Assembly: GCF_900232105.1 (NCBI RefSeq)
Contig: NZ_LT934425.1
Span: 3,060,001-3,092,000 of the forward strand
Length of the DNA stretch: 32,000 bases
Reading direction: 5' to 3'
DNA from: Candidatus Kuenenia stuttgartensis
Lineage (GTDB): Bacteria > Planctomycetota > Brocadiia > Brocadiales > Brocadiaceae
The position numbers were made by a program, and so were the translations under genes. Of the stretch, positions 1-32,000 are shown one piece after another (the stretch's first letter is position 1; every line of letters begins with the position of its first letter). The notes under the pieces are model-generated. The model worked only from the letters and a program-made list of their open reading frames with translations, had not been told where the DNA came from and ran no database searches.

Positions 1-245
1 ACACTACGCTTAACACTTATTGCCGAAACACCGAAGGCCTTCACTATTTGTTGTTGCTTGACATTACCGCCGACTACTAATTGACTGGTGATGAACCGAA
101 ATGATTCCAGGTCGTCTTCCTCATGACTAAACACAGGAAGTCTTCCGTGAAAATAATATATCTTGCTACCTATTTTCTCAAAACCTACCTGATTATTTAT
201 CAGTTTGCAGTCAGGGGAAAATAGGGGTAATACTAACTGTGGCAT
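1..245 (-). CDS. partial CDS (5' part) of a putative IS-associated HTH protein or transposase N-terminus; continues beyond the left edge
   Basis: Minus-strand ATG at 245 has a GGAGGG Shine-Dalgarno about 7 nt upstream, and the frame stays open to position 1 (MPQLVLPLFSPDCKLINNQVGFEKIGSKIYYFHGRLPVFSHEEDDLESFRFITSQLIVGGNVKQQQIVKAFGVSAISVKRSV...). It is absent from the ORF track because it has no stop in the window. The function is guessed from the HTH-like tail and the IS-rich context. Confidence 0.3.
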   Translation of the reverse strand, partial: MPQLVLPLFSPDCKLINNQVGFEKIGSKIYYFHGRLPVFSHEEDDLESFRFITSQLVVGGNVKQQQIVKAFGVSAISVKRS

Positions 246-740
246 GAGTACCCTCCCTTTCTCCGAAAAAAAGGGATCATATCATTTTCCACCCACGTAT
301 GGCAATGCCTTCTCTCTATATACACCTATCTCTACACAATTCAATAGCTTACATACTTTTTGACTAAAAAGGCACTTCCTGGGTTCTGAATCTGAAGAAT
401 CAATTCAATAAACTTGACTATAGAACTACAGTTGCAAAACATACCAACAAACCGCCCACATCACCTTAGATTAGGCTGGGGTTTTAAAAGGCAAAAATCC
501 CACGGCATTCATTTTTATCCACATTTATTTTCACACTTTTGACATATAGTCAAACAAATAAGGTTTTCGAAAAATTTACACCTCCCGTCCCTTCTATAAA
601 GAGGGAATTAAGGGGCGTGCTTGTATAGTATGCTTAGTCAAATAAATCTGTTTTTTAGAAAGCCATTTTATTGCCAAATTCCTAAAATCATATTTGTTTG
701 GCTATATTCCATTTTTTCCCTTAGAATATAGTCAAACAAA

Positions 741-1268
741 TCAGGTTTTCGAAATTTGCTCGCCAATAATTTGAAAATTTTCAGTTAAAAGAGTAGACAA
801 TTCATCTGTATACTCGTTAATATTTTTGAAAAAACTTAAACATTTGTTTTTAAACTTCTCATAAGTATCATAATACTTGTTATACAATATTTTTTTGCGA
901 AAGAATTTCCATAATCTTTCAATGAGATTTAAATTGGGCGAATAGGAAGGGAGAAATTTGATCTTTATTCTCGAATTTGCAAGGTATTCTTTGACCAACT
1001 TAGACCTGTAATATTTAGCATTATCAGAGATTATGTAAATAGTACCGGCTTGAGCATACCTTGACTCTATTTCATGGAAAAGCTTTATTGTTGATTGAGC
1101 ATTGATGCTTTCATCTTCCCGGATTGTTACTTCAAAGGTTTCTATGTCAATAGCACCGTTTAAATTTATTCTTTTCCTGCCGGTATTAGAGGGTATTTCC
1201 TTCTTTTTGCCTTTCTCTATCCAGCAATATGCAGACGTAGAATTATGCTGTGGATGAACTCCATCCAT
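741..1268 (-). CDS. IS630-family transposase, DDE catalytic part (downstream frame)
   Basis: Motifs are typical of IS630: MDGVHP, IISDNAKYYRS, LPSYSPNLNLIERLW. The frame is open upstream of the annotated Met to about 1363 (..FQAKQNPEKQKEFIENYKQLKEEKAPGDKILFMDG), overlapping the end of ORF 1342-1779 in the +1 frame. Confidence 0.8.
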   Translation of the reverse strand: MDGVHPQHNSTSAYCWIEKGKKKEIPSNTGRKRINLNGAIDIETFEVTIREDESINAQSTIKLFHEIESRYAQAGTIYIISDNAKYYRSKLVKEYLANSRIKIKFLPSYSPNLNLIERLWKFFRKKILYNKYYDTYEKFKNKCLSFFKNINEYTDELSTLLTENFQIIGEQISKT

Positions 1269-1341
1269 AAAAAGTATCTTATCTCCAGGGGCTTTCTCTT
1301 CTTTGAGTTGTTTGTAGTTTTCGATAAATTCTTTTTGTTTT

Positions 1342-1779
1342 TCAGGGTTTTGCTTTGCCTGGAACTATTGTAGTTTTCTTGTAAGTAAAGCCTAATCTAT
1401 CGAGGGTATGTACCATTCCTTCGGGTGTATAGATTTTATTGAATGTCTGTTTTACATATTCAACAATTTCTTTTGCCGCACTATAGTTGTTTTTCCTGAT
1501 ATGATCTTTTAATTGTTCTTCTTGTTCGCAGGTGAGTTTTGGCACACAGCCAATATAATTGTCAGATAAAAGCCCGTCAAAACCTTTATCTTTGTATAGT
1601 TTTTCGTAATTCCTGATTGTTTGATCGTCTAACAAGAGCGCCTCTGCTACTTTTTCATAACTCCATCCTGAATCAAGAAGAAGTATAGCTTTGATTCGGT
1701 CGGCATGACGTCTATGAGGCTCTTTCTTATGTGCTTTTTTAAATTCTATTCGGGTTTTTTCACTGAGAAATGGATTCAT
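1342..1779 (-). CDS. IS630-family transposase, N-terminal HTH part (upstream frame)
   Basis: The 145-aa ORF has a helix-turn-helix-like N-terminus and ends ...TTIVPGKAKP*. The downstream DDE ORF frame is open across this stop. Confidence 0.8.
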   Translation of the reverse strand: MNPFLSEKTRIEFKKAHKKEPHRRHADRIKAILLLDSGWSYEKVAEALLLDDQTIRNYEKLYKDKGFDGLLSDNYIGCVPKLTCEQEEQLKDHIRKNNYSAAKEIVEYVKQTFNKIYTPEGMVHTLDRLGFTYKKTTIVPGKAKP

Positions 1780-1917
1780 GCAGAATTTAATACTCTAGAA
1801 ACAATTCAAATGCAAGAAAAAAACAGATTTTTATAAAAATAAATGCTTTTTACTATACCACCTGACAATTGTCCTGTTTTTTTCATCAGATTAAAAAAAG
1901 TGTAAAAGAATGTCATC

Positions 1918-2265
1918 GTGCTAAAAAAGCTGCTCACCACCACTATACTACTATTTATTATCGCAGCCTTCGTGTTATTTGTAGCGAAATCACTTCAAAA
2001 AACGAGCGGATTCAGACTTATGGGAGGTAGGAGCAAAAGTAGTATAACGATAACAAAGGAAGAAATATATTTATGGGAAAATTATAAAAATGGCAAACTC
2101 TCCGGTGTAATTGGGAAAGCGCATCACGGGGAAAAAATTGTGTTTATCAATAGAATGGAAAAGGCGGCTTTTGTAAAAACCGCAAAAGGGCAGGTAGGCT
2201 GGGTGTATACACGCAATATTAAAGAGTCCCCTAATAGCGGTATCTTTACAATCTCCACAAAATAA
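1918..2265 (+). CDS. small membrane-anchored protein with an SH3b-like C-terminal domain
   Basis: The 115-aa ORF has an N-terminal hydrophobic helix (LLTTTILLFIIAAFVLFVA) and a C-terminal pattern (AFVKTAKGQVGWVYTRNI) reminiscent of bacterial SH3 domains. It has a GTG start and no clear SD. Confidence 0.4.
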   Translation: MLKKLLTTTILLFIIAAFVLFVAKSLQKTSGFRLMGGRSKSSITITKEEIYLWENYKNGKLSGVIGKAHHGEKIVFINRMEKAAFVKTAKGQVGWVYTRNIKESPNSGIFTISTK

Positions 2266-2425
2266 TCCAACCAGCATAAAAACATCTTTCCGGTCTATCA
2301 TTGTGGTGGACATTCTCCCATAAGTGCAAGATAATAAATACACCTTTATTAATAGGAATTTTAAAAATTACTCGTTAGGAAGAGGGACAAGGGGAATGAT
2401 TCGTTGATTCATTTTTACATACTCC

Positions 2426-4298
2426 TTAACCATTTAGCGGATGTTCACCCCTGCCAAAACGCATAAGTGCTTAATAAATAGTTTGTTAAGGCTGTATTTT
2501 TAATAAATATGTAGTCACTAATATATTGTTATTATACGACAATATACTTGACGGATAATGGTTGTTATCTGTACAATGGTGGACATGCATATTGTAGAGA
2601 ACAAGTCAAAATCCGGTAAAAAAATCTATCGATCTACCCTTCTGCGGGAATCGTACCGTGAGGATGGGAAGGTCAAGAAACGCACCATTGCGAATCTGTC
2701 GAATTGCACTCCCCTGGAGATTGAAGCGATAAGACTTGCACTCGCACATAAAGACGATCTCTGTGCATTGGGCGCATTGTCAGAATCGGTGAAACTCCAT
2801 GAGGGTTTGTCTGTGGGAGCAGCGTGGAGCGTGTACCAAGTGGCAAAGGAATTAGGGATAGAAGAGGCATTGGGAAAGGACTTTGAAGGAAAGCTGGCGC
2901 TTTGGCAAGTAATGGCAAGGGTAATAGGCCAGGGGTCAAGACTGTCTGCAGTAAGGTTGGCGCAGATACATGCTGCGGGTGACGTCCTGGATATGAAGCG
3001 TGGGTTTGACGAGAACAATCTGTACGATAATTTGTCATGGTTGTCAGAGAATCAGGCAAAGATAGAGCGAAAGCTGTTTGAGTTAAGACGAGGAGGCAAT
3101 AAGCCGAAGTTGTTTTTGTATGACGTGACGAGCAGTTATTTAGAGGGGAAGTCGAATCATTTTGGTGAGTACGGGTATAATCGTGACGGCAAAAAGAGGA
3201 AAAAACAGATAGTGATCGGTATGCTTTGTGATGAATCCGGGGAGCCGGTATCAACAGAAGTATTTAGGGGCAACACCCAGGATCCGAAGACCTTTGAATC
3301 TCAGGTAAAGAAGGTATTAGAGCGGTTTGGATGCAAAGATGTAACGATTGTAGGAGATCGTGGGATGATCAAGACGGTGCAAATCGAAAGTTTACCGGAA
3401 GGGTTTCATTACATAACGGCGATAACTAAGCCGCAGATAGAGTCGTTGATAAATAAAGGGATACTGCAATTAGGATTGTTCGAAGAAAAGCTCTGCGAGA
3501 TAAAGGATGATGAGGTTCGATATATTCTGAGGCGCAATCCGGTAAGGGCGGAAGAGATGTCAAAGACCCGTGTATCAAAATTACAGAGTATAGAGAAATA
3601 CATCGTGAAGAAGAACAGTTATCTGAAGGAACATCCTAAGTCGTCAGTATCGAAGGCCCTGGAAACAACAAGGGAAAGGCTAACGAGATTGAAACTTGAT
3701 GGGTGGTTGCAGATAAAAGAAGAGGATAGGACGCTAAAGATAGAGAGAGCTGAGGAAGCATTAAAGGAGGCATCATACCTTGATGGTTGTTACGCAATCA
3801 AGACTGATCTTGAGGAGAACGAGGCGGATACCAATCTGGTACATGAACGATACAAGGATTTAACGGAAGTGGAGAAGGCGTTTCGGGACTGTAAGACGGT
3901 GAATTTGGAGGTTCGTCCGGTGTATGTAAGAAAGGAGGATAGTACACGGGGACATGTGTTTGTGGTAATGCTTGCGTACATGATAATTCGAAGGCTGCGC
4001 AGAGCGTGGAAGAATTTTGACTTGACGGTAGAGGAAGGTCTCGCACAATTGACGACCATTTGTTCGATGGAAGTAACAATCAAAGGCCAAAAAGCTAGTT
4101 GCCAGAAGATCCCGCGTCCGCGGCAACAATCACATGAATTATTAGAGGCATTACAGATAAAGTTGCCAGAAGTATTGCCAAGCCGGAACATACGGGTAGT
4201 CACTAGAAAAAAGCTTGCTGTTCGGCGTAAAAGTCAATAAATATAAGGCTTTTACGGCACTTTTGTTTTTTGACTTGGGGTGAACATCCGATTTAACC
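2426..4298 (+). mobile_element. IS1634/IS4-like insertion sequence
   Basis: The terminal inverted repeats are CGGATGTTCACCCC at 2438-2451 and GGGGTGAACATCCG at 4277-4290, with TTAA-containing extensions outward to about 2426 and about 4298. A single long transposase ORF lies inside. Confidence 0.7.
2558..4240 (+). CDS. IS1634-family (IS4 superfamily) DDE transposase
   Basis: The 560-aa ORF has an N-terminus (IYRSTLLRESYREDGKVKKRTIANLS) typical of IS1634-type transposases, plus DVTSSY, VGDRGM and YKDLTEVEKAFR segments. The true start may be a downstream Met (MVDMHIV). Confidence 0.85.
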   Translation: MVVICTMVDMHIVENKSKSGKKIYRSTLLRESYREDGKVKKRTIANLSNCTPLEIEAIRLALAHKDDLCALGALSESVKLHEGLSVGAAWSVYQVAKELGIEEALGKDFEGKLALWQVMARVIGQGSRLSAVRLAQIHAAGDVLDMKRGFDENNLYDNLSWLSENQAKIERKLFELRRGGNKPKLFLYDVTSSYLEGKSNHFGEYGYNRDGKKRKKQIVIGMLCDESGEPVSTEVFRGNTQDPKTFESQVKKVLERFGCKDVTIVGDRGMIKTVQIESLPEGFHYITAITKPQIESLINKGILQLGLFEEKLCEIKDDEVRYILRRNPVRAEEMSKTRVSKLQSIEKYIVKKNSYLKEHPKSSVSKALETTRERLTRLKLDGWLQIKEEDRTLKIERAEEALKEASYLDGCYAIKTDLEENEADTNLVHERYKDLTEVEKAFRDCKTVNLEVRPVYVRKEDSTRGHVFVVMLAYMIIRRLRRAWKNFDLTVEEGLAQLTTICSMEVTIKGQKASCQKIPRPRQQSHELLEALQIKLPEVLPSRNIRVVTRKKLAVRRKSQ

Positions 4299-4320
4299 AC
4301 GTAACAAATATGTTGCAATA

Positions 4321-5856
4321 TTATTTTAAACGGTAAATAAGAAATCCTCCTGGAACGGCAATGTCCTTTACCTGAGCCGTCATGTTGTAAAACGGTTGCT
4401 GTATAAAATGTGCCAGATAATCTTTGTCTGTGTTATAAAAAACAAAAAGGGCGGTTTTGGGCATTTGCCCTTTGTAGGTTATCTGCCCGTATAGCTTTTC
4501 TTTCTCCGGGGTATTTCCTCCGCCTCCCAATATGACGGGCCAAAGCAGTTTTATCCTGTGTCTTTGATCTTCCGGAGTTAAATAGTAGAAGGTAAATACG
4601 TTAATATTGGAAATAAAAATGTATTCTGCATCTGACTGAAGCAGTGCTTCTGTGATCTGGCGGTGATCGTAATAATCCCATGTATTGTCGGTTTTACCGC
4701 CCACATAAATAGAAGGTTCTATTACGCCGTTTGAACGGCTGTTTGGAATATAATAATTTGTAGCCAACAATATCAAATTTATTAAAATCACAATACCTCC
4801 CAAAACACGCCACATCCCTCTATTAGCGTTTGTCTTGCAAAACCCTAAGAAAACAGGTAATACCCATGCGATAATCAGCCATATGCGCGAACCGACAGAA
4901 CCGAATGGCGTAATTTGCCATATACCGGCAAAGTTAATGGCAATAAAGGTAATGATACCCCAAAACATCTTCTTTTCTGTTTTATCATGTTTTGAAATAA
5001 GGAATATTGTTGCGAAGATCGCTAATATTGCCGGGATTCCCCATACGAAGGGAAGGATGCTCCCCCCTGAAAACCGCGCGTAAAGTCCGTCTCCCGATAG
5101 GGTATAGAGAAGATTTAAGAGAGCGGTTTTCAATGAAGCCGGCGGAATGGAAGGTTTTTGGGGAAATAAGTCCATTCCCAGCGCAAGCATTGAAACAAAC
5201 CGTGGTATCAGCCCAATTGAAAACCCGATAAGGCAAAACATACCATGGATTAAAAAACACCGCAGTCCGGGCCACATGAATAGTGCATAGCAAATGACGA
5301 GAGAAACTGCGCTTGGGAGAAAAATTACGTGATTCCAGATTCCAAACGACAGAACAAAACCGGCGAGTATCCATCCTGTTATCCGGACGTATTTTTTTGC
5401 GTTATTACAGAGTTTTACGTATATCCAAATTGTTCCGAAAAAGAAAAAGGGATTAAGCACAAAGACTTCTCCGCAAAGCCGTGAAAGCATGACAACGGGC
5501 GGGAAGGTGAGAAGAAGTCCGGCTGTCCATCGCGCCCGGTTAATGCAATGTTGCCGTGTAATATCAAAAATTGCAATAATGGTTATGAGGGTAAAGACGG
5601 GACCCAGACACCGCAGACTCCATACAGAATTCCCAAAAAACCATACGCAAACAGCAAGCATGTATGAATGTACCGGAGATGTATAATTGTTGAAAATACC
5701 GGTGAGAGGCCGCACTCCTTCAAGAATCATTTCCGCTAAGAGGCCAAATATCGCTTCGTCTCTGTGGATACCGACAATGTCATCCAGTCCCCAGAACAGG
5801 ATGGCGATTCCTCCAAAAAAGCCAATAAAATACCAATATATTTTTTTAGCAATCAA
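4321..5856 (-). CDS. GT-C superfamily (ArnT/PMT_2-like) membrane glycosyltransferase
   Basis: This is a 511-aa polytopic membrane protein with a first-loop motif HRDEA after TM1, as in the ArnT/PMT family, and a soluble C-terminal region of about 130 aa. Confidence 0.55.
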   Translation of the reverse strand: MIAKKIYWYFIGFFGGIAILFWGLDDIVGIHRDEAIFGLLAEMILEGVRPLTGIFNNYTSPVHSYMLAVCVWFFGNSVWSLRCLGPVFTLITIIAIFDITRQHCINRARWTAGLLLTFPPVVMLSRLCGEVFVLNPFFFFGTIWIYVKLCNNAKKYVRITGWILAGFVLSFGIWNHVIFLPSAVSLVICYALFMWPGLRCFLIHGMFCLIGFSIGLIPRFVSMLALGMDLFPQKPSIPPASLKTALLNLLYTLSGDGLYARFSGGSILPFVWGIPAILAIFATIFLISKHDKTEKKMFWGIITFIAINFAGIWQITPFGSVGSRIWLIIAWVLPVFLGFCKTNANRGMWRVLGGIVILINLILLATNYYIPNSRSNGVIEPSIYVGGKTDNTWDYYDHRQITEALLQSDAEYIFISNINVFTFYYLTPEDQRHRIKLLWPVILGGGGNTPEKEKLYGQITYKGQMPKTALFVFYNTDKDYLAHFIQQPFYNMTAQVKDIAVPGGFLIYRLK

Positions 5857-5970
5857 GGCTATTTGTATGCAGGTGTAAAATAGTTAAACGGTTCAATTAT
5901 TGTAACTTCTCAACTTATTGATAGTACCTTATCTGTAATTTCTTTGCATTTTTTTGCAAAATATTTAATG

Positions 5971-6150
5971 GTGAAATCCGAAATGCTAAATACGAAACAA
6001 ACTCTAATGACAAAGCATAAAATTCAAAACAAATCCCAAAATACCCAACAATACGAAGCACGAAATACGAAAGATGCGCTTGTTTAGCATTTCAAATCAT
6101 TTTGTCATTAGAATTTGTTTCGGATTTCGTGCTTCGTACTTGTTTAGTTC
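5971..6150. repeat. intergenic heptanucleotide-periodic repeat block forming a long imperfect palindrome
   Basis: Read in 7-nt register the block gives GTGAAAT CCGAAAT GCTAAAT ACGAAAC ... ACAATAC GAAGCAC GAAATAC GAAAGAT ... TTTCGGA TTTCGTG CTTCGTA CTTGTTT. The right arm is the complement of left-arm units (for example GAAATGCTAAA / TTTAGCATTTC and CTAATGACAAA / TTTGTCATTAG). Confidence 0.6.
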
Positions 6151-6211
6151 TGGCTATGCCAGCTTAGGTGTGAACATGAGCATTCATCTGCTTATGTAAT
6201 GAATGTGGGGA

Positions 6212-7303
6212 TCACGCGAGGCCGTTAAGAATTTTTATGCCCTTTTCGATGGTTTCTTCTGTAGCGGCGTAAGAAATGCGGAAATGTGTGTGGCGTTCAG
6301 AAAATACGCTGCCCGGAATGATTAACAGATTGTTCTTGATGGCGGCCATAACAAATTCTTCATCGGTCCCCCAGGGAACCTGCGGGAAGAAGTAAAAAGC
6401 CCCTTCGGGTTTTATGATCCGGAACTTGTCTTTCAGCCCTTCGTACATCATGTCCCTTTTCTTCCTGTAATCCGCAATATATTTGCTCAGATCAAATCCC
6501 CATGACCGGAACACTGCGTATTGTGAAAAGGAAGGGGCGCATACAAAGGTGTATTGCTGAAGTTTTATCATTTCCTTTATGATCGTTTCCGGACCTGCTG
6601 CGTAACCCAAACGCCACCCGGTCATGGCAAAGGATTTGGAGAATCCGTCAAGTATAAGCGTTTTATTATAATACTTTCCTATACTCTCAAATTCGTTGTT
6701 ATAGTCGTAGTCATGATATATCTCGTCGGAAATTACCAGCAGGTCATGTTTTTTTGCCAGTTCTGCGATATCTTTTAACTCCTGCGGCGTATTCATCACC
6801 CCTGTGGGATTGGCAGGACTGTTTATGACGATTATTTTGGTTTTTTTTGTGATATGCGGCTCAATACGTTCCGCGGATAATTTGAAGTCGGGATATGTAT
6901 CAACAAACACTGATTTTCCGCTGCAAAAATTCACCATGTGTTTGTAAATAACAAAAGCGGGGTCAGGAATTATTACCTCGTCTTCATGATCTACCAGCGT
7001 CATAATCGCTAAGGTTAATGCGCCTGAAACTCCTGAAGTGACCATAATATCTTCCGCAGTCACCTCTCTATCTTTTTTAAGGCGGTCCATCAGCACATTG
7101 CGAAGTTCTGGTATACCTTGCGTCAATGTGTATTTGTTTGCGCCTTCATTTATGGACTTAATCGCTTCTTCTTTGATCTCTCCGGGAACATCAAAGTCCG
7201 GCTGGCCTATGCTGAGGTTTACCGGACTTTTCATTTTTTGTGCAAGGTCAAAGACCTTTCTGATGCCGGAGGAGTCTATATTAGACATCCTGCTGGCAAT
7301 CAT
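6212..7303 (-). CDS. class I/II PLP-dependent aminotransferase (aspartate/aromatic type)
   Basis: The 363-aa ORF has INSPANPTG and SKSFAMTGWRLGY (PLP-lysine motif). Confidence 0.85.
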   Translation of the reverse strand: MIASRMSNIDSSGIRKVFDLAQKMKSPVNLSIGQPDFDVPGEIKEEAIKSINEGANKYTLTQGIPELRNVLMDRLKKDREVTAEDIMVTSGVSGALTLAIMTLVDHEDEVIIPDPAFVIYKHMVNFCSGKSVFVDTYPDFKLSAERIEPHITKKTKIIVINSPANPTGVMNTPQELKDIAELAKKHDLLVISDEIYHDYDYNNEFESIGKYYNKTLILDGFSKSFAMTGWRLGYAAGPETIIKEMIKLQQYTFVCAPSFSQYAVFRSWGFDLSKYIADYRKKRDMMYEGLKDKFRIIKPEGAFYFFPQVPWGTDEEFVMAAIKNNLLIIPGSVFSERHTHFRISYAATEETIEKGIKILNGLA

Positions 7304-7545
7304 TTTTTCGCCTTTCCTGCCTTTTCTGCCTTTCCTGCTTTTCCTGCTTCTGCCGGTTCAACTTTCTTTGGGGCCTTGCCTTTTCGCTTTAGTTTTTCCA
7401 CTTTTACCTTGGGGAGACCAAAAACAGATGTATCCTGATCCCAGCGATTCTCTGCCTTAAGTATTGCGATACGTTCCACCTTTCTATACACATTTCTCGG
7501 CCTCGAAAGTTTCCCTTTTGGTTTTAAACTCTTATCAATGCTCAT
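7300..7545 (-). CDS. small basic protein (lysine-rich, planctomycete-type SBP family)
   Basis: The 81-aa ORF begins MSIDKSLKPKGKLSRPRNVYRKVERI..GLPKVKV. It overlaps the aminotransferase start by 4 nt. C-terminal AGKAGKAEKAGKAKK repeats arise from a 9-bp DNA periodicity. Confidence 0.55.
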   Translation of the reverse strand: MSIDKSLKPKGKLSRPRNVYRKVERIAILKAENRWDQDTSVFGLPKVKVEKLKRKGKAPKKVEPAEAGKAGKAEKAGKAKK

Positions 7546-7561
7546 ACTTCTCCTCCTTATT

Positions 7562-8518
7562 TTATCTCATACGTACGGGATAGCATCCCGAAAACTGTTT
7601 TTTATTTTGATATTCGAAATTGGCAACGTCCCTTTGGGTTTTCGTTAAGTCGGCGCTATTCAAATCGTCAAATTCTCCCACACAAACAAAAAGCTCTTTT
7701 CCCGTGTTGACAACAAAAGAGCTATAACCTAATGATTCCTGCAACATACCTGCTATTTCTTTGGCGCGTTGCACATTTGCCTTTGAATTTTTATAGGAAA
7801 TCACGCGTATCGTCCACCGGTCCTTTATTATTGCATTATCCTGGATAACGAGTTTCGCATCGCTGCCTGATTTCTTTTCAACTTTCGAAGCAGTATCCTT
7901 TGCCGTCTTCTCTTTCGGTGCGTCAATGTGTTTTAACTGACCAATACCGCCAGGTTGAGTTTTCTTCGGCTCTATTGTTTCCAGCCACTCTTCCGCCTGG
8001 TTGGTTATTCCCTTATTGTACCCCGCCTTGTGTCCCACAAAGAAACAGGCAACGGAGAGAAAAGTAGCCGCAATGGCGCCAATGATGAGCGTTTCCTGCC
8101 GCAATACCACCTCGTCTTTACGTAGCACCACTTCATCTCTCAAAGGAGCAGGCGGCGTAGCAATTGTTTGCTTTGAAGGAATGGGTTCTGGCGTAATAGG
8201 GCCATGCGTTGCATGCCTTTTCTCCGTCTTTTTTTCAATCGAAAGTGCTTCCGTACTTGTATTTTTAATCCATTGTAAAGGGTCAGATGTTCCTGATTTT
8301 CCCCTCATTTCTGAAGAAGCGGATGCAGGTGGTGGATTCGTGGTTAAGCCTTTAGATTCCGGCTTTTCATTCTGCGTAACCGGAGTTCCAACTTCTTGCG
8401 GCGGTGTTGTTTCTGCAGCCTCTGCATTTGGTTGCAATTCTTCTTTTTGAACACCGTCTTTTTCCTGAGGTTTTTTAAACAACTCAAAGAAAACTTTAGA
8501 ATCACTTCCTTTAACCAT
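7562..8518 (-). CDS. SPOR-domain membrane protein
   Basis: The 318-aa ORF has a Pro/Thr/Glu-rich N-terminal half and one TM segment (LIIGAIAATFLSVACFFVG). The C-terminal pattern is SPOR-like (RWTIRVISYKN...AKEIAGML...GYSSFVVNTGKELFVCVGEF). It contains a tandem DEVVLR duplication. Confidence 0.6.
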   Translation of the reverse strand: MVKGSDSKVFFELFKKPQEKDGVQKEELQPNAEAAETTPPQEVGTPVTQNEKPESKGLTTNPPPASASSEMRGKSGTSDPLQWIKNTSTEALSIEKKTEKRHATHGPITPEPIPSKQTIATPPAPLRDEVVLRKDEVVLRQETLIIGAIAATFLSVACFFVGHKAGYNKGITNQAEEWLETIEPKKTQPGGIGQLKHIDAPKEKTAKDTASKVEKKSGSDAKLVIQDNAIIKDRWTIRVISYKNSKANVQRAKEIAGMLQESLGYSSFVVNTGKELFVCVGEFDDLNSADLTKTQRDVANFEYQNKKQFSGCYPVRMR

Positions 8519-8857
8519 AATTCATCACCCCTTTATGCGGGATCTCTAAGAAAATATGTGGTTAATTACCACATCATTAAAATGAAAAAGTGATTCAATT
8601 ACGCAGGTTTTTCCCCGAACGACCATCAACACAGTAAATAATTAAACGCCGCAAACCCTGACTTCCTTTATGAAAAACAGCATACATTTTTCAACGTTAT
8701 TGTTTTGTTGTCTGAAAGGAGGCGGTTTTTACCGTAAAATTATTATCGGATTAAGTTTAACGATAATACATAACGTTAGCGTTAAAAAACACGTTTTAGC
8801 GAGTTTATAAAAAATGCAGAATAAAGTCAAGTGATTCCATCATTATAACAGAATACG

Positions 8858-8885
8858 TTGACTCTTATATAAAGTTTGTTATACT
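8858..8885 (+). promoter_or_regulatory. candidate sigma70-type promoter upstream of ligA
   Basis: TTGACT (8858-8863), a 16-nt spacer, then TATACT (8880-8885), about 90 nt upstream of the ligA GTG. Confidence 0.3.
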
Positions 8886-8965
8886 GGCAGCTTAAAATTC
8901 CTTTCATCCGGAAAATTACATCAGGGAGAACCTGGTTTTCCATAAATTTTTCTCTAAATGGTTAA

Positions 8966-10999
<2,034 letters not shown>

Positions 11000-11069
11000 T
11001 TCAGCAGCCGGCAAATTGCAGATTGAGGACTGCCGACTGAGGATTGAAGATTGAGGACTGCGGATTGTA
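11000..11069. repeat. heptanucleotide tandem repeat downstream of ligA
   Basis: In 7-nt register: GCCGGCA AATTGCA GATTGAG GACTGCC GACTGAG GATTGAA GATTGAG GACTGCG GATTGTA. It shares the 17-mer CGGCAAATTGCAGA.TG with the block at 30408-30463. Confidence 0.6.
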
Positions 11070-11127
11070 TAAATTGTTCAATGGTAATAAGGATTTGATA
11101 ATCTTAATTTCAAAAGGGATAACCTAA

Positions 11128-12489
11128 ATGGAAAAAATGATAAAAAACGCATTAAAACTGGCAAAAGCGGACTACGCTGAGGTTCGTGTCCATGAAGGGG
11201 TCAGTACGGGTGTCACTTATGTAGGGAAAGAGCTTGAAGGTATCGGTGAAAAAAGCTCTTTTGGCGGATGCGTAAGGGCGTTAGTAAACGGCGGCTGGGG
11301 TTTTGTCGCCTTTAACGATATAGAACATCTTCCGAAATACATTGAAATGGCCTGTGAACAGGCAAAATTCGTTGGGAAGAATAAAAGCCAGCTTTCCCCC
11401 ATACCCATACTAAACGATCATACAAAGACGACAGTTGTCAATGACCCGGCGGAAATATCCTTGAAAGAAAAACAGTCGCTTTGCGACAAATACAACACGA
11501 TCATCCTTTCTTCAAAACAAATACAGACGTCCAATGTCCGGTATCTGGATTCACGCGGCACAGTATTTTTCTCCAATACAGAAGGGAGCTTTATAGCGCA
11601 GGAAACGATTTTTTGCGGCATCTCTCTGCTCGCTATGGCAAGGGACGGCATGAACGTCCAGCAGGCATATCATTCCGTAGGGGACTTGCGCGGGTATAAT
11701 AACGTATTAAATATGGAACAGGAATGTGAGAAGGTTGCAAAACGCGCGGTTGACCAGCTTTCGGCAAAACCGGTGAATGGCGGCAAATATACGGTCATCA
11801 TTGATCCCAAGCTGTGCGGTGTATTTGTCCATGAAGCGTTTGGGCACCTCAGCGAGGCGGATTTTGTTTATGAAAACGCTCAATTGCGGGAGATCATGGT
11901 TCTTGGGAAGCGTTTTGGCTCTGACGCCTTGTCGATTGTTGATGATGGTACTTTAGTCGGTGAAGCCGGATACAACAAGTATGACAGCGAGGGGACTCCG
12001 ACGCAAAAGACGTATCTTATTAAAAATGGTATATTAACCAACAGGCTTCATTCGCGGGAAACGGCAGCAAAGATGAATGAAAAGCCTACGGGCAATGCTC
12101 GCGCCATCAGTTATGGCAATGAACCCATCGTCCGTATGACGAATACCTTTATGGAGCCGCGTAATGATACCTTCGAAAAAATGTTATCGGAAGTTGATGA
12201 TGGTATTTACGCAATCGGCGCCTTAGGGGGGCAAACCAATATGGAGATGTTTACCTTTAGTGCGGAAGAGGCATACATGATACGCAACGGGCAGTTGAAA
12301 GAGAAAGTACGCGATGTAGTTCTTACCGGAAACGTGTTTGAGACACTCATGAATATTGATGCCATTGGAAACGATCTTGAAATTTATGGGGGTATGGGAG
12401 GGTGTGGCAAGGGAGGTCAATCGCCTTTGCGCGTCAGCGACGGCGGGCCTCATGTGCGAATACGAAATGTCGTTATTGGAGGAAGATGA
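11128..12489 (+). CDS. tldD: TldD/PmbA-family metalloprotease
   Basis: The 453-aa ORF has the HEAFGH zinc motif and the TldD-type C-terminal beta domain. Its stop abuts the pilT ATG. Confidence 0.85.
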   Translation: MEKMIKNALKLAKADYAEVRVHEGVSTGVTYVGKELEGIGEKSSFGGCVRALVNGGWGFVAFNDIEHLPKYIEMACEQAKFVGKNKSQLSPIPILNDHTKTTVVNDPAEISLKEKQSLCDKYNTIILSSKQIQTSNVRYLDSRGTVFFSNTEGSFIAQETIFCGISLLAMARDGMNVQQAYHSVGDLRGYNNVLNMEQECEKVAKRAVDQLSAKPVNGGKYTVIIDPKLCGVFVHEAFGHLSEADFVYENAQLREIMVLGKRFGSDALSIVDDGTLVGEAGYNKYDSEGTPTQKTYLIKNGILTNRLHSRETAAKMNEKPTGNARAISYGNEPIVRMTNTFMEPRNDTFEKMLSEVDDGIYAIGALGGQTNMEMFTFSAEEAYMIRNGQLKEKVRDVVLTGNVFETLMNIDAIGNDLEIYGGMGGCGKGGQSPLRVSDGGPHVRIRNVVIGGR

Positions 12490-13539
12490 ATGGATATAAT
12501 GGAACTCCTCGCTTTTGCAACCAAAGAAAGCGCGTCGGATGTGCATATAAGTTCCGGTGAACCGCCCATGATCCGTATACATGGTGATATGAGAAAAATT
12601 GACATGCCGCCATTGATGAGGGAGGATGTGCATACGCTTTTGTATAATATTCTTAATGACCAGCAACGCAAGGTATATGAGGAACATTATGAATTGGATT
12701 TTGCCATTGCAATAACGGGCGTTGGCCGTTTCAGGGTGAACGCCTTTCTGCAGAACAGGGGCGAGTCTATTGTGTTCAGAACCATTCCAGAAAAAATCCC
12801 GCTTCTGGAACAACTTAATATGCCCCCTATTGTGGCAGAATTAACGAAAAAGGAGAAGGGGCTCATCCTCGTAACAGGACCTACCGGCAGCGGAAAATCA
12901 ACCACGCTGGCGGCTATGCTAGACCTCATTAACCGGGAATATAAATGTCATATCCTTACCGTTGAAGACCCCATAGAATTTGTCCATAAGTCCAAAAACA
13001 GCCTCGTTAATCAAAGGGAATTGGGGTCAAATACCCATAGTTTCTCTAACGCCCTGAGATCGGCGCTTCGCGAAGACCCTGATGTTATTCTGGTGGGAGA
13101 AATGAGAGACCTTGAGACCATATCGCTGGCGCTCACCGCCGCAGAAACCGGTCATCTCGTACTTGCCACGTTGCATACTTCCAGTGCGCCGAAAACGGTT
13201 GACAGGATAATTGATGTATTTCCCGCGGAACAACAACAGCAAATCCGCACCATGCTGTCCGAATCGCTTCAGGCGGTAATTGCCCAACAACTGATCAAGA
13301 GAAAGGAAGGGGTTGGGCGTATCGCAGCGTTAGAAATTATGATCGGCACCCCTGCCGTAAGAAATTTGATCAGGGAGAATAAGATTGCCCAAATCCCTTC
13401 GGCATTGCAAACCGGACGCCAGCACGGCATGCAGACAATGGACCAGGCGCTGTTGGATTTGTGCAGAAACGGCCTTGTTTCCAAAGAATCAATCAGGAAT
13501 TTTGTAAGCGCCCCCTCTGTCCTCGACGGCATAAAGTAA
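12490..13539 (+). CDS. pilT: type IV pilus retraction ATPase PilT
   Basis: The 349-aa ORF has Walker A GPTGSGKST, the Asp box EDPIEF, Walker B VILVGEMRD and the His box LATLHT. Confidence 0.9.
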   Translation: MDIMELLAFATKESASDVHISSGEPPMIRIHGDMRKIDMPPLMREDVHTLLYNILNDQQRKVYEEHYELDFAIAITGVGRFRVNAFLQNRGESIVFRTIPEKIPLLEQLNMPPIVAELTKKEKGLILVTGPTGSGKSTTLAAMLDLINREYKCHILTVEDPIEFVHKSKNSLVNQRELGSNTHSFSNALRSALREDPDVILVGEMRDLETISLALTAAETGHLVLATLHTSSAPKTVDRIIDVFPAEQQQQIRTMLSESLQAVIAQQLIKRKEGVGRIAALEIMIGTPAVRNLIRENKIAQIPSALQTGRQHGMQTMDQALLDLCRNGLVSKESIRNFVSAPSVLDGIK

Positions 13540-13558
13540 ATTCTCAGGGAGATCTTCC

Positions 13559-14665
13559 ATGGAAATAAAAGATTTATTACAAGAAATGGTGCGTTTGGAT
13601 GCTTCTGATATTTACATTACCGTTGGGCTGCCCCCTGTGTACAGGAAGGAAGGGAACAACATTCCCGCCGGTCAGGAAATGGTAACGGGCGATGACACCC
13701 GCACCCTTGCCGAATCAATAATGAGCGAAAAACAAAGGGCAGATTTTTACGAACAGATGGAAATGAATTTAGCCCTGTATTATCCGGAACTTGGACGTTT
13801 CAGGGTAAACATTTTTTTTCAGCAAAGGAATGTCGGCCTTGTTATCCGGCAGATAAAGATAAATATTCAGTCTATTGACGATTTACGGCTACCCCAGGTG
13901 TTCAAAGACATTGCCATGACAAAACGGGGGCTTGTGCTGGTAGTTGGCGCAACCGGTTCAGGGAAATCAACCACACTGGCGGCGATGATTGATCACAGGA
14001 ATGAGAATAATTCAGGCCACATAATTACGGTAGAAGACCCCATTGAGTTTGTGCACCGCCATAAAAAGTCTGTTATCACACAAAGAGAAATCGGACTGGA
14101 CAGCTTGTCGTTTCACAATGCACTAAAAAATACCTTGCGCCAGGCGCCGGACGTCATCCTGGTGGGAGAAATCCGCGATACCGAAACAATGGAGTCTGCC
14201 ATTACCTTTGCGGAAACGGGCCATCTTTGTTTGGGAACACTTCATGCAAACAACGCAAACCAGGCGATTGAAAGGATTATAAACTTCTTTCCTCCGGAAC
14301 GGCATGAACAAATATACATGCTCCTCTCGCTGAATCTACGGGCAATAATCTCGCAAAGATTAATTCCAGCAAAAGATGGAAAGCGGTCAGGCGCCTTTGA
14401 AGTATTGCTGGACACCCCAAGGATAAAGGATCTTATCTTAAAAAAGGAAATAGGGTTATTGAAGGAAACAATGGCAAAAGGGAATCAGGAAGGGATGATG
14501 ACCCTGGACCAGTCCTTATTTCATCTTTTAAAAAAGGGGGAAATAACTTACGAAAACGCAATTGCCTACGCCGATAGCGCGAATGATCTGCGTCTGCGGA
14601 TAAAGGTGGAAGGGATTGAAGGTGAGAAAGAAGAAGGGCAGGCTGCGCGTTTTAAATTAAAGTAA
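13559..14665 (+). CDS. pilU: PilT-family ATPase, PilU-like paralog
   Basis: The 368-aa ORF has GATGSGKST, EDPIEF, VILVGEIRD and GTLHAN. Confidence 0.8.
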   Translation: MEIKDLLQEMVRLDASDIYITVGLPPVYRKEGNNIPAGQEMVTGDDTRTLAESIMSEKQRADFYEQMEMNLALYYPELGRFRVNIFFQQRNVGLVIRQIKINIQSIDDLRLPQVFKDIAMTKRGLVLVVGATGSGKSTTLAAMIDHRNENNSGHIITVEDPIEFVHRHKKSVITQREIGLDSLSFHNALKNTLRQAPDVILVGEIRDTETMESAITFAETGHLCLGTLHANNANQAIERIINFFPPERHEQIYMLLSLNLRAIISQRLIPAKDGKRSGAFEVLLDTPRIKDLILKKEIGLLKETMAKGNQEGMMTLDQSLFHLLKKGEITYENAIAYADSANDLRLRIKVEGIEGEKEEGQAARFKLK

Positions 14666-14672
14666 AAAAAAT

Positions 14673-14768
14673 TTTCAACTTAATCGAGGTATATGCATGA
14701 AAAATGAAAAACCAAATTATTGCAATCCAGGGCTTCTTTTGTTGAGTTGAATTTTCTTTCATCTAAGC
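14673..14768 (-). other. possible terminal attC-like site of the cassette array
   Basis: On the minus strand, GCTTAGA overlaps the hicB stop. An AT-rich imperfect inverted repeat follows (TGAAAGAAAA / TTTTTCATTTTTCA), ending in GTTGAAA. The call is weak because the region is AT-rich. Confidence 0.25.
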
Positions 14769-15008
14769 AACTGCTAATTTCTCTTCATTTTGAATAATTA
14801 TCCTGGGATTTTTGCTTTTTGGTGGGATGGGCAATCCCTTTTCTTTTAGTAAACTAATATGTTCCTTCATTCCCCATTTTGCTTTATAAATGCAATCCTC
14901 TATAGAGTGGCCAATGCCACTAAAACCTTCTAAATCTTCTGAATAAAATCCAAAATAGTCAGGTTCTTCAGTTGCCTCTATTATTAATGAATATTCTAAA
15001 TCAATCAT
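14763..15008 (-). CDS. hicB: HicB-family antitoxin
   Basis: The 81-aa ORF has a UPF0150/HicB-like N-terminal fold pattern (YSLIIEATEE..FGFYSEDLEGFSGIGHSIEDC...A...H) and lies directly downstream of hicA. Confidence 0.7.
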   Translation of the reverse strand: MIDLEYSLIIEATEEPDYFGFYSEDLEGFSGIGHSIEDCIYKAKWGMKEHISLLKEKGLPIPPKSKNPRIIIQNEEKLAVA

Positions 15009-15021
15009 TATTTGCCTCCTA

Positions 15022-15213
15022 TTATTTCTTTTTTATTCCTGCTGATTTTAGTACAGCATGACAGGTACCTTTTGGAACTTCTTTTGAACCATGATAGTCT
15101 ACACGAATTAATTTGTTCCATCCAGCTTTTCCATAATATCTTATAGACCTTTTTTCTTTTATAATTTTGAATCCTTCTTTTTCAGGAAGTTTAACAAGTT
15201 CGCTAAATTTCAC
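15022..15213 (-). CDS. hicA: HicA-family mRNA interferase toxin
   Basis: The 63-aa ORF (LVKLPEKEGFKIIKEKRSIRYY...HGSKEVPKGTCHAVLKSAGI) matches the HicA/YcfA pattern. Confidence 0.75.
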   Translation of the reverse strand: MKFSELVKLPEKEGFKIIKEKRSIRYYGKAGWNKLIRVDYHGSKEVPKGTCHAVLKSAGIKKK

Positions 15214-15236
15214 TGTTTATCCTGTATATTAATTTT

Positions 15237-15296
15237 TCATAACGTACTCTTCAGCAGTCGCGGCTTTTTGCGGTCTGCTGGAAGAGATGGTTAAGC
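15237..15296 (-). other. attC-like cassette recombination site (60 bp)
   Basis: The minus strand reads GCTTAAC (R'' type, containing the exonuclease gene stop), then CTCTTCCAGCAGACCGC, AAAAAGC, CGCGACTGCTGAAGAG (imperfect inverted repeat with unpaired bases), then GTTATGA (R' type). Confidence 0.6.
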
Positions 15297-16166
15297 GATG
15301 TCCTCTGCGTTGTTCACCAATTCTTTAAAGTCACTTTCTCTTAAAATTCTGATTTGTTGCCCTTTTGTAATTAGTCGCTCAGCTTTTTGGTGCTTTGAGC
15401 TTTTTTCCTTCCCAGCTAACTTTGTTACATCTTGATCACCAACAACTAAAATTGTAGTTTTTTTTGTGACTCCAGACTCCACATTGCATCCTATTTGGGC
15501 AGCAAGATCTGCCGCGTCTATACGGCGAATTGTCAGCGCCCCTGTAAAAACTAAATTTTCACCATAAAGCACTCCTTCAGGATTACCTTCACGACGAATT
15601 GCACCGCCAGTGCTAATATTAGAAGGATCAATTGGTTGTTTTACTCGCTTAAGCCAATCTTCAATTCCCAAACCTGTTTTGGCTATCGCAGCAATTAAAA
15701 TATGTCCAGAAGCTTTTGCATCCTCCAGCGCATTATGATGTTTAAATTCATAGCCAATTAATTCACAGACATTTTTTAATCCATATCCGCTCCATGAAAT
15801 TTCATTCCAGGTTCGACGAGCAACCCTTGCAGTATCCAACCATTTTGGTTTAGGTATTCTAATGTCGTATTTATCAAAAGCTTTACTAACGGAAACTCTG
15901 TCAAAGTGAGTATGGCATACAGTTAATACGCCATCGAGATATCCGTATATTTTTTGTGCAACCTCATGAATCTTAGGGGACCCCTCAACATCTGTTTCTG
16001 CTATTCCGTGAATATAAATGTTTATTGGATCAAAATAATCTTCTGGATCAATTAAAGAGCACCATTCGTCAATGAGTTTATTATCTTCGAATTTAGCAAT
16101 GCCGATTTGACAGATGGAGGAAATATCTGCATTTGCTGTTTCAACATCAAGTGCTACAAATTTCAA
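15291..16166 (-). CDS. DEDDh 3'-5' exonuclease (DnaQ-like) fused to a C-terminal BRCT domain
   Basis: The 291-aa ORF has Exo I ALDVETA, Exo II region IHGI..D, and Exo III HNALEDA (H-x4-D). The C-terminal segment LVFTGAL...TKKTTILVVGD resembles the LigA BRCT. Confidence 0.75.
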   Translation of the reverse strand: MKFVALDVETANADISSICQIGIAKFEDNKLIDEWCSLIDPEDYFDPINIYIHGIAETDVEGSPKIHEVAQKIYGYLDGVLTVCHTHFDRVSVSKAFDKYDIRIPKPKWLDTARVARRTWNEISWSGYGLKNVCELIGYEFKHHNALEDAKASGHILIAAIAKTGLGIEDWLKRVKQPIDPSNISTGGAIRREGNPEGVLYGENLVFTGALTIRRIDAADLAAQIGCNVESGVTKKTTILVVGDQDVTKLAGKEKSSKHQKAERLITKGQQIRILRESDFKELVNNAEDIA

Positions 16167-16184
16167 CTGGCTGTTCCTCCGGAA

Positions 16185-16556
16185 TCACGGGTTAGCATAT
16201 TTCGTCGCATCGCTTGTATAGATAACTTTCATACCAGTTTTTGAGCAAACAATTTCTCTTTCTTCAGTTAGATCGATGTCTAAATCTTCACCCCTTAGAC
16301 CTTGCCACTCTGCCAAGTAATTAAGGCTACCATACTTTTCTTTTTTTTGTGTTTTTTTCTCTACGCCACCTTTCCAGCCGAGTACTGGCAACTCTCCATT
16401 TTTTGCTTGCTCTGCCAACTCAGGGGATTCGATGCTTCTTCTTCGCCCAACTTCCCAGCATGTGATTAGACCATTGTCTGGTCCCCTCCATCGCTCATCA
16501 AACGAAGGGTTTTCCCTTATAGGCTCATGACAGGAGCGGTAAATACGTTTGCTCAT
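16185..16556 (-). CDS. hypothetical protein co-cassetted with the exonuclease-BRCT gene
   Basis: The 123-aa ORF has no motif I recognise. An 18-nt gap containing GGAGG precedes the exonuclease start, and there is no attC-like site between the two genes. Confidence 0.5.
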   Translation of the reverse strand: MSKRIYRSCHEPIRENPSFDERWRGPDNGLITCWEVGRRRSIESPELAEQAKNGELPVLGWKGGVEKKTQKKEKYGSLNYLAEWQGLRGEDLDIDLTEEREIVCSKTGMKVIYTSDATKYANP

Positions 16557-16579
16557 TAATTTCTCCTTTTGTTTTAGAA

Positions 16580-16631
16580 GCTTAATGTGCGCTTGAGCGG
16601 TACGCCGTCGGGCGCGTTCGTCTCAAAGCGC
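16580..16631 (-). other. attC-like inverted repeat, apparently disrupted at one end by a MITE
   Basis: The plus strand reads GCTTAAT GTGCGCTTGAGCGGTACGCC GTCG GGCGCGTTCGTCTCAAAGCGC, an imperfect inverted repeat. On the minus strand the R'-like core reads ATTAAGC. The partner core is not identifiable beyond the MITE junction. Confidence 0.4.
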
Positions 16632-16763
16632 TATACTCAATCAGACTGGAATCACGGGTTTCTGACGTGCTCATCCATTACCTTCCATGCCCTTTTAATT
16701 GTGCTCAGATTGGGATTATATTCAATCAAACCGAAGCCAGTGGTTTCAGTCTGATTGAGTATA
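16632..16763. mobile_element. 132-bp MITE-like element with 17-bp perfect terminal inverted repeats
   Basis: TATACTCAATCAGACTG at 16632-16648 and CAGTCTGATTGAGTATA at 16747-16763. The terminal TA dinucleotides are compatible with a TA target duplication. It has no coding capacity. Confidence 0.6.
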
Positions 16764-16835
16764 GACGTGAAACATTCACTTTAGCCATTGTTCAATATCG
16801 AACTTGATTGCCTTACCAACATATTCGTTTGACGC

Positions 16836-17234
16836 CTAATCGGAGAATCGACCACTGAGTTTTATGACTGATGAGTAGCCGCGCTGTTTTAATTGCACAG
16901 CCAAGGGTTTTACATCAAACCACATAGTCAGATTCTTTCCGTGTGTCAGCTCACAAGGGAGGCGATGGGTAGAGTTATTGGAAGAATTTATAAACTGGGA
17001 GCCATCGGGGAGCAGCAGTCCCACAGATGATAGCGTGACGGGTTTCTCTCCAATATTTGCGGCTTCCATAAGAATGTGCGTGTCGCTAATTTGTGGCCCA
17101 GCCGTAAGAAAGCCATATGATGTTCTTACTTTTACCCGTGGTGCTTTATCTTGACGCTGAACGACTGCCACATATGTTGACAGAAGTGCTGCATATGCAG
17201 CTACAAGCAGAGTAAGTATGTCTTTCAGTTCCAT
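16836..17234 (-). CDS. small single-pass membrane protein of unknown function (cassette gene)
   Basis: The likely start is the ATG at 17234 (MELKDILTLLVAAYAALLSTYVAVV), with GGAG 7 nt upstream. The longer 150-aa track ORF would begin inside the upstream repeat. There is an N-terminal TM helix, then a beta-rich domain of about 100 aa. Confidence 0.55.
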   Translation of the reverse strand: MELKDILTLLVAAYAALLSTYVAVVQRQDKAPRVKVRTSYGFLTAGPQISDTHILMEAANIGEKPVTLSSVGLLLPDGSQFINSSNNSTHRLPCELTHGKNLTMWFDVKPLAVQLKQRGYSSVIKLSGRFSD

Positions 17235-17251
17235 CAATACTCCGTGTTTAC

Positions 17252-17526
17252 GTCTAACAATGATTATACAGTCTGTATAAAACGTCAAACGCAGACTGTT
17301 TCGATATGTATAAGAAGTTGCCGTGCCTTCTCGTCACATATTGTAACTACTTTCGCATTAAAATAAAAGAGTTGCGTATCATCATAAAAACTTTTCATTA
17401 TTGAAATGATAAAGAACAGTTCGTAATTTTAGACACCGTAACCTCCTTTGCCCAAAACATGGGTGTAGATCGTCGTTTTTACACCGTGATGGCTAAGGAG
17501 TTCCCAGATGGTTTGAATATTTGATT
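17252..17526 (-). repeat. type-A cassette-boundary repeat (copy R1) with an integrase C-terminus relic and a GTTAGAC core
   Basis: It is near-identical to 23915-24190. Minus strand 17524-17429 translates to SNIQTIWELLSHHGVKTTIYTHVLGKGGYGV*. The 3' part has hairpins (ACAGTCTG...TACAGACTGT) and ends ...TATACAGACTGTATAATCATT GTTAGAC. Confidence 0.75.
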
Positions 17527-17742
17527 TTAAGCAAATATCAATCTTTCCCCCTTAGGCTCAGGTATGGGATCACCAAACTCCTTAGCGGTATCAATCCATA
17601 ATTGAATTGCCTCTTTAGCATTTTTTAATGCTTTTTCATGAGTCTCTCCATGAGCTATACAGCCAGGAAGTTCAGGCACTTCTGCTATAAATGCATTGTC
17701 TTCATTACTCCAGTAAATAATAATTTCGTATCTATACATCAA
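17527..17742 (-). CDS. hicB: HicB-family antitoxin
   Basis: The 71-aa ORF (YEIIIYWSNEDNAFIAEVPELPGCIAHGETHEKALKNAKEAIQLWI) is a classic short HicB/UPF0150. It overlaps hicA by 4 nt. Confidence 0.8.
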   Translation of the reverse strand: MMYRYEIIIYWSNEDNAFIAEVPELPGCIAHGETHEKALKNAKEAIQLWIDTAKEFGDPIPEPKGERLIFA

Positions 17743-17972
17743 ATAGTCCCTCCGCGTTTATATTTTACTATAATGTTTCTTACTTGTTTAACCTGATAAG
17801 GCTTTGCCTTATTGCCCTCACGCTGAAGATTAATTTTTTCTATAACAGCTTTCTTTCTGAACATGTGATGGCTGCTTTTAATCCTCATGTCAAAACCGAA
17901 ATGTTTCAACAGGCTGCATAAATCTTCAAATTTAATATTTGCATCCGATGTTCCACAAAGAATCTTAAGCAA
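17739..17972 (-). CDS. hicA: HicA-family toxin
   Basis: The 77-aa ORF has a TTG start. The segment FEDLCSLLKHFGFDMRIKSSHHMFRK fits the HicA pattern (GSHH-type motif). Confidence 0.7.
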   Translation of the reverse strand: MLKILCGTSDANIKFEDLCSLLKHFGFDMRIKSSHHMFRKKAVIEKINLQREGNKAKPYQVKQVRNIIVKYKRGGTI

Positions 17973-18041
17973 GAGCTTCTCATGTTTACCTATTGGTTTA
18001 TTTTATCATTGTTGTTGTGGTTATTTTATTATTTTTTATGC

Positions 18042-18737
18042 ACCGGATAGGTCACGGGCATTGCTGCCCGATTCCCTCCTAAGAACTGTACGTGATAGTT
18101 TCCCATCATACAGCTCAAGCACCTGTTTAAGCTTCTCTTATGGAGAAACCCGCTAATAAATTTCTTCACGTTAATAACTGACTGTCAGTATATCAAAAAA
18201 AAACGAAGGGGGCACCAGGCTTAGCACCCGTCATTTGCATTCCCTTCTTTCAACTGATTCATTCAATGTTCACGTAATAAGGCACCTGCCAACTATCAGC
18301 CTCATTACTGAGCCGGTAATATTTCAACCGGTATCTCTTCCATTACAGAAAAGCATTCGCTTCCTTATGGCATCTCACCCCAGTCCTCCAACAGCATGCC
18401 TCACGGTTAGCCTGCCCATAGGGCGAAGGTCTGAGTTTCCACGTTCCGTATAATTGACCCTGTAAATGACTTAGATGCGTCCTGGACACCGGTGGTTCTA
18501 CAGTTCCGTGCAAGCACGTTAGAGACTTGCAACTTTACCAACATGCTATTCACACTGGGGGAATAACCTTCGACCTGTTAAACCTCGTAGGTCTGTCGCT
18601 CATTGACGATGCGTGCGGACATTCATATATTTTCATCATATCATTCGTTCCTAGCCCTTAACCGGATAGGTTTTCCGGAGGGGTCTGCCTGTCGCCATTT
18701 CGACCCAATTCGGTACGTTGTCCGTGAGGCTTCGCAC
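18042..18737 (-). ncRNA. ORF-less group II intron ribozyme (about 696 nt)
   Basis: The minus strand starts GTGCG at 18737. Domain V at 18116-18083 reads GAGCUGUAUGAUGGGAAACUAUCACGUACAGUUC, with the AGC triad, AC bulge, GAAA tetraloop and G-U wobbles at canonical places. Domain VI at 18079-18045 is a GGAGGG / CCU-A-UCC helix with a bulged A at 18048 and a GCAA-capped hairpin. The last intron nt (18042) is the 6th nt after the bulged A. Only about 150 nt separate the D3-like region from DV, so no RT ORF fits. Confidence 0.8.
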
Positions 18738-18850
18738 CCCGTCGTCAGCGCAATGGTAGCACGCTCACGTAGGAATAAGCAGGAACATGCTTAGTACACT
18801 CAAGAAGAAAATCTTCTTTTAGTACAATCAATTATGCGACATCGTGTCGC

Positions 18851-18980
18851 GACTAACGGCTAGCGTTACCTGCGCTGGGGCGGGCGTGGATTCGGCTTGA
18901 AAGCAGGATTCTGTTGAGGCGTAGAAAAAGGTCAATAAATCGCACAGAATCCCCAGCGTCAGGTGCACGCTTTGTTAGAC
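18851..18980 (-). other. attC-like cassette recombination site (130 bp) of the ApeA-like cassette
   Basis: The minus strand reads GTCTAAC AAAGCGTGCACCTGACGCTGGGG ... CCCCAGCGCAGGTAACGCTAGCC GTTAGTC. The R''/L'' and L'/R' arms are imperfectly complementary, with unpaired bases. Confidence 0.65.
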
Positions 18981-19013
18981 CCCGCCTTTGACCTGCAAGA
19001 CTCTTTGCCGAAT

Positions 19014-20408
19014 TCATTTCTTGATTGTCCGTAAATGCTTCCATCCAGTCAAGTGAGCCTGTATCTTAGGTTCTAAAAGTTCCTTGACTTTTTCATCGGA
19101 AAATCCAATGATTCCCAATAAGTACAACTCAAATATCATTGTCAATACATAAATAATGGAAGGCAACTCTTCTTTTTGGAAAGTCAATTTCCGTTCGTTG
19201 TGATGCACAAATTCATTTCTCGTGTTAGTAACTCTTTTAGCAAAAAGTTCCATATCATCAACAAATCGTCCAGAGGTCTCTTTTTTATTATCAAGAAGTT
19301 CAAAGATTTTTTGTCGAAATCTTTTGTAGTTCGCGTTACTCAATGCGCCTTCCACCCATTCAGTTAATTCAGCAGGAACAGCGCTCAGCACTCTCTCCTT
19401 TTGCTCAACAAATTTATCGTGCGATAAATATTGACCATCAAACAAAATACTGTGCAAAGACTCTAGCGACTGAGCGATATTTAGAAATTTTGTATCAATA
19501 AACAATCGGTTGCTATAGAATAACGAGCGATATAAATGAATTATCGTTTCGTATTTATCAAAGGATGTAAACCATGCAGAGATTTGGTCTCCTGATAAAT
19601 CCTTGAAGGTATATAAAAATTCCTGCGGCAATTTTTGTTTTCTGCTTACAATCGGCTCTATAGGCGTATAGAAGATATTTATTTCTGGATAATGTATCTT
19701 GCCTTCGCCGAGTTCTTGTGGGTTCTCCTTTGAAAAGCCAAACACAGACATAGGATAAGGTATCCTTTGGATTGCAAATTGAAGTAAATACGCGAATATA
19801 TTTAATTGTTTGAATAAATCATCAAATTGAATATCGCCATTTTTGCTTTTTACGACAAGATACGCGCTCTGAGAAATTGTCACTTCAGTTTGTATTATAG
19901 TGTGGTTTGGACCACGACTCGAAAAACCTATGCCAACCTCGAAAGTTTCTCCAACATCGAAAAATTGCGACATAGGTTTTTCATATCTTATTTTTGAGAC
20001 AAATTTGCTGTCAGCAGTATCCACTTCAATTGCAAATCCATAAATATCTACCCAAGCGTCTAAATCTGTGTAACTACCACATAATTGATTAAATCTAATT
20101 TTTTCTTCTGCCTCAAAATGCACCCCTTCAAAAACAAAGTGCACCAAGTATTTACCTCCGCCTAATCCAACCAGCGGATAAGCCCAAGAACTGATAATGC
20201 ACTTGTATAAAGTAATAGATTTTCCCTGTTGAGTAACCCCAAGAATAATAGGCAATTGTTGTATTGGTTCTAGTTTTTTTGAATCAAACACTCCTACCAG
20301 TTCAAGATCGGCACCATCTTCTTGAGAATAAGTTAGTGTTCCAGGCAATTTATTCTCTTCTGAGTCGGGGAGCCACCAGTATCCTTTCAATTCAAATGGA
20401 CTTTGCAT
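19014..20408 (-). CDS. ApeA-like protein: ApeA-type N-terminal domain plus C-terminal HEPN domain (candidate anti-phage/abortive-infection RNase)
   Basis: The 464-aa ORF has an N-terminus (FELKGYWWLPDSEENKLPGTLTYSQEDGADLELVG) matching the hallmark G.WWLP...G.L start of ApeA N-terminal domains. The C-terminal alpha-helical region carries an Rx4H motif (TRNEFVHH). Confidence 0.6.
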   Translation of the reverse strand: MQSPFELKGYWWLPDSEENKLPGTLTYSQEDGADLELVGVFDSKKLEPIQQLPIILGVTQQGKSITLYKCIISSWAYPLVGLGGGKYLVHFVFEGVHFEAEEKIRFNQLCGSYTDLDAWVDIYGFAIEVDTADSKFVSKIRYEKPMSQFFDVGETFEVGIGFSSRGPNHTIIQTEVTISQSAYLVVKSKNGDIQFDDLFKQLNIFAYLLQFAIQRIPYPMSVFGFSKENPQELGEGKIHYPEINIFYTPIEPIVSRKQKLPQEFLYTFKDLSGDQISAWFTSFDKYETIIHLYRSLFYSNRLFIDTKFLNIAQSLESLHSILFDGQYLSHDKFVEQKERVLSAVPAELTEWVEGALSNANYKRFRQKIFELLDNKKETSGRFVDDMELFAKRVTNTRNEFVHHNERKLTFQKEELPSIIYVLTMIFELYLLGIIGFSDEKVKELLEPKIQAHLTGWKHLRTIKK

Positions 20409-20494
20409 TATTTCTCCGCTTACTATGAATCAAACTTTATCTGCAATGATTTTACTTGTTGATCTAAAAAATGAGATTATTGTGCAAGAAGGGG

Positions 20495-20738
20495 GTCGAA
20501 CAATGATTATACAATCTGTATAAAACGGCAAATACAGACTGTTTCAGTATATATAAGAAGTTGCCGTATCTTCTTATAACGCATTGTAACTTATTTCTTA
20601 TAAAGCTTTTGTGTATTTTTTTGCTTTTGTTCATTCCGGTTTATACAGTCTGTATAAACCAACCTACAACCTATCGACTGGACTTCGGACACCGTGACCA
20701 CCTTTGTTCAAGACATGGGTGTAGATCATCGTCATACT
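20495..20738 (-). repeat. type-B cassette-boundary repeat (copy R2) with an integrase C-terminus relic and a GTTCGAC core
   Basis: It is near-identical to 24706-24949. Minus strand 20735-20664 translates to MTMIYTHVLNKGGHGVRSPVDRL*. It contains two copies of the palindrome TTATACAG(A/T)CTGTATAA and the hairpin TATAAGAAG-ATACGGCAA-CTTCTTATA, and ends ...ATAATCATT GTTCGAC. Confidence 0.75.
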
Positions 20739-20853
20739 CAGATATGATAGCAAGATAATAGAAAATTGTTTTTCCCATAAAATCGAGCACTAATAAAACA
20801 AAAATGAAGAAAATTTCAAGCTTTTTAATTTTTTCAGCAAAATAGACAAACAA

Positions 20854-20916
20854 AAAGAAGGGGATACTTCCCTTATTTTCTCACCAAATCAAGCAAGAAA
20901 TATGGGAGGTGTCCCC
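20854..20916. repeat. 63-bp hairpin repeat, copy 1
   Basis: AAAGAAGGGGATACTTCCCTTATTTTCTCACCAAATCAAGCAAGAAATATGGGAGGTGTCCCC. The arms GGGGATACTTCCC / GGGAGGTGTCCCC pair at 11 of 13 positions. The second copy is at 22739-22799. Confidence 0.6.
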
Positions 20917-20974
20917 GATTCACCAAAAACATTCAAATACCCGTATTTCAGCTTTAATAAGCATTACCAACGGT

Positions 20975-21120
20975 AGCTAACTGCGCTGGGATTTACTGGA
21001 GATGTACACGGTGCACGCGGTTGGAATCCTTCCCAGAAACACAATTGATAGAATAATTGATAAGGGATACCGCAGTAATCTGCCGGCATTTCCGTAACAA
21101 TGAGAGCCAGAGTGTTAAAC
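20975..21120 (-). other. attC-like cassette recombination site (146 bp) of the PanA/toxin cassette
   Basis: On the minus strand, GTTTAAC (a perfect RYYYAAC) lies 2 nt after the toxin stop, followed by ACTCTGG... The distal arm ...CCCAGCGCA ends in GTTAGCT. The arms are imperfectly complementary. Confidence 0.55.
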
Positions 21121-21122
21121 CC

Positions 21123-21557
21123 TCATGCGTTTAACATTTCTTTTATATTATTTTCCACAACTGGACTTGCAATAACAGCCTCACGAAGTTTTTCAACAAT
21201 TCCAATAGGCATTTCCGTCTTACATGCTAATTGTTTGCTTTTTAGAAGAGAAACTATTTCTTCAATGGTCTTTTTAATTACCGAGTTACAATCCACGACT
21301 GATTCTTTAGTAAAAATCGCATATTCGGCGTTGTCTATTTTTACCAAAGTATTAGGCATATGACGTCTACGCTTTATAGCTTTTTCGACTTGTGAGGTTG
21401 AATTAACCATGATTAGGAATTTGTCCTTTAGCGGGGCCTTATTCACAACTATAAAATAGTGTGGTTCCGGATTACAAAAGCTTTTTTCTGTAAAGTAGTA
21501 AACAGAACCGGGTTGTATTGTAGACTTGATTTGTATATCGGGCGGAATATCAATCAG
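21123..21557 (-). CDS. MazF/PemK-like toxin candidate, partner of the Panacea-domain antitoxin; start probably non-canonical
   Basis: The track ORF 21123-21446 starts at a GTG with no SD, but the frame is open up to 21578. The extension (..IQPGSVYYFTEKSFCNPEPHYFIVVNKAPLKDKFLIMVNSTSQ) supplies the MazF-like G.(I/V)....(F/L)...RP.(V/L)V(V/L)...(I/V).V.P.TS strands. GGGAG lies 7 nt upstream of the CTG at 21557. Confidence 0.5.
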   Translation of the reverse strand: MIDIPPDIQIKSTIQPGSVYYFTEKSFCNPEPHYFIVVNKAPLKDKFLIMVNSTSQVEKAIKRRRHMPNTLVKIDNAEYAIFTKESVVDCNSVIKKTIEEIVSLLKSKQLACKTEMPIGIVEKLREAVIASPVVENNIKEMLNA

Positions 21558-22191
21558 GAACTTGCTCCCATTGATTTTTCAGTTCCATTTGTTCTTTTAC
21601 ATAATTCAGCATTTCTTCTTTATCATCAGTATCCATAGCAAATAAGTCCTTACCTTCTAATGGGATTAACTGCTCGCTTCCGGACATGGCATCTTTAAAG
21701 AAATCTTCGTAATCCATGTTAAATACAGAACCAATACCTGACTCCAACCTCTTTTCAAACCTCTTCCATTCCGGATATGCGTGGGAAACTTCTGCAAGCT
21801 GAAATTTGTCAAGATGTCCGAAATATTTTATTGCAAACTCCAGCGCTTCAATATCAGAATCTGAGAAAACATTCATATCTACATCATGTATAGACTGAAT
21901 ATCATAAATACCTTGTTTTTCGATATATTGTCTATTATATTCACTCTCAATGGTGTCCAGAAAAGAGGTATTTTCAGCAATATCTTTCGTTTTAGAACCT
22001 ACCGGACCGTATTCCATTGCAACATATTCATCGTTGGTTACCGGTCGACCATATTTGCGCAAGTGGTACCTATCGGCAAAATAAATAAGCTTTATGGCCT
22101 TCATCTTATTTACCTTTCCGCCGGATATTTTTGCAAGGTAGTTCAGGGCTTGAGTAGCTTTTTTGAAATCAAAATTGAAATGGATACACAT
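21550..22191 (-). CDS. Panacea (DUF4065, SocA/GepA-like) domain antitoxin
   Basis: The 213-aa ORF (KMKAIKLIYFADRYHLRKYGRPVTNDEYVAMEYGPV) is the characteristic DUF4065 N-terminal core. It lies immediately upstream of, and overlaps, a toxin-like ORF. Confidence 0.7.
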   Translation of the reverse strand: MCIHFNFDFKKATQALNYLAKISGGKVNKMKAIKLIYFADRYHLRKYGRPVTNDEYVAMEYGPVGSKTKDIAENTSFLDTIESEYNRQYIEKQGIYDIQSIHDVDMNVFSDSDIEALEFAIKYFGHLDKFQLAEVSHAYPEWKRFEKRLESGIGSVFNMDYEDFFKDAMSGSEQLIPLEGKDLFAMDTDDKEEMLNYVKEQMELKNQWEQVPD

Positions 22192-22281
22192 ATATCAAAT
22201 CATGTTCTCGTGTAAATGGTGATAGGATAGAATTATAATGAAAATTCAGGATTTGTTTTGATTTATTATAGGTCATTTTTG

Positions 22282-22693
22282 GTAACTATTCAGCGTAAAC
22301 GATACACGGCTCGTTCCCAAACTCCAGTTTGGGAATGCATTTGTTCGAGAAACTCCGGTTTCTCGCCTATTTATTGATAGATAGGGAATAAAATCACAGG
22401 GTTAAGACAGTTTGTAATTTGTCAAGTCAGACCCTCACTGGAAACAAAGTTTCCAGTGCAATTACGTTCCCAAACTGGACAGACTGGGTCAAATGAACTT
22501 TGTTTTCTCAAAAGTGGGGATAACACCTCACATCTTGCCTGTTTTATACCCTATTTATTACTATTTTTCCATTAAAGTGGGGAATGCATATCGAGAAATA
22601 GGGTAAAATTGCCCATTTGACCCAGTCTGTGGAGTTTGGGAACGAGTTGCGCTCTTATCTCCGGTAGTTTAATAAATTACGCTGAATAGTTAC
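22282..22693. mobile_element. 412-bp non-autonomous element (MITE) with IS66-type ends and an 8-bp target duplication
   Basis: The termini are GTAACTATTCAGCGTAA (22282-22298) and TTACGCTGAATAGTTAC (22677-22693). A perfect direct repeat CATTTTTG flanks it at 22274-22281 and 22694-22701. The terminus matches the end of the IS66-family element at 31273 (GTATCTATTCAGCGTA). There is no ORF, and the interior is packed with perfect hairpins. Confidence 0.7.
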
Positions 22694-22738
22694 CATTTTT
22701 GAGATTTATCAATAATCTTGTTTTGGATAAAGAGGGAT

Positions 22739-22799
22739 AAAGAGGGGACACTTCCCTTATTTTTTCACCAAATCAAGCAAGAAATATGGGAGGTGTTCC
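22739..22799. repeat. hairpin repeat, copy 2
   Basis: AAAGAGGGGACACTTCCCTTATTTTTTCACCAAATCAAGCAAGAAATATGGGAGGTGTTCC aligns along its length with 20854-20916. Confidence 0.6.
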
Positions 22800-22964
22800 T
22801 ATAATTTCATTTCAAGATTTAATGCCCCATGAGGGGATTTTCCCTTGTAGCCTAAAATCACTCCAACTTGACTTGTCAATTCTTCATTTAACAAAATTCC
22901 AGTCCATTGTGTTTTTGTTAAGTCAGTCGCCATTATTCTCTTTTTTATTTGTTTGTCTACCGTA

Positions 22965-23093
22965 CATAACACGAGGCTGAGTTGCGGCGGGCCTAAGGAA
23001 GCACTGCACCAGCTAATTTAAAATAAGATCTGAGAGGGCACCAAACCCAGCCAACAAGCCGGAACCCGCGGTCAACTCCAGCCGATGTTATGT
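22965..23093 (-). other. attC-like cassette recombination site (129 bp) of the DUF433/PIN cassette
   Basis: The minus strand reads ACATAAC ATCGGCTGGAGTTGACCGCGGGTTCC ... GGCCCGCCGCAACTCAGCCTCG T GTTATGT, with long, imperfectly complementary arms. Confidence 0.6.
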
Positions 23094-23160
23094 GGTCGGA
23101 ACTGACCTCGCTTCTTGTGTCTCAATTTCAGAGTAAATATCTTACTATAATTACTATATC

Positions 23161-23493
23161 TTACAAAAATTCAAGATGATTTTTCATCTCATCTGATTCG
23201 AGTACTTGATAAATTAGCATGAGTCCTCTTACAATGTCGCCAATTGGAGTACGTTGGTGAGCATACACGATACCGCTGTGTTTAACACCTCTTGAATGTA
23301 GCTTCAGAAAATCCTCATCTTGCGTAAATATGACTCTTCTTTCTTTCATGGCAAAAGCTATATGTTCCTTATCATCTGCGCCCAACATCCCAGCTTCTTT
23401 TGTCGTCAAAGCATCCACGCCTCGAAGTCGCAATCCTTTCACAACAGAATTGGATACATGTTCGTCTGTATAAAACTTAAGCTTTTTACTCAT
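23161..23493 (-). CDS. DUF5615-type PIN-like (Mut7-C-like) toxin
   Basis: The 110-aa ORF (KFYTDEHVS..VVKGLRLRGVDALT...IFTQDEDF) fits the DUF5615 family that pairs with DUF433. It overlaps the upstream gene by 8 nt. Confidence 0.65.
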   Translation of the reverse strand: MSKKLKFYTDEHVSNSVVKGLRLRGVDALTTKEAGMLGADDKEHIAFAMKERRVIFTQDEDFLKLHSRGVKHSGIVYAHQRTPIGDIVRGLMLIYQVLESDEMKNHLEFL

Positions 23494-23788
23494 TTAATTT
23501 TTGCAATACTTTTGAAGGCGTTTTTTGACGTAATGCTTCCACAAAAGATTCACTCTCCTCAATCGATTTGTCAATTTCAGCGCGATGATCGTAGTAATAG
23601 GCCAAAGCAGCGTAAACATCGGCTAAAGTCAGATCATATTCAGCAGCAATTTCGTCTGCGCTACGTCCCAACAGTTCGTGCCAAAGAACAATATTTTGAA
23701 CGGTGATACGATGTCCAGCTATTCTCGGCTTACCACCGGTGATACCTTCGGTAATCTCGATGTGTCCATCTAAAGTTTTCGTAATCAT
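23486..23788 (-). CDS. DUF433-family antitoxin-like protein
   Basis: The 100-aa ORF (GITGGKPRIAGHRITVQNIVLWHELLGRSADEIAAEYDLTLADVYAALAYY) is the DUF433 signature. Confidence 0.7.
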   Translation of the reverse strand: MITKTLDGHIEITEGITGGKPRIAGHRITVQNIVLWHELLGRSADEIAAEYDLTLADVYAALAYYYDHRAEIDKSIEESESFVEALRQKTPSKVLQKLNE

Positions 23789-23914
23789 TTACTCCACCTC
23801 TCAATTAAAAATCCAAGAATCAGCACACAGAAAAATTTAACTACTTTAGTAAAGAATGGCAAGAAAATGTTCGGCTGACTACTATTTTATTTAGATGATC
23901 GCTGAATACCTGCC

Positions 23915-24190
23915 ACATAACAATGATTATACAGTCTGTATAAAACGGCAAAAACAGACTGTTTCGATATGTATAAGAAGTTGCCGTGCCTTCTTGTCAC
24001 ATATTGTAACTACTTTTCGCATTAAAATAAAAGAGTTGCGTATCATCATAAAAACTTTTCATTATTGAAATGATAAAGAACAGTTCGTAATTTTAGACAC
24101 CGTAACCTCCTTTGCTCAAAACATGGGTGTAGATCGTCGTTTTTACACCGTGATGGCTAAGGAGTTCCCATACGGTTTGAATATTTGATT
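23915..24190 (-). repeat. type-A cassette-boundary repeat (copy R3)
   Basis: It is a paralog of 17252-17526. Minus strand 24188-24093 translates to SNIQTVWELLSHHGVKTTIYTHVLSKGGYGV*. It ends ...ATAATCATT GTTATGT. Confidence 0.75.
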
Positions 24191-24406
24191 TTAAGCAAAT
24201 ATCAATCTTTCTCCCTTAGGCTCAGGTATGGGATCGCCAAACTCCTTAGCGGTATCAATCCATAATTGAATTGACTCTTTAGCATTTTTTAATGCTTTTT
24301 CAGGAGTTTCTCCATGAGCTATACAGCCAGGAAGTTCGGGCACTTCTGCTATAAACGCATTGTCTTCATTACTCCGGTAAATAATAATTTCGTATCTATA
24401 CATCAA
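24191..24406 (-). CDS. hicB: HicB-family antitoxin (second copy, intact)
   Basis: The 71-aa ORF differs from the 17527-17742 product at a few residues (W11R, H35P, A44S). Confidence 0.8.
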   Translation of the reverse strand: MMYRYEIIIYRSNEDNAFIAEVPELPGCIAHGETPEKALKNAKESIQLWIDTAKEFGDPIPEPKGERLIFA

Positions 24407-24637
24407 ATAGTCCCTCCGAGTTTATATTTTACTATAAAGTTTCTTACCTGTTTAACCTGATAAGGCTTTGCCTTATTACCCTCACGCTGAAGATTAATTT
24501 TTTCTATAACAGCTTTCTTTCTGAACATGTGATGGCTGCTTTTAACCCTCATGTCGAAAACCGAAATGTTTCAGCAGGCTGCATAAATCTTCAAATTGAA
24601 TATTTGCATCCGATGTTCCACAAAGAATCTTAAGCAA
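24403..24637 (-). pseudogene. hicA: hicA pseudogene (frameshifted copy)
   Basis: It aligns with 17739-17972 but has a 1-nt insertion (plus-strand GTCGAAAACCG versus GTCAAAACCG, about 24553-24563). No ORF of comparable length remains. Confidence 0.7.
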
Positions 24638-24705
24638 GAGCTTTTCGTGTTTACCCATTGATTCATTTTACCATTGATGTGGTGGTTATTTTATTATTTT
24701 TATAT

Positions 24706-24949
24706 GCCGAACAATGATTATACAGTCTGTATAAAACGGCAAATACAGACTGTTTCAGTATATATAAGAAGTTGCCGTATCTTCTTATAACGCATTGTAA
24801 CTTATTTCTTATAAAGCTTTTGTGTATTTTTTTGCTTTTGTTCATTCCGGTTTATACAGTCTGTATAAACCAACCTACAACCTATCGACTGGACTTTGGA
24901 CACCGTGACCACTTTTGTTCAAGACATGCGTGTAGATCATCGTCATACT
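24706..24949 (-). repeat. type-B cassette-boundary repeat (copy R4), outermost; possible attI-equivalent next to a decayed integrase
   Basis: It is a paralog of 20495-20738. Minus strand 24946-24875 translates to MTMIYTHVLNKSGHGVQSPVDRL*. It ends ...ATAATCATT GTTCGGC. Confidence 0.7.
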
Positions 24950-25716
24950 TAAGAAGATGTTGATAGCTTTTCCATATTGAATATTGAAGGTTTGGCCGTA
25001 TGTTGAACTATCGGAGTGAACGGACAATTCCCCGGACGTGACTTTAACCCCTAAGAGTAAGAAAATGTAACTGCATACTAACGCCTTGCTTATTTCCAGA
25101 CTATTCAAGTGATGAGGAAGGATGATTACGTATGGGTCCGCAGAATTGGACTACCCGCTTCTTCGAGGAGTTTGTTGATTTTAATGCGAGACGTTGCTTC
25201 TTTCTGCGCCATATTCAAAATTTATTTCAATAAAGCAGTTTTTCAAATACAAACTGACACATAACTATCTAATGAATTACCCCTTGATTTGAAAGGTATA
25301 TAAAGGAATGCATTTGCCATAAGCTCAAATAAATACTGCATTTGATGTGCAATATCAAGGAAATTTTTAGGGAATGGGGATGATGGTAGGGAAAACCTCT
25401 TTTATCGTGATGAAGTGTTTTCTGAAATGAATTTTTCCAGGAACCGCAAACGCTCTTTCTTGGGATGTGGTTTGTTCAGATATCGCCATCCGTGCAATTT
25501 TGCATTTTACCAGACTGCGGAGATTGGGGACGACCTGTATTCTTGGTGGATCGTTGCAAAAAAACCGCACCTTGATCCGCCCTTACACGTTTGAAACACC
25601 AGGTGAAACAATATAGTATTTGCAAGCATTGTATATTAACCCTGTCAGGGTTTTTTCATAAAATTAAAGTGTCACAAAAACTTTTGATTGAGTTTTACTT
25701 ACGCTTTTGTTTAAAC

Positions 25717-25744
25717 TTGACACGAAAGCCTCTTTTGTTATAAT
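25717..25744 (+). promoter_or_regulatory. candidate sigma70-type promoter of the arg operon
   Basis: Consensus TTGACA (25717-25722), a 16-nt spacer, then consensus TATAAT (25739-25744), about 45 nt upstream of the argB ATG. Confidence 0.5.
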
Positions 25745-25789
25745 CACCCGCTTCTTTTTATTTAATTAAAACATCCCTTTTTTTATTAT

Positions 25790-26695
25790 ATGAATGATCA
25801 AATATCCATGGAAACTGCTATTCAAAAAGCCGGTATACTTTTAGAGGCGCTCCCATATATTAAAAGATTCAAAGACAAGATTGTCATTATCAAATTTGGC
25901 GGAAGCGCTATGTCAGACGACAAGGTTCTCACAAACGTACTGCAGGACACGGTATTTATGAAAACGGTCGGCATGATGCCAATACTGGTGCATGGCGGGG
26001 GGCCGCATATTAGCAGGGAAATGGAAAGAAGAGGCTTACGTCCGAAATTCGTAGATGGACATCGCATCACCGACCGCGAGACCCTTGAAATTGCAAAAAC
26101 CGTACTTGTTGACCAGATAGGGGCTTCTATGGTTAAAAAAATCTCTGAAATGGGCAACGACGCTGTATGTGTATGGGAAGACGGATATTGCCCGATTACT
26201 GCTGAAAAACATTATATAGAAGTGAAGGAAGATGACGGCACCACAAATCAGCTTGATATTGGTTATGTTGGCAAGGTGACCTCTATCATCAGAGAAAGAT
26301 TTTTAAGCTTATGCAGTGAATGTACAATACCTATTGTGCCGCCTCTGGCAAAAGGAAACGACGGGGAAATATATAACATTAACGCAGATAGCGTTGCGGC
26401 ATTTCTCGCGAAGGCACTTGGGGCGGAAAAACTCGTGTTTTTATCGAATACTCACGGTATCATGACAAGGCCAAACGACGAAACTTCTTTTGTTTCCACC
26501 CTGCATGAGGACGAGGCACATTCGCTTATTGATAAAAAAATTATCAACGGAGGAATGCTTCCCAAGGTATTCGCCTGTATTGCTGCCGTAAAAGCAGGTG
26601 TTAAAAAGGCGCATATCATTAACGGGCAAATACCCCATGCACTTTTGCTGGAGATTTTTACCGATAAAGGGGTGGGAACTCAGATTATTGTTTAA
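25790..26695 (+). CDS. argB: acetylglutamate kinase
   Basis: The 301-aa ORF has IVIKFGGSAM, VHGGGP and NINAD motifs of the amino acid kinase family, ArgB type. Confidence 0.9.
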   Translation: MNDQISMETAIQKAGILLEALPYIKRFKDKIVIIKFGGSAMSDDKVLTNVLQDTVFMKTVGMMPILVHGGGPHISREMERRGLRPKFVDGHRITDRETLEIAKTVLVDQIGASMVKKISEMGNDAVCVWEDGYCPITAEKHYIEVKEDDGTTNQLDIGYVGKVTSIIRERFLSLCSECTIPIVPPLAKGNDGEIYNINADSVAAFLAKALGAEKLVFLSNTHGIMTRPNDETSFVSTLHEDEAHSLIDKKIINGGMLPKVFACIAAVKAGVKKAHIINGQIPHALLLEIFTDKGVGTQIIV

Positions 26696-26801
26696 CCACC
26701 GGTATTGCAGTTTTGTAACAACTTGTTTTTTTGAAAAAGCGAAACAGTTGCGTAGTTTTTTTATTTCCCATTTATCTGTCTTTTTGAAATAATTCACCGT
26801 A

Positions 26802-27983
26802 ATGAATACGCAAGAAATCCAAAAAATTTATGAACGCTACGTTATTCCCAATTACATAAGAAATCCGATATTGCTGGTAAAGGGGAATGGTGTGGAAATA
26901 TGGGACGCTGAAGGCAAACGTTACCTTGATCTTTTTTCAGGTTGGGCTGTCAGTCTCCTTGGGCATTGCCATCCCGCGACGGTAAAAGCCATTCAAAACC
27001 AGGCGGCAAAACTGCAGCATGCTCCGAACATTTATTACACTGAGCCGCAGGGCATGCTGGCAAAATATATCTCTGAAAAATCGTTTGGAGGGCAATGCTT
27101 TTTTTGTAACAGCGGTGCAGAGGCAAACGAAGCGGCTATTAAACTTGCACGTATTCATAACTCTGCGAGGGGAAAATACAAAATCATTACCTTCTCCGAC
27201 TCATTCCACGGCAGGACGATTGCCACGGTAACGGCAACTGCACAACCAAAATATCAGAAGGGGTTTGCGCCGCTTGTTGAAGGGTTCTCCTATGTTCCTT
27301 TTAATGACACGGAAGCATTACGAAATGCCATTGACGACAAGACCTGTGCAATCATGTTGGAAACAATTCAGGGAGAGGGCGGTATTAACATAGCGACAAA
27401 TGGATTTTTGAAGGATATAAGAAATATTTGCAATGAAAAAGGATTGCTGCTAATCCTCGATGAAGTACAATGCGGGATGGGAAGAACGGGCAAATACTTT
27501 GCTTATCAACATTATGGCATTGAGCCGGACATTATGACATTGGCAAAGGCGCTGGGCGGCGGAGTCGCAATCGGGGCTATGACGGCAAAAAAAGAAGTAG
27601 CCAAAGACCTTGTACCGGGCAGCCATGCTTCCACCTTTGGAGGAAACCCCCTCGCATGTGCAGCAGGAGTCGCTGTGTTTGAAACCATTGAGAAAGAAAA
27701 CCTGCTGGATAATACAAAAAAGATGGGGGAATACGCCATGGAACAATTGCGCTCGCTCAAAACACAATGCAATATTATTAAAGAAATACGCGGCGTAGGT
27801 CTTATGATAGGAATTGAACTCGCGATAAACGGAAGTACTATCATCAAAGATTGCATTCAGGCGGGTCTGTTTCTCAACTGTACCCATGACACGGTTATCC
27901 GGTTTATGCCCCCTCTCAACGTAAAAAAAGAAAACATCGATGAGGGGTTGGGTATTTTAAAATCAGTCCTCTCAAACTATTAA
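26802..27983 (+). CDS. argD: acetylornithine aminotransferase
   Basis: The 393-aa class III aminotransferase has CNSGAEANE, LDEVQCGMGRTGK and TLAKALGGG (PLP lysine). It sits in arg operon context. Confidence 0.9.
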   Translation: MNTQEIQKIYERYVIPNYIRNPILLVKGNGVEIWDAEGKRYLDLFSGWAVSLLGHCHPATVKAIQNQAAKLQHAPNIYYTEPQGMLAKYISEKSFGGQCFFCNSGAEANEAAIKLARIHNSARGKYKIITFSDSFHGRTIATVTATAQPKYQKGFAPLVEGFSYVPFNDTEALRNAIDDKTCAIMLETIQGEGGINIATNGFLKDIRNICNEKGLLLILDEVQCGMGRTGKYFAYQHYGIEPDIMTLAKALGGGVAIGAMTAKKEVAKDLVPGSHASTFGGNPLACAAGVAVFETIEKENLLDNTKKMGEYAMEQLRSLKTQCNIIKEIRGVGLMIGIELAINGSTIIKDCIQAGLFLNCTHDTVIRFMPPLNVKKENIDEGLGILKSVLSNY

Positions 27984-27984
27984 T

Positions 27985-28923
27985 GTGTCAAAATATTTTA
28001 TGAAAAACAAAGATTTAATTTCTATTGCCGACCTGTCGCGACCTGAGATCGAGGAGATTTTTCAGGTTACAAAAGAGTTGAAAGACCTGCACATAAAGGG
28101 TGTTGAGGAAAAATGCCTGAGCGGAAAAATTCTCGGGCTTATCTTTGAGAAAAGTTCCATGCGCACACGGGTATCCCTGGAAGTGGCAATTGTGCAATTG
28201 GGCGGTTATGCCATCTATCAGACGCAGACTGAAATCAATCTCGGCAAAAGAGAGGCAATTAAAGATGTAGCAAAAGTGTTGTCACGTTATTTAAACGGGA
28301 TAGCGATCCGCACATTTGGGCATGACACGGTGCAGGAATTGGCAAAATACGCAACTATTCCCATCATAAATGCCTTAACGGATCTTTACCACCCGTGCCA
28401 AGCGCTCACTGATGTATATACGATTCTGGAAAAATTCAAGACACTGGAGAATATAAAGATAGTTTTTATCGGAGACGGAAACAACGTTGCAAAATCTCTT
28501 GCGCAAACCTGCATAAAATTAGATATAGATTTCCACATTGCATCTCCAAAAGGCTACGAATTCGATGCGGATTTCATTTCGGAACTGAAACACATGGCGA
28601 ACGGAAAAAATCTGATTCACCTTTACCGGAATCCTGAAGAAGCGGCAGAGAACGCAAACGTTATTTATACAGATACATGGACCAGCATGGGACAGGAAGC
28701 TGAAGCAGAAATACGCAGACAGGTTTTTAAAAATTATCAGGTCAATGCTGCGCTTTTGAAAAAATGCGCAGACAATGTCAAGGTAATGCACTGCCTGCCT
28801 GCCCATAGGGGAGAAGAAATTACCGATGAGGTGATTGATGGCAAATGTTCGGTCGTATATGATCAGGCTGAAAACAGACTACACGTTGAAAAGGCAATTT
28901 TAAAACTTTTATTAGTCAGATAA
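27985..28923 (+). CDS. argF: ornithine carbamoyltransferase
   Basis: The 312-aa ORF has SMRTRVS, HPCQ and [10 protein letters not shown] motifs. Confidence 0.9.
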
Positions 28924-28927
28924 AACC

Positions 28928-29644
28928 ATGAGAGTTGACAACCGCAAATACGATGAATTACGCCCTGTTACCATCACAAGAAATTTTACCAAATATTCTG
29001 CCGGGTCTATTCTTGTAGCATCTGGCAATACAAAAGTTATTTGTACTGCTTCAATAGAAGAATACGTGCCGCCACACATTAAAAACACCGGCACAGGATG
29101 GATTACCGCTGAATATTCGCTATTGCCTGGCGCAACGCCTTCCAGGGTGCCAAGAGAATCCACAAAAGGAAAGATATCCGGAAGAACGCACGAAATTCAA
29201 CGCCTTATAGGCCGCTCTTTACGGGCAATCTGCGATCTTGCCCTGTTAAAGGAACGAACGATCTGGATCGATTGTGACGTAATTCAGGCTGACGGAGGTA
29301 CCCGCACTGCGGCAATTACAGGGGGCTATATCGCATTGGCAGACGCGGTTCAATGGTTAATCGATAAAAATGTTATAAAGGAAAATCCCCTCATCAATAG
29401 TGTCGCAGCCATAAGCGCAGGAATTGTAAATAATATCGCATTGCTGGATCTGTGCTATGCAGAGGATGCCTCTGCGCAGGTAGACATGAACTTTGTAATG
29501 ACCGGCAGTGGAAAATATATTGAAGTACAGGGCACAGGCGAAGAATACGCCTTTGATGAAGATCAATTAGCAAAAATGCTCACATTAGCCCGTAAAGGAA
29601 TTTGTGAGATAACTGAAATTCAAAAAAAGGCATTGGGAACGTAA
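28928..29644 (+). CDS. rph: ribonuclease PH
   Basis: The 238-aa ORF has RxDxR ([12 protein letters not shown]), [12 protein letters not shown] and [14 protein letters not shown]. Confidence 0.9.
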
Positions 29645-29732
29645 TAAACACGTTATAATTCATTGGAAAAGAAATGTGGTGCTTTTACGGTTGGTTACCA
29701 TTTAATAATACGAAGAAGCGCAGGAGGTTGAA

Positions 29733-30374
29733 ATGGGTTCATATGTAAACGAGATTCATTCAAAGACAATTGTTATTGCCACGCAAAATAAGAAGAAAAA
29801 AGAGGAAATATTAGCTATCGCAGGAAACATTCCGGGCATTATTTTTCGCGGTACCGAAGATTTCCCTTTTATTCCCGTGGTGGAAGAAGACGGTAGAACC
29901 TTTAGGGACAATGCGATTAAAAAAGCAACCACCCTGGCAAAGGCATGTAATACATGGGCAATGGCTGATGATTCGGGACTTGAAATACGGGCGTTAAATG
30001 GACGTCCTGGCGTTCTTTCAAACAGGTATGCAGGCCCTGGCGCCACAGACGAAGCAAATATCCAAAAAGTACTCTCTGAATTATATAACTTTACCGAAGA
30101 AAAACGTGCTGCCCGATTTGTCTGTTCCATTGCACTGGCAAGTCCGCACGAATTACTATTTGTGGTAGAAGATTACTGCGAAGGATTCATCGCAAAAGAA
30201 CCAAGAGGTTCCGGGGGTTTTGGGTACGATCCTGTTTTTTTCGTACCATATTACAATCAGACACTTGCAGAGCTTTCCCAATTTTCAACATCGGTTAAGA
30301 ATAAAATCAGCCATCGGGCAAAGGCATTGCAACAATTTAATGAACGCATAATCCCCCTTTTGCGCAGTAGATAA
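29733..30374 (+). CDS. rdgB: non-canonical purine NTP pyrophosphatase (RdgB/HAM1 family)
   Basis: The 213-aa ORF has ATQNKKKKEE, DDSGLE, GFGYDPVF and ISHRAKA motifs. Confidence 0.85.
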   Translation: MGSYVNEIHSKTIVIATQNKKKKEEILAIAGNIPGIIFRGTEDFPFIPVVEEDGRTFRDNAIKKATTLAKACNTWAMADDSGLEIRALNGRPGVLSNRYAGPGATDEANIQKVLSELYNFTEEKRAARFVCSIALASPHELLFVVEDYCEGFIAKEPRGSGGFGYDPVFFVPYYNQTLAELSQFSTSVKNKISHRAKALQQFNERIIPLLRSR

Positions 30375-30407
30375 TATAAGGGACTTGGAATTTATTATTC
30401 CGTAGCA

Positions 30408-30463
30408 GTCAACAGTCAACGGTCGGCAATCGGCAAATTGCAGACTGTTGACTGTTGATTGAG
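30408..30463. repeat. heptanucleotide tandem repeat forming a hairpin between convergent genes
   Basis: In 7-nt register: GTCAACA GTCAACG GTCGGCA ATCGGCA AATTGCA GACTGTT GACTGTT GATTGAG. The arms CAACAGTCAAC / GTTGACTGTTG pair. It is a likely bidirectional terminator-like structure but has no T-run. Confidence 0.55.
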
Positions 30464-30507
30464 AACAAAAACAAAGAAATTACCTATAAGGGACTAACAA
30501 CCTGATT

Positions 30508-31272
30508 TCAACCCTGAATTCCTTTCCAATACCGGTCCACAAATGACTGGATTTGACTGATCACCCCTTCCTGCCTTACCGGTTGAAAGAGATGTGCAAA
30601 TCTTCCCTGTTCCCTCAAATATTCTTCAACCGGTTTAAATTTTTGGGGGATAATCGTATGGCTTATTTCGCCATAAACAGCCTCTTTCAATGCCCAAACG
30701 CCAGTATCAACCGCAAGCTTCGCAAGTTTTGCTGAATGTGACGGGTCGGTATGCCAGCCCGGAGGACATGGAGAAAGATTAATAAACAATTTTGGCCCTT
30801 TATAGTGTTTTGCCTTTTCAAATTTATTTATCAAATCCACCGGATGGGCGGGAGAAATAGTTGCAAGATACGGAGGTTTATGGCTTCTCCATATCTCAAA
30901 AAGATCCTTCTTATAAAATAACTCTCCCAACGGATTCATTTTCCCTGCCGGGGTAGTGCGCGTATTGGAAGCAAATGGCGTTGCTCCCGAAGATTGAAAA
31001 CCGGTGTTGCCATATGCCTCATTATCGGAACACAGGTAATAAAAATCTACATTCCTATAAAGAGCGCCGGAAGTAGATGCGAGTCCAATATCATACGCAA
31101 CACCATCTCCTGTTAATACGACTACCTTCAAATCTTCATCGGGATTTAACCTTCCCTTTTTTATCAAAATATCAAGGGCGTCCCTTATCCCTTGTGCCCC
31201 GGCAGGGGCGCATGCCATTGCCGTATAAAGCCACGAACTCCTGAACGGCGTGTAAGGATAGACAGACAAAAG
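30508..31272 (-). pseudogene. 2-oxoacid:ferredoxin oxidoreductase beta subunit (TPP-binding, PorB-like), 5'-truncated by IS insertion
   Basis: Homology to PorB-type proteins begins at ..SVYPYTPF... and includes the GDG(x)..DIG TPP motif (LTGDGVAYDIGL) and NEAYGNTG. The N-terminal 50-60 aa or so (the Cys-rich GCG region) is absent. The first 9 codons of track ORF 30508-31299 are read from the IS66 terminal repeat. Confidence 0.7.
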
Positions 31273-32000
31273 GTATCTATTCAGCGTATTTTCACCCACT
31301 GTCGCTACGAGCTAGCAAAATCAGGCAATTCGCCACGGAATAGCATCTGTAATGCCCGGCTCAAATTTACACCTTGTTTTCGACAGGTCGAGAGATAACT
31401 CCGAATGCGGCAGAAAATTTTCGCTCCCTCCAAAGAACGAAAACAGCCAGATATCTTCTGCTGAACCTTCGTCATCCTGATATCGTTTTCTGCCAAATTG
31501 TTCGTAAAGGGAACATTTTTATTGTCCATAAACCTCAACACATCACCCTCATACGTCCTCAATCGTTCCAGAAGATTCCGTGCCTTTGTCCTTTTTACCC
31601 TCCCCCTTTTTCCCTTACGGTTCGTTTCATCAGGAGGAGGGCTTTCGGCTTCTGCGTTTTGGAGTATCTTCCTATACCTTTGCCGGTATTTTTCTGACTC
31701 ATCAGTTCCCAGCATTCCCCCGGCATCACTCGTCGCACGGTTTATCTCTTTAAGTAATGCTTTCATCTCTTTCGCCCACTCCTGCTTATTATCATCTTCC
31801 CACACACCATCCAATTCCCTCAAGTGGTGTGCATTACACAACGCATGCGTACAGTTGCTATAGGTGTAATACGACTTCAAATGGTCGTGGCAAAGAATCC
31901 CCTTAAATTCAGGTAATATCCCGATACTATTTATCGCTTCTGTTCCACGTCTTTCATGCGGGAAAAAGTACGTCCACAAACTATTGGATGCACTGTGCAA
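31273..32000 (-). mobile_element. IS66-family element, right-hand end only; continues beyond the window
   Basis: The terminus GTATCTATTCAGCGTA at 31273 is IS66-like (GTA start) and matches the MITE termini at 22282/22693. The tnpC-type ORF ends 32 nt inside. Confidence 0.7.
31305..32000 (-). CDS. IS66-family transposase (TnpC-type), C-terminal 231 aa; 5' end outside the window
   Basis: The segments CNAHHLRELDGV, FMDNKNVPFTNNLAENDIRMTKVQQKISGCFRS and FCRIRSYLSTCRKQG are typical of IS66 TnpC C-terminal halves. Confidence 0.85.
   Translation of the reverse strand: MHSASNSLWTYFFPHERRGTEAINSIGILPEFKGILCHDHLKSYYTYSNCTHALCNAHHLRELDGVWEDDNKQEWAKEMKALLKEINRATSDAGGMLGTDESEKYRQRYRKILQNAEAESPPPDETNRKGKRGRVKRTKARNLLERLRTYEGDVLRFMDNKNVPFTNNLAENDIRMTKVQQKISGCFRSLEGAKIFCRIRSYLSTCRKQGVNLSRALQMLFRGELPDFASS

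Follow-up and report, generated by a model that had tools for sequence, protein, structure and literature searches.

A probable co-oriented integron cassette array in Candidatus Kuenenia with repeated attI sites and relics of its integrase

A cassette array was identified at positions 14673 to 25108 on the minus strand of a Candidatus Kuenenia chromosome, within a window of 32,000 nt, the whole stretch of DNA that was analysed. No integrase gene lies inside it. The block is very probably the cassette array of a co-oriented ("inverted", Treponema/Chlorobium/Planctomycetes-type) chromosomal integron whose own integrase has been deleted to its last 24-33 codons. Because the integrase is reduced to this extent the array is classed, by current nomenclature, as a CALIN retaining attI. 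A CALIN or degraded co-oriented integron with attI-type cassettes is a known kind of structure; the unusual part is the repeated module of attI plus integrase relic. The integron-array interpretation of an earlier sequence-only reading was supported and its observations were partly confirmed. The array it described is real, but seven units could be verified compared to the nine or so claimed.

As that reading had noted, plus-strand housekeeping genes lie on either side of a block of about 10.4 kb in which every credible gene is on the minus strand. ORF and domain calls placed ligA, pmbA/tldD, pilT and pilT/U on the left, ending at 14665, and argB (start 25790) followed by argD on the right. 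The array genes are short and unrelated to each other with TA and defence types predominating, and the Pfam and PADLOC assignments agreed with the earlier description in this respect. HicA/HicB is present three times (Pfam). Other cargo included DUF433 with DUF5615 (PIN-like), SocA/Panacea, ApeA-HEPN (PADLOC PDC-S58, E 2e-81) and a DEDDh exonuclease-BRCT gene (Pfam/PADLOC). Judged by family membership, the likely role of the TA cassettes is to stabilise the array, and defence-type cargo would be represented by ApeA and the exonuclease. The hicA toxin genes show decay, for example a frameshifted hicA at 24657-24403. No PF00589-type ORF was found in the 32-kb window.

Two independent attC covariance models were built solely from other, unrelated loci and are distinct from the model of IntegronFinder. 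They gave exactly three significant matches across the 32 kb, each of them on the minus strand and inside the array. These were 18980-18851 (GTCTAAC...GTTAGTC; 39.8 and 42.1 bits), 15296-15237 (GCTTAAC...GTTATGA; 33.2 and 36.4 bits) and 23093-22964 (ACATAAC...GTTATGT; 19.4 and 27.7 bits), with E values of 1.6e-8 to 6.7e-5 for model R2. Neighbouring sites are separated by 3984 and 3555 nt. The bottom strands of the three sites fold (z -2.8, -3.1 and -2.3, respectively) into an R box, spacer and L box with bulged bases. In the model alignments the A of GAC and one further column are unpaired, and AAC/GTT is conserved. Covariation was strong in the model family: 86% of cells were paired and 224 double-sided changes were counted, compared to 65% and 80, respectively, in shuffles. 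A covariance-model search had been set beforehand as the check on the proposed sites, and it matched three of them and nothing else in the window. The same three were among four inverted repeats given as examples, but the fourth, 21120-20975, was matched by neither model and did not fold (z +0.4). Its copy in the related genome L025 was likewise unmatched. The terminal repeat at 14750-14675 showed no stable fold and no attC model match, and at 16832-16585 attC pairing was absent with only an 8.8-bit partial model match. A simple inverted-repeat scanner also reported hairpins elsewhere in the window.

An inverted repeat had been proposed behind each gene or gene pair. This is correct for the three attC junctions, but the junctions at 24707, 23920, 20500 and 17257 are copies of one conserved module and not attC. 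The module is about 165-265 nt long and consists of the 3' end of an integron integrase gene, 24-33 codons long, followed by attI. It ends in TATACAG(A or T)CTGTATAATCATTG/TT, where the slash marks the crossover point, and its invariant core is TATACAGACTGTATAATCATTG/TT. The first attI copy heads the array. The other three are internal, each closing a unit where an attC would be expected (hicAB twice and the SocA unit once). In all copies the sequence diverges right after GTT, and the bases 3' of the attI G follow a TTRRRY pattern that matches R'' of the next cassette. Direct repeats in the array measure 242 nt (98% identity) and about 780 nt (93-97% identity). The attI core contains TATAAT 7 nt before G/TT, and the -35 region is not conserved across attI-core loci. 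One attI copy alone reached the threshold of a simple sigma-70-like consensus scan (17288-17260; TTGACG-17-AATCAT).

Integrase relics were searched for by tblastn using IntI1 and the clade integrases P0114, P0038 and P0032. Four were found, one ahead of each attI copy and all on the cassette strand. All come from the C-terminus and include the catalytic tyrosine (IYTHV) and GVRSPVD; the best match shares 91% identity with P0114 over 23 residues. Upstream of the longest relic, searches with IntI1 and the clade integrases detected neither N-terminal nor central parts of IntI. Neither the four relics nor the degenerate 77-codon frame described below reaches the IntI-specific additional domain. 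The sequence-only reading was right that no intact integrase is present. It had placed the relics at the right end; the longest is there, but each of the attI copies is preceded by one.

Read from right to left, the array begins with the longest relic (24875-25108), a degenerate frame of 77 codons, the last 25 of which (24952-24878) read LSMTMIYTHVLNKSGHGVQSPVDRL before the stop. The complete type a attI copy 1 follows (24710-24874, G at 24712) and carries repeats D2 and D3. It is made up of a post-stop palindrome GGTTTATACAGACTGTATAAACC, a hairpin ATAAGAAG..CTTCTTAT and then ACAGTCTGT..TATACAGACTGTATAATCATTG/TT. The first attI-type hicAB cassette (23919-24709) contains the frameshifted hicA, hicB (24406-24191), an integrase relic (24185-24096) and a partial type b attI with G/TT at 23921. 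It was assigned via its 93-97% identity to the second copy, which has Pfam HicA and HicB matches. Next is a canonical cassette (22964-23918; Pfam and attC models) with DUF433 (23788-23486), the PIN-like DUF5615 (23493-23161) and the attC at 23093-22964. The composite SocA unit (20499-22963) comprises a 57-aa ORF (22972-22799), hairpin repeat D5 (22812-22737 and again 20915-20852), a MITE-like insertion of 415 nt (22695-22281), SocA/Panacea (22191-21550; Pfam), a 107-aa ORF (21446-21123) and the unsupported inverted repeat at 21120-20975. It is closed by an integrase relic (20747-20667) and attI copy 3 (20666-20499, type a, G at 20501). No attC model match was obtained anywhere within this unit or in its L025 copy.

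The second canonical cassette (18851-20498) encodes ApeA with an N-terminal domain and HEPN (20408-19014; Pfam and PADLOC) and ends in the attC at 18980-18851. A 57-nt leader starting G/TTAGTC and an ORF-less group II intron occupy 18040-18856. The intron runs from 18799 (GUGUA...) to 18040 and matched Rfam RF02012 (70.4 bits) and RF00029 (60.6 bits). It is in cassette orientation, 57 nt past the attC, with a 5' exon ending ...TCTTCTTGA, and no ORF longer than 56 aa was found inside it. The second attI-type hicAB cassette (17256-18039) contains hicA (17972-17739), hicB (17742-17527), an integrase relic (17521-17432) and a type b attI with G/TT at 17258 (Pfam, tblastn). A three-ORF unit (15237-17255; Pfam, PADLOC and attC models) includes a 150-aa ORF (ORF150, 17288-16836), structured spacer hairpins (16764-16592), a possible decayed junction ATTAAGC (16591-16585), a 123-aa ORF (16556-16185) and the DEDDh exonuclease-BRCT gene (16166-15291), and is closed by the attC at 15296-15237. 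The last cassette (14673-15236; Pfam) carries hicA (15213-15022) and an 81-aa HicB-like ORF (15008-14763). It has no functional attC, and a possible decayed R'' ATTTTTCATgca at 14705-14694 is 9/12 complementary with the AAC core lost. Several units have no detectable site at the downstream end (20980, 16585 and 14700). Seven of the nine boundaries proposed from the sequence are real recombination junctions, accurate to within 1-5 nt, but those at 20980 and 16585 are unsupported or decayed.

The starts of the cassettes behind attI are complementary to their own R'' regions at 10/12, 9/12, 11/12 and 9/12 positions (random P of at least 9/12 = 0.01), the first two values being seen for the DUF433/DUF5615 and ApeA cassettes in the window. 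The ORF150 cassette start (17258) is complementary at 8/12 positions to an R''-like GTCAAAC (16832-16826) just past the ORF150 stop. A start complementary to its own R'' is a signature of circularisable cassettes and indicates that each was inserted site-specifically, in the form of a circle.

The array was compared to that of L025 (Ca. Kuenenia sp. Bin_40), whose flanks are about 97% identical to the window. Both share a scaffold of SocA unit, attI, slot X, intron, slot Y, hicAB-attI, slot Z and hicA63. Slot X holds ApeA in the window compared to a methyltransferase cassette in L025. Slot Z holds ORF150, ORF123 and the exonuclease compared to 95-aa and 285-aa ORFs. Homology breaks at G/TT of attI or attC, and at the attC R' breakpoints (15243 and 18857) it is present on one side only. 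The unique cassettes of each strain have their own attC and lie directly behind attI copies. The hicAB unit of L025 has different neighbours, with a canonical attC before it and G/TT and another cassette after it. The last cassette and its junction to pilU are shared by L025, the cassette at 98% identity. The two intron copies share 98.5% identity and the 5' flank but differ in the 3' exon, a difference best explained by recombination between intron copies. A comparison with related genomes had been proposed, in which a fixed block would speak against the array; presence and absence were instead cassette-wise between conserved flanks. The breaks at G/TT, with different cassettes behind internal attI copies, point to recent integrase-mediated turnover. 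As there is no integrase gene within the window we infer that the integrase presumably acted in trans.

In three loci from other genomes (L208, L209 and L210), a homologous attI was found 156-163 nt past the stop of the integron integrase gene, which is co-oriented. The attI module of the window is collinear with the interval from integrase stop to G/TT in L208, and the same end, AATCATTG/TT, occurs in L209 and L210. The same layout, with the integrase on the cassette strand and attI at its 3' end, was seen in L207 to L210, and the relics have the corresponding orientation and position. The suggestion of an inverted-intI type was upheld by these observations. The integrases of L208 and L209 have aberrant N-termini. 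Among the clade integrases inspected with a homologous attI downstream, only that of L207 has a complete reading frame, and its attI end is more divergent.

CALINs were defined by Cury et al. 2016 (PMC4889954). The window contains at least two attC sites in one orientation, less than 4 kb apart, detected with the models built here and without an integrase, as in that definition. Of the parts of a complete integron, the adjacent intI gene is absent and an attI ending G/TTRRRY is present. As in CALINs and degraded sedentary chromosomal integrons, a co-oriented attC cluster lacks a neighbouring integrase and an intI remnant is nearby; such an intI pseudogene remnant was reported near 15 of 279 CALINs (PMC4889954). 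The cassettes are likewise of unknown, TA and defence function and vary in content between strains. Unlike a CALIN, the Kuenenia array keeps a complete attI, in four copies, and has only three canonical attC sites over 10 kb. These sites are heterogeneous compared to the homogeneous sites of large sedentary integrons. An intI from K. stuttgartiensis has been reported to cluster with those of the co-oriented Treponema group (PMC3607928). The array resembles co-oriented integrons (Treponema denticola, Chlorobium, Planctomycetes) in that attI follows the integrase stop by about 160 nt in L208 and L209, but its own integrase is not intact. We know of no description of repeated internal attI copies for co-oriented integrons.

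In mobile integrons, cassettes are known in which a partial attI replaces attC, and IntI1 recombines them (PMC12901181). These Delta-attI-type ("unusual") cassettes are known from class 1 and class 2 mobile integrons (Partridge 2009; Gonzales Machuca et al. 2026, PMC12901181). The Kuenenia array is similar in using attI or partial attI as the downstream site, in attC-ORF-attI and attI-ORF-attI architectures; this layout is seen in the two hicAB units (24709-23919 and 18039-17256) and in the unit that ends at 20499. However, the putative sites in Kuenenia are long (about 165-265 nt), contain the integrase 3' end and belong to an unrelated attI family. They also lie in a chromosomal non-resistance array and are abundant in environmental metagenomes.

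An integron integrase recombines the folded attC bottom strand with another attC or with a double-stranded attI, the crossover falling between G and TT, and circular cassettes preferentially enter at attI. By this established mechanism, an integrase supplied in trans would move the cassettes here. Recombination between an upstream attC and attI would give an excised circle with attI as its recombination site, an "attI-type" cassette, and such a circle could enter any attC. Each internal attI copy then provides a further insertion point, as the different cassettes behind two internal copies in the window and L025 directly show.

The array could instead be the fossil of a long-dead integron, with strain differences arising by homologous recombination, deletion, gene conversion of the attI and hicAB repeats or import from a foreign array. 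The missing integrase, the decaying hicA genes, the intron 3' junction and the long repeats, which are good substrates for homologous recombination, are in keeping with this. It is nonetheless unlikely given the one-sided homology at 15243 and 18857, the cassettes unique to each strain, whose own attC and complementary start imply circularised site-specific entry, and their position exactly behind attI, the preferred insertion point. Recombination between the 240-800-nt repeats without an integrase could be the source of some rearrangements. That the block is an ordinary TA/defence island of non-integron origin, with terminators as inverted repeats, is hardly credible: its gene content is similar to that of such islands and hairpins do occur elsewhere in the window, but strand-specific attC models match only in the array, integrase relics and attI are present, and turnover is cassette-wise with breaks at G/TT.

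A further reading concerns the module itself, which might be mainly a regulatory, promoter-bearing element without an ORF that drives the downstream cassettes. The Pc promoter of known integrons is located in intI or in its close vicinity, near attI (PMC12901181). The TATAAT, the promoter-like match of one copy, conservation far above the usual attI or attC level and the co-orientation of all cassettes with the module favour such a role. As an alternative to a recombination site it is improbable, since identity stops exactly at GTT in more than 80 independent contexts, the TTRRRY bases downstream match R'' of the next cassette and the -35 region is not conserved. Promoter and recombination roles are also not exclusive.

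More than 120 metagenome contigs, originating from many environments, contain the module, which sometimes occurs twice, flanking a single small ORF. In 80 metagenome loci with the attI core the sequence diverges right after GTT. All 54 attC matches in such loci were on the strand of the core and 49 of the 54 were downstream. About 45 metagenome loci extend more than 1.1 kb upstream of the exact 24-nt core, and no intact integrase was found beside it in any of these. It is conceivable, though somewhat short of an even chance, that the integrase-3'-end plus attI module is a widespread mobile alternative to attC in the co-oriented clade. If so, the module would end cassettes, spread through arrays and make them multi-headed, with every internal attI an extra entry point and possibly also an internal promoter. 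This would explain its occurrence in so many contigs, the usual absence of an adjoining intact integrase and the pairs around one ORF.

The group II intron and the 415-nt MITE-like insertion were absent from the sequence-only reading. Group IIC-attC introns encode an RT and are found at TTGT/T in the bottom strand of attC, oriented against cassette transcription (Leon & Roy; Quiroga; PMC7923331). The Kuenenia intron is similarly inside a cassette array and just 3' of a stem-loop. It was rejected as a group IIC-attC intron, being cassette-oriented, 57 nt beyond the attC and not in R'' at TTGT/T, and without an RT ORF. Intron copies in arrays have been suggested to recombine and thereby to reshape cassettes (PMC7923331). 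Both the intron and the MITE-like element are later alterations of the array.

The array between pilU and argB belongs to a known kind: it is a CALIN (a cassette array with attC sites and no neighbouring integron integrase) or a chromosomal integron that has degraded, and it contains attI-type cassettes. What is unusual is a long, highly conserved module, made up of attI and an integrase relic, that is repeated inside a chromosomal array and is abundant in metagenomes. By its PilU relatives the window belongs to Candidatus Kuenenia, a member of the Planctomycetota and a key anammox organism in wastewater treatment. On the left the plus-strand housekeeping genes ligA, pmbA/tldD, pilT and pilT/U end at 14665, and on the right argB starts at 25790 on the plus strand and is followed by argD. 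All credible genes between them were on the minus strand, as described in the sequence-only reading. From the pilU side these were hicA with an 81-aa partner, a DEDDh exonuclease-BRCT protein, ORFs of 123 and 150 aa, hicAB, ApeA (HEPN; PADLOC PDC-S58, E 2e-81), a 107-aa ORF, SocA/Panacea, DUF5615 (PIN-like) with DUF433, and a second hicAB in which hicA is frameshifted. PilU and all tested flanking proteins were 99-100% identical to those of contig JAOSKF010000018.1 (assembly GCA_027493735.1). A tldD paralogue follows pilU in K. hertensis, Brocadia and other relatives, and argB was not found near pilU within their available flank, placing the array at a lineage-specific synteny breakpoint. A short minus-strand frame (MAQKEATSRIKINKLLEEAGSPILRTHT) is present at 25130-25212, between argB and the first integrase relic. 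This frame, which may be a further gene relic, is similar to the N-terminal part of type I restriction or helicase proteins.

No attC model was found in Rfam, so a model was built from independent material. Canonical seed sites were taken from other loci, namely metagenome contigs and two sites of L025 (the related locus of Ca. Kuenenia sp. Bin_40) whose cassettes the window lacks. A scanner for R''/R' boxes and arm complementarity is strand-symmetric and also caught terminators and other hairpins, and was therefore used for seed harvest only and not as evidence. Covariance model R1 was obtained by seed alignment, derivation of the consensus structure from pair frequencies, and calibration. 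The consensus comprised a 7-bp R box, a partly paired spacer, a 6-bp L box, a bulged A and four further pairs. Model R2 used 57 matches from other loci as its training set. R1, run over the whole 32-kb window with filters off, gave three significant matches, all on the minus strand and at coordinates proposed from sequence alone: 18980-18851 (R1 39.8 bits, E 6e-8; R2 42.1 bits), 15296-15237 (33.2 bits, E 2.6e-6; 36.4 bits) and 23093-22964 (19.4 bits, E 0.007; 27.7 bits), the E-values being rough as both models are self-built. The next R1 match (13.6 bits) was a trivial short palindrome within pilT, and R2 found no significant match in the window beyond these three. All four L025 attC sites were recovered by the same search, including one outside the training set (34 bits). 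Covariation in the modelled family was marked, with 86% of cells paired compared to 65% when shuffled and 29-41% with slid partners, and with 224 double-sided changes compared to 80 in shuffles. The three sites, folded as bottom-strand DNA, showed the expected R box, a spacer and an L box, the bulged bases lying on the R''-L'' arm (z -2.3 to -3.1).

A fourth example from the sequence-only reading, 21120-20975, was rejected as attC, with a fold z of +0.4 and no model match for either the window or the L025 copy. The terminal site at 14750-14675 failed both the fold (z +1.5) and the model search, and the proposed junction near 16585 gave only a partial model match of 8.8 bits. Both are possibly decayed junctions. 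Between ORF150 and ORF123 (16592-16764) there is a long hairpin with 32-nt arms, 88% complementary, and a 70-nt loop, adjoined by a GC-rich hairpin; the pair may represent a palindromic element that inserted into an attC now decayed.

A repeat search identified four copies of a 99-nt unit, which on the minus strand end at about 24709, 23918, 20498 and 17255 in TATACAG(A/T)CTGTATAATCATTGTT. Identity between the copies stops right after GTT. Each copy is preceded on the minus strand by a tyrosine recombinase C-terminal fragment (24952-24878, 24185-24096, 20747-20667 and 17521-17432) with the catalytic-tyrosine motif, for example TMIYTHVLNKGGHGVRSPVDRL, then a stop codon. The complete, type a, module is 242 nt long, occurs in two copies that are 98% identical, and spans 24 codons before the stop to the G/TT crossover point. 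The partial, type b, module adjoins hicAB in a unit of about 780 nt that occurs twice; it retains 33 relic codons, with the final codons and post-stop palindrome lost. When the 40-aa relic was used as a protein query, only four fragments matched, which was uninformative on an intact Kuenenia integrase. In the integrase clade, thousands of proteins are annotated as integron integrases and carry the IntI-specific segment ALDRKYPNAPxEWRWQWVFP...RHH. In L208, from a Planctomycetes MAG, the same palindrome (TCTTATACAGACTGTATAAGA) follows the integrase stop codon, and TATACAGCCTGTCCAATCATTG followed by TT occurs 156 nt later; the entire Kuenenia module aligns collinearly with this locus. Two further loci, L209 and L210, end in CTAATCATTG followed by TT, 163 nt past the stop. 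The relics, the collinearity with L208 and the ends shared with L209 and L210 thus identify the module as the attI of a co-oriented integron (intI on the same strand as the cassettes) plus what is left of that integron's integrase gene. One repeated motif is common to the palindrome and the core of each attI, ACAGNCTGT in Kuenenia and L208 and TTATGCGGAT in L209, and its copies are candidate integrase-binding sites by analogy with DR1/DR2/L/R of attI1. A consensus scan gave no support for a promoter in attI, the module had no Rfam match at a permissive threshold, and a full-text literature search found no paper with the core sequence.

The proposal of an integrase-less array of co-oriented type was therefore right in substance, given the attC models, the relics, the attI copies and the cassette turnover relative to L025. 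Its details were revised. Boundaries placed at about 24707, 23920, 20500 and 17257 are real junctions, but are attI copies ending at G/TT and not attC. Seven units could be verified rather than about nine cassettes, with three attC sites, four attI copies and two unsupported junctions. The integrase relic at the right end is on the cassette strand, and relics are not confined to that end. Many integrases of the clade (P0038 and other 275-aa matches) are annotated as 275 aa, starting MAEPEVNAFL. In the L207 locus (5700-6828) the reading frame continues upstream of that start and codes for the usual N-terminal sequence (LLDQLRETLSSRHHSRRTEQTYCQWVKRFIYFH) without an ATG, which indicates a non-ATG start or systematic mis-annotation of these integrases.

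The 24-nt attI core was found by exact-pattern scan in at least 120 metagenome contigs from many environments. In 80 loci among the matches listed the bases after GTT varied between loci, and most fitted TTRRRY (e.g., GTTAGGC, GTTATGC, GTTCGGC). Among the matches listed, attC lay on the strand of the core in 54 of 54 cases, downstream of it in 49 and upstream in 5. Upstream of the core, the matches listed had deleted integrase genes (L087, L132), short relics (about 20 loci) or unrelated ORFs, and no intact integrase was seen there in the approximately 45 listed loci that extend more than 1.1 kb upstream of the core. An alternative reading, in which the module folds as an attC-like site with its 'TMIY' codons (ACGATGAT) as R''-like partner of the attI end (ATCATTGT), was rejected because the core persists in many metagenome copies whose relic is far shorter or missing. 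Among the matches listed, six loci carried two same-strand cores, 240-1400 nt apart and none with an opposite-strand core, and several of these had a single small ORF between two attI modules. Internal attI copies and attI-ended cassettes are thus not peculiar to the window genome. Single small ORFs with same-strand attI modules on both sides were noted in L141, L155, L128, L097, L119 and L130. At the cassette end in L155, what looks like the left arm of an attC (GCTAACAAAGCATTTGCAC) is joined to the attI module. The module was shortened in eight of the loci listed by a 33-nt deletion between TATA repeats.

L025 and the window have flanks that are approximately 97% identical at the DNA level, and the last cassette and its pilU junction are common to both. 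Between these flanks L025 differs cassette by cassette, as anticipated for an array. The common scaffold is SocA unit, attI, slot X, intron unit, slot Y, hicAB-attI, slot Z and hicA63. In the window, slot X holds ApeA, slot Y is empty and slot Z holds ORF150, ORF123 and the exonuclease. The corresponding contents in L025 are a 227-aa methyltransferase (X), a MazEF-like pair (Y) and two ORFs encoding 95 and 285 aa (Z). Homology breaks at the G/TT of attI or of attC R' (15243, 17258, 18857 and 20501), and strain-specific cassettes are placed exactly behind internal attI copies. Incoming cassettes are inserted at attI by an integrase. The first bases of cassettes behind attI are complementary to the R'' region of the same cassette, at 10/12 positions for DUF433 and 9/12 for ApeA in the window, and at 11/12 for the methyltransferase and 9/12 for the 95 + 285 aa cassette in L025 (chance of at least 9/12 is about 0.01 per cassette). 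Such complementarity is characteristic of units that have previously existed as circles. From the breakpoints, the circularisation signature and the strain-specific cassettes it was concluded that integrase-mediated exchange probably took place after the two strains diverged. The integrase presumably acts in trans; an intI of K. stuttgartiensis has been recorded (PMC3607928). A further contribution probably comes from homologous recombination between the long repeats. In the duplicated hicAB unit hicB is intact in both genomes, unlike the decaying hicA toxin gene, which has a frameshift in the right copy of the window (24403-24657) and an in-frame TAG in L025 (11057-11308).

The locus would accordingly be a recently active cassette array in Kuenenia, with toxin-antitoxin and anti-phage genes as cargo. 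To our knowledge, attI-type cassettes have been characterised so far only in clinical mobile integrons, and this is a natural chromosomal example. The usual array model has one attI, one insertion point and expression falling with distance from Pc. If a repeated attI module is general in the co-oriented clade, array models need revision. Detection tools that use attC only, such as IntegronFinder, would mis-segment arrays with internal attI, and the attI-plus-relic variant is worth a systematic survey. In class 1 and 2 mobile integrons, cassettes in which a partial attI replaces attC recombine with IntI1 (PMC12901181, citing Partridge 2009).

An ORF-less group II intron of 760 nt (18799-18040), starting GUGUA and thus with no reverse-transcriptase gene, lies in the orientation of the cassettes. 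It is 57 nt past the ApeA-cassette attC and directly after a small hairpin (AAGAAGAtttTCTTCTT). Its insertion differs from that described for group IIC-attC introns (PMC7923331). In L025 the intron and its 5' flank recur (12050-12878, 98.5% identical), but the 3' exon is a different one; the window's 3' exon consists of the hicAB cassette, beginning at the cassette's eighth base. This suggests removal of a cassette through recombination between two intron copies. A conserved 57-76 nt hairpin, D5, flanks gene units in both arrays (window 22737-22812 and 20852-20915; L025 about 16750, 15507 and 14034). It consists of GGGGACACCTCCC, a 31-nt loop and GGGAAGTGTCCCC, and had no AAC/GTT cores, no attC-model match and no Rfam match at a permissive threshold. 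The SocA gene leader contains a 415-nt MITE-like element (22281-22695) with perfect 19-nt terminal inverted repeats (TGGTAACTATTCAGCGTAA), flanked by an A4-5 duplication and missing from an otherwise 98% identical stretch of L025. A dispersed repeat links a housekeeping intergenic region of the window (5922-6168) to the L025 cassette array (16778-16996) at 84-94% identity, and contains a 106-nt near-perfect hairpin at 6043-6148.

Follow-up and report, generated by a model that had tools for sequence, protein, structure and literature searches.

The 32,000-nucleotide stretch of Candidatus Kuenenia stuttgartensis analysed here (the window; NZ_LT934425.1:3060001-3092000) contains a cassette array in which four copies of a repeated module lie on the minus strand: A1 (17252-17526), B1 (20495-20738), A2 (23915-24190) and B2 (24706-24949). 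IS elements are found at both window ends. In A1, a relic of an integron integrase (IntI; residues ~307-337) at 17432-17521 is followed by an unrelated middle part and a putative attI region ending GTT|AGAC (GTT at 17258-17256; core HMM match at 17336-17254, score 75.0). A2 has the same layout, with its relic at 24096-24185 and the end GTT|ATGT. In B1 the relic covers the final 23-25 IntI codons (20667-20741); after its stop codon come a palindrome, GGTTTATACAGACTGTATAAACC, at around 20636-20658 and a putative attI region ending GTT|CGAC. B2, at the array head on the argB side, is 98% identical to it, with its relic at 24878-24952 and the end GTT|CGGC. A1 and A2 are 97% identical to each other. 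A 99-nt block (family D2) is common to all four modules, with 83-96% identity to the reference copy, and conservation stops exactly after the GTT in 4/4 window copies.

The original prediction had placed two type-A and two type-B repeats at these coordinates, with a ~110-nt 3' segment common to all four and relic peptides read on the minus strand, all of which proved correct. It had also assigned them a GTTRRRY core, a strict fit for GTTAGAC only and not for GTTATGT, GTTCGAC or GTTCGGC. B1 reaches further 5' than had been noted and retains some of the sequence that precedes intI in intact relatives, and the four copies represent two lineages, each doubled, rather than four independent events; the window array comprises two copies of a B–hicAB–A arrangement.

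Both A modules are fused to hicA/hicB toxin–antitoxin pairs. Copy 1 (17527-18041, minus strand) is joined directly to A1 with no attC, and copy 2 (24191-24705, minus strand) is joined to A2 and begins right after the B2 GTT. A1 and A2 therefore form the 3' ends of ~790-bp hicAB units, duplicated at 17255-18041 and 23918-24707 with 95.8% identity, and the copy with A1 has a GTT at both ends. An exact-protein look-up with a 71-amino-acid reading of HicB gave no match, and the 70-amino-acid reading (ATG start) matched the same Kuenenia lineage only. Canonical attC sites, also on the minus strand, belong to the ApeA cassette (cassette 19014-20408; attC 18851-18980, with an end-to-end single-stranded DNA fold of -27.5 kcal/mol, z -4.0) and to the DUF433/PIN-like cassette, which starts at the A2 GTT and has its attC at 22964-23093. 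The ApeA attC carries an intron in its R' core, and this intron is repeated. A probable attC of the 132-amino-acid cassette after A1 (16725-16833, minus strand) was detected by a crude attC finder only, which called it in the plus orientation; its R'' is GTCAAAC, against the GTCTAAC expected from GTTAGAC. The earlier claim that the modules occupy the position of an attC holds for type A only: B1 is preceded by a probable short attC, identified by eye, and an intI upstream flank, and B2 heads the array.

The relics are specifically of the integron-integrase type, as had been proposed. The best NCBIfam family for every relic was TIGR02249 ('integron integrase'), matched near its end (positions 292-315 or 278-308 of 315); the type-B relics gave E-values of 3.8e-7 and 4.7e-6, type A 6e-6. 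XerC and XerD profiles were far weaker or absent, and Pfam PF00589 alone was not significant for single relics. A tblastn search of the window with the full IntI of an intact relative (locus L011) gave matches at the four modules only, corresponding to residues 320-344 for type B (E 6.6e-9 and 5.7e-8) and 307-337 for type A (E about 4e-6; 4.6e-6 at most), with no further IntI-like segment in the 32 kb. A Pfam scan found no recombinase domain in the 29 longer window ORFs, and the window does not contain a complete integron.

The L011 locus provides a full-length intI with a matching 3' end and downstream region, of the kind that the prediction had suggested looking for in relatives. Its 344-amino-acid IntI shares ~51% identity with IntI1 across 96% of its length, homologues of this protein carry the source name 'integron integrase', and the clade of L011-type IntI contains more than 8000 homologues with E <1e-30. 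The stop codon lies 144 nt before the terminal 24-mer TATACAGAYTGTATAATCATTGTT on the same strand, and the first cassette runs from GTT|ATAAC to an attC whose R'' reads TTATAAC. B1 is 84% identical to the last 235 nt of this platform, and full-length intI genes of relatives, also from metagenomes, precede the same downstream region, in agreement with the earlier structural reading of an intI 3' end plus an adjacent att site. Platforms of this 'inverted' kind have the order intI, attI, cassettes, with intI transcribed toward attI. In intact relatives, the attI region begins after the intI stop codon and finishes at the G|TT crossover; it contains an upstream GTT(A/G)-type box (GTTACAAT in the window modules), a hairpin AAGAAG-N9-CTTCTT, up to three copies of the palindrome ACAGNCTGT and the invariant end TATAATCATTGTT. 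These alignments demonstrate, at the level of sequence, that the modules are homologous to the intact intI–attI platform and that the first cassette begins at the module GTT.

The same junction recurs widely. At least 120 stretches of genome sequence, representing many phyla, contain the 24-mer without mismatch, and the final 24-30 nt of attI are identical across many bacterial phyla. At nearly all of these exact-match loci intI is deleted or truncated, a share of decayed platforms that reflects a biased sample, having been obtained by scanning for the exact 24-mer. When 125 module copies (121 in the fetched loci and four in the window) were compared to the L011 platform by blastn, homology always ended at the GTT, and the 5' limit varied, with nested truncations and internal intI deletions. 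A downstream 7-mer complementary to the GTT and the next 4 nt was present at 52 of 112 loci, compared to 10.1 ± 3.1 (maximum 19) in permuted controls, and usually opened a canonical attC. A first cassette running from G|TT with a complementary attC R'', as expected of an attI, was thus seen in this 112-locus set, in L011 and at A2, where the attC of the next cassette (22964-23093) opens with the complementary ACATAAC. Given the intact relatives and a GTT that behaves as the crossover point, the first of the explanations originally offered, copies of the intI-3'/attI junction of an inverted-orientation integron, is upheld. We consider it very probable that each module is the 3' end of a decayed 'inverted' integron platform, comprising the last 23-31 intI codons and a ~170-bp attI region.

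The tie to attC-bearing cassettes across the 112 loci also bears on whether the repeats could be the ends of an IS, a MITE or a prophage with its own tyrosine recombinase, unrelated to cassettes. The repeats are multi-copy within genomes and the window is flanked by IS elements, as such a reading would have it, but no transposase or phage genes adjoin the modules, which have neither terminal inverted repeats nor target duplications. With relics that are IntI-type by TIGR02249, an intact platform in L011 and the crossover result, we exclude this scenario, allowing it at most a vanishingly small probability.

The palindrome provides a further connection to the integrase. Among intact intI genes from metagenomes, those encoding IntI with an NKGGH tail had a ACAGNCTGT-type terminal site in 20/27 loci (the exact 24-mer in 10), the end of which lies 157-169 nt beyond that of the tblastn IntI match (167-169 nt for exact 24-mers). 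Those encoding an NRGGK tail had GAAAC[CT]ATATAA in 13/19 and ACAGNCTGT in 0/19, and the remaining tail subtypes had other terminal sites. The palindrome co-varies with the IntI tail subtype and therefore belongs to a cognate attI. As expected of an attI, the site lies at a fixed distance downstream of intI, in L011 and in the NKGGH-type metagenome set, and its sequence is specific to the cognate integrase. A LexA box was considered and rejected, as the palindrome follows IntI subtype and not host, and we know of no LexA motif that its half-site order and spacing would fit. A full-text literature search for the palindrome sequence found no paper. A subtype-dependent palindrome beside an invariant end suggests a hypothesis for how IntI recognises attI, and the region as a whole supplies a definite attI sequence with which to search a large environmental clade of IntI.

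An 'unrecognised class of recombination site' had also been put forward, that is, a new class of folded attC-like site that includes integrase coding sequence. The position of type A after hicB and a weak 6-bp end pairing (ACAATG/CATTGT) in the type-B 3' segment would suit it. However, the module 3' segments form only local hairpins (-11 to -12 kcal/mol, z -1.3 to -2.5), whereas array attCs fold end to end (-21 and -27.5 kcal/mol, z -2.4 and -4.0). The modules have no R''/R' boxes to pair, the bases after their GTT vary while the 5' box is fixed, and they were not called by the crude attC finder; they do not qualify as attC sites. Their conservation is one of sequence without compensatory changes, and in intact integrons this region constitutes the attI. 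We therefore reject this reading as highly improbable.

Alignment identifies A and B as different putative attI lineages with different truncations. In type A the relic is fused to hicB. In type B the whole intI ORF was deleted at a microhomology and the intI upstream flank was kept, visible as a remnant at 20742-20830 (minus strand; TTCATTTTTGT...TTTCTAT box, as upstream of intI in intact relatives). This remnant is joined to the B1 relic at ..GAGTATGACGAT|GATCTACACC, a junction placed by eye that adjoins a short sequence common to the intI 5' leader and the intI 3' end. Judged by this microhomology and by the different junction that a further group of loci has in common, the truncations resemble ordinary deletions (loss of a whole ORF in one lineage, fusion to hicB in the other), contrary to the suggestion that the cassettes arose by illegitimate excision from within intI. 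Secondary recombination at a GTT in the D-V-S codons inside intI was likewise discarded as the origin of the relics, the breakpoints being scattered.

We propose that internal platforms would stem either from circular molecules, each with a complete platform, that the integrase co-integrated, or from duplication, and that intI would have decayed after arrival inside the array. No cognate intact IntI turned up for this genome; the single intact IntI detected in the same assembly (P0006, L142) is of another tail subtype and has a different terminal att sequence. The modules may still serve as attI for IntI supplied in trans and would therefore each head a sub-array. In other genomes few attC sites were called just upstream of modules by the finder, which is crude and insensitive.

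A different route, which we regard as unlikely, is that platforms, either intI–attI or an attI remnant together with an adjoining gene as in the hicAB fusion, multiply as cassette-like units with attI replacing attC. Of the 120 fetched 8-kb loci, eight, belonging to several phyla, have two complete cores in the same orientation, in most cases a short way upstream of ORFs, and in many genomes several copies of the platform are spread over different contigs. Against this, a platform left end with a GTT junction was not found, homology among Brocadiales loci fading at differing points. If platforms do spread in this way, arrays would have several active attI heads and genomes many platform copies, and the base-perfect attI core across phyla would be the mark of a horizontally spreading class of environmental integron.

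Comparison to a second strain, Ca. Kuenenia sp. Bin_40 (L009), bears on the attI role of the modules and on the mobility of the hicAB unit. Its locus is 98-99% identical to the window in the flanks and identical up to the B1 GTT, after which it has a different cassette; its hicAB module, too, is followed by cassettes other than those in the window. Such differences past the GTT between related strains favour the decayed-platform reading and are the one indirect sign that IntI may recombine the modules. The hicAB–relic–attI unit might itself be a mobile cassette that uses attI for attC, excised between the upstream G|TT and its own and reinserted at an attC or attI, which would make the hicAB–attI fusion a candidate for a cassette moving without attC. 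A GTT flanks the unit on either side in each of its three contexts (after the Bin_40 attC, the B2 attI and the window ApeA attC), each with a different following cassette, and divergence among the three alleles is 4-6%, compared to 1-2% between the strains in the flanks. The three contexts fit ordinary cassette insertion at the B attI (upstream) and the A attI (downstream) equally well, however; beyond this Kuenenia lineage the unit was not detected, and neither a circular form nor an empty site was seen. On balance we think it improbable that the unit moves in this manner. Homologous recombination between the repeated modules and the repeated intron, rather than IntI, could also account for the cassette differences between strains.

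The invariant end may have a second role. It contains a perfect TATAAT 7 nt before the cassette boundary from which cassettes might be expressed, and in B the retained intI upstream flank, with the presumed intI promoter, might drive cassettes too. First ORFs usually begin 10-60 nt past the GTT and the core remains exact even without intI, which raises the possibility, to which we give some but minority weight, that the 3' segment owes its conservation chiefly to a function in expression, as a promoter with a palindromic operator or as a structured RNA, irrespective of any part in recombination. However, the proposed promoter role draws on a consensus -10, no good -35 lies at 16-18 nt, a promoter scan called A1 alone (9/12 match), and the palindrome tracks IntI subtype and not host phylum, which points to the integrase. 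A role in expression is compatible with, and not opposed to, the decayed-platform explanation. As for a structured RNA or riboswitch-like element, we discarded it: the modules had no Rfam match and no covariation, and RNAalifold on 75 distinct cores returned the invariant palindrome only.

The window thus presents a known kind of element in an unusual arrangement, namely repeated integron 'front ends' inside one anammox cassette array. Inverted-orientation chromosomal integrons of the Treponema denticola type include the intI of Kuenenia stuttgartiensis, Chlorobium, Blastopirellula and Synechococcus, with a single attI per integron and attI sites that are poorly conserved (PMC3607928). The window shares with them an intI directed toward attI and cassettes, the IntI clade, the host group and canonical attC sites (PMC3607928), but its intI is cut to 23-31 codons and four attI remnants occupy one array. 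We found no published description of several attI remnants inside one array. The usual picture of an integron is one integrase, one attI and one array (PMC3607928, PMC4889954). Cassette clusters lacking an integrase (CALIN) have been described with intI pseudogenes nearby, near only 15 of 279 CALIN, in a survey that did not look for attI and calls it unknown for most integrons (Cury et al. 2016; PMC4889954). The window resembles these degenerate integrons in being a cassette cluster without a functional adjacent integrase but with recognisable intI remains; it differs in that attI is intact, repeated and internal to the array. An attI that outlives its integrase gene and can recur in one array would alter the annotation of integrase-less clusters, and repeated attI would change how cassette order and expression are read. 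Such arrangements extend integron biology into poorly studied anaerobes and do not overturn it.

The attI1 site of class 1 integrons consists of a simple site and the accessory IntI1-binding repeats DR1 and DR2. Like attI1, the putative module attI is a double-stranded site with the GTT crossover at its end, and it contains repeated motifs as well as GTT(A/G)-type boxes further upstream. It differs in its length of ~110-170 bp, its location downstream of intI, its palindromes specific to the IntI subtype, and a terminal 24-30 nt that do not vary across phyla. PLSDB contained no match to the module; the closest plasmid-borne IntI (~50-54% identity) were IntI1 and one cyanobacterial integron integrase. 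Finally, several toxin–antitoxin pairs lie inside the window array, as among cassettes of sedentary chromosomal integrons (PMC13108822), although two of the window's hicAB copies lack an attC and terminate instead in an intI relic plus attI. The toxin–antitoxin content of the array amounts to three hicAB, one DUF433/PIN-like and one SocA-type antitoxin.

The four repeats lie in an array of small minus-strand genes between pilT (13559–14665, plus strand) and argB (25790, plus strand), which includes three hicA/hicB pairs, a DUF433/PIN-like pair, a SocA/Panacea antitoxin, an ApeA HEPN protein and an exonuclease. The type A modules (A1, 17252–17526; A2, 23915–24190) and type B modules (B1, 20495–20738; B2, 24706–24949) are where the original prediction placed them, with the same relic peptides read on the minus strand, except that the 5′ extent of B1 is longer than first given. 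Along the minus strand the array runs B2; hicAB–A2; the DUF433/PIN cassette with its attC; a 57-aa ORF, a hairpin repeat and a MITE-like element; the SocA cassette and a 107-aa ORF; a short probable attC (by eye), a second hairpin repeat and an intI upstream flank; B1; the ApeA cassette with its attC; a group II intron; hicAB–A1; and a 132-aa cassette with more genes up to pilT.

Aligned on the minus strand, all four modules have in common blocks of about 65 nt on the 5′ side and about 110 nt on the 3′ side; their similarity stops exactly past GTT, where the next bases are AGAC, ATGT, CGAC and CGGC; the proposed GTTRRRY core strictly fits one of these junctions but not the other three. In an NCBIfam profile search, the integron integrase family TIGR02249 was the top family for every relic, matched over its last 24–31 positions (E-values of 3.8e-7 and 4.7e-6 for type B and 6e-6 for type A), which bears out the suspected IntI origin; single relics had no significant match to the general recombinase model of Pfam. 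The full IntI of a relative (L011, an intact intI–attI platform) matched the window at the four modules only. B1 and B2 are 98% identical, and A1 and A2 each terminate one copy of a duplicated hicAB unit of around 790 bp, the copies being 95.8% identical; placement of the repeats in the attC position holds for type A but not for type B. The two types represent distinct lineages of attI: over its final ~125 nt, A resembles a variant in other Planctomycetota loci (..AATGCGAAAGTAGTTAC..), and B resembles the L011 type. We conclude that the modules are remnants of an intI tail with its attI, that their GTT is a cassette boundary, and that they form two lineages, each doubled.

Scanning one genome per species for exact matches to the terminal 24-mer of the module, TATACAGAYTGTATAATCATTGTT, yielded at least 120 stretches. 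Among the matches listed, the hosts include Planctomycetota (Brocadiales, Pirellulales and Phycisphaerae), Desulfobacterota-type deltaproteobacteria, Aminicenantes, Sumerlaeota, Ignavibacteria, Bacillota, Terriglobia and others, and every copy diverges directly past GTT. The full-length intI with a matching 3′ end and downstream region that was to be looked for exists in L011: an intact integrase of 344 aa, encoded on the same strand, ends 144 nt before the 24-mer and contains the IntI-specific ALDRKY...WRWQW segment (by eye), and the first cassette starts at GTT/ATAAC and ends in an attC with a complementary R″ box. This integrase is ~51% identical to IntI1 and has thousands of close homologues (top matches 74–89% identical), those from Brocadiaceae, Aminicenantes and Syntrophus being named integron integrase by their sources. 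Together, the L011 gene with its downstream 24-mer, the cassette start at GTT and the IntI homologues identify the module as the intI 3′ end and attI region of an integron whose intI points toward the cassettes, the group to which the K. stuttgartiensis intI had already been assigned (PMC3607928). An attI core with an intI relic also occurs on a contig binned as Candidatus Woesearchaeota (L039, 374–455); the core is closely like Aminicenantes copies (L016, L052 and L116; by eye) and reflects either a binning error or cross-domain transfer.

At 52 of 112 loci, the complement of the 7-mer made up of GTT and the four bases after it was found again downstream, usually opening a canonical attC, compared to 10.1 ± 3.1 (maximum 19) in permuted controls. 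In a metagenome set of 72 full or near-full intI genes with enough downstream sequence, many have downstream a terminal site made up of a palindrome and ATAA(T/A)CATTGTT; where detected, this site ends 157–180 nt beyond the point at which the tblastn match to IntI stops. The type of palindrome tracks the IntI tail subtype: ACAGNCTGT is present in 20 of 27 loci with NKGGH tails (10 of those with the exact 24-mer) and in none with NRGGK tails, 13 of 19 of which have GAAAC[CT]ATATAA, and NRGP tails go with other palindromes. In L141 (Aminicenantes) and L142 (Kuenenia), a palindrome close to the stop codon is similar to the terminal palindrome of the same integron. Such a match between palindrome and IntI subtype is the pattern that would be expected of integrase recognition sites. 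As single-stranded DNA, the 3′ 111 nt of the modules form weak local folds (−11 to −12 kcal/mol, z −1.3 to −2.5) and end-to-end folding is seen in the real attCs of the array (−21 and −27.5 kcal/mol, z −2.4 and −4.0). No Rfam family was found for the module, nor any compensatory variation across 75 distinct cores; the module is conserved as sequence, like a double-stranded protein-binding site.

The element belongs to known kinds, namely integron platform, attI and intI pseudogene. According to the literature consulted (PMC3607928, PMC4889954), an integron has one attI, and attI sites show poor conservation and are not known for most integrons; here we find several attI remnants and a core identical across phyla. 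We found no description in the literature of several attI remnants within one array, of a TA pair with an attI end instead of an attC, or of a cross-phyla identical attI core with a subtype-specific palindrome, and a full-text search for the palindrome sequence returned nothing.

When 125 module copies (121 in fetched loci and 4 in the window, a sample biased by the exact-match search) were compared with the L011 platform, homology stopped at GTT in all 125 and had a nested 5′ limit. One copy is intact and about a dozen have internal intI deletions; many retain 20–40 terminal codons, and many only the last ~80, ~40 or ~30 nt, with intI breakpoints scattered without site specificity. In type B, the region upstream of intI is fused to the last codons at the short shared sequence ACGAT/GATCT (by eye), the whole intI ORF being absent and the upstream flank kept. 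The same arrangement is found in Kuenenia Bin_40, and a second set of Brocadiales loci has a common junction different from that of type B. Many genomes have several platform copies on separate contigs, at most one of them intact. Pseudogenes of intI have been described near integrase-less clusters (15 of 279 CALIN; PMC4889954); the relics here are likewise decayed, with attI kept inside the array.

We infer that the modules would act as attI sites for an IntI supplied in trans, so that each would head a sub-array. Their invariant end, with a perfect TATAAT 7 nt before the boundary, may also give cassettes a promoter; first ORFs typically begin 10–60 nt past GTT, and a promoter consensus scan gave a 9/12 match in A1 only. 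The upstream flank retained in type B would be the site of the presumed intI promoter, now ~300 nt upstream. Entry of platforms into arrays is a recurrent process, as 8 of the 120 fetched 8-kb loci, spread over several phyla, have a pair of complete cores pointing the same way. It could plausibly proceed by block duplication, by movement of attI-ended units, or by IntI-mediated co-integration of a DNA circle with a whole platform. That the hicAB–attI unit is itself such a mobile unit seems unlikely to us: in three contexts it lies between two GTTs, and its alleles are 4–6% different against 1–2% for the flanks, but ordinary insertions at the two attI sites explain both equally well.

The window is 99.99% identical to contig OCTL01000012.1 (assembly GCA_900232175.1), and its array (~14700–25301) is strain-specific relative to the fetched loci L121 and L123–L128. 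In other Kuenenia assemblies, nfeD/floA, a restriction-modification pair and an IS66 fragment replace it in the pilT–argB interval, and homology restarts at 25302. Candidatus Kuenenia sp. Bin_40 (L009) has flanks 98–99% identical to the window and matches it up to the GTT of B1, after which a different cassette follows (GTT/ATGT... versus GTT/CGAC...ApeA in the window). Its hicAB unit comes after another attC and ends in a module combining an A-type relic with a B-type 3′ part, probably the older form, and the cassettes beyond the GTT of this unit differ from those in the window. At both modules, therefore, cassette content has changed after the split of the two strains. Such turnover fits active attI sites, and the cassette differences could also have been produced by homologous recombination between repeated copies of the modules and of the intron. 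As for an IntI acting on such attI sites, the only intact one found in the same assembly (P0006, 369 aa; locus L142 from OCTL01000144.1, 2501–3610) has a longer C-terminal tail of another subtype, and its integron has its own terminal att variant, ending ..AGTCTAATTATTGTT/GGCC. In a Syntrophus-type integron (L138–L140, 3872–5822), an intact intI has, immediately downstream, genes for a second tyrosine recombinase and a transposase of the IS91 family (Y2), and no terminal attI site could be detected there.

The group II intron of the array (18042–18858, minus strand; ~817 nt, without an ORF; Rfam RF02012 and RF00029) lies inside the R′ core of the ApeA attC (GTTAG/intron/GCAT...). A 99% identical copy in Kuenenia Bin_40 (L009, 3110–3925) interrupts another attC (GTTAT/intron/ACTT...). 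The intron thus seems to have moved recently and to target attCs, even without a protein of its own. The MITE-like element (22280–22695, 416 bp) is bounded by perfect terminal inverted repeats of 19 bp (TGGTAACTATTCAGCGTAA) and has further inverted repeats nested inside it. The 57-nt hairpin-forming repeat, GGGGA(T/C)ACTTCCC...GGGAGGTGT(C/T)CC, is present at 20859–20915 and 22743–22799 (95% identity between copies). The copy upstream of B1 aligns by eye with a hairpin region upstream of intI in other Brocadiales, and the second may mark a further platform remnant without an attI end. Another hairpin repeat, GGTTCAATCGTCCCCGATTGAACC, which may be a REP-like element, lies at 7520–7545 (minus strand) in L011 and also in L065, L094, L098, L099 and L115, near platforms in several Brocadiales genomes. 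Between two cassettes, at 16631–16764, a 32-nt inverted repeat (88% complementary, 70 nt between arms) is not an obvious attC because it has no AAC/GTT ends. Finally, short repeats with a 14-nt period (..ATTGAGGACTGC..) occur in two distant intergenic places, 11001–11069 and 30423–30463.

Follow-up and report, generated by a model that had tools for sequence, protein, structure and literature searches.

An ORF-less group II intron that splits the attC core of an ApeA gene cassette in Candidatus Kuenenia stuttgartensis

Introns of the IIC-attC lineage (S.ma.I2 and its relatives) home to integron attC sites just past the hairpin and have been proposed as players in cassette formation. Their insertions lie in the attC bottom strand and run against the cassettes (PMC3001079). 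From a cassette array in a soda-lake metagenome, UHB.I2 has been reported, an intron of group IIB1 whose IEP is of class CL1 (Sonbol & Siam 2021, Mob DNA 12:8; PMC7923331). Bacterial introns that lack an ORF usually occur in genomes with related IEP-encoding introns, and splicing in trans by an IEP has been shown in a cyanobacterium (2015 review, PMC4424553). A literature search on group II introns of Kuenenia returned nothing useful.

The locus described here lies in a 32-kb stretch of the Candidatus Kuenenia stuttgartensis genome (NZ_LT934425.1, positions 3,060,001 to 3,092,000), called the window below and numbered from its first letter. An earlier note on this DNA had placed an ORF-less group II intron within a cassette array, with its 3' junction 4 nt past the G|TT point of a cassette boundary, and that description holds. 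The whole is best explained as a non-autonomous, ORF-less intron of IIB1/CL1 type that sits in the attC of an ApeA cassette and is spliced and mobilised in trans, an account that we regard as quite likely. The sections below describe the intron, its target, its relatives and its class.

Anatomy of the intron

At gathering thresholds, an Rfam scan of the whole window returned two matches, both on the minus strand. RF02012 (group-II-D1D4-7) aligns at 18794-18654 (70.4 bits, E 1e-12), and RF00029 (domains V-VI) aligns at 18118-18042 (60.6 bits, E 1e-9, gathering score 40). A permissive rescan of the window added weak plastid domain V models only. The covariance models therefore bear out the group II signatures that the earlier note had read on the minus strand within 18042-18856. 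The segment 18852-18042, 811 nt on the minus strand, is a real group II intron without a gene of its own, and its ends (5' UCGCGACACG ... CCUAUCCGGU 3') are fixed by comparison with multi-copy relatives and with copies that are nearly identical. No ORF in or around 18042-18852 gives an RT match or any other credible Pfam match, in keeping with the earlier claim that the interval holds no reverse transcriptase.

A consensus fold computed with RNAalifold from 11 ORF-less relatives of 76-84% identity resolves all six domains. The helices of domains I-VI are 89-100% paired, nearly all with compensatory pairs. Domain I (18852-18440), also covered by the RF02012 match, contains an internal GGUGCGAAGC...GGACAACGUA motif (18740-18715). 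The first 25 nt of the intron pair with intron positions 396-413 and so close this domain; the closing helix (18839-18828/18457-18446) has 12 bp, three of them compensatory among the 11 relatives. Domain II (18435-18379) has a 10-bp helix with five compensatory pairs, and domain III (18370-18288) is defined by the same fold. Domain V (18116-18083), supported by the RF00029 alignment and the consensus fold, has the 34 nt claimed earlier, with an AGC triad and a 2-nt bulge. Domain VI (18079-18045), defined in the same two ways, carries its bulged branch-point A at 18048, 6 nt ahead of the last intron base, as the earlier note had also reported. The window intron retains all catalytic parts.

Domain IV (18287-18117) has no ORF and no Pfam match. 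Alignment with ORF-less and ORF-containing relatives shows that it keeps the region in which the IEP of the latter starts (~18250-18210, GAAAG..GCAAAUGA..CUGGUGC). A terminator scan additionally found a terminator-like hairpin followed by T9 on the sense strand inside this domain (18229-18196), which could restrict full-length transcription.

Insertion site and target recognition

The intron lies in an island of small minus-strand genes (~14.7-25.7 kb) between housekeeping genes. According to Pfam matches, the island holds three HicA/HicB pairs, ApeA (19014-20408), a SocA/Panacea protein and a DUF433 plus PIN-like pair. Canonical attCs separate some of these genes (18980-18853, ~21070-20967 and 23093-22964), the clearest being the one after ApeA. 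Other boundaries consist of an AT-rich repeat of 99-242 nt, present in four copies, each opening with the final ~22 codons of an IntI-like recombinase (TMIYTHVLNKGGHGVRSPVDRL*) and closing with ...CATTG|TT(A/C)G. No intact intI was found in the array, only these 22-codon C-terminal remnants, and because the integrase is absent in intact form, the array is read as CALIN-like or as a decayed integron array. A strict attC regular expression (RYYYAAC...GTTRRRY) gave no match, since R' is split by the intron and the sites are imperfect; an inverted-repeat search and folding took its place.

The intron follows directly 3' of the ApeA attC (18980-18853, minus strand), a canonical top-strand site that folds as a hairpin with extra bases on its 5' arm and that recurs together with the intron at two related loci, L160 and L161. 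Its R'' is GTCTAAC (18980-18974), and its R' is GTTAG (18857-18853), completed beyond the intron by GC (18041-18040) to give GTTAGGC, a perfect GTTRRRY. IntI crossover is predicted between 18857 and 18856, so the intron splits the R' core as GTTAG|GC, 4 nt past the G|TT point. The 5' exon ends ...GCUAGCCGUUAG, within this R' core, and the 3' exon starts GCAUAAAAAAUAAU. That 3' exon is a hicA/hicB cassette (18041-17255, Pfam HicA/HicB matches) beginning GCATAAAAAATAAT. The flanking cassette ORFs lie on the same strand as the intron, as the earlier note had stated.

The paralogue of the hicA/hicB cassette (23918-24707) is uninterrupted, as claimed earlier (...CATTGTTCG|GCATATAAAAATAAT, where the sequence past the intron resumes GCATAAAAAATAAT at 18041). 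Its empty site, TGTTCG|GCAT (24713-24704), has the junction between 24708 and 24707 and would pair with EBS1 at five of six positions. Written with the crossover and the intron position (^), the boundary reads CATTG|TTCG^GCATAT, and the intron position matches in both copies, 4 nt past the crossover. Because the junction falls at the same place in the R' core as in the empty site (GTTAG|intron|GC vs GTTCG|GC), the insertion is clean, and the later rearrangement that the earlier note had drawn from the 5' flank is not required. The upstream partners differ (ApeA attC vs AT-rich repeat), as expected for a cassette at two array positions.

EBS1 (CUAACG, 18522-18517) occupies the loop of the hairpin 18531-18525/18515-18509, just ahead of a conserved ACGGAAC. 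It pairs 6/6 with CGUUAG (18858-18853), the last 6 nt of the 5' exon, which as IBS1 takes in bases one to five of the attC R' core. When the two 5' exons that can be proposed for this intron are compared, EBS1 pairs with this one and not with ...GACGG. Throughout the family, changes in this loop are matched by changes in the 5' exon. CUAACG accompanies CGUUAG or CGUUGG, CCUAAC accompanies GUUAGG or GUUGGG, and both CAUAAC and UAUAAC accompany GUUAUG. The same holds in relatives outside attC sites, where ACGAUG is found with CAUUGU, UCGUUG with CAAUGA and AUACUG with CAGUAU. An EBS2-IBS2 pairing was not found, the candidate loop (18567-18545) being conserved while exons vary and having no complementarity; EBS3 was not located in the window intron.

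A metagenome scan that used only the intron's own first 25 nt as query yielded 39 loci, and among these relatives CGTTNN almost always precedes the intron. For most of them the hexamer is CGTTAG or a close variant (ending AT, GG, AA or CG), and GTT stands at the expected offset in 23 of the 34 unique U-type sites. Folded, the 5' exons of the relatives give AAC...GTT attC hairpins whose 5' arm, on the intron-sense strand, carries two bulges of one base each, usually C and A. We take this bulge asymmetry to mark the attC top strand, by comparison with the aadA7 attC, and the direction of the cassette ORFs in the window is consistent with this reading. Pairing of EBS1 with the attC core would thus be the means by which the target site is found, and the attC hairpin or a protein may add specificity.

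Relatives, terminal nucleotides and mobility

Four loci carry near-identical copies of the intron. The window copy is 99.4% identical over its full length to those at L068 (a Ca. Kuenenia MAG) and L094, and the set of window, L160, L161, L094 and L068 copies spans 98-99.4% identity in four exon combinations. The exact ApeA protein is also present on other assemblies. L160 reproduces the window arrangement. At L161, ApeA, attC and intron together are 99.7% identical to the window, and the 3' exon is another cassette (ACAAAAAGGAG..., Peptidase_C14-like), with divergence from the window starting exactly at the 3' splice site. L094 has the same unit of TAG, intron and C14 cassette as L161 (97.6% over 2 kb) behind a different attC, and at L068 both exons differ from those of the window. 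Because near-identical copies sit at four exon combinations, the element has moved or recombined recently. Part of the exon pattern fits transport by IntI of cassettes that start with the intron, and the divergence at the 3' splice site requires either that the intron homed independently or that copies of it recombined. Retrohoming is not needed to explain the exon reshuffling, for which IntI cassette exchange or homologous recombination would suffice. The recombination between intron copies that the earlier note had invoked is therefore a live explanation for exon shuffling in other assemblies, although the evidence then cited for it, the 5' flank, did not stand.

ORF-less members of the family occur in MAGs labelled Desulfobacteraceae, Thermodesulfobacteriota, Gammaproteobacteria, Roizmanbacteria and an actinobacterium, as well as in the window. 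They align over their full length, domain IV included, and keep the segment with the IEP start region of full-length relatives (GAAAGCAAAUGA...GCUGGUGC). The sequence that replaces the ORF is common to them, so that the alignment favours a single old deletion, diversified since, over repeated recent losses. A tblastn search with the IEP of a relative as query found no RT gene in the window or at the L068, L094, L160 and L161 loci. A search for an ORF-containing master copy among the metagenome loci gave nothing above 88% identity to the window intron.

The intron ends UCGCG...GU and departs from the consensus 5' GUGYG ... AY 3'. Replacement of G1 by U and of U2 by C impairs splicing in model introns. 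Among 37 family members with both ends readable, the first and penultimate nucleotides are U and G in 19, G and A in 15, and some other combination in the remaining three. A separate pair of sublineages in the Planctomycetota switched its ends as well (TCGCG...GGC vs GTGCG...GAC), and the change between U1/G(n-1) and G1/A(n-1) occurred in at least two independent events. This covariation matches the known contact between the first and penultimate intron nucleotides (PMC4238363). It argues for the U1...G(n-1) ends being a covarying functional variant of the G...A pair and not a product of decay, with the reservation that covariation is no proof. Read in this manner, the family offers natural evidence that a U1-G(n-1) contact can replace the G1-A(n-1) terminal contact.

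The strongest competing account, which we nevertheless consider unlikely, treats the intron as a dead relic that has lost its ORF and its proper 5' GU, neither splices nor moves, and is carried passively, so that its presence at several junctions results only from IntI exchange and homologous recombination. The non-canonical UCGCG start, the lack of an RT nearby (in the window and at the four related loci) and the terminator-like element inside the intron all suit such a relic. Additionally, good EBS1 target sites in the same array are empty: an attC R' (20972-20967) and a boundary (17259-17254) pair fully with EBS1 and have no insertion. The unit shared by L161 and L094 behind different attCs is what IntI exchange at G|TT predicts. 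However, the point at which the window and L161 part is exactly the 3' splice site and not an IntI crossover, and both L068 exons differ. The covariation of U1 and G(n-1) also speaks against decay. Furthermore, ORF-less relatives at ~80% identity keep all helices by compensatory changes and an EBS1 complementary to their own 5' exons, from which long-term selection on ribozyme function follows.

Under the preferred account, that of a non-autonomous intron served in trans, the intron would be the first element of the following hicAB cassette and would be co-transcribed with the cassettes. Its most likely behaviour, we infer, is to be spliced out of the array transcript, giving the predicted ligated exon junction ...GCCGTTAG-GCATAAAAAA. 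The RT/maturase of a related full-length intron elsewhere in the genome would then copy it to other attC sites. It is about an even call whether a broader reading also applies. In that reading, the window intron is a member of a large, multi-phylum IIB1/CL1 lineage that specialised on attC independently of IIC-attC introns, with EBS1 reading the R' core (GTTRR) and insertion in the top strand 4-5 nt past the IntI crossover. An old ORF-less branch of this lineage, with one deletion architecture (~80% identity across phyla), would persist as a retroelement that is non-autonomous and whose U1...G(n-1) ends covary. If this broader reading is true, the intron shares the cassettes' transcript, is spliced from it and can be moved as a cassette's 5' end, and recombination between intron copies may reshuffle cassette neighbours.

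A role for the host is a much weaker possibility. The intron would then be a protein-free ribozyme, acting in HYER-like hydrolytic cleavage of nucleic acids or in regulation of the hicAB cassette, and not a selfish retroelement; we consider this very improbable. ORF-less group II derivatives with nuclease activity do exist (HYER, as cited in PMC11754743), the old ORF-less lineage has been kept across phyla, and the neighbouring cassettes encode defence and toxin-antitoxin genes. However, insertion in multiple copies and at specific targets behind attC cores is what a mobile element would show. The same intron also precedes unrelated cassettes, so a functional tie to hicAB is lacking. HYERs are class IIC (PMC11754743), on which ground HYER identity was rejected for the window intron.

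Class, 5' boundary and comparison with known systems

Three ORF-containing relatives (L037, L121 and L017) encode ~500-aa proteins with RVT_N, RVT_1 and GIIM and without an endonuclease domain. Over domains I-III, L037 and the window intron share 85.7% identity. The best solved match of the relatives' IEP is the T.el4h IIB maturase (6ME0, E 5e-159, 533 bits), and the match to the GsI-IIC RT reaches 133 bits. Domain I of the window intron contains a GACAANGUA junction (18724-18716), a IIB1 feature (PMC11754743). The class is thus probably IIB1/CL1-like and not IIC, on nearest-neighbour evidence rather than phylogeny.

The earlier note had seen a likeness to class C and IIC-attC introns. Its part concerning the attC target stands, and its parts concerning class and strand do not. 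Membership of the window intron in the IIC-attC lineage, the class C introns that home into attC, is correspondingly hard to credit. The target is an attC site and a stem-loop lies immediately ahead of the insertion point, as such membership would have it. Against it are the relatives' IEP (533 bits to the IIB maturase vs 133 bits to the GsI-IIC RT), the GACAANGUA junction, a domain V of 34 nt, the IIB1/CL1 assignment of UHB.I2, and orientation, since IIC-attC introns sit in the bottom strand, against cassette transcription (PMC3001079), whereas the window intron sits in the top strand. The window intron would behave like an attC-homing intron, but it does not belong to IIC-attC.

The position of the 5' end was settled by comparison. 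A genome-collection scan with GTGCGAAGCNNNNNGGACAANGTA, a motif just inside the GTGCG point at 18738, found at least 120 loci in many phyla. In almost all matches listed, the 60-70 nt upstream of this motif share one pattern and covarying hairpins, and ~115 nt upstream of GTGCG are conserved and covary in ~100 relatives among the matches listed, again from many phyla. Longer alignments were made from multi-copy sets of single genomes, namely ten copies in one delta-proteobacterial MAG and several Planctomycetota sets. Within each set, identity extends ~105-120 nt upstream of the scanned motif, and divergence appears only upstream of GUGCGACACGA... Multi-copy relatives are thus identical up to a 5' end reading GUGCGACACG, and copies of one genome diverge only upstream of it. 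In the window the corresponding end is the U at 18852, immediately 3' of the attC R' GTTAG, and the sequence from there, UCGCGACACGAUG, is also read in L068 and L094. The 3' end is likewise set by relatives, whose divergence begins right after ..CCCGAU/GGU.

The intron therefore starts at 18852 and not at 18738, since within-genome copies diverge only upstream of GUGCGACACG. The GTGCG that the earlier note had taken for the 5' end is 114 nt too far in and lies inside domain I. The unexpected 119-nt flank with its own stem-loop is the first part of that domain, because the true 5' end is at 18852 and the segment pairs with downstream domain I (helix 18839-18828/18457-18446). Two further readings were set aside. 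The upstream conserved sequence might have been a conserved exon or regulatory leader (RF02012 pairs CGUGC with GUGCG), which the longer upstream alignments rule out by giving the true 5' end, and a twintron with an inner intron from 18738 is ruled out by helices that span this position. That the intron begins at GTGCG, with the 119 nt before it a foreign 5' exon segment brought in by later rearrangement, has next to no probability, being refuted by the comparative evidence: GTGCG does fit the textbook 5' consensus, a hairpin does precede it and the expected AT-rich boundary repeat is missing, but RF02012 itself crosses 18738 (its alignment extends ~55 nt upstream), the upstream 115 nt carry conserved, covarying stems, the within-genome copies are identical across this point, and the EBS1 partner lies at 18858-18853. 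The corrected anatomy is a clean insertion that splits an attC R' core and not evidence of rearrangement.

Among known systems, ORF-less bacterial introns have been viewed as rare and short-lived, and the ORF-less branch described here would be a counter-example. The closest solved IEP to those of the window family is that of T.el4h, a IIB intron of Thermosynechococcus elongatus (6ME0, E 5e-159). The IIB introns of T. elongatus, like the ORF-less derivatives of these, home to ordinary sites that are defined by sequence, whereas the window intron is found at an attC. HYER ribozymes (Liu et al. 2024) are, like the window intron, compact ORF-less group II RNAs conserved in bacteria; they are class IIC (PMC11754743), and the window intron gives no evidence of hydrolytic endonuclease activity. 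The shuffling of exons around identical copies makes remodelling of cassette arrays by introns directly testable.

IIC-attC introns have in common with the window intron an attC target (here R'' GTCTAAC ... R' GTTAG|GC, with an imperfect hairpin). They are class C introns with a small IIC ribozyme, and their place is in the bottom strand, with a gene on one side and its attC on the other (PMC3001079). In contrast, the window intron is probably IIB1/CL1-like and occupies the top strand, where it sits 4 nt past the crossover at the R' end. Targeting of attC by group II introns would thus not be confined to class C or to the bottom strand, as a IIB1/CL1 lineage in sense orientation appears to reach the same sites by EBS1-core pairing. 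Sense orientation alters the consequences for cassette expression, for the intron can be spliced out rather than block transcription.

UHB.I2 is the nearest described relative in kind, with the architecture of the window family. Like the window intron, it directly follows an attC and has the orientation of the cassettes, and its ends (5'-UUGCG...GU-3') fit, as do the window intron's UCGCG...GGU, the pattern UYGCG...GU (PMC7923331). Its sequence in the paper's supplement begins TTGCGACATGATG and carries an internal ..GGUGCGAAGCC.. motif, the same type of 5' start and motif as in the window family (PMC7923331). However, UHB.I2 is 2201 nt long with a 500-aa IEP (PMC7923331), whereas the window intron has 811 nt and no ORF, and domain I has clearly diverged between the two, UHB.I2 being without GGACAANGUA. 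A CL1 IEP of the UHB.I2 type is absent from domain IV of the window intron; L037, L121 and L017 encode RVT_N, RVT_1 and GIIM proteins. The authors of UHB.I2 noted poor exon conservation and gave no target rule (PMC7923331), whereas in the window family EBS1 pairs with the attC R' core. In the literature searched, this pairing, the terminal covariation and the old non-autonomous branch appear undescribed. UHB.I2 is the only ORF-containing example in that literature, and the window intron is an ORF-less member of a kind reported once.

Exon combinations around the near-identical intron copies

Exons were compared between two loci of other assemblies that carry near-identical copies of the ORF-less group II intron (L161 3446-5462 versus L094) and between the window and the first of these (window 20500-18042 versus L161). 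One 99%-identical intron is accompanied by shuffled exons, with attC-ApeA joined to hicAB, attC-ApeA to the Peptidase_C14-like (C14) cassette, attC-X to the C14 cassette, and attC-Y to another 3' exon. Each shuffling breakpoint coincides to the nucleotide with either G|TTAG or the 3' splice site of the intron.

A second canonical attC is located on the minus strand (about 21070-20965, with 20972-20967), and its sequence is akin to that of the ApeA attC (..CGCGTGCACC...CCCAGCGCAGTTAGCTACCGTTGG). Its CGTTGG end pairs fully with EBS1, the intron loop that pairs with the 5' exon, yet the site is empty.

Features of the intron and its relatives

The hairpin GGGTGCTAAGCCTGGTGCCC in domain IV is terminator-like, with CCTTCG and then T9 downstream of it (18229-18196, minus strand, which is the intron sense strand). 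The T-run of this element is confined to window-type intron copies. Full-length relatives with TCGCG 5' ends are present in the Planctomycetota MAG MFD09567.bin.1.13 (L016, L054, L059, and L070), where every intron is preceded by one and the same sequence, GATCTGTGGGAG, that does not resemble an attC. About 40 nt past the expected 3' end (..CCCGGC CCTTGGGGGAGCGATCCCCCAAGGCGACCCGGC) are also identical among these loci, which may mean either that the intron extends further at its 3' end or that its target is conserved. A still shorter ORF-less relative of 706 nt is found in a Gammaproteobacteria MAG (L020). Its alignment with the other relatives shows a large gap where domain II and a portion of domain III are missing.

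AT-rich boundary repeats

Four copies of an AT-rich boundary repeat separate some of the cassettes (24949-24705, 24152-23918, 20738-20494, and 17487-17255, minus strand). Upstream of the first repeat, in a decayed region, lies a short minus-strand ORF fragment (25205-25140, start MAQKEATSRIKINKLLEEAG) that is truncated after ~20 codons and is similar to the N-terminal part of helicases or type I restriction R subunits. The array contains no intact intI. All four repeats open with the end of an IntI-like tyrosine recombinase gene (last ~22 codons, TMIYTHVLNKGGHGVRSPVDRL* or KTTIYTHVLGKGGYGV*), continue with about 165 nt of structured sequence with paired TATACAGACTGTATA palindromes, and terminate in CATTG|TT(A/C)G. 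The repeats look like copies of an intI 3' end plus attI, derived from a source integron with intI in the cassette orientation, that appear to have been re-employed as cassette recombination sites.
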